29,724 nucleotides of DNA from positions 1-29,724 of the IMG/VR virus record IMGVR_UViG_3300045988_154091, one strand, 5' to 3'. Under the pieces are notes generated by a model. The model had not been told where the DNA came from, did not search any database, and saw only the letters and a list, made by a program, of their open reading frames with translations. Below, piece after piece: positions 1 to 29,724 of the stretch. A program made the position numbers and the translations under genes. Source of the stretch: a virus. The stretch's first letter is position 1, and every line of letters starts with the position of its first letter.

Positions 1-144
1 ATCAGGAAGGCGGTAGGCTAATGAGGGTCTACAAGCGCGACAGATGCGGGAAGTTCTTCAAGCGTGATGAACTGATGGTGATGACAGCGCCGATTCTTCC
101 TGTCTACTTCAACTTCAGGATTAAACGGCACGTCTGCGGCGATT
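1..144. repeat. Terminal direct repeat, identical to 29581-29724; circularisation overlap or terminal redundancy
   Basis: By eye the sequence at the window start (atcaggaaggcggtaggctaatgagggtctacaagcgcgacag...) is identical to the window end. Confidence 0.9.
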
Positions 145-191
145 GCGCAAGTGACTTCAAACGTTGGTGGGGCTCTCTCACCAACGTTTGA
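21..191 (+). CDS. Small Cys/His-containing hypothetical protein (56 aa) spanning the circular junction
   Basis: ATG at 21 (equal to 29604, overlapping the TAA of the upstream ORF as taATG) runs open to TGA at 189-191. Sequence MRVYKRDRCGKFFKRDELMVMTAPILPVYFNFRIKRHVCGDCASDFKRWWGSLTNV. It falls below the 60-aa cut-off of the ORF track. Confidence 0.35.
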   Translation: MRVYKRDRCGKFFKRDELMVMTAPILPVYFNFRIKRHVCGDCASDFKRWWGSLTNV

Positions 192-239
192 AATTACTGC
201 GAAGTTACTGCGAAATTACTGCGAAATTACTGCGAAAGG
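190..239. repeat. 4.5 tandem copies of an 11-bp repeat GAA(A/G)TTACTGC (iteron-like)
   Basis: gaaattactgc gaagttactgc gaaattactgc gaaattactgc gaaagg is seen directly. The 11-bp period is one helical turn, so the sites would lie on one face of the DNA. Confidence 0.8.
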
Positions 240-249
240 TGGTGGACGA

Positions 250-420
250 ATGAGCCTAACGTTTTACCTGATGCTGCTCGCCGCCCTCGCGCTTTCCGTC
301 GTGCTGCTGGCGGCCCTGGCGATCTACTGGCATGCGGAAGCGAGGGACTGGGCGCAGATCGCCATGCTGGCGATCGATGCCGGGGAGGACCTGGCGCGGG
401 ATAGGAACGGCAAGCGGTGA
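250..420 (+). CDS. Small membrane protein (one TM helix)
   Basis: ATG at 250 in frame with ORF 151..420. Hydrophobic stretch LTFYLMLLAALALSVVLLAALAIYW. The 5' extension of the ORF overlaps the repeat array. Confidence 0.45.
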   Translation: MSLTFYLMLLAALALSVVLLAALAIYWHAEARDWAQIAMLAIDAGEDLARDRNGKR

Positions 421-698
421 GGTGCACGGTGGACTGCCCAGCCCGCGGCAACTGCCTGGACGAGCTGCAAGCGGAATGCTGTGCGGTGTTCCGCGCCAAC
501 AGCAACGCGGGTGCCGTCCGCATAGACAAGGCGGCGCAGTGCAGGGAGCGCGATGCCCGCAAGAAGGACGCTGCAAAGCCCATACCGGAGGCGGCTTACA
601 TGCAGCGCGTGAAGGCGATAGCCGAGACCATGCCGCCATGGCTGGCAAGGGCTTACACGGCAAGCCGCCGCGAGGCGGCAGGGATAAGGGAGCTTTAG
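417..698 (+). CDS. Hypothetical Cys-rich protein
   Basis: ORF 417..698 with GTG start overlapping the upstream stop. N-terminus CTVDCPARGNCLDELQAECC. No recognisable family. Confidence 0.4.
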   Translation: MRCTVDCPARGNCLDELQAECCAVFRANSNAGAVRIDKAAQCRERDARKKDAAKPIPEAAYMQRVKAIAETMPPWLARAYTASRREAAGIREL

Positions 699-700
699 GA

Positions 701-865
701 ATGGACAACGAGACCATAAGCGAGCTTGCAGCCCATGCGCTGAGGGTGATAGCGGCGGTAACCGTCTGCGCATGCGCCGCGATAGCGGGGTGCGCGGTTG
801 CCATGACCGTGCTCGTTTACGCGGTGAAGGCGTTTGCCTGGGCGGTTGGCATAACGCCCGCATAG
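701..865 (+). CDS. Small membrane protein
   Basis: ATG at 701 in frame with ORF 332..865. Hydrophobic AAVTVCACAAIAGCAVAMTVLVYAV. Confidence 0.35.
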   Translation: MDNETISELAAHALRVIAAVTVCACAAIAGCAVAMTVLVYAVKAFAWAVGITPA

Positions 866-877
866 ACAGGCGATTAC

Positions 878-907
878 ATTAGGCGGTGGCTACGGCTGCC
901 GCCTTTT
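878..907 (+). terminator. Rho-independent terminator
   Basis: ggcggtggc-tacg-gctgccgcc hairpin (9-bp stem with two G-U pairs) followed by seven T residues. Confidence 0.7.
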
Positions 908-939
908 TTTGCGTGTGACGGCACCAAGACAATGGGAGC

Positions 940-2595
940 ATGTCGAAGGAGAAATGCACAGAGGATTTCATCGCCAACGCGGTGAAGCTGATGAACAGCG
1001 GGGCGCAGGGCAAGGACATCGCCCTGGCCCTCGGCGTGCGCGCCTCAACCCTCTCGACCTGGCTCAACCACCCGAGGACGGACAACCAGAAGAAACTGTC
1101 CGAAGCGATGAAAAAAGCCGAGGTGAACCGCACCACCGCGATGATCAACGCCGTCATGAAGGCTGGCATGACCAAGGACTGGAAGGCCGCGGCCTGGTGG
1201 CTGGAGCGCAACAAGCCGATGGAGTACAGCCTTAGCAACGCCCGCATGCAGCGCCTTATAGAGCAGCACGAGGCCGAGAACCCGCGCCCTGTGCTGGACA
1301 CCGCGCAGCTGGTTCCCCCGGTCTACTGGGACGTTTGGCGCGACATCATGCAGGGCGGGCACTCCACCTACGAGGCGCGCGGCGGGCGCGGCGGCCTGAA
1401 AACATCCATGTTCACGCTGGCTGCGGTGATGCTGATGCTGAACGACCCCAAGATGTGCGGCGTGGGCTTCCGACAGGTTAGCGCCACGATCAGAGACTCC
1501 ATCATGGCGGCCTTCATCAGCAGCATCCGCCGCCTTGGGGTTGAGCACGACTTCACCTGGACCTTCAACCCGATGGAGATCACGCGCAAGAGCACGGGCC
1601 AGGTGGTCATGTTCCGCGGCTTGGACGACCCAGAGAAGACGAAGTCGCTTCAGCTCCGCGACCCCGACATGTACATCGGGTTCGCGGTTTGGGAGGAGTT
1701 CAACCAGTTCAAGGGGATGGCACCCGTTCGCAAGGCCGAGCAGACCGTCAAGCGCGGCGCTGCGCCTCTGTTCCGAACCTTCCGAATGTGGAACACGCAT
1801 CCCGACTGCGAGCACTGGAGCAACGCCCATTTCGAGGAATCCCTGGAGGATCCCGACACCTACGCGCTGCAGGTCAACTACGACCAGGTTCCGCCAGAGT
1901 GGCTTGGCGAGGGCTTCCTGAAGGACGCGGCAAAGCTCAAAGCCGCCAGCCCCGAAGCCTACGACAACGAGTACATGGGCAAGACCACCAAGCTCACTGG
2001 CCGCGTGTTCGGCAACGTCGAGGACAGGGAGCTGGCACCTGGCGAGGAGCGCGGCTTCAAGTGGGTGCGCAACGGCATCGACTGGGGCTTCATGCAGGAC
2101 CCGTTCGTGTTCCTGCGTGTGGCGTACGACCGCAAGGCAGACGAGCTGTTCATCTTCGACGAGCTGTACAACACCGAGGTCCTGGACGCGCCGAACATCG
2201 CCGAGGTGCGGCGCAGGCTGGCGGAGCGGGACGCGCAGGGAAACATCCGCCTTGATTCCGATGGCGACCCCGTGATGCTGCGCAACAAGCCGGAGAACGA
2301 GATCCGCGCCGACGCCGCCGCCCCGAAGGACATAGCCACGTGGGCGAACGACGGCATGCGGATCATCGGGGCCTCCAAGCGGATTCCCGTTGCCGACGGC
2401 ATCCAGTGGCTGCGCAAGCGCCGCCGCATATGCATCGACCGCAAGCGCTGCCCGTTGGCATGGGCGGAGTTCACTCGGTACCGCGCCATGGAGGACGAGG
2501 AAGGCCGCTTCCAGGGCTTCCCCGACAAGGACAACCACGCGATCGATGCCGTGCGCTACGCGGCCTTCGACCTGATAAACGACCCGAGCCTGTAG
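940..2595 (+). CDS. terL: Terminase large subunit with fused N-terminal TerS-like HTH domain
   Basis: 551 aa. P-loop-like RGGRGGLKTS, Walker B-like IGFAVWEEF, and a C-terminal nuclease-like region (IDWGFMQDPFVFLRV...ELFIFDELY). The first ~95 aa (ALALGVRASTLSTWL...DWKAAAWWLERNKP) resemble small-terminase HTH domains. Confidence 0.8.
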   Translation: MSKEKCTEDFIANAVKLMNSGAQGKDIALALGVRASTLSTWLNHPRTDNQKKLSEAMKKAEVNRTTAMINAVMKAGMTKDWKAAAWWLERNKPMEYSLSNARMQRLIEQHEAENPRPVLDTAQLVPPVYWDVWRDIMQGGHSTYEARGGRGGLKTSMFTLAAVMLMLNDPKMCGVGFRQVSATIRDSIMAAFISSIRRLGVEHDFTWTFNPMEITRKSTGQVVMFRGLDDPEKTKSLQLRDPDMYIGFAVWEEFNQFKGMAPVRKAEQTVKRGAAPLFRTFRMWNTHPDCEHWSNAHFEESLEDPDTYALQVNYDQVPPEWLGEGFLKDAAKLKAASPEAYDNEYMGKTTKLTGRVFGNVEDRELAPGEERGFKWVRNGIDWGFMQDPFVFLRVAYDRKADELFIFDELYNTEVLDAPNIAEVRRRLAERDAQGNIRLDSDGDPVMLRNKPENEIRADAAAPKDIATWANDGMRIIGASKRIPVADGIQWLRKRRRICIDRKRCPLAWAEFTRYRAMEDEEGRFQGFPDKDNHAIDAVRYAAFDLINDPSL

Positions 2596-2601
2596 GAGGG
2601 C

Positions 2602-4032
2602 ATGCGAATGAAAGACCTGAACGCCAACGCGACGAAGTGGCTGGAATCGATCGGCTACCCAGCAGCATCGCTCACCACGCCGATGGAGGGCAAGGTGCTG
2701 GAGTGGTGGGGGTACTTCATGCAGTCCGCCAGCTTCTACACGCGAGAGGAGAAGGACGAGCACGGCGCAACCAACAAGGTGAAGGTGCGCTCCTGCACGC
2801 CAGCCGACATGGTGTGCAGCGACATGGCGGCGCTTTTGTACAACGAGAAGGCGAGCATCAGCGTGCCGTCAGGCGATGCCATGGCGGAAGCGTGGCTCGC
2901 CTCCTGGCTCGATTCCTGCAACTGGCACAACACTGCCCCGCTGGCGCTGAAGCGCATGTGCGCGACGGGCACGGCGGCCTGGGCGCTGCACATCGAGGGG
3001 GCCAACCGCGTGGGCCAGTCCGACAGGCTGCGCGTGACCCCCGTGCGCTACGATGCTCGCAGCATCATCCCGCTTCGATGGGACGGCGTTCGGTGCTCCG
3101 ACTGCGCGTTCATCGGCACCATGTGGCTGAAGGGAGTCCGCTGCACGCAGATAGAGGTTCACCGACCAGACGCCGCAACGGGAAGCTACCAGGTGTTCTG
3201 CGCCTTCTTCGACGACAAGGGCGAGCAGTTCGAGCCAGGCGGGTTCCTGCAGGCCACCGAGGCGCTGGACACCAAGCAGCCGAAGCCCACCTTCCAGCTG
3301 ATCCGCCTGGCGGACGACAACCCGTACTGGGACTACTCCCCCATGGGAGTTTCGCTGTTCGACAAGGCCATAGACGCCATCGAGACGGTGGATCTGGCGT
3401 TCGACAGCATCGGCAACGACCTGTTCCTGGGCCGCAAGATGGTCATACTCCCCGAGAACATGCTGCACCGCAACGAGGCGGGGCGCTTGGAGATCCCCCA
3501 CATGAACGGCCAGCAGTTCTTCGTGGCAACGGAATCGAACGTGTACGACGGCAACGCCGCCATCTTCGAGTACAACCCATCGCTTAGAGCAGAGGAAAAC
3601 CGCCAGATGCTTGCCACCGCTTTGCAGGTGCTGGGCAAGCGCATCGGCTTCGGCACCAAGGCGTACGCCCTGGACGCGTCGGGCAGCATCACCACCGCCA
3701 AGGAGGTTGCATCGGACAACGCCGAGATGATGCGCACCGTTCGCCGCCACGAGCACGTAATAGAGCCCGCCATATCAGACATCATCGAGGCCGCCGCCAA
3801 CATCTGCCGCACTCTCGGGACCGCTGCGCTCCCCGACATGACGGGCCAGGTGCAGGTCGTCATGGGCGACAACATCATGGACGACGACGACACCCTGCGC
3901 GAGCGCGACCGCGCCGACGTTGCGGCGGGGCTTCTGGAGCCGTGGCGCTACATGGTGCGCTGGCAGGGCTACACCGAGGAGGACGCAAAGGCCGCGACCG
4001 ACGCGGCGGCTGGCGTTCCCTACGAGGCTTAG
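2602..4032 (+). CDS. Portal protein
   Basis: 476 aa, immediately downstream of terL and upstream of the MuF-like gene. RBS gtaggaggg at 2593-2601. A start at the second ATG (2608) is also possible. Confidence 0.65.
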   Translation: MRMKDLNANATKWLESIGYPAASLTTPMEGKVLEWWGYFMQSASFYTREEKDEHGATNKVKVRSCTPADMVCSDMAALLYNEKASISVPSGDAMAEAWLASWLDSCNWHNTAPLALKRMCATGTAAWALHIEGANRVGQSDRLRVTPVRYDARSIIPLRWDGVRCSDCAFIGTMWLKGVRCTQIEVHRPDAATGSYQVFCAFFDDKGEQFEPGGFLQATEALDTKQPKPTFQLIRLADDNPYWDYSPMGVSLFDKAIDAIETVDLAFDSIGNDLFLGRKMVILPENMLHRNEAGRLEIPHMNGQQFFVATESNVYDGNAAIFEYNPSLRAEENRQMLATALQVLGKRIGFGTKAYALDASGSITTAKEVASDNAEMMRTVRRHEHVIEPAISDIIEAAANICRTLGTAALPDMTGQVQVVMGDNIMDDDDTLRERDRADVAAGLLEPWRYMVRWQGYTEEDAKAATDAAAGVPYEA

Positions 4033-4034
4033 CC

Positions 4035-5861
4035 GTGGCGCTCTCCGAAGCAGACATCGACAAGGCCGTGGAAGCCGTCCTGCACGGCGCGGAGGAGCGC
4101 TACGCGGGCGAGCTGGCTGACATAACCGCGGAGCTTGCCAAGCGGGCGGCAGATGGCGGCTGGGACGCTTCCGAGCTTGCACAGCTCGCCGCCGAGTTCG
4201 AGCAACGAGCAAGCGAGGTGACCGCCGCATACGCGCAAAACATCCGCAGCGAAGCCCAGGAAACCGTGTCGGATGCCGTCGCCGAATCAGCCATAGCCGA
4301 GTTGGCGATGCTCGCGGCCCTCACAGCCGCGCACAAGGCAGCCAGCAAGTCCAGGAACGGCGCAGCAGCCGCGATAGGGTACGCCGCCAGTGCCAATGCC
4401 CCGAGGCTCGACGAAGCCGCGCAGAAGGCGGCAGAGAAGCGCGTGCGGGACATCGCCGGCTACGCAGCCAAGGGCGTTTCCGATGCCCTGGCGCGCCAGA
4501 ACCTCTCGATGACGGCGACCGCCGCGAAGGCTTGGCGGGAAGCCGCAGCCAAGGCGGCGCTTGACAGCCTGGCTGGGAACCTCCCGCAAGACGCGGCGAT
4601 AGAGCGCGCATACCGCGAGCTTGGCAACGTGCTGCGCGTGCAGCACGCCAGCGGCCGCCGCGATTCGGTTGACGTGGCGCTTCGCCGAATGATGGCAACC
4701 GAGCTTAGCCAGGCAAGCGGCAGGGCGACGCTCGCCAACCTGGACGCCGCTGGATGGCAGCTCGCCCACACCGATGCCCACTACGGGGCAAGGCCCAGCC
4801 ACGCGGAGTGGCAGGGCAGGCCGTTCGGCGTGAACGGCCCCGTTGTCGTCGACGGCGTGGAGTACCCGGGCATGGCGGAGCTGACGGGATACGGCACCGC
4901 CACGGGGCTGAAGGGCGTCAACTGCCGCCACACCATCGAGGTATACGTTCCTGGGGAGACCGAGCCGCCAGACACCGAGTTCAAGGAGGATTCGGCGCTG
5001 CACAACGGCATGACCTCGGAGGAGTACTACCAGGCCGTGCAGGGGCAGCGGGCGCTTGAACGTGCTGTTCGCGGCACGCGCTACCAGGTGGCAATGATGG
5101 AGAAGATGGGCATGGGGCTGGAGCACCCGTCCTACGTGCAGAAGCGCCTGGAGCTTGGCAACTGGCAGGCCAAGCTCGCCAAGCACTGCAAGGCCAACAA
5201 CCTCACGCGCATACCGAGCCGCGAGCAGGCTTACGGCATCGGGAAGCAGCCGCGTGGGCTGACTGGGCGGAAATGGAGCGAATCCGAAAAGGGAATATCG
5301 GGGAAGACGATGAAATCGGAGGGCGCGAAGGTTGACCTCGATTACATCAAATCGCCCGAGTACAGGAAGAAGTTCGAAGGGCTAACACCGTACCGAAACG
5401 TCAACATGGAGCTTCACAAGTGCGCCGTTGCCGCGCTGACGCATAGGAACGGAACCACATACGAAGACCTTTACCTCGTTTCCATCGAAGACGGAAAGGT
5501 GAAGGCGAAGAACACCAGCAGCAAAACGCATTTATCGGTCGGGGCAACCAGCACGATAAACAAGGCGGTAGAGGATAACCGCGGGATGCTCATCGGCCTG
5601 CACAACCACCCGAGCAACGTTCCGCCAAGCGGCGCAGACTTTGCTGCATCTGGCTACAGGGATTATGCGTTTGGCCTGGTTGTTCTGCACAACGGCGAAG
5701 TCTACAAATACAAGCATGGAAACATTCCGTTCCTGGCGAGGGGATTCGACGACTGCGTGGAGCGGCAACGGCAGAAAGGGTACAATGAGAAAGAGGCGTT
5801 CGAAATCGCCATGAAAGAGTACAGCGACAGGTTCGGCATCACATGGGAAAAGATTCAGTAG
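4035..5861 (+). CDS. MuF-like minor head (head morphogenesis) protein with C-terminal RadC-like JAB domain
   Basis: GTG start at 4035, in frame with ORF 3942..5861, right after the portal stop. The central region carries a Phage_Mu_F-like motif (AHTDAHYGARPSHAEWQGRPF...GVNCRHTIEVYVP). The C-terminal ~200 aa carry a RadC/JAB signature (LIGLHNHPSNVPPSGADF ... GLVVLHNGEVYKY). GC drops to about 50% after ~5270. Confidence 0.6.
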   Translation: MALSEADIDKAVEAVLHGAEERYAGELADITAELAKRAADGGWDASELAQLAAEFEQRASEVTAAYAQNIRSEAQETVSDAVAESAIAELAMLAALTAAHKAASKSRNGAAAAIGYAASANAPRLDEAAQKAAEKRVRDIAGYAAKGVSDALARQNLSMTATAAKAWREAAAKAALDSLAGNLPQDAAIERAYRELGNVLRVQHASGRRDSVDVALRRMMATELSQASGRATLANLDAAGWQLAHTDAHYGARPSHAEWQGRPFGVNGPVVVDGVEYPGMAELTGYGTATGLKGVNCRHTIEVYVPGETEPPDTEFKEDSALHNGMTSEEYYQAVQGQRALERAVRGTRYQVAMMEKMGMGLEHPSYVQKRLELGNWQAKLAKHCKANNLTRIPSREQAYGIGKQPRGLTGRKWSESEKGISGKTMKSEGAKVDLDYIKSPEYRKKFEGLTPYRNVNMELHKCAVAALTHRNGTTYEDLYLVSIEDGKVKAKNTSSKTHLSVGATSTINKAVEDNRGMLIGLHNHPSNVPPSGADFAASGYRDYAFGLVVLHNGEVYKYKHGNIPFLARGFDDCVERQRQKGYNEKEAFEIAMKEYSDRFGITWEKIQ

Positions 5862-6043
5862 CAGAGAAACCGTCTTGGTGGGATTCGCTAACGTGCGGAG
5901 AGAAGCTTCGCGCGTTCGATGCGCCGCCTTCCTGGAGGTTTGAGGACCTGACCCCAGAGCAGAGGGAAGAGATCTCTTCGGCCCTCTTTCAGCCTGCCGA
6001 TGAATGGGAGAACCCCGAGGAGTTGTTCAAAGAGTATGCGTAG
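5843..6043 (+). CDS. Small acidic hypothetical protein; candidate immunity/partner of the MuF C-terminal domain
   Basis: 66-aa ORF that overlaps the 3' end of the MuF gene by 19 nt. No recognisable family. Confidence 0.3.
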   Translation: MGKDSVAEKPSWWDSLTCGEKLRAFDAPPSWRFEDLTPEQREEISSALFQPADEWENPEELFKEYA

Positions 6044-6407
6044 GGACATGGACATAGTCCGCGACCTGCTGAAGCTCTCGGCAGCCACCAGCGCCCCGCG
6101 CGTCGATGCCTATTCCCTGGCAAGCCCATCGCGCTCGCGCGAGCTAATCGCCTACCATGTGCGCATCATGACGCAGGCTGGTTTGGTTGACAGCTACGTG
6201 AAGCCAGACGACCAGCCAGCCCCGGCATCGTGCTTCATAAAGTCGCTCACCTGGGAAGGAAACGACTTCCTTGATTCAGTGGAATCCGACACCGTTTGGA
6301 GCAAGGTGAAGGCAAGGCTCGCCGAGAACGTCGGGAGCGCCAGCTTCGACGTGATAAAGGCCGTTGCGAAGTCCGTTCTGCTGACGCAGCTAGGGCTGAT
6401 CATGTAA
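6036..6407 (+). CDS. DUF2513-family protein (wHTH-like phage protein)
   Basis: Start MRRDMDIVRDLLKL. The LTWEGNDFLD motif is typical of DUF2513. The family call rests on the DUF2513/YjcQ motifs as I recall them. Confidence 0.5.
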   Translation: MRRDMDIVRDLLKLSAATSAPRVDAYSLASPSRSRELIAYHVRIMTQAGLVDSYVKPDDQPAPASCFIKSLTWEGNDFLDSVESDTVWSKVKARLAENVGSASFDVIKAVAKSVLLTQLGLIM

Positions 6408-6419
6408 CCAGAAAACGTA

Positions 6420-6450
6420 ACGGAACCCCGCTTCGGCGGGGTTTTCCTTT
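6420..6450 (+). terminator. Rho-independent terminator
   Basis: ccccgc-ttcg-gcgggg hairpin followed by ttttcctttt. Confidence 0.65.
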
Positions 6451-6506
6451 TCCTGTGACGCGCCCCGTATCCTTTCGGTACACCAACCAACGAAAGGAGA
6501 ATCACC

Positions 6507-6851
6507 ATGGGAAAACTGACACCATCCAAAGAGCTGCGCACCGTGTACAAGGTGCTGAAGCGCATCCATGCGGCCGAGCAGCTGGAGGAGACCGACCCGG
6601 GCATGTTCGCGCCCGAGGTTTTCGACATCGATGCAGCGCAGCGCGACAGGATCATGGCGATGCTGCAGGCCGAGGGGCTTATCAACGGAGTCATCGTGCG
6701 CAAGTACGTGGGCCAGCGCCGCGAAACCGTGCTGATCGACTGGCAGGCTCTGGAAGTCACGCTGAGGGGCCTGCAGTACCTGGAGGAGAACAGCGCCATG
6801 CGCAGGGCCGCAGATGAAGCCAAGGGCATCGTGGGCGCGATCCGCCCGTAG
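6507..6851 (+). CDS. YjcQ-like phage protein (paralogue 1)
   Basis: 114 aa. RBS aaaggaga. The pattern ...MLQAEGLINGVIVRKYVGQ...LRGLQYLEENS resembles the YjcQ family. Confidence 0.5.
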   Translation: MGKLTPSKELRTVYKVLKRIHAAEQLEETDPGMFAPEVFDIDAAQRDRIMAMLQAEGLINGVIVRKYVGQRRETVLIDWQALEVTLRGLQYLEENSAMRRAADEAKGIVGAIRP

Positions 6852-6883
6852 CAGCACGAGACAGCCAAGCGAAAGGAACCGAG

Positions 6884-7255
6884 ATGGGCGCTGACCTCAA
6901 CACCGTTCTGTACAAGATCCTGCGATATGCGAACAAATGCCTGGAAGAGGGCGTGGAGCCCGATTTGGGAATCATGCGCGAGGTTGCCGACACCAACGAG
7001 CTGATGTTCTCCACGGCCTTGGAGCAGGCTTCGAAGCTCGGGCTGCTGGAGGGCGTTGTCGTGCGCAACTACGTGAGCGGCAACGGCAAGCCAGTCGTCT
7101 TCTCCCGGCACATGCACATCACCGTGGACGGCACCACGTACCTGGACGACAACTCCAAGATGAGGGAGGTGGCTGGCATCATGTCGGGAGTGTTCGAATC
7201 TTCCCTCTCCGGCTTCGTGTCCAACACCATCCTCCTGTCGATGGGAATCAGCTAG
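6884..7255 (+). CDS. YjcQ-like phage protein (paralogue 2)
   Basis: 123 aa. RBS aaaggaaccgag. A clear paralogue of 6507..6851 (LYKILRYA..., KLGLLEGVVVRNYVSG..., TTYLDDNS). Confidence 0.5.
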   Translation: MGADLNTVLYKILRYANKCLEEGVEPDLGIMREVADTNELMFSTALEQASKLGLLEGVVVRNYVSGNGKPVVFSRHMHITVDGTTYLDDNSKMREVAGIMSGVFESSLSGFVSNTILLSMGIS

Positions 7256-7451
7256 AGCCCGCCGAAAGTCCCCGAAACCGTCGCTCTCGCGTCCGTTTTT
7301 GCGGCTTGAACGCGTTTTTCGGGGCTGGAGTTGCACGTTTTGGGGCGTTTCGGGAAACGCGTAGGTACTTAATAAGCTCTTGGAAACTACCCAAATCCAC
7401 GTTGAACTACGCTTAATTGCGGAGAACCGCCGTTTCATTTCCTGAATGCTA

Positions 7452-7480
7452 TTGCGCGATTTCCCACAGTATACTATATT
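7452..7480 (+). promoter_or_regulatory. Candidate sigma70-like promoter for the low-GC cassette
   Basis: TTGCGC, 17-nt spacer, TATATT in an AT-rich intergenic region upstream of the RBS gaaggagg. Confidence 0.3.
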
Positions 7481-7507
7481 TCTTCATATAGTGAAGGAGG
7501 TGAAATC

Positions 7508-7690
7508 GTGTACTACCCAGCCAATAAGCGCTACGCGAAAAACAAGCTAGTGCGGGCAACTGCAAGCTTCAGCAGAATCAGCGATCCAGAAATATGCAAA
7601 TGGCTTGAGAGCAAAGACAACAAGTCCGGATACGTCAAGGAACTAATCAGGGCTGATTATGAGAAGCACAAAAAGCAAGAAGAAAACTAA
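7508..7690 (+). CDS. Small basic hypothetical protein (low GC; possible RHH/DNA-binding)
   Basis: GTG start 7 nt after the RBS gaaggagg. About 38% GC against about 64% for the genome. Lys-rich. Confidence 0.45.
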   Translation: MYYPANKRYAKNKLVRATASFSRISDPEICKWLESKDNKSGYVKELIRADYEKHKKQEEN

Positions 7691-7750
7691 AAGGTGCCCC
7701 CGCCCAATCCGAACAAAGATTACAGGGGCACCCAGAAAGGAGGTTGCATA

Positions 7751-8509
7751 ATGCAACCGAACGAAATTGTATCATTCGACAACCCAGAGTTCGGGCGAGT
7801 TCGAGTACTCGAACAGGAGGGTGAACCGTGGTTTGTCGCAAAAGACGTTGCGACAATTCTCGGGTATAAGAACCCAGGAAAAGCAATAAAAGACCACGTA
7901 GACCAGGAAGATAAATTCAATAACGTTTCGTTATCGAGTTTGGGACAACGCGGTGGCTGGCTCATTAATGAATCTGGCCTTTATTCGATGATTTTAAGCT
8001 CAAAGATGAAGCAGGCGAAGGCGTTCAAACGATGGGTAACGCATGAGGTACTGCCATCCATACACCGCACGGGCGGTTACGTTGCCGCCAAGCCCGACGA
8101 TTCCCCCGAGGAGATCATGGCCCGCGCCGTGCTGGTGGCGCAGGAGACGATCGAGCGCCAGAAGCGGCAGCTCGACGAGATGAAGCCCAAGGCCGTGTTC
8201 GCCGATGCCGTGGCCACATCCAAAACATCCATCCTGATCGGCGACCTCGCGAAGATCCTGAAGCAGAACGGCGTGGATATGGGGCAGCGCCGCCTTTTCG
8301 AGTGGATGCGCCAGCGCGGCTACCTGATGAGGGCCAACGGAAGCTCGCACAACATGCCGACGCAGCGCAGCATGGAACGCGGCTGGTTCGAGATCAAGGA
8401 AACGTCCATCACCCACAGCGACGGCCACATAACCGTGCAGAGGACCCCGAAGGTGACGGGCAAGGGCCAGCAGTACTTCATCAACCTCTTTCTGAACGGA
8501 GCAGCGTAA
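7751..8509 (+). CDS. Phage antirepressor, Bro-N plus KilA-C (ANT) domains
   Basis: ATG at 7751 after the RBS aaaggagg. N-terminus QPNEIVSFDNPEFGRVRVLEQEGEPWFVAKDVATILGY is Bro-N-like. C-terminus AKILKQNGVDMGQRRLFEWMRQRGYL... is KilAC/ANT-like. Confidence 0.7.
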   Translation: MQPNEIVSFDNPEFGRVRVLEQEGEPWFVAKDVATILGYKNPGKAIKDHVDQEDKFNNVSLSSLGQRGGWLINESGLYSMILSSKMKQAKAFKRWVTHEVLPSIHRTGGYVAAKPDDSPEEIMARAVLVAQETIERQKRQLDEMKPKAVFADAVATSKTSILIGDLAKILKQNGVDMGQRRLFEWMRQRGYLMRANGSSHNMPTQRSMERGWFEIKETSITHSDGHITVQRTPKVTGKGQQYFINLFLNGAA

Positions 8510-8715
8510 TGAGCAAGCAGATAAACAACCAGGCAATGGACAACCTCGTGGCCGTCGAGCTGAAGCTGAAGGGATTGCAGGAAGTGATGCTCGCGCTCGC
8601 CGAGTCGCCCGTGAGCCTGGAGAACGCGCCGCACTTCGTGTACTACGCGGTGAGCGACATAGCCGAGGACATGACCGAAGCGCTAGATTCCATACTTGGA
8701 CGAAAAGCCGAATAG
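8509..8715 (+). CDS. Hypothetical small protein
   Basis: ATG overlaps the upstream stop (taATG). 68 aa. Confidence 0.4.
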   Translation: MSKQINNQAMDNLVAVELKLKGLQEVMLALAESPVSLENAPHFVYYAVSDIAEDMTEALDSILGRKAE

Positions 8716-8728
8716 CGGCAACGCAACC

Positions 8729-8759
8729 GAAGCCCCGCCATGTGCGGGGCTTTTTTTCG
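8729..8759 (+). terminator. Rho-independent terminator
   Basis: ccccgc-catgt-gcgggg hairpin followed by tttttttcgc. Confidence 0.7.
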
Positions 8760-8893
8760 CCCTGTGACACCTCCAGCACAATCGCAGCATCGCGCGCAGC
8801 GGCGGACGGCTGCAACCGCACGCCCCAAGCGGAAGAGGGCACCGAGCGCGCAGTGAAGCGCGGAAAAAACGCCGATAGAGAGGAACTTACGGC

Positions 8894-9493
8894 ATGGCAA
8901 ACGGCAACGACCCAGAACCCAAGCAAGGCAACGGCAACGGCAACGACCCAGAACCCAAGGGCGGCGAACCCAAGGGCACGCCAAGCGACGAGCAGAAGAT
9001 GAAGCGCCTTGAACAGCAGGTTGAAGCGCTCAAAACCCAGCTCTCAGAAGCCCAGCAGCAGGTTACCGACCTCACCGCCAACCTCGACAAAGCGCTTACC
9101 GAGGATGACGTTAAGGCCGCCGTGGAAGCTGCGAAGGCCGAGGCGGAGAAGGCGCAGCAGGAGCTTGCGGCAAGCGCAAGCGACCGAGAGAAGCGCCTAA
9201 CGGTCGAGAACGAGCTGATCAAGGCCAACTGCATCGACACGGCTGGCGCAATGGCCCACATCGACATGGGCGGCGTTGAGATCGCCAAGGACGGGCACGT
9301 GAGCGGCTTGGACGTGTCCAAGCTCGCCGAGGACTACGCCCACCTGTTCCAGCAGCCCAACACCTCCAGCGTTTCCAGCGCAGGAACGCCAGCAGGCGCG
9401 GGCAAGAAAATGACGAAGGAAGAGATCATGGCCATCAAGAACCCGCAGAAGCGGCACAAGGCCATCGAAGACAACTACGAGCTATTCGACTAA
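8894..9493 (+). CDS. Head scaffolding protein
   Basis: 199 aa, coiled-coil and charged (EQQVEALKTQLSEAQQQV, AAKAEAEKAQQEL). Sits directly upstream of the major capsid gene. The N-terminus has a short tandem repeat NGNDPEPK x2. Confidence 0.65.
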   Translation: MANGNDPEPKQGNGNGNDPEPKGGEPKGTPSDEQKMKRLEQQVEALKTQLSEAQQQVTDLTANLDKALTEDDVKAAVEAAKAEAEKAQQELAASASDREKRLTVENELIKANCIDTAGAMAHIDMGGVEIAKDGHVSGLDVSKLAEDYAHLFQQPNTSSVSSAGTPAGAGKKMTKEEIMAIKNPQKRHKAIEDNYELFD

Positions 9494-9503
9494 GGAGCCG
9501 AAC

Positions 9504-10367
9504 ATGGCTAAAAACCAATTCCTGACCAAGGCGGTAGACGCCGACTTCGCTACCACCTTCGAGCTGAAGGCCAACAAGCTCATCGAGATGCTTGGGGTAA
9601 CCCAGGCGATCCCAGCTGGCCCGAAGGAAACGCTGTCCCAGTACAAGCTCACTGGCGAGCTGTCCACCGAAGCCTACGTCAAGGGCAACGAGATCCCAAC
9701 CACCGAGTACAACCGCGAGAAGGTGCGCGACTTCGCCATCACGCTGGACTACTACCACACCAAGACGTACCTGGAGGACATCATCACAAAGGGCTACGAC
9801 CAGGCCGTGAACGAATCCGACGAGCGCTTGATCAACCAGATCCAGTCAAAGATCAAGAAGAAGATGATCACGGCGCTCGGCACAGGCACCGGCACGGCCG
9901 AGGGCACCGACTTCGTCAAGTGCGCATCCAATGCATGGGCGAAGCTGAAGAACGCCTCCGAGGACTACGGCGACACGACCGCGCTGTTCTTCGCGAACCC
10001 GATCGACTTTGCCGAGACAATCGCAAACTCCGAGGTGTTCGCCGCCTTCGGCCTGCAGTACATCACCAACTGGGCTGGCCTCGGCAACTTGATCTTCACC
10101 AACGCTGTGCCCGCCGGCTCCATCTACTGCACGGCCTCCGGCAACATCAAGGTGCACTACATCCCAGCATCCAGCGCGAAGCTTCCCGACATCGACCTGA
10201 AGACCGATGAGACCGGCTACATCGCCGTGTGCCACCAGTCCACGCTGGTCAAGGCCGCATACGACACCGTTGCCATCTCGGGCATCGAGATCTTCCCCGA
10301 GATCGTCGACCTCGTGTTCAAGGGCACCATCAAGGCCGCCGCAGCGCAGGCCAGCACCAAGGGCTAA
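9504..10367 (+). CDS. Major capsid protein
   Basis: 287 aa, follows the scaffold gene. Strong RBS ctaaggagccgaac. Confidence 0.6.
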   Translation: MAKNQFLTKAVDADFATTFELKANKLIEMLGVTQAIPAGPKETLSQYKLTGELSTEAYVKGNEIPTTEYNREKVRDFAITLDYYHTKTYLEDIITKGYDQAVNESDERLINQIQSKIKKKMITALGTGTGTAEGTDFVKCASNAWAKLKNASEDYGDTTALFFANPIDFAETIANSEVFAAFGLQYITNWAGLGNLIFTNAVPAGSIYCTASGNIKVHYIPASSAKLPDIDLKTDETGYIAVCHQSTLVKAAYDTVAISGIEIFPEIVDLVFKGTIKAAAAQASTKG

Positions 10368-10370
10368 CCG

Positions 10371-10709
10371 ATGGCGGCGCTAAAGCCGACATACAGCGAG
10401 TACGTCAGCTTCGGCGGCGCTTGTGGGGAGGACGGGTTCGATTCCGCCCTCCCCTCTGCTTATGCGCAGGCGAAGCAGCGCTGCTGTATGCATGACCTGG
10501 GAAACATCACAGAAGACGAGGCGACCGCCTTCCGCCGTGCGGTGTGCGCAGCAATCGACGCCATAGAGGGCGAGACCCCTGGCGCGGCCAGCTACACGGC
10601 TGGCGGCATATCGGTGAGCTTCGGGCAGTCGGAGACGCGCAGGCGCACGGTTGCCGCGGCGATCGAGCGCGAGCTCAGCGGCACCAGCCTTATGGAGGTC
10701 GGGATCTGA
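10371..10709 (+). CDS. Head-tail connector (gp6-like) protein
   Basis: 112 aa. Position and size. Confidence 0.45.
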   Translation: MAALKPTYSEYVSFGGACGEDGFDSALPSAYAQAKQRCCMHDLGNITEDEATAFRRAVCAAIDAIEGETPGAASYTAGGISVSFGQSETRRRTVAAAIERELSGTSLMEVGI

Positions 10710-11026
10710 TGATCTACAACACTTCAATCACCGTATGGAAGCCGCAGGAGGACGGCAGGAGGGTTTCCTGGAAGCGCTACGTCTTCTCGCCCGCAAGGCT
10801 GGAAGCCACCGAGGGGGCGACTGCCTCCGCCGACGGCGACCAGAGCGCACGCACCGCAACGCTTTACATGCCGCACCCGATAGGCGCGAAGCTCTCGCGC
10901 AAGGACAAGGTGATGCCAGGCGTTTGCGGCTCCCCCGTCCCGCCCAGCCAGGCGCTCACGGTGCAGACAGTCGCGGCGCTGCGCATCGGGCGCAGCGCCC
11001 ACCACTACGAGCTGACGCTGGCATGA
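10709..11026 (+). CDS. Head closure / head-tail adaptor protein
   Basis: ATGA overlap with the upstream gene. 105 aa. Confidence 0.4.
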   Translation: MIYNTSITVWKPQEDGRRVSWKRYVFSPARLEATEGATASADGDQSARTATLYMPHPIGAKLSRKDKVMPGVCGSPVPPSQALTVQTVAALRIGRSAHHYELTLA

Positions 11027-11388
11027 GCGAGTTCCGCGTCAAGAGCGTAGACGTTTCGCGGGCGCTGGCGAAGTCCACCATGGTTAAGACCGAGGCGGCG
11101 CGCGCCTACGCCCTTGCGGCGAAGGACGATTCCAACAGGATGGCACCGTTCCTGACGGGCTCTCTCCGCCAAAGCGGCCAGGTGAAGGCCGCCAACGGCA
11201 AGGCGGAGCTGTCGTGGGGCGGTGTCGGCGGCGTTCGGTACGCCCGCCCGCAGTACTACGCGCAATCTGGCTGGCAGTACACAACCGCGGGCACTGGGCC
11301 GCGCTGGTTCGACAAGGCGAAGGCAAGCAGGGCGGCGGCATGGCTGCGCGCCGCCCAGACCATCGTAAGGAGCAGTTTCAATGACTAA
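11023..11388 (+). CDS. Tail component (HK97 gp10-like) protein
   Basis: ATG at 11023 in frame with ORF 10651..11388. 121 aa. Position. Confidence 0.4.
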   Translation: MSEFRVKSVDVSRALAKSTMVKTEAARAYALAAKDDSNRMAPFLTGSLRQSGQVKAANGKAELSWGGVGGVRYARPQYYAQSGWQYTTAGTGPRWFDKAKASRAAAWLRAAQTIVRSSFND

Positions 11389-11818
11389 CGGACACGACCA
11401 GCACCTGGCAACGCAGGTGCTCGACCTGATGGAAGAGGTCGTTGCGGGTGTCGATGCCAACATTCCCGTGCGCTTCGAGGAGCTTTCGGCGGAGCCTGGC
11501 AAGCTCCCCCGCATGATGCTGCAGCTGAAGGACGGCGGCGGGGAGGAGAGCCGCTACATCAGCGGCGAGGTCCTTTGCCCGATGCCGTTCAACCTCACGC
11601 TGCGCATCGCCGCCAACGACCAGCAGGAGCGCCTTGACGCTGCCGAGGTGCTTTCCAAGGTCGCAAGCGGCTTCCTTGACGCTTGCGTGGTGCTTGACGG
11701 CTACGTGGCCTACAAGCGCCCAACGGCTGGCGTCCCCTACTGCCTCGGGAGAGCGGAGGCGTTCGAGGACTGGCAGGTCTCGTTCGACCTGAAGTACAAG
11801 CGCGCGGCGACATGGTGA
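11381..11818 (+). CDS. Tail terminator / tail completion protein
   Basis: 145 aa. Overlapping start. Lies immediately before the major tail protein gene. Confidence 0.4.
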   Translation: MTNGHDQHLATQVLDLMEEVVAGVDANIPVRFEELSAEPGKLPRMMLQLKDGGGEESRYISGEVLCPMPFNLTLRIAANDQQERLDAAEVLSKVASGFLDACVVLDGYVAYKRPTAGVPYCLGRAEAFEDWQVSFDLKYKRAATW

Positions 11819-11867
11819 CGCAGGCACCACAATGCAACCAACGAACACGAGCATGAAGGGAGCCTAA

Positions 11868-12365
11868 ATGGCTGACATCACCACCGCAGAGGTACCGATC
11901 TGGGGCGACGAGCTGCAGGATTGGATGAACATCGGCGATTCGACCACGCCCAACTGGGTCAACGTGACGAACCTGCTCTCCTGGGAGTTCAGCGACGACG
12001 CGAACACCTACGAGCCAGAGTACATCGACACGAAGCGCCGACCGAAGTACACGCTCTCGAAGAGCGCTTCCATCGACTACGAGAAGGACATGTACCGCAA
12101 CAACGCCCTCGATACCTTCCTCGCATCGCACGAGGACGACACCAACGTGCCAGTCGAGGTTTGCCGCGTGCGCACGTGGGAGAAGGCAGCAGGCTCTTCT
12201 GGCGGCCTCGTCGCAAAGAAGGCGGCGTTCCTGCTCACGCCGAACCAGCTGGACAAGAACACCGCGGGCGAGCCCATCAAGCTGAAGGGCACCCTATCCA
12301 TGAGCGACAACGACTGGACGCAGGGCACCTGGAGCGCGGGCAAGTTCACCGCCGCAACCGCCTAG
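11868..12365 (+). CDS. Major tail (tube) protein
   Basis: 165 aa. RBS gaagggagcc. Placed between the tail terminator and the chaperone genes. A hairpin plus T-run follows at about 12400-12450. Confidence 0.6.
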   Translation: MADITTAEVPIWGDELQDWMNIGDSTTPNWVNVTNLLSWEFSDDANTYEPEYIDTKRRPKYTLSKSASIDYEKDMYRNNALDTFLASHEDDTNVPVEVCRVRTWEKAAGSSGGLVAKKAAFLLTPNQLDKNTAGEPIKLKGTLSMSDNDWTQGTWSAGKFTAATA

Positions 12366-12465
12366 CGCAGGGCATGCAACAGACATAGACATTTCCACTA
12401 ACCAAGCCTCAGCGGGCTTTACTACCTTTCACCGCTGGGGCTTCGGCTTTTTCAGGAGGCAAACA

Positions 12466-12882
12466 ATGGCTTTTACTTTCAAGGAACGCGATATCCGCGT
12501 GGTGATCGGCAACAACTGGTATGTGATCCACATGGGCAACGCCTCGATGCTTGACGCTGTGGCCAAGGCGAAGAAGGCGCTCAACGACCTCGACATCAAC
12601 GAATCAGGAGACATCGAATCAGGAGACAGCCCAGCCCGCACGGTGTCGGGGCTTCTGCGCGATTACGTTGGGGCGGTGCTTGGCACTGAGGCGCAGAACG
12701 CCATCTTCGAAAGCCGCGAGCCTAACCCGCTTGACGAGTTGGAGCTTGTGGCTTTCCTGGTCGAGACGATGGAGACCGAGGGCGCTAAAACCGACAGTGA
12801 CGGCTTGGCGAAAATGGCTAGCGACATTGGGATCGAGTCTAGCGGCTTGATCGGATACATGCAGGGGCTTAACACCCTGTAG
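12466..12882 (+). CDS. Tail assembly chaperone (paralogue 1)
   Basis: 138 aa, acidic C-terminus, upstream of the tape measure gene. RBS caggaggc. Confidence 0.5.
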   Translation: MAFTFKERDIRVVIGNNWYVIHMGNASMLDAVAKAKKALNDLDINESGDIESGDSPARTVSGLLRDYVGAVLGTEAQNAIFESREPNPLDELELVAFLVETMETEGAKTDSDGLAKMASDIGIESSGLIGYMQGLNTL

Positions 12883-12903
12883 CGGCTAGCAAAGGAGCAG
12901 ACA

Positions 12904-13269
12904 ATGGGCTTTGAGTTCAAAAATCGCAAGACCACGGTAGAGGTTTGCGGCAAGACCTACGTGATCGAGAAGGGCAACGTTGACGTTGCCCAGCGCGTTG
13001 ACGCGATGCAGAAGCGCATGGCCAACATGACCGAATCGGAGCTGAACAGCCCAGATGCAATGAAGAAGGTTTCCGATGCCCTGCGCGACCTTGTGGGCGC
13101 GCTGCTCGGCAAGAAGGCGCAGGAGGAGATCTTCGAAGGGCGCAACCCGAACATCCTCGACGAGATCGAGCTTCTAGCCTACCTCCTGGACGAGCTGAAC
13201 AGCATCGAGTCCGATGGCATAGACGACGTTCTGGCCCGCCTGGACGTTTCCGTGAAGCGGAGCAAGTAA
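12904..13269 (+). CDS. Tail assembly chaperone (paralogue 2)
   Basis: 121 aa. Clear similarity to 12466..12882 (MAFTFKERDIRVVIGNNWYVI versus MGFEFKNRKTTVEVCGKTYVI; NPLDELELVAFL versus NILDEIELLAYL). RBS aaaggagcag. Confidence 0.5.
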   Translation: MGFEFKNRKTTVEVCGKTYVIEKGNVDVAQRVDAMQKRMANMTESELNSPDAMKKVSDALRDLVGALLGKKAQEEIFEGRNPNILDEIELLAYLLDELNSIESDGIDDVLARLDVSVKRSK

Positions 13270-13884
13270 ATGGCAGGCGCTCTCACTGGGGGCTTGCCCG
13301 ATTCCGTCGAGGTCTCGGGCAGGCCCCTTCGCGTTTACACCGACTGGCGCACATGGGTTGACGTGTGGCGCATAGCCGACAACCCCGGTGCCGAAGCTTC
13401 CGACCGCGTGATAGGCGTTCTGGCTCTCGCCTACCCCAACGAAGGCACCAGCCCAACGCCGTTCGAGGAAGCCCTGGGAAGCCCTGTGGAAGCCGTGACG
13501 GCCGCAATCGGCTTCCTGGAGCGCAAGCGCCCAGGCATGGCGCAGCGCCCGCAGACGGCGCGCGAGAGGCGGCTTTCGAGGAAGCGGCTGCTCGACTGGG
13601 ACTACGACGGCGAGCGCATAGCCGCCGACTTCCAGCGCGAGTACGGCATCGACCTCACGGACGAGGCGACAGGCATGCACTGGTGGCGGTTCATGGCGCT
13701 GCTTGGCGGGCTTGGTGACGGCTCGCAAACAATGAGGGCGATAAGCACGAGGGCGGCCGACCTCGACGACAAGCGGCTTGGCAGGGAAGAGCGCCGCGCT
13801 CTGCGAGAGCGAAAGCAGGCGTACATGCTGCCAGCGAGGACACGGGAGGAAGCCGCCGCCAATCGCATGATACGAGGTGAGTAG
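13270..13884 (+). CDS. Gp15-like tail-module protein
   Basis: 204 aa between the chaperones and the tape measure gene. taaATG overlap. Confidence 0.4.
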   Translation: MAGALTGGLPDSVEVSGRPLRVYTDWRTWVDVWRIADNPGAEASDRVIGVLALAYPNEGTSPTPFEEALGSPVEAVTAAIGFLERKRPGMAQRPQTARERRLSRKRLLDWDYDGERIAADFQREYGIDLTDEATGMHWWRFMALLGGLGDGSQTMRAISTRAADLDDKRLGREERRALRERKQAYMLPARTREEAAANRMIRGE

Positions 13885-13887
13885 CGG

Positions 13888-16251
13888 GTGGCAGATGGCC
13901 GCGTTGTAATAGAGATCGATGCCGATTCCTCGAAGTTCTCCGCTGCGGTGGGGAAGCTCGGCGACACAGCGAAGCAGAGCCTCGGCACCGCCATAAAGGG
14001 CTCCTTCATCGGCAACCTGCTCGCAAACGCCTTCAGCAAGGCGTCGGGCGTCATATCCAGCAGCCTTGACGGCGCGATCAGCCGCGTGGACATCCTCAAC
14101 CAGTTCCCACGCGTGATGGAGCAGCTGGGCTACGGCGCAGACAGCGCCTCGGCCGCCATCGGCAAGATGAGCGACCACATCCAGGGGCTGCCAACGAAGC
14201 TCGACTCCATCGCGGGAAGCGTGCAGCGCGTCGTGCCGAAGTTCAAGGACGTTGGCAAGGCAACGGACGTCATGCTGGCGTTCAACGATGCCCTTGTTGC
14301 GGGCGGGCAGTCCGTGCAGGTGCAGGAAGCCGCGCTGGAGCAGTACGTGCAGGGCATCAGCAAGGGAAAGTTCGAGCTGGAGGAATGGCGCAGCATTCAA
14401 ACCGCAATGCCAGGCCAGCTCGATGCCGTCGCGCAGTCGATGCTCGGCGCCGGGAAATCATCGAACGACCTGTACGAGGCGCTGAAATCTGGCAAGGTCT
14501 CCGTTGACGACTTCTGCGACGCCTTCGTGAAGCTCGATTCCGAGGGAATCAACGGCATGGCATCGTTCGCCGAGCAGGCGAAGACCGGCTCAGCTGGCAT
14601 CGCGACCAGCATGAGCAACGCCGCCAACGCCGTTACCGTTCAGCTCGCCAACATAATCGACAAGATCAACGAGCACGGCGAGATAGCCGCTGGGTTCGAC
14701 GCGATCAAGCAGGCTGTTACCGAGTTCGGCGGGGCTGCGGTCAACGCAGTCGGCTGGGTGAAGGACAACTTCGGCACGATCGCGCCGATCGTTGCGGCGG
14801 TCGGTGCGGCTTTCACCGCCCTGCAGATCGTCCCAGCCATAATGCCAGCCGTCGGCGCGGTCAAGTCGCTTGTAGCGGTGGTACGCAGCGTCGGCGCGGC
14901 CTCCGTCGCGATCAAGGCGCTCGGCGGCGCGGTTGCAGCGGTCGGCGGCCCTGTAACCATCGTGATAGCCGCCATCGCGGCGCTGGTTGCCGTGTTCGCC
15001 ACGCTGTACGCCACGAACAGCGACTTCGCTTCCGCGGTGAACTCCGCCTGGTCCCAGATCCAGGCCGCGTTCGCTTCGGTGCTGCCGTCGTTGCAGCAGC
15101 TTGGCGCGGCCTTCTCCCAGATGGCGGCGGCGGTGCTTCCGTCCATCCAGCAGATAGCCACAACGCTGATCGAGCTTGGAGCGAGCATCATAAGCGCGCT
15201 GCTTCCCGTTATCCAGCAGATAGCCGAGGCCGTAACGGCTGCGCTGCCGACCATCATCAGCATCCTCACGACGGTGATAGGCGTGATCTCCGCCGTCATA
15301 TCGGCGGCCGTCTCGCTGGCTTCGGCGGTTCTGCCAGTCGTCGTGGCTGCGATCCAGACCGTTATCGACGTGGTAACGGCCGTGGTCTCCTTCTTCGCCA
15401 GCTTCGGGCAGGCGCTTGTTTCCGCAGCGCAGAGCGCCGCCGATTTCGTCACAAACGTCGGCTCCTTCCTAAGCGGGCTTCCTGGCGTTATATGGGGCTT
15501 CCTGACGGGCGCGCTATCCTTCGTGGCAAGCTTCGTCGGGCAGATGGCCGGCAACGCGATCCAGGCTGGATCCCAGTTCGTCAGCAACGTGGGAAGCGCG
15601 ATCTCGGCGGCTCCTGGGCGCATCTGGGGCGTTTTGAGCAGCGCGATCGGCCAGGCCGCAAGCTTCGTCGGGCAGATGGCCAGCAAGGCTTCGCAGGCAG
15701 GCCAGCAGTTCGCAAGCAACATCATCAACACGCTCTCCGGCATCCCTGGGCAGGTTGCAAGCATCGGCGGGCAGATCGTCAACGGCATAGCCAACGGCAT
15801 ACGCGGCGCTGCTGGTGCGGTTGTCTCCGCATTGGGCGGCGTTGTAAACCAAGCCGTCGAGCACGCTAAGAGCATGCTGGGCATCCACTCGCCCTCGCGC
15901 GTCATGCGCGACCTGATCGGCAAGAACATCGCGCGCGGCGTTGCCGTGGGCATCGAGGACGAGACGGCAACCGCGGTTAGCGCCGTGAGGGCCATGAGCG
16001 CCCAGGTGGTGGAAGCAGGCAACGCTTCCATGGAGATACCGCCCATAGAGGTTCAGAAGGCCGTTGCCGTGATGGACTCCACCACGCAGGAATCCGTGTT
16101 CGGCGATTCCTTCATGCAGGGCGTGCAGGCGATCACCGAGCGCCTCGACCTCATCTACGCGAAGCTGGACGAGATCAAGCAGGCAATACAGGAAGACAGG
16201 GAGGTGCGGATCGACAAGCGCGAGTTCGCACGCCTTGTGAGGGAGGTATAG
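13888..16251 (+). CDS. Tail tape measure protein
   Basis: 787 aa. Long Ala/Gly/Val-rich repetitive hydrophobic core with coiled-coil ends. Largest gene in the tail module. Confidence 0.8.
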   Translation: MADGRVVIEIDADSSKFSAAVGKLGDTAKQSLGTAIKGSFIGNLLANAFSKASGVISSSLDGAISRVDILNQFPRVMEQLGYGADSASAAIGKMSDHIQGLPTKLDSIAGSVQRVVPKFKDVGKATDVMLAFNDALVAGGQSVQVQEAALEQYVQGISKGKFELEEWRSIQTAMPGQLDAVAQSMLGAGKSSNDLYEALKSGKVSVDDFCDAFVKLDSEGINGMASFAEQAKTGSAGIATSMSNAANAVTVQLANIIDKINEHGEIAAGFDAIKQAVTEFGGAAVNAVGWVKDNFGTIAPIVAAVGAAFTALQIVPAIMPAVGAVKSLVAVVRSVGAASVAIKALGGAVAAVGGPVTIVIAAIAALVAVFATLYATNSDFASAVNSAWSQIQAAFASVLPSLQQLGAAFSQMAAAVLPSIQQIATTLIELGASIISALLPVIQQIAEAVTAALPTIISILTTVIGVISAVISAAVSLASAVLPVVVAAIQTVIDVVTAVVSFFASFGQALVSAAQSAADFVTNVGSFLSGLPGVIWGFLTGALSFVASFVGQMAGNAIQAGSQFVSNVGSAISAAPGRIWGVLSSAIGQAASFVGQMASKASQAGQQFASNIINTLSGIPGQVASIGGQIVNGIANGIRGAAGAVVSALGGVVNQAVEHAKSMLGIHSPSRVMRDLIGKNIARGVAVGIEDETATAVSAVRAMSAQVVEAGNASMEIPPIEVQKAVAVMDSTTQESVFGDSFMQGVQAITERLDLIYAKLDEIKQAIQEDREVRIDKREFARLVREV

Positions 16252-16253
16252 GC

Positions 16254-17102
16254 ATGCAGATAGCGATGGCCTACGAGGGCGGAAGCGGCGGGCGCGTGGA
16301 GTTCGGGGCAGACGGCGGAGAGCTTCACCTCTTCGAGAACGCCGCAAGGAACGCCAGCTGGAAGCACGACACCGCCAACGGGCGCATAACGCGCCTCTAC
16401 AAGGAGCCAGCCGAGATCGAGCTGAAGGTCGGCATAGCCGCGGCAACCGAGGAGCGCGGCCTTGCGCTTCGCGAGGAGCTGGTAACCGTCACCGAGCGCG
16501 ATGCGCTGAACTTCACCGCCGGCAAGCTCTGGTGCAACGGCTGGTACCTGCCTTGCTTCGTCACGGCGCGCAAGTACGGAGAGTGGTGGCACGATGGGCG
16601 CTTCTGCGAGTGCGAGCTGGGCATAGCCTGCGAGGAGCTGACGTGGTACCGCGCAGAGGAGCGCCACTTCTTCGCGATCGGAGAGGGCAGCTCCGCCGAT
16701 GCCGTGGACTACCCGCACGACTTCGCCTACGACTACGGCACCAGCCCGATTTCATCTTCAAAAATAGAGAACCAGTCCCTCTCCCCCGCCGATGCAGTCA
16801 TTCGCATGTACGGCCCGTGCAGCGAGCCGCACGTGACGATCGGAGGCAACGCCTACGGCGTGAAGGTGACGCTCGATCCGGGCGAGTACGTGGAGATAGA
16901 CACAAGGGCGCAGACGATCGTGAAGCACGGCCTCAGCGGCGCGCTGGACAACGTGTTCGGCAAGCGGTACCAAGGCGGCGAGGATTCCTCCTCATACGTC
17001 TTCAAGCAGGTTCCCAGCGGCGTTTCCGACGTTGCATCGCCCGGGGACTTCAGCTTCGACATCACAGTGTTCGAGCACCGCTCCGAGCCAGAATGGAGCT
17101 AG
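16254..17102 (+). CDS. Distal tail protein (Dit)
   Basis: 282 aa immediately after the tape measure gene. Confidence 0.55.
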   Translation: MQIAMAYEGGSGGRVEFGADGGELHLFENAARNASWKHDTANGRITRLYKEPAEIELKVGIAAATEERGLALREELVTVTERDALNFTAGKLWCNGWYLPCFVTARKYGEWWHDGRFCECELGIACEELTWYRAEERHFFAIGEGSSADAVDYPHDFAYDYGTSPISSSKIENQSLSPADAVIRMYGPCSEPHVTIGGNAYGVKVTLDPGEYVEIDTRAQTIVKHGLSGALDNVFGKRYQGGEDSSSYVFKQVPSGVSDVASPGDFSFDITVFEHRSEPEWS

Positions 17103-17105
17103 CCG

Positions 17106-18059
17106 ATGCTTATCGTATACGCAGATTCGAAAATGGCGGACATCCAGGCGCTGCGCCCCGTATCCATGGAGTTCGCCTTCGGCTCCGATGAGAACGACTT
17201 CCAAGTCGTCATGCCCAAGGAGGCGCCGCAGCTCGATGCCCACGGCTACGTTTACGTCGACGGGACCGAGTACGGCGGCATGGTGGACAACGTGGCCCAC
17301 GATGCAGAGACGGACCAGATGACCTACACGGGCGCAACGTGGCACGGCCTGCTGGAAGGCAAGGTCATATGCCCGCCAGCGGGCAGCGACTACCGAAGCG
17401 TGTCGGGAACTGTGAACGCCGCAATCGCATCGGTGCTTAACGCCATCGGGCTCGATTCCGTCATGAGGGCAGCCGACACCTCTGGAGCATCGGTCTCCTA
17501 CCGCTTCAGCCGCTACACTGACGCGTACAGCGGCCTGCGGGCGATGCTCGCAACGGTCGGGCGGACACTGGTCATCACCTGCTCTGGCGGCACCGTGGAG
17601 GTTTCCAGTGCCCCAACGCGCACCCTGGACGCACGGGCCAGCACCGAGGTTTACGGAACGCCCGTGAACCACCTGGTTTGCCTTGGCAAGGGCGAGCTGT
17701 CGAACCGAACGGTCATCCACCTTTACGCCGATGCCAAGGGAAACGTGAGCACAACGCAGACGCTGAAGGGCGCGCTGGAGCGCACCAATGTTTACGACTA
17801 CAGCAACGCCGAGGCAGACGAGCTTCGCCAGAAGGGCATCAAGAAGCTCTCTGGCTATCAGGTTTTCCGCAAGGCCGACCTGCTCGACCTGAAAGGCGTT
17901 GAGCTGCATGTCGACGATGTGCTTGCCGCCTACGACAGCGTGACGGGCGTGAGCACAAGCGAGCCTGTATCCAAGGTCATAGCATCGTTCGACCGCCTGG
18001 GCTTCAAGACCGTCAAGTACGAATCTGGCGATTCCAAGGCATCGGCAACCGACTACTAG
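17106..18059 (+). CDS. Tail-associated protein (Tal-like / baseplate hub)
   Basis: 317 aa following Dit. Confidence 0.45.
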   Translation: MLIVYADSKMADIQALRPVSMEFAFGSDENDFQVVMPKEAPQLDAHGYVYVDGTEYGGMVDNVAHDAETDQMTYTGATWHGLLEGKVICPPAGSDYRSVSGTVNAAIASVLNAIGLDSVMRAADTSGASVSYRFSRYTDAYSGLRAMLATVGRTLVITCSGGTVEVSSAPTRTLDARASTEVYGTPVNHLVCLGKGELSNRTVIHLYADAKGNVSTTQTLKGALERTNVYDYSNAEADELRQKGIKKLSGYQVFRKADLLDLKGVELHVDDVLAAYDSVTGVSTSEPVSKVIASFDRLGFKTVKYESGDSKASATDY

Positions 18060-18121
18060 GCTGCCACGTCGCCCTGTGACGCTGAAAGCATCATCATCGC
18101 AACGAATGAAAGGACATCACC

Positions 18122-18886
18122 ATGGCAATCGAGCTCGTTACTGGCAAGGCTGGCGTTCCGCACGTCGACAGCGAGGACGTTGGCGCATTCAACGCGTACT
18201 CACTCGGCAGCGGGGCATACATCATGAGCGGCTGCAAGGTCACGGCGAAGAGCGCCAACAGCATCAGCATCGCGGCTGGCGAGATCCTGTGGGAAGGCCG
18301 CCACATCCGCGTGAAGGGCAGCGGCGAGAGCCTTGCGGTCGACAACGGGCAGACGGGCTACAACCGCCGCGACCTCATCACGCTGAACTACGACAAGGAC
18401 TCCAACGGCATCGAGAGCGCTTCCTTCAAAATCGTGAAGGGCACCGCCACCACAGGCACGGCAGCGGACCCATCAGTGAAGGTCGGCAGCATACTTGCTG
18501 GCGACACGTCCGCCGTTATCCCGTTCGCACGCATCGCGTTGAGCGGCCTTTCGGTTGCAACGCCTACCGTCCTGCTCGGCAGCCTGCCCAGCCTTGCCTC
18601 CCTTCGGGATTCCGTATCCTCAATATGCTCAAAGAACTTCACGGTCTCGCAATCGAGTACGCCTTACGGTGGGACACTGGAGAAGGTTATCGACATATCG
18701 ATGGAAGGATACAAACCCCTCGGTATTGTCGGCTTTACGAGCAATCATAATGGCAGTTTCCCCTTTACGGAATGCTGCTTTATCGACGATACCCACGCAA
18801 GGGTTGCCTTTATGAACCTCGTCCCAAACCAGGGCGACTGGGGCTACTCGGAAGCGACAATAACCGTCCTCTATATCAAGCAGTGA
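18122..18886 (+). CDS. Tail fiber / receptor-binding protein: constant N-terminus plus currently expressed variable C-terminal cassette 1
   Basis: 254 aa. RBS aaaggacatcacc. GC falls sharply after about 18600. A recombination core sits at 18605-18619 (junction RDSVS) and another overlaps the stop codon. Confidence 0.6.
   Translation: MAIELVTGKAGVPHVDSEDVGAFNAYSLGSGAYIMSGCKVTAKSANSISIAAGEILWEGRHIRVKGSGESLAVDNGQTGYNRRDLITLNYDKDSNGIESASFKIVKGTATTGTAADPSVKVGSILAGDTSAVIPFARIALSGLSVATPTVLLGSLPSLASLRDSVSSICSKNFTVSQSSTPYGGTLEKVIDISMEGYKPLGIVGFTSNHNGSFPFTECCFIDDTHARVAFMNLVPNQGDWGYSEATITVLYIKQ
18605..18619 (+). other. Recombination site A: core cgggattccgtatcc at the constant/variable junction of the RBP gene
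   Basis: 12/12 identity (14/15 extended) with sites C and B. It encodes R-D-S-V-S in the RBP frame. Confidence 0.6.
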
Positions 18887-18897
18887 TTCCGTATCCC
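18883..18897 (+). other. Recombination site C: core gtgattccgtatccc overlapping the RBP stop codon
   Basis: 15/15 identity with the reverse complement of site B. In the cassette frame it reads D-S-V-S and continues without a stop into ORF 18936..19193. Confidence 0.6.
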
Positions 18898-19193
18898 CAT
18901 CGAGCTTTCTGAACAGCGAATCCCTGAAGATAACCATGATAGGCAAGCTGGCCATCGTACACGCCAACTGGCTCCCATGCGCAGTCAGCGGTGGTGGATG
19001 GAAGAGCATCTATACTCTTCCAGACGAGCTGAAGCCCGAGAATGAGATCTACGAGAACGCATTAGCATCGACCTCGGCATCTGATTTCTATCCCACCATC
19101 ATGCGCATAGGCAATGACGGCGTTATACAGGTAAACGCTATGGGCAAGTCATTGCACAACATTTACTTCTCGGCAGTATACGTGGTAGCCTGA
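18898..19193 (+). CDS. Promoterless alternative RBP C-terminal cassette 3, direct orientation
   Basis: Open from site C in the DSVS frame (DSVSPSSFLNSESLKITMIGKLAIVHANW...) through ORF 18936..19193. Paralogous to the C-terminus of 18122..18886 (YKPLGIVGFTSNHNG versus MIGKLAIVHANWLP). Low GC. No RBS of its own. Confidence 0.45.
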
Positions 19194-19264
19194 CGCGCCA
19201 TGACCTTCTGATGCCACACCCGACTGCCCTCCCCACGTTACACGGGGCAGGTTGTCTACACGGT

Positions 19265-19645
19265 TTAGCGCACCCACGTAAACGAGAAGCGCATTTCAGA
19301 ACCATCTCCAAGATTAGTGTCTTTGATCATCCATAGATGGGGATCGGAGCCGCCGCAAAGGCGGCAACCCACGGGCTTGTTCTCGCCTCTGATGTTCCTT
19401 TGCTGCTCGCTGTCGAACTCTACAGGTAGGTATTCGCCGATCTTCGCGAGACCGTCAGAGTCAACCAACTCGGTAAATTCGTTTATAGTACGCGTGGTGA
19501 TTGCGTTGATATAGAGCGCGCAGAAGTTTCCGCAGACATTGAGCTGAACAGGCGCTTTTGAGTTCCCGCGAGTCGTCATGCATGGCGAGTTGAAGTAAAA
19601 CGTTTTCGTCTGGGATACGGAATCACGCCCCGACGATCCGTTCAC
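19265..19645 (-). CDS. Promoterless alternative RBP C-terminal cassette 2, inverted orientation
   Basis: The minus-strand ORF begins, at its upstream end, with the same core that encodes RDSVS (GSSGRDSVSQTKTF...). Its C-terminal part is paralogous to cassette 1 (VGCRLCGGSDPHLWMIKDTNLGDG versus FTECCFIDDTHARVAFMNLVPNQGDWG). Low GC. Confidence 0.5.
   Translation of the reverse strand: MNGSSGRDSVSQTKTFYFNSPCMTTRGNSKAPVQLNVCGNFCALYINAITTRTINEFTELVDSDGLAKIGEYLPVEFDSEQQRNIRGENKPVGCRLCGGSDPHLWMIKDTNLGDGSEMRFSFTWVR
19612..19628 (-). other. Recombination site B: inverted core (reverse complement cgtgattccgtatccca)
   Basis: Inverted copy of the site A/C core. It overlaps the 3' end of the recombinase gene and the upstream end of the inverted cassette. 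Confidence 0.6.
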
Positions 19646-20504
19646 TCACCAGCGCCTGAACGCCCGCGCAAATCTTGCGCGTCGGCTGAAGGTAATACTG
19701 CGCGGTTGTGTTGATTGAGCCGTGCCCCAACATCATCGCCACAGCTTCGATCCCTGCACCCGCTTCGACCGCGATCGTCGCCCACGTGTGGCGGCGCTGG
19801 TACATGGAGACGTACGGCAGCGCTTGCCTTCTGCACCATGCCTTGATGTGCCTTGCGACCTGCGATGGCTTGAGCGCGCCGATCACGCGCTCCTTCGGTC
19901 TGCTTTGCTCGTGCCAAATTGCGCGCAACCGATCAAGGGCGAAGCGCGGTAGGTAAACCGTCCGTTCCGACTTCTCAGTTTTCGGTAGATACACGTGAAG
20001 CAGCCCTCTCACCTCCTGCAACGTGCGGCGCACATGCACGGCACCTGACCTCATGTCGATGTCGCTCCACTTCATGCCGTAGGTTTCGCCCGGTCTCAAT
20101 CCGAGCACCGACGAGAGGATCACGGCAGGCTCCAGCTCGTGCCCCCAGAAGCCGCGGAGCGTGGTCGCCACCTCATCGGCTGTGAGCACGTGCTTCTCTG
20201 GCTTCGGCTTGCGTGGCAACTCGATCCCTTGCGTGGGGTCCCAGATGCGTATGCCGAGGTTGGCGATCGACCAGCGGATCACCTGGCGCAACGTCTTGAA
20301 CGCCTTCGCGGCAGCGCCTGGCAGCTCAAAGCTGTCCACCCACTCCTGTATCGCCTCATGCGTTATGTCGGCTATCTCCATGTCCCCGAACCTTGGCACC
20401 ACATGCAGGCGCAGGGCGCTCGCGTAGCCTTCGCACGTGTTGGCGCGGCGGCGCTTGCGCTTGGCTGGCAGGTAGTGGCTGTAGGCGATTTCTTTCAGGT
20501 TCAT
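19623..20504 (-). CDS. Small tyrosine site-specific recombinase; candidate tail-fiber cassette invertase (Rci/Xer-like)
   Basis: ORF 19623..20642 on the minus strand. The likely true start is the ATG at 20504 (MNLKEIAY...), preceded by a purine-rich RBS. Catalytic-region motifs VHVRRTL, RRHTWAT (HxxR) and LGHGSINTTAQYY (Tyr). 293 aa. Confidence 0.7.
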   Translation of the reverse strand: MNLKEIAYSHYLPAKRKRRRANTCEGYASALRLHVVPRFGDMEIADITHEAIQEWVDSFELPGAAAKAFKTLRQVIRWSIANLGIRIWDPTQGIELPRKPKPEKHVLTADEVATTLRGFWGHELEPAVILSSVLGLRPGETYGMKWSDIDMRSGAVHVRRTLQEVRGLLHVYLPKTEKSERTVYLPRFALDRLRAIWHEQSRPKERVIGALKPSQVARHIKAWCRRQALPYVSMYQRRHTWATIAVEAGAGIEAVAMMLGHGSINTTAQYYLQPTRKICAGVQALVSERIVGA

Positions 20505-20651
20505 TTCCTCTTCCTTCCCGCCTGAAAATCCCAGGCATAAAAGCACGTCAACTGCATATTCGCTCGCCTGGGATTTTCTGGAGGCGAAAAGCGCCGCCAG
20601 TGACGCGAACCGCACACTCGAACGGTCAAGAGACGCTTCCAACGCAGGGAG

Positions 20652-20981
20652 GTGATGGACTTGCCAGAAGTGTCTTCAATGGTCGGCTGGGTACTTGCTC
20701 CGCTTCTCTCCGCCTGCGTGGGCTACCTGCTCGCTGCGGTGCGCGGATTCGCCAAGCGAGGCAGCCAGCACGACAAGGCGATGGAGCAGGGAATGCGCGC
20801 ACTCTTGCGCCAGCAGCTCATCGACTACCACCGCGACTACGTTGTGTCTGGGCACGCTTGCCCCGTCTGCGTGAAGGAGCAGGCTACCAGCGTGTACGCC
20901 GCCTACCACGACCTCGGAGGCAACGGAACAGGAACAAAGCTGTACCAGGAAATCATGAACACACATGTAGAGGAGAATTGA
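20652..20981 (+). CDS. Holin-like membrane protein (single N-terminal TM)
   Basis: 109 aa. N-terminal TM MVGWVLAPLLSACVGYLLAAV followed by a charged C-terminus. Sits immediately upstream of the holin/endolysin genes. Confidence 0.4.
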   Translation: MMDLPEVSSMVGWVLAPLLSACVGYLLAAVRGFAKRGSQHDKAMEQGMRALLRQQLIDYHRDYVVSGHACPVCVKEQATSVYAAYHDLGGNGTGTKLYQEIMNTHVEEN

Positions 20982-21226
20982 TGGAACAAGAAGAAGACAA
21001 GAAGCCGCCCCAATGGCTCATGCCTAACAAGGTGTACGACGGGCTGAAGTGGGTCGGCCTGATCGTGTGCCCCGCGGCGGCGACCGCGGTGCTAGGCATC
21101 GGCGGCGCGTTCGGGTGGCAGGACGCGGCGGCAGCAGCAACGGTGATCACCACCGTCGGCACCTTCATCGGCGCATGCATCGGCATCAGCGCCACGGCTA
21201 AAGGCGGCGGCGATGGAGGGCGATAA
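20981..21226 (+). CDS. Holin (two TM helices)
   Basis: tgATG overlap with the upstream gene. 81 aa with two hydrophobic helices (LKWVGLIVCPAAATAVLGIGGAFGW and AATVITTVGTFIGACIGISA). Confidence 0.55.
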   Translation: MEQEEDKKPPQWLMPNKVYDGLKWVGLIVCPAAATAVLGIGGAFGWQDAAAAATVITTVGTFIGACIGISATAKGGGDGGR

Positions 21227-22346
21227 GAAGCAGAAGCGCGCGTTCGCGCAGGTCGTCGCGATGCTCTCCGCCCTGATGCTGGCGGCAACGCTCATGGTTC
21301 CAGCCAGCGCCTACGCCTACACGCAGAAGGAGACGATCTGCAACCAAGGCCACGGCAGCATCACGCCTCAGTACCTTGTCATTCATGAGACGGCAAACCC
21401 AGGGGCAAGCGCATACAACCACTATCGCCTGTACTCCCGTGGCTACTCTTATGCCGTGCATTACGTCATGGAGCTTGACGGCAGCGTGGTCTACCACACG
21501 ATGGCGGACAACCGAAAGAGCTGGTCGGTCGGCAACGGAAACTCGCGTGTTGTGAGCATCGAGCTTGCCCACGCAACCAACAAGGCCGATTTCGACAAGC
21601 AATGGGAGCAGGCCGTCAAGTGGGCAGGCGACTACCTCAATAGCCGCGGCTGGGGCATCGACCGCATGATCAGCCACAACGACGCTCGCCTCATGTTCGG
21701 CGGCACCGACCATCAGGATCCGCTGAGCTACTTCGCGAGCTACGGCAAGAGCTGGAACCAGTTCAAGTCCGCTGTGCGCGATTACATGGGCACTGGCCAG
21801 ACTGGCGGCACCGTGGAGCAGGGCGAGGCACAGCAGCCAACTGCCAGCGCATCCAGCTCCAATAGCATGGGCGTGTACACCACCACCGCATCGGCACTGT
21901 GCGTGCGCAAGGGCCCTGGGACCGGCTACGCCCGTGTCTCCTATGGCGGCTTGACGGCCAACGCGAAGCAGCACGCCTACACGAACGGCTGCTTGAAGCA
22001 GGGAACCCGAGTGACCGTGATGGAGGTGCGAGGCAACTGGGCGCGTATCCCAAGCGGCTGGATCTGCTTGCAGTACACCACGTATGGTGGCGGCAACGCT
22101 ACAGCGACCACGGCATCTAGCACGGGCACGTACCGCGTGACCGCGTCAGCGCTCAACGTGCGCTATGGCGCAGGCACCGGCTACTCCAAGGTTCCGTACC
22201 GCAACCTCACAGCCAACGCGAAGCAGCACGCCTACGGTAATGGCTGCCTGAAGCGCGGAACCCGCGTCACCGTTAGCGAGGTGCGCGGCAACTGGGCGCG
22301 TATCCCCAGCGGCTGGGTCAGCATGGACTACCTGGCTCGCGTCTAA
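21213..22346 (+). CDS. Endolysin: signal-peptide N-acetylmuramoyl-L-alanine amidase (Amidase_2/PGRP) with two C-terminal SH3b-like repeats
   Basis: N-terminal signal-like KRAFAQVVAMLSALMLAATLMVPASAYA. Amidase motifs HETANPGASAYNH ... SWSVGNGNSRVVSIELAH ... ISHNDARL. Two roughly 75-aa repeats (…TASALNVRYGAGTGY…GTRVTV.EVRGNWARIPSGW…). Confidence 0.75.
   Translation: MEGDKKQKRAFAQVVAMLSALMLAATLMVPASAYAYTQKETICNQGHGSITPQYLVIHETANPGASAYNHYRLYSRGYSYAVHYVMELDGSVVYHTMADNRKSWSVGNGNSRVVSIELAHATNKADFDKQWEQAVKWAGDYLNSRGWGIDRMISHNDARLMFGGTDHQDPLSYFASYGKSWNQFKSAVRDYMGTGQTGGTVEQGEAQQPTASASSSNSMGVYTTTASALCVRKGPGTGYARVSYGGLTANAKQHAYTNGCLKQGTRVTVMEVRGNWARIPSGWICLQYTTYGGGNATATTASSTGTYRVTASALNVRYGAGTGYSKVPYRNLTANAKQHAYGNGCLKRGTRVTVSEVRGNWARIPSGWVSMDYLARV
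21866..22343 (+). repeat. Tandem duplicated SH3b-encoding units within the endolysin gene (about 21866-22095 and about 22122-22343)
   Basis: The two repeat units are similar at nucleotide and protein level (e.g. ggcaactgggcgcgtatccc(a/c)agcggctgg). Confidence 0.6.
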
Positions 22347-22422
22347 TCGCGGCAGACTATGGCACCCGCGGGAATCGAGCCAAGGGCTTTGGTCTATCGG
22401 GGGCATAAGAACGGGGCACCTG

Positions 22423-22455
22423 GCATTGCGCTGGGTGCCCCTCTTTTGTGCCTAA
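22423..22455 (+). terminator. Rho-independent terminator after the lysis cassette
   Basis: ggggcacc-tggcattgcgctg-ggtgcccc hairpin followed by tcttttgtg. Confidence 0.55.
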
Positions 22456-22518
22456 AAAAGGGTCTTGTGCAATTTTTGGCGCGAATCTTTGCACAACTTT
22501 GTGCACAAAAAGAAAAAG

Positions 22519-22552
22519 GTCAGAGCGTTCTCACGCTCTGACCTGCTGTTTC
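22519..22552. terminator. Perfect hairpin ggtcagagcg-ttctc-acgctctgacc with a flanking T-run (possibly bidirectional)
   Basis: 10-bp perfect stem followed by tgctgtttcgg. Preceded by an A-run. Confidence 0.5.
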
Positions 22553-22554
22553 GG

Positions 22555-22590
22555 TGGTGCGCCGTGAGGGAATCGAACCCGCGGCCTTGG
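22555..22590 (-). other. attP core: 3'-terminal fragment of a tRNA gene (T-arm plus acceptor 3' strand plus CCA), minus strand
   Basis: The minus strand reads ...GCGGGTTCGATTCCCTCACGGCGCACCA, with a canonical GGTTCGATTCC T-loop. No matching 5' acceptor strand lies upstream, so this is a fragment and not a complete tRNA. Confidence 0.6.
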
Positions 22591-22931
22591 GATTAAAAGT
22601 CAGGAGGAGCCGACTTCTGGTGTTTCAGCCCGTCATATTCCGTCTTGCTACATGCGTTTTCGCACGAACAGGAAGGCAGGCGGCTCATTTGGTTGTGCAC
22701 AAGGTGTGCAGCATTGCACAACTCCTTGCACATGCTCCCTGTGACACCCAAATCATAATGCAAAGCGTCACGTTCGGGCTTTCGGAAACCATGCGTTTCC
22801 TCTCCCTCCTAACCGGTTTGGCCCGTGCGCGCACCTCCTTTCTGGGGAACGGCCCGCCGCCCATCATCTTTCCCTTTCGTTTGGTTGACGTTACTTTCTG
22901 CATTGGCGGCGGGCTGACCCCACGAAACCGA

Positions 22932-22960
22932 AAGGCCGCATTCCGCGGCCTTTTCTTGTT
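22932..22960. terminator. Hairpin aaggccgc-attc-gcggcctt with a T-run, downstream of the integrase gene
   Basis: 8-bp stem followed by ttcttgttt. Confidence 0.45.
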
Positions 22961-22986
22961 TAAGTACTTACATATATATAGGTAAG

Positions 22987-24090
22987 CTATTCCGACGGAT
23001 TGCCCAACACGGATACGACGCTTGCAAGCTGCTCGGCGCTCATGCGGTCGTAGTGCTGGAAGGTTACCGTCGGCGTTGCATGCCCCAGAAGCTTCGCGAC
23101 GGTGCCCAGATCGACCCCCTTGGCGTGGAGCATGGTGGCGTAGCTATTGCGCAGGTTCATCCACGGCACGTAGCGGTGCGGCTTGCCGAAGTGCCACCGC
23201 TTGTACGCCGCACTCATAAGATCAGGATTCAGCGGCTCGCAGTCGTCGCCCTCGCAAACCCAGGTGTCCCCCAGCCGCTCGAAGCTTATTTCACGCAACC
23301 TCTGGGCGTAGGGCATCGGTATGACGGCTTCGCGGTAGCTCCCCTCGGTCTTCAGCTTCACGATGCGCACGCCGCCCTTGGCGTTCTGCGCCCCGCGCTG
23401 CACGCGCACGACGGCGTAGCCGTCCTGGAAGCCAATGTCTCCCCATTGCGCCCCGAACGCCTCCTCACGGCGAAGCCCTCCGAACGCCGACAGTATGAAC
23501 GGCGCTTCCCAGCGCTCCCCCCTGGCATCGGCCAGGATGGCGGCGAGCTCCGCTTCCGTATGCACCGATTCGGACACCTCGCGGCTGCTCTTCTGCGGCT
23601 TGGGCGGCAGCTGATAGCGCTTTGTGAAGGGTGACTCGTTGCACATGTCGTTGTCGACGGCGAACGAGAACATGGCGCGGAACACGGCGAGCGCCTTCTT
23701 CGCGCTGCCGTAGGTCATGCCGTCAAGCCACTCCTGAACCTCGGCCTTCCTGATGGAATCCAGCTCGCGCCCCCCGAAGGTCGGCTCTATCGCGGTGCGG
23801 TAGGCGCTCTCGTAGCCCTCTACGGTGGAAGGAGCAAGACGCTCGATGTGCTTGCTGTAATGCTGCCCCCAAAGCCTGGAAACCGTCATGACGGCAGGGC
23901 TTGCGCGGAACCGATCGTGCTCTATGCGCAGCTCCGCCAGGCGCTTCGATGCGTCCTTCTTGGTTCCGTGCACCGTCTCGTACCCCTGGCGGCGCTTGCC
24001 TGTGCTGGGGTCGCTGGGCAGCGGGTAGCGCAAGCGCCAGATGCCAGGGCCAGCCGCCTGGATGCTGCCCCATGCGCTTCTCCTGGCCAT
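22987..24090 (-). CDS. int: Phage integrase (tyrosine recombinase)
   Basis: 367 aa. C-terminal catalytic motifs RIVKLKTEGSYREAVIP, LRNSYATMLHAKGVD (HxxR-like) and LLGHATPTVTFQHY (Tyr). Next to attP and co-oriented with the repressor gene. Confidence 0.8.
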   Translation of the reverse strand: MARRSAWGSIQAAGPGIWRLRYPLPSDPSTGKRRQGYETVHGTKKDASKRLAELRIEHDRFRASPAVMTVSRLWGQHYSKHIERLAPSTVEGYESAYRTAIEPTFGGRELDSIRKAEVQEWLDGMTYGSAKKALAVFRAMFSFAVDNDMCNESPFTKRYQLPPKPQKSSREVSESVHTEAELAAILADARGERWEAPFILSAFGGLRREEAFGAQWGDIGFQDGYAVVRVQRGAQNAKGGVRIVKLKTEGSYREAVIPMPYAQRLREISFERLGDTWVCEGDDCEPLNPDLMSAAYKRWHFGKPHRYVPWMNLRNSYATMLHAKGVDLGTVAKLLGHATPTVTFQHYDRMSAEQLASVVSVLGNPSE

Positions 24091-24093
24091 GGG

Positions 24094-24732
24094 CTAGCGC
24101 CTTCCGAAGTCCATGGAGGCGTACACGGCGCGCCCAAGGAAGCGCAGGCTCGGGGCGTTGGGGTCGGTCTGATCGACGACTATGCGGTGGAAGGAATCGC
24201 TGGTGCTCTCTGGGGAAAGTATGGCAAGGCCGTCCGTGAGCTTCAGGCGGCGCAGGATGGGGCTGCCGCCGCCGACCTCGGCAAGGGCCAAGTCACCGTC
24301 GGCAACATCGCGTGACGTGTCTATGAGCACGTGGGAGCCAGGCGCGAAAGCCAGGTTCATGCTCTCGTCCTCCTGGGTTACGAAGAAGTTGCCCTCACGG
24401 CAGTACTTTGCCGGGCACGGTATCGGCTCTTCCCCGCCCTCGACATGCAGGAAGGAATCGGCAGGAACGGGCTTGGCCTGCGCGGGATCGGTTGCCGCGC
24501 TGATGCCGCTTCGCTTTGCGAGGTAGCCGCTCTCTGACACGAGATCGTCGACTGAAACGCCGAACAGCTCCGCAATGTGCGCCAGCATTTTCTGGCGCGG
24601 CGGTATGTTCCTGGTTTCCCATCCGCTTACGGTAGTAATCGTCACACCTACTTTTTCGGCGAACTCCGTTTGCGTCAAATCGTTATTCTCACGCAGCGCC
24701 TTTATGTTTCGCCCAGTCGCTGATCTCTCCAT
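24094..24732 (-). CDS. CI-like repressor: XRE-family HTH plus S24 (LexA-like) peptidase domain
   Basis: ORF 24094..24735. ATG at 24732. N-terminal HTH LTQTEFAEKVGVTITTVSGWE. The C-terminal region has an S24-like Ser motif (DESM) and Lys (LRRLKL). The stop codon lies 3 nt upstream of the int start. Confidence 0.7.
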   Translation of the reverse strand: MERSATGRNIKALRENNDLTQTEFAEKVGVTITTVSGWETRNIPPRQKMLAHIAELFGVSVDDLVSESGYLAKRSGISAATDPAQAKPVPADSFLHVEGGEEPIPCPAKYCREGNFFVTQEDESMNLAFAPGSHVLIDTSRDVADGDLALAEVGGGSPILRRLKLTDGLAILSPESTSDSFHRIVVDQTDPNAPSLRFLGRAVYASMDFGRR

Positions 24733-24735
24733 CAA

Positions 24736-24869
24736 TGCCCCCTTCTCGGTGAGCTTTCTCTTTTATATATAAGTTTAGGAAATAAACAAAATATTGATAT
24801 AAGTTTATTATTTACAATTCATTGTTTATAACCTATAGCTACAACTACCAAAGGAAAGGGGTATCCAGA
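24736..24869. promoter_or_regulatory. Divergent early promoter/operator region
   Basis: AT-rich. Direct repeats gatataagtttag and gatataagtttat (24767 and 24797). Inverted repeat AATAAAC-N15-GTTTATT. Palindrome ACAATTCATTGT. A further TAAGTTTTATTA copy lies at about 25109. Confidence 0.5.
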
Positions 24870-25091
24870 ATGAGTAAATACGGAAGCAAATACGGCCTGT
24901 TCAGCCTCGATTCCGAGCTTGTTGAAGGCTTCTGGGAGAAAGACGACAAACACGCTCTGCTCAAAGCGTTATGCCTGGCAGAATGCGATTTAAGCGAGGA
25001 ATTCAAGAAGGGTTTCATGCTCTCTCGGATCGATTTTCAGGGCAACCCGTTCCGCATGGTTGCGTGCGTCAAGAACAGCACTTCGCTGTAA
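24870..25091 (+). CDS. Hypothetical protein, low-GC early gene
   Basis: ATG at 24870 after the RBS aaaggaaagggg (MSKYGSKYG...). About 45% GC. No HTH recognisable. Confidence 0.45.
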   Translation: MSKYGSKYGLFSLDSELVEGFWEKDDKHALLKALCLAECDLSEEFKKGFMLSRIDFQGNPFRMVACVKNSTSL

Positions 25092-25142
25092 TTTTTTTAA
25101 TCTATCTTTGTAAGTTTTATTAACATTCGAAAGGAAAAGACA

Positions 25143-25505
25143 GTGGCAACACCAGAGGAGATCGAGCAGGCGGCGGTCGGCGCCACCTTAAAGATGGAGG
25201 AACTGGGCTACGAGGTGTTCGAGCTGCCCCGCCACGACGAGCGCGGCATCGCCGTGCTCCTGGCCAGCAAGGGCAAGGAGCAGCGCCTCGTGTGCGCGGT
25301 GAACAAGAACAACCACAAGAACGATTGGACGATCCCGAAGGCATTCGAATGGTTCACAAGCAGCATGCGCACCGACAGCAACATGCTCCAGCTTATGAGC
25401 AAATTCGATATGCACTACGACCTTGTTATCACCTGGTTCGTCGAATGCGAAGAGCGCGTGTATGTGTCGATGCGCATCTGCGACATCTTCGATCAGGAGG
25501 AGTAG
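25143..25505 (+). CDS. Hypothetical early protein
   Basis: ORF 25143..25505, GTG start after the RBS aaaggaaaag. 120 aa. Confidence 0.45.
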   Translation: MATPEEIEQAAVGATLKMEELGYEVFELPRHDERGIAVLLASKGKEQRLVCAVNKNNHKNDWTIPKAFEWFTSSMRTDSNMLQLMSKFDMHYDLVITWFVECEERVYVSMRICDIFDQEE

Positions 25506-25507
25506 CG

Positions 25508-25732
25508 ATGGAGACCAAGGAGTTCAAGGCACCGCACCTTTACACGGTGCGTGAAGCCGCCAAGCAGTACGGAGTCCCGAGCGAGACGCTTTACCGCGAG
25601 ATTCGCGCGGGAAGGCTGAAGGCGATCGTTCGCAGGGGCTGCAAGCGCGGCCTGCGCCTTTCCGATTCGGCCATGGCGAAATGGCTTGATTCCGCCTACG
25701 AGCCGTACGTGTGGGAAGGCGGCGGGCGATGA
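25508..25732 (+). CDS. Excisionase/MerR-type HTH DNA-binding protein (Xis- or Cro-like)
   Basis: ATG at 25508 after the RBS caggaggag. LYTVREAAKQYGVPSETLYREIRAGRLKAI is a typical HTH_17/excisionase motif. Confidence 0.55.
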   Translation: METKEFKAPHLYTVREAAKQYGVPSETLYREIRAGRLKAIVRRGCKRGLRLSDSAMAKWLDSAYEPYVWEGGGR

Positions 25733-25887
25733 GCGCGGCAAGGCTTCTGGCGGCTGCGCTGCTGGCCATCGGGTGCATCGTCGGGGCAGCGCAGAACGCC
25801 CAGAACGATGCGATGCAGCAGTACCGCGCAGACCACGCACTGACCGCCCAGCAGGCACGCGACATGGGCTGGGAGGTAGATGCGTGA
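25729..25887 (+). CDS. Small membrane/secreted hypothetical protein (52 aa)
   Basis: ATGA overlap with the upstream gene. Hydrophobic N-terminus LLAAALLAIGCIVGAA. The stop overlaps the RusA start. Confidence 0.35.
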   Translation: MSAARLLAAALLAIGCIVGAAQNAQNDAMQQYRADHALTAQQARDMGWEVDA

Positions 25888-26285
25888 TGTACGCCGTGAA
25901 CCGCATACCGAACAAGCGCCGCCATCGCTCCACCGTTCGCAACGGGCACATTGCAACCTACACGGACAGCAGGACGGCGGCGGACGAGCAAGCGGTGAGG
26001 GACGCGTACAAGGGGGAATGCTTCGATTGCGCCGTGCGCGTTGTCGTCCACACCTTCAAGGCGCTGCCGAAGAGCCGCCCGAAGCGCATCGAGAGGGAGC
26101 GCGACACCACGAAGCCCGACATCGACAACGTGCTGAAGGCCGTGCTCGATGCGCTCAACGGGGTTGCCTACAGGGACGATTCGCAGGTTGTCGAGGTTCA
26201 GGTCGTGAAGCACGACCGAACGCGCAAGCAGGGCGATTCCATCCGCTTCGAGGTTGAGCCGATACCGGAGAACGAGCTTGTATGA
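25887..26285 (+). CDS. rusA: RusA-family Holliday junction resolvase
   Basis: MYAVNRIPNKRRH... with PDIDNVLKAVLDALNGVAYRDDSQV, characteristic of RusA. 132 aa. Confidence 0.7.
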   Translation: MYAVNRIPNKRRHRSTVRNGHIATYTDSRTAADEQAVRDAYKGECFDCAVRVVVHTFKALPKSRPKRIERERDTTKPDIDNVLKAVLDALNGVAYRDDSQVVEVQVVKHDRTRKQGDSIRFEVEPIPENELV

Positions 26286-26854
26286 CGCGTAGATACCGCA
26301 AATGGCTCCCATACGAGGTTGCGGCGCTTGTGGAATGGGCTGGAACTGTGCCAACGGCCGAGATAGCCGAGCGCCTTGGAAGAAGCGCGAAAAGCGTTGA
26401 CCACAAGGCAAAGGCGATGGGCCTTTCCCTCCGATGCGAATGGCACCTGGAATGGTGCAACGGGTGCAGCTGCTGGCGCACCAGCGTTGATGCCGACACT
26501 GGCGAGTGCCAGGTGTGCAAGGTACGGCACAAGATGCAGGCGGCCGAAGCCGAGTGCACGGCGCTGTATCTGGCGCTTGGCCCAGATGCAAAGGGGCAGC
26601 GCGGCGGCGTCATGCCGGGCAAGCGCTCCAAGCCAATCAAGACCCCGCGCCCGCCGAACCTCAAAAGCATGTCAAAAGCGGAGCGTCGCGAAGCCGAGCA
26701 GCGGTTCTTCGAAGAACTGGAGGAATGGCACCTTGTCAACGTGCAAAGGCGCTACGCAACGGCCCGCAAACGGCTCCAAAGGGCGCGTGAAGATTTTATG
26801 AACATAAAAATAGATGGGGAAAACCCAGGTCAGAAGGGAAAAAGAAATGGCTAA
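26282..26854 (+). CDS. HTH (sigma-70 region-4-like) plus Zn-ribbon regulatory protein
   Basis: YEVAALVEWAGTVPTAEIAERLGRSAKSVDHKAKAMGL (HTH), then CEWHLEWCNGCSCW...ECQVCKV (Cys cluster). ATGA overlap with rusA. Confidence 0.45.
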   Translation: MTRRYRKWLPYEVAALVEWAGTVPTAEIAERLGRSAKSVDHKAKAMGLSLRCEWHLEWCNGCSCWRTSVDADTGECQVCKVRHKMQAAEAECTALYLALGPDAKGQRGGVMPGKRSKPIKTPRPPNLKSMSKAERREAEQRFFEELEEWHLVNVQRRYATARKRLQRAREDFMNIKIDGENPGQKGKRNG

Positions 26855-27332
26855 TCCAATCACAGCCGACGAGGAACTGGCGCTGATGCGCGTTCTGAAG
26901 AAGCGCATAGACAACCGCGTGAAGGAGCTTGAAGGCGAGGCAAAGGACGAGCTTCTTGGCTTCTACGACACCTGCGGCATCGACCGCCGCCAGGTAAAGG
27001 CCAACGGGCAGAACGTGGGCACCATCTCGGTGGTGTTCAGCAAGCCGAAGGCGGCAATCGACCCGCTCCGCAAGGCCAAGGCGCTGGACTACCTGGCATC
27101 GTGCGGGCTCACCGAGGAAACGCCCGTGAAGGGCTGGGAGGAGCGCTTCGCCCAGTGCGGGGACGACATTATCGACTGCAAGACTGGCGAGGTCGTGGAC
27201 TTCCTGCTTTGGGAGCCGCAGCGACCCAAGGCGGTGCGCACGGCGGTTAAGGAGCAGGAAGCGGTGGCGGCGCTTAGGCCGCTGGTAAACGGCATGAGCG
27301 CAACGGCGCTGTTGGAAGGAGAAGAGCAGTAA
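26847..27332 (+). CDS. Hypothetical protein upstream of recT (possibly Gp157-like)
   Basis: ATG at 26847 (MANPITADEE...) after the RBS aagggaaaaag. About 161 aa. Its position next to recT is the only basis for the Gp157 suggestion. Confidence 0.35.
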   Translation: MANPITADEELALMRVLKKRIDNRVKELEGEAKDELLGFYDTCGIDRRQVKANGQNVGTISVVFSKPKAAIDPLRKAKALDYLASCGLTEETPVKGWEERFAQCGDDIIDCKTGEVVDFLLWEPQRPKAVRTAVKEQEAVAALRPLVNGMSATALLEGEEQ

Positions 27333-28258
27333 TGACAGAGGAAATCGCCAAATACGAGACGGACGGCGGGCAGGAGATCGAGCTGTCAGCGCAGGTCGTG
27401 CGCGACGTGTGCGCGCAGGGCAACGCAAAGGTGACCGACAAGGAGGCATGGGAGTTCATCCAACTTTGCAAGGCGCACAGGCTCAACCCCTTCATCCGAG
27501 AAGCCTACCTGGTGAAGTACGGCAGCAACGCCACCATCATCACGGGCAAGGACGTATTCACCAAGCGCGCAGCCCGCAACGAGAACTGCGAGGGCTTCCG
27601 CGCCGGTGTCAGCGTGCTTAACTCCGCTGGCCAGATCATCGACCGCGAAGGCTCCGCGCTCTTCCCCCAGATCGGCGAGATGCTTTTAGGCGGATGGGCT
27701 GAAGTATACATGCGCGGGTACCAGGTGCCCATCAAGGACACCGTAAGCCTTGCGGAGTACAGCACTGGCAAGAGCGGATGGGCGAAGATGCCTGGCACGA
27801 TGATACGCAAGGTCGCCCTGGTGCACGCCCTGCGCGAGGCGATGCCAGAGGAGTTCGGCGGCCTGTACGACAGCGCCGAGATGGACCAGGCGCACATGGG
27901 CACCGCGCGCCCGCAGCAGCCGCAGCAGCAGCCCGAGGCGGCCTACGAGCCGCCAGAGCCCGAGCAGCCGAGCGAAACCCCAACCGAGCAGCGTTTGGGG
28001 CAGATCGCCGAATCCGTGGAGTTCCCAAGCGGCGAGGAAGAGCGCAGAGCCGCCGAAGAGCGCCTGCGCGGGATGTTCATCGAGGGCAAGCAGGCGGGCT
28101 TCGACCTCAAGGGCTTCCACGCCTACGCACGCCAGGCCCATGGCTGCGACTACCTCCAGATGACCACCGACCAGCTGACCGCCTGCGCCGACGAGTTCAA
28201 GCGCCGCCTTGACCGCTTCCAGCAGGCAAGCGGGGAGGTCGAGCACGTATGGGAGTAG
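27332..28258 (+). CDS. recT: RecT-family single-strand annealing protein with extended C-terminal domain
   Basis: LNPFIREAYLVKYGSNATIITGKDVF ... WAKMPGTMIRKVALVHALREAMPEEFGGLY matches the RecT core. A Q/P/E-rich linker (QPQQQPEAAYEPPEPEQP) precedes an extra ~90-aa C-terminal domain. Confidence 0.7.
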   Translation: MTEEIAKYETDGGQEIELSAQVVRDVCAQGNAKVTDKEAWEFIQLCKAHRLNPFIREAYLVKYGSNATIITGKDVFTKRAARNENCEGFRAGVSVLNSAGQIIDREGSALFPQIGEMLLGGWAEVYMRGYQVPIKDTVSLAEYSTGKSGWAKMPGTMIRKVALVHALREAMPEEFGGLYDSAEMDQAHMGTARPQQPQQQPEAAYEPPEPEQPSETPTEQRLGQIAESVEFPSGEEERRAAEERLRGMFIEGKQAGFDLKGFHAYARQAHGCDYLQMTTDQLTACADEFKRRLDRFQQASGEVEHVWE

Positions 28259-28515
28259 AGATCAAGCCCTGCAGCATGCCGAAGGTGCGCCGCGGCGGCG
28301 GCTACCGAAACCGCAAGCCCGAGTACGAGCAGGCCTTCAGCGAGTTCATCGAGAGCGGTGCGGCGTGCGCAGAGGTGTGCATGGACGGCAAGAGCATGAA
28401 CACGGTGTTCGCCGCGATGCGCAGCCGCGCCGAGAGGGCAGGCAACGTCAAGGCGTTCACGTCGCAGGGCCGTGTGTACCTGCGCCGAACCGACACCGAA
28501 GAATCCGACCAGTAA
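28249..28515 (+). CDS. Hypothetical protein
   Basis: 88 aa, overlaps the recT 3' end. No family recognised. Confidence 0.4.
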   Translation: MGVEIKPCSMPKVRRGGGYRNRKPEYEQAFSEFIESGAACAEVCMDGKSMNTVFAAMRSRAERAGNVKAFTSQGRVYLRRTDTEESDQ

Positions 28516-28524
28516 GGAGAAGAA

Positions 28525-28995
28525 ATGAGCATCAACCGAGTTGCAATCAGCGGGAACCTGACCCGCGACGCGGAGCTGCGCCAAACGGCTGGCGGCATGG
28601 CGATCCTGGGCTTCGGCGTGGCGGTGAACGACCGCCACAAGAACCAGCAGACGGGCGAATGGGAGGATTACCCGAACTTCATCGATTGCACCATGTTTGG
28701 CGCTCGCGCACAGAGCGTTTCCCGCTTCCTTTCCAAGGGCAGCAAGGTGGCCATCGAAGGAAAGCTTCGTTGGAGCCAGTGGGAACGCGACGGCCAGAAG
28801 CGTAGCAAGATCGAAGTCATTGTTGACGAGATCGAGTTCATGAGCCGCCAGCAGGGACAGCTCGGCAGCGAGCCCGTGTACGCGGCGGCGGCACCCGCAC
28901 AGCCGATGCAGCCTGTGCAGCCTATGCAGCAGCAGCTCGGCGGCATGCCGCAGCCCGTTGCCGCCTCCATCTACGACGACGACATCCCGTTCTAG
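28525..28995 (+). CDS. ssb: Single-stranded DNA-binding protein
   Basis: OB-fold-like N-terminus (NRVAISGNLTRDAELRQTAGGMAILGFGVAVN...WSQWERDGQKRSKIEVIVDEIEF). Gln/Pro-rich linker and acidic tail DDDIPF. Confidence 0.8.
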   Translation: MSINRVAISGNLTRDAELRQTAGGMAILGFGVAVNDRHKNQQTGEWEDYPNFIDCTMFGARAQSVSRFLSKGSKVAIEGKLRWSQWERDGQKRSKIEVIVDEIEFMSRQQGQLGSEPVYAAAAPAQPMQPVQPMQQQLGGMPQPVAASIYDDDIPF

Positions 28996-28998
28996 CAG

Positions 28999-29292
28999 GT
29001 GGCGGAAATGGAGGAGTTCGAGGAAACGCCGCCGTGCCTGGAGCCGAGGAACTTCACCTGGTTCGCGAGCTACACAAAGGCAATGGAGATGCTGCCATCA
29101 GACAAGCAGGCAGAGTTCGCAATCGGCGTGATCCGCTATGGGGCATACGGGAACGAGCCCTTCTTCGAGTACCCGCTTGATTTCGCCTTCGAGCTTATCC
29201 GCCCGAACATCGACAACTCGCGCAAGTGGTCTCAGATGGGCAAGAAAGGTATGGAGAAGCGCTGGGGAAAGAAGAATGTGGATAACTCATAA
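28999..29292 (+). CDS. Hypothetical protein
   Basis: 97 aa, immediately after ssb. Confidence 0.4.
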   Translation: MAEMEEFEETPPCLEPRNFTWFASYTKAMEMLPSDKQAEFAIGVIRYGAYGNEPFFEYPLDFAFELIRPNIDNSRKWSQMGKKGMEKRWGKKNVDNS

Positions 29293-29445
29293 AACCCCAG
29301 GTCGGCTCGTTAATATAGCCCCCTATCGTAACAATTTGAATAGAAGAGAACAGAAATAGAAAAAGAAAAGGAAGCATACGCCACGACCCCACCCCGCTCG
29401 TAGCAGTTCTACCGGCGGGCGGGCCGTTGCCGAAAGGAGCAAGCC

Positions 29446-29604
29446 ATGGAGCACAGGTGCACCCAGCTGGAGGAGCTGGACAAGGACGGCGAGTACCAGG
29501 TCGAGACCACGCGCGCGGGCGGCTGGGGGCTGTACGCCACCGTCAGCCGCCGCCTCACCGAGCTGGACAAGGTAGCGGAGGGAATCAGGAAGGCGGTAGG
29601 CTAA
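29446..29604 (+). CDS. Hypothetical small protein (52 aa)
   Basis: ATG after the RBS gaaaggagcaagcc. The stop TAA overlaps the ATG of the junction-spanning ORF. Confidence 0.35.
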   Translation: MEHRCTQLEELDKDGEYQVETTRAGGWGLYATVSRRLTELDKVAEGIRKAVG

Positions 29605-29724
29605 TGAGGGTCTACAAGCGCGACAGATGCGGGAAGTTCTTCAAGCGTGATGAACTGATGGTGATGACAGCGCCGATTCTTCCTGTCTACTTCAACTTCA
29701 GGATTAAACGGCACGTCTGCGGCG
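29581..29724. repeat. Second copy of the terminal direct repeat
   Basis: Identical to 1-144. Confidence 0.9.

Follow-up and report, generated by a model that had tools for sequence, protein, structure and literature searches.

The receptor-binding protein (RBP) gene of this gut phage very probably belongs to a Rin-type shufflon that switches the RBP C-terminus among three cassettes. A multi-cassette switch driven by a dedicated tyrosine recombinase had been proposed in the earlier note, and this proposal is supported by the recombinant junctions and gene fusions that we located in other assemblies. The window, meaning the whole stretch of 29,724 nucleotides analysed, represents the complete genome of a temperate phage, assembled as a circle of 29.6 kb and labelled uncultured Senegalimassilia. 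Genes for the tape measure, Dit and a minor tail protein are the directly adjacent upstream neighbours of the RBP gene, and the phage, a small temperate siphovirus, carries the proposed switch within its tail module.

Organisation of the repeats, cassettes and recombinase gene

The module contains three copies of a short repeat, rix, a constant N-terminal part of the RBP gene (Rc), three C-terminal cassettes (V1, V2 and V3) and a tyrosine recombinase gene (rin) (Table 1). Three copies of the core had been claimed previously, which holds exactly for the 12-mer GATTCCGTATCC, the core common to the three sites, at 18608–18619 (+), 18885–18896 (+) and 19613–19624 (−). It does not hold for the 15-mer GTGATTCCGTATCCC, which is exact at only two positions, sites C and B, with the corresponding site A 15-mer GGGATTCCGTATCCT carrying two mismatches. 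The copies in the interior of the RBP gene and at its stop codon are direct repeats of GATTCCGTATCC, and the third is inverted and placed on the stop codon of the recombinase gene. The 8-mer TTCCGTAT occurs five times in the window against 0.18 copies expected, and none of 100 shuffles contained as many. Two of these copies, at 23554 and 24878 outside the module, were evaluated as possible extra rix sites and dismissed as chance occurrences because they lack the conserved rix flanks, namely A at −1 and CC at +8/+9 relative to TTCCGTAT. Among 96 rix sites in 15 loci, A-TTCCGTAT-CC(C) is common and the left flank is unconserved, and the motif as a whole is non-palindromic and asymmetric.

Each rix copy opens a C-terminal cassette, and the translations of RBP, V2 and V3 bear out the earlier observation that all of the sites encode the DSVS joint in the same reading frame. 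Site A lies, as had been noted, at the constant/variable junction where the GC content drops, from 0.635 (18400–18599) to 0.49–0.50 (18600–18899), with values of 0.49–0.555 following to about 19600. The reported overlap of site C with the RBP stop codon was likewise recovered, the TGA at 18884–18886 being located inside the site, and site B is inverted and opens a minus-strand cassette as described. The two silent cassettes, V2 and V3, indeed have no start codon of their own and are open in the DSVS frame. V3 and V2 are convergent, and the V3-spacer-V2 unit is kept as a single invertible segment in many loci. A bidirectional terminator in the spacer was considered and dropped, as the spacer contains no terminator-like site and folds no better than shuffled sequences (z = +0.78); neither promoter-like nor terminator-like sites were found in 17900–20800.

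Table 1 Features of the RBP switching module in the window.
Feature	Position	Strand	Remarks
RBP ORF	18122–18886	+	254 aa; ...SLRDSVS / SICSK... at site A
Rc, constant N-terminal part of the RBP gene	18122–18607	+	
rix site A	18606–18620	+	cGgGATTCCGTATCCt; constant/variable junction within the RBP gene; encodes RDSVS
V1, cassette expressed at present	18620–18886	+	SICSKNFTV...LYIKQ*; TGA stop inside rix C
rix site C	18883–18897	+	GTGATTCCGTATCCC; same orientation as A; overlaps the stop codon of the RBP gene; starts V3
V3, silent cassette	18885–19193	+	DSVS frame; DSVSPSSFLNSESLKITMIGKLAIV...AVYVVA* (from 18885: DSVSPSSFLNSE...AVYVVA*); no start codon at the 5' end
Spacer between convergent V3 and V2	19194–19264	.	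71 nt
V2, silent cassette	19265–19627	−	RDSVSQTKTFYFNSPCMTTRG...FSFTWVR* (19627–19265: RDSVSQTKTFYFNSPC...FSFTWVR*)
rix site B	19612–19626	−	GTGATTCCGTATCCC read on the minus strand; opposite orientation to A and C; starts V2; holds the rin stop codon
rin, tyrosine recombinase (putative invertase)	19623–20504	−	293 aa; no arm-binding domain
Inverted repeat, conserved	20518–20584	−	AAAATCCCAGG ... CCTGGGATTTT; flanked by the presumed promoter region and the ribosome-binding site of rin

The suggestion that the three cassettes are paralogous had to be abandoned. Pairwise comparison of V1, V2 and V3 revealed no BLASTP similarity at E ≤ 1e-3, and the cassettes belong to three different sequence classes. 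Only V3 could be assigned, as a distant member, to another expressed class (hhalign probability 93%, E 2.4e-7). No Pfam family was matched by either the RBP or the cassettes, and a PDB sequence search with the RBP profile returned no match. In a structural comparison, for which the earlier note had called, the predicted RBP model matches the RBPs of lactococcal phages 1358 and p2 as well as H-type lectins, so that the head domain modelled for V1 appears to be H-type lectin-like. An AlphaFold prediction of an Rc-V2 protein from another assembly (P0024), made from a four-sequence alignment, had a pLDDT of 30. The cassettes are predicted to be receptor-binding head domains.

The rin gene abuts site B, as stated previously, and its TGA stop codon falls inside that site. 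The Rin protein contains a Phage_integrase domain (Pfam, 3e-16) and a SAM-like core-binding domain (Phage_int_SAM_3, residues 8–58), and it aligns to XerA/XerD with Arg137, Arg238, His261 and Tyr270 in the catalytic motifs. Rin is 31% identical to the integrase of the same phage (22987–24090), which has about 66 extra N-terminal residues, and 92% identical to a homologue in an Eggerthella MAG. No match to a serine recombinase was found among the scanned proteins of the region. Upstream of rin, the conserved inverted repeat forms a hairpin with an RNA folding energy of −38.8 kcal/mol (z = −2.7), the stem arms of which are invariant in seven divergent loci and the loop and flanks of which are variable. 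This hairpin is a possible attenuator or operator for rin.

Predicted inversions and rearranged loci

In the proposed mechanism, Rc would be joined to one of the three cassettes, none of which has a promoter, through rix (core GATTCCGTATCC), and the adjacent armless Rin would pair rix sites in inverted orientation and invert the DNA between them. Starting from the state of the window, Rc-A-V1>-C-V3> <V2-B-<rin, in which V1 would be expressed, inversion between A and B would generate Rc-V2 with the predicted junctions CTTCGGGATTCCGTATCCCAGACGAAAACG (Rc-V2) and GGGGCGTGATTCCGTATCCTCAATATGCTC (rin end-V1'), and a subsequent inversion between A and C' would generate Rc-V3. Inversion between C and B would be silent and would only flip the V3/V2 segment, with the predicted junctions ATCAAGCAGTGATTCCGTATCCCAGACGAAAACG (V1 end-V2) and GGGGCGTGATTCCGTATCCCCATCGAGCTTTC (rin end-V3). 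Four DNA states and three RBP isoforms would be available in total. The rix sequence has a double role in this scheme, with one frame providing the DSVS joint and the next frame providing the TGA stop of V1 and of rin; because rix encodes the joint, every fusion would be in frame. Since A and C are direct repeats, deletion of V1 between them (junction CTTCGGGATTCCGTATCCCCATCGAGC) is also formally possible. Rin is presumably the enzyme that carries out the inversions.

Alternative inverted arrangements with breakpoints at rix were present when assemblies were compared with one another. In one locus (L033), the segment corresponding to 18885–19627 is inverted (98.8% identity) and joined to Rc, which represents the state expected after A-by-B inversion, and the junction is a hybrid site with the left part of A and the right part of B, CGGGATTCCGTATCCCAAACG. 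The fusion of Rc to cassette 2 predicted in the earlier note was also found as open genes in other assemblies, with P0024 joining a window-type Rc to V2 (V2 99% identical at the amino acid level) and P0018 carrying a V2 that is 96% identical; V2 is additionally expressed on a different Rc in L009. A second locus, L060, contains both of the predicted C-by-B junctions verbatim in a single contig, and an exact reciprocal inversion at two 15-bp sites separates its arrangement from that of the window, with one mismatch in 714 bp. In L054, V3 rather than V2 adjoins rin.

The predicted fusion to cassette 3 was recovered in part. A DNA scan of metagenomes revealed in-frame fusions of V3, at the DSVS joint, with two Rc types different from that of the window; these are located in L049 (ORF 822–1733, −) and L050 (ORF 6684–7514, +). 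In the protein database, V3 matched free-standing ORF calls only, none of them fused to an Rc of the window type, and the V3 junction pattern had no match in IMG/VR. Contigs of the Logan assembly of SRR3993048, the presumed source sample, break with a 30-nt overlap whose end coincides with the final core base of site C. This break is ambiguous as a sign of in-sample inversion, because sites A and B show no corresponding break and a further break in this assembly is located at 23137.

The range of C-termini extends well beyond the three cassettes of the window. About 45 proteins share Rc at 92% identity or more, and their C-termini fall into 16 unrelated classes with RDSVS as the joint in every case; larger relatives have up to 12 rix sites beside a Rin that is 72–94% identical. 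The presence of at least 16 C-terminal classes on one Rc, together with near-identical cassettes across divergent phages, suggests a large cassette repertoire as judged from these sequences. The existence of the predicted recombinant junctions and fusion proteins could be demonstrated from public assemblies alone.

Alternative readings and a possible cassette pool

We consider it unlikely that the module is a frozen mosaic without an active switch, produced by occasional recombination between genomes at the conserved DSVS-coding joint, with a recombinase that is inactive on these sites or otherwise employed. Such recombination could be homologous or mediated by the RecT-like annealing protein that the phage encodes at 27332–28258, and cassette segments clearly do move between backbones. 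The alternative arrangements, moreover, all come from different samples or phages rather than from one population, and rin is truncated or deleted in three decayed loci (L008, L046 and L048), so locked states do occur. The exact reciprocal inversion in L060 is nevertheless difficult to reconcile with an inactive module, and the window retains an intact rin with all catalytic motifs and three intact rix cores. The silent cassettes, which lack starts, have also retained open reading frames that match the joint, a state that is understandable only if expression occurs from time to time. Switching has also been seen at the read level in the homologous Bifidobacterium system (PMC6109161).

A reading in which the recombinase acts mainly on direct repeats, excising and integrating rix-bounded cassettes as circles in the manner of an integron, so that the sites mark boundaries of gain and loss, has very little probability in our assessment. 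It would accommodate the direct orientation of A and C and of most rix sites in larger relatives (10 direct and 1 inverted in L009), the very different cassette content among shufflons and the far stronger conservation of cassettes than of backbones. Identity also shifts at rix boundaries, as in L060, where V1 is 96.2% and V3/V2 99.9% identical (p = 1.5e-5). The differences between near-identical segments, however, are inversions (L033, L054 and L060), and a cassette encoded on the opposite strand requires inversion before it can be expressed. By analogy with the R64 shufflon, in which site asymmetry blocks recombination between direct sites, the asymmetric rix sites would also be expected to disfavour excision.

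Inversion by a Rin-type shufflon therefore remains the preferred reading, and inversion is presumed to be ongoing in this phage. Because the cassettes are predicted to be receptor-binding head domains, switching would change the adsorption target, altering the cell-surface glycan or the host strain to which the phage adsorbs, and by extension might change the host range. The module is of relevance to how gut Coriobacteriia phages track host surface diversity and to the engineering of RBP swaps at a natural DSVS joint.

The 714-bp V3/V2 segment is 99.4–99.9% identical at the DNA level in several loci in which rin is 83–91% and the lysin 74–80% identical. When all 14 loci with the complete segment are considered, its identity is 95–99.9%, and in most of these loci the window Rc is undetectable at the DNA level. 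More generally, cassette segments with 95–99.9% DNA identity are found across phages with recombinases that are 72–91% identical, the identity steps are located at rix sites, and the same cassettes occur on at least three Rc types that are 35–55% identical. Rin-mediated, integron-like exchange between genomes, by which rix-bounded cassettes would form a horizontally shared pool among divergent Coriobacteriia phages, is a tentative explanation that we regard as possible rather than probable; such exchange could be site-specific or could proceed by short-homology recombination.

Comparison with known inversion systems

The invertases Gin (Mu), Cin (P1), Pin (e14) and Min (p15B) are serine recombinases that act on 26-bp crossover sites with a Fis-dependent enhancer. 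As in the window, they are phage-encoded and swap the receptor-recognising C-terminus of a tail fibre by inversion, with Min catalysing multiple inversions, but the enzyme of the window is a tyrosine recombinase (Pfam Phage_integrase). A tyrosine recombinase, Rci, operates in the R64/IncI1 shufflon, where multiple inversions at several short asymmetric sfx sites swap the C-terminus of PilV, a surface adhesin on which partner specificity depends. Only one arm and the core of the site are conserved in R64, as in the window. The R64 target, however, is the conjugative-pilus tip adhesin of a proteobacterial plasmid and its 19-bp sfx is unrelated to rix, whereas the target here is a phage RBP in a complete phage genome. 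A BLASTN search of the INPHARED phage collection returned only a weak 158-nt match, to Bifidobacterium phage PMBT6.

The earlier note had left open whether the system was already described, and it is: the module is a Rin shufflon (Mavrich et al. 2018; Buttimer et al. 2022). This system was reported in dnaJ2 prophages of Bifidobacterium breve and Bifidobacterium longum, with inversion variants of Bifidobacterium phage Bb423phi1 observed in sequencing reads (Mavrich et al. 2018, Sci Rep 8:12772; PMC6109161). The Bifidobacterium and window systems share an armless tyrosine invertase, an Rc with dissimilar variable cassettes (Rv), a short asymmetric rix in front of every Rv, a pair of direct rix sites of which one lies within and the other behind the full-length RBP gene, and an Rc that resembles the phage 1358 RBP. 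The published Bifidobacterium rix, TTCCCTAACCC (PMC6109161), differs from the window's TTCCGTATCCC at 2 of 11 positions; none of the fetched loci contained an exact copy of TTCCCTAACCC, and related variants were present. Recombinase homologues from Bifidobacterium genomes and IMG/VR are 42–46% identical to Rin, and in the two such loci that were checked (L003 and L012) they adjoin two to three direct repeats and one inverted repeat of ATTCCGTAACCC or GGGATTCCGCAACC.

The closest correspondence is with the Rin shufflon of Eggerthella lenta clade 1 prophages (Buttimer et al. 2022, Microorganisms 10:195; PMC8778435), whose 8-bp crossover core, ttccgtat, is identical to that of the window. Both have an Rc, small Rv cassettes of H-type lectin character and an adjacent tyrosine recombinase separate from the integrase, both place one repeat within the RBP gene and one right after its stop, and both belong to hosts of the class Coriobacteriia. 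The window differs in being labelled uncultured Senegalimassilia. Its set is minimal, with three cassettes and three rix sites compared with up to 12 rix sites in related loci. The armless tyrosine recombinase, the placement of rix, and an Rc accompanied by start-less, dissimilar cassettes are those of a Rin shufflon, so that the window is of confirmatory value. A complete 29.6-kb phage genome assigned to Senegalimassilia is thereby added to the known range of the Rin shufflon, within an established mechanistic category.

Anatomy of the module and its crossover sites

The module has the layout Rc-A-V1>-C-V3> <V2-B-<rin, in which the constant N-terminal part (Rc) of the receptor-binding protein (RBP) and the C-terminal cassettes V1, V2 and V3 are delimited by short crossover sites (rix A, C and B), with the tyrosine recombinase gene rin at the distal end. 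The tape measure, Dit-like and minor tail protein genes lie upstream of the RBP gene, so that its product occupies the usual siphoviral RBP position, and we infer that switching of its C-terminus alters adsorption specificity. GC content falls from ~0.63 to 0.49–0.55 across 18600–19600, in line with the drop that an earlier note on this DNA had placed at site A, and the overlap of site C with the RBP stop codon, also proposed there, holds as well.

Coordinates of the module and of other features of the phage genome
Feature	Position	Strand	Remarks
Tape measure protein gene	13888–16251		Upstream of RBP
Dit-like protein gene	16254–17102		Upstream of RBP
Minor tail protein gene	17106–18059		Upstream of RBP
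RBP ORF	18122–18886		254 aa; RDSVS at site A; TGA stop inside site C
rix A	18606–18620	+	GGGATTCCGTATCCT, the 15-mer with two mismatches
rix C	18883–18897	+	GTGATTCCGTATCCC, exact 15-mer
V3 open cassette	From site C, next frame, to 19193	+	Reads DSVSPSSFLNSE...AVYVVA, then stop
V2 open cassette	From site B down to 19265	-	Reads RDSVSQTKTFYFNSPC...FSFTWVR, then stop
rix B	19612–19626	-	GTGATTCCGTATCCC, exact 15-mer
rin, tyrosine recombinase	19623–20504	-	TGA stop inside site B
Conserved inverted repeat	20518–20584	-	AAAATCCCAGG...CCTGGGATTTT; just upstream of rin start (20504)
Lysin	21213–22346		
Integrase	22987–24090	-	
Repressor	24094–24735	-	

Three copies of one core had been described in the earlier note; a 12-mer, GATTCCGTATCC, is indeed exact in all three, but the 15-mer is exact in only two. 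Five occurrences of the 8-mer TTCCGTAT were counted in the window where 0.18 would be expected, a number reached by 0 of 100 shuffles. Its copies at 23554 and 24878, outside the module, were rejected as chance occurrences because the flanking bases that genuine sites conserve are missing there.

The rix sequence can be read in two frames. GAT TCC GTA TCC encodes the DSVS joint, while the next frame, G TGA TTC, supplies a stop (18883–18897 and 19612–19626; 2798–5794 in the comparison locus L009) that terminates both the preceding cassette (V1) and rin itself. This double reading explains the head-to-tail concatenation of cassettes, and in larger shufflons such as that of L009 a single rix acts as stop and start between strung cassettes. 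No paralogy was detectable between the cassettes V2 and V3 or with V1, contrary to the relationship first proposed, and V3 falls, as a distant member, in a different C-terminus class that is expressed (hhalign probability 93%). One qualification to the view that the cassettes lack a start of their own is that gene callers report ORFs beginning at an internal ATG, of 85 aa in V3 and 104 aa in V2, but the most plausible explanation for these calls is that silent cassettes with an open frame produce them as artefacts.

Alignment of 96 sites from 15 loci gave the motif R-N-G-A-TTCCGTAT-C-C-C; since the sites were selected by the 8-mer, it is the flanks that carry real conservation, with A at -1 in 95 of 96, CC at +8/+9 in 95–96 and C at +10 in 86. 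Sequence farther left is unconserved, and rix is therefore a short, asymmetric site. Larger shufflons also carry back-to-back inverted rix pairs between adjacent invertible segments, with the 8-mers 13 nt apart (for example AGATACGGAAT-ACCCATCCAG-GATTCCGTATCCC; pairs at L054 133–161, L039 5680–5708 and L060 327–355); no such pair is present in the window.

The phage genome and the Rin recombinase

The window is an entire contig with an exact 141-bp direct repeat at its ends (1–141 = 29584–29724), and the phage genome (GC 61%) is thus complete and circularly assembled at 29,583 bp. The gene order lysin, integrase, repressor is the attP (excised) configuration, which makes it probable that the sample contained the phage in a replicating or excised form. 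No tRNA genes were detected in the window, and one source labels it as uncultured Senegalimassilia sp.

A second tyrosine recombinase abutting site B had been noted, and the gene is intact: Rin combines a Phage_integrase catalytic domain with a SAM-like core-binding domain that starts at residue 8, aligns with XerA and XerD, and holds R137, R238, H261 and Y270 in its catalytic motifs. Its identity to the phage integrase, which alone has ~66 extra N-terminal residues, is only 31%, and Rin is therefore an armless Xer-like enzyme distinct from the integrase. Rin is 92% identical to a homologue in an Eggerthella MAG and 42–46% identical to homologues from Bifidobacterium; of the latter, the two that were checked have repeats ATTCCGTAACCC or GGGATTCCGCAACC on their flanks, two to three direct and one inverted.

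The inverted repeat follows the region presumed to hold the rin promoter and precedes the rin ribosome-binding site. Its folding energy is -38.8 kcal/mol (z = -2.7), its U-run end on the rin strand falls directly before the ribosome-binding site, and its stem arms are unchanged in seven loci while loops and flanks vary. A possible role is that of an attenuator or operator which holds rin expression low.

Predicted inversion products and possible cassette exchange

Inversion by Rin at inverted rix sites is the best-supported mechanism. Rin, presumably the catalyst, would pair inverted rix sites and invert the DNA between them, giving four DNA states and three RBP isoforms. An A x B inversion would join Rc to V2 and a later A x C' inversion would join Rc to V3, whereas C x B would invert the V3/V2 segment silently, without altering the expressed RBP.

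Recombinant products of this kind exist in nature. A search with Rc alone, keeping proteins with Rc at least 92% identical, returned ~45 proteins whose C-termini fall into 16 sequence classes, every one joined at RDSVS. Two of them, P0024 and P0018, are the Rc-V2 fusions expected from the earlier note, with V2 99% and 96% identical to the window cassette. In L033, the contig encoding P0024, window segment 18885–19627 occurs in the opposite orientation (98.8% identity) and meets Rc at a hybrid site with its left flank from A and its right flank from B; the contig terminates at the next rix. Locus L060 has the order V1-C-[V2> <V3]-B-rin 3' end, with both predicted C x B junctions verbatim; its inverted segment differs from that of the window at one position in 714 bp, and in L054 rin is adjoined by V3 instead of V2. 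The anticipated fusion to cassette 3 was recovered in part: V3 is joined in frame at DSVS to Rc domains of two other types (L049 and L050), but a search of the protein database gave no V3 fusion to an Rc of the window's type. Much larger shufflons are present in related phages, with ten direct rix and one inverted in L009 and 8–12 sites each in L040–L045; cassettes V1, V2 and V3 recur there in all positions and orientations relative to Rc and Rin.

Switching is probably ongoing in the window's phage. In the Logan assembly of SRR3993048, presumably the source sample, two contigs (L035 and L037) match the window at 100% identity and meet at site C, sharing exactly 30 nt (k-1; 18868–18897). The graph of this assembly thus has a branch point at the final base of the site C core, as would be expected if a subpopulation carried the C x B inversion. 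This branch is suggestive only, because no matching break was seen at A or B in these contigs and the same assembly breaks again at 23137, inside the integrase gene.

Decayed relatives were also observed. A deletion in L008 (5764–6316) starts in the middle of V2 and takes out most of rin; the first ~28–34 rin codons and two direct rix remain, and the RBP is locked in V1. In L046 (3861–4100) and L048 (1220–1297) the match to rin covers no more than the length of its first ~80 codons, beside a rix, and in L039 rin is broken into two ORFs (62 and 232 aa).

Cassette DNA was compared with backbone DNA between the window and loci including L043, L054, L055, L060 and L039. V3/V2 is 95–99.9% identical in loci holding the whole segment and V1 93.5–97.3%, against 72–91% for full-length rin and 70–80% for lysin, while Rc has no detectable DNA similarity to that of the window in most loci. 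Segment 18898–19611 (V3-spacer-V2) reaches 99.4–99.9% in the five named loci and others, where rin is 83–91% and lysin 74–80% identical. These contrasts are highly significant: in L043, for example, V3/V2 has 1 mismatch in 714 positions versus 130 in 878 for rin (p = 3e-34). The steps in identity fall at rix sites. This far greater conservation of cassette than of backbone DNA points to a possible shared cassette pool, which would have spread recently by horizontal exchange among phage lineages. The genome also encodes a RecT-like single-strand annealing protein (27332–28258; PHROG 2760, E = 3e-48), which might allow co-resident phages to exchange DNA through short homologies and is of interest for the way cassettes spread.

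Relation to known systems

The Rin shufflon was described for Bifidobacterium dnaJ2 prophages, with an Rc, dissimilar Rv cassettes, an armless tyrosine invertase and an asymmetric 11-bp rix, TTCCCTAACCC, placed once inside the RBP gene and again just past it; inversion variants are present there in prophage and virion DNA reads (Mavrich et al. 2018, PMC6109161). It was also reported in Eggerthella lenta clade 1 prophages, whose Rv proteins have H-type lectin domains and whose crossover repeat, 5'-ttccgtat-3', is exactly the window rix core (Buttimer et al. 2022, PMC8778435). The module is a Rin shufflon, a system already described in the literature, and every defining feature that could be tested is found here; the observation of the earlier note is confirmed and its interpretation supported. 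The likeness to Min, Gin and Cin is functional and not one of membership, as their enzymes are serine invertases, unlike that of the window. The sfx sites of the R64 shufflon are conserved only in one arm and the core, and rix resembles them in this one-sided flank and core conservation. The Rci/sfx system of R64 is likewise a functional parallel rather than a relative by membership, since the target and site of the window differ.
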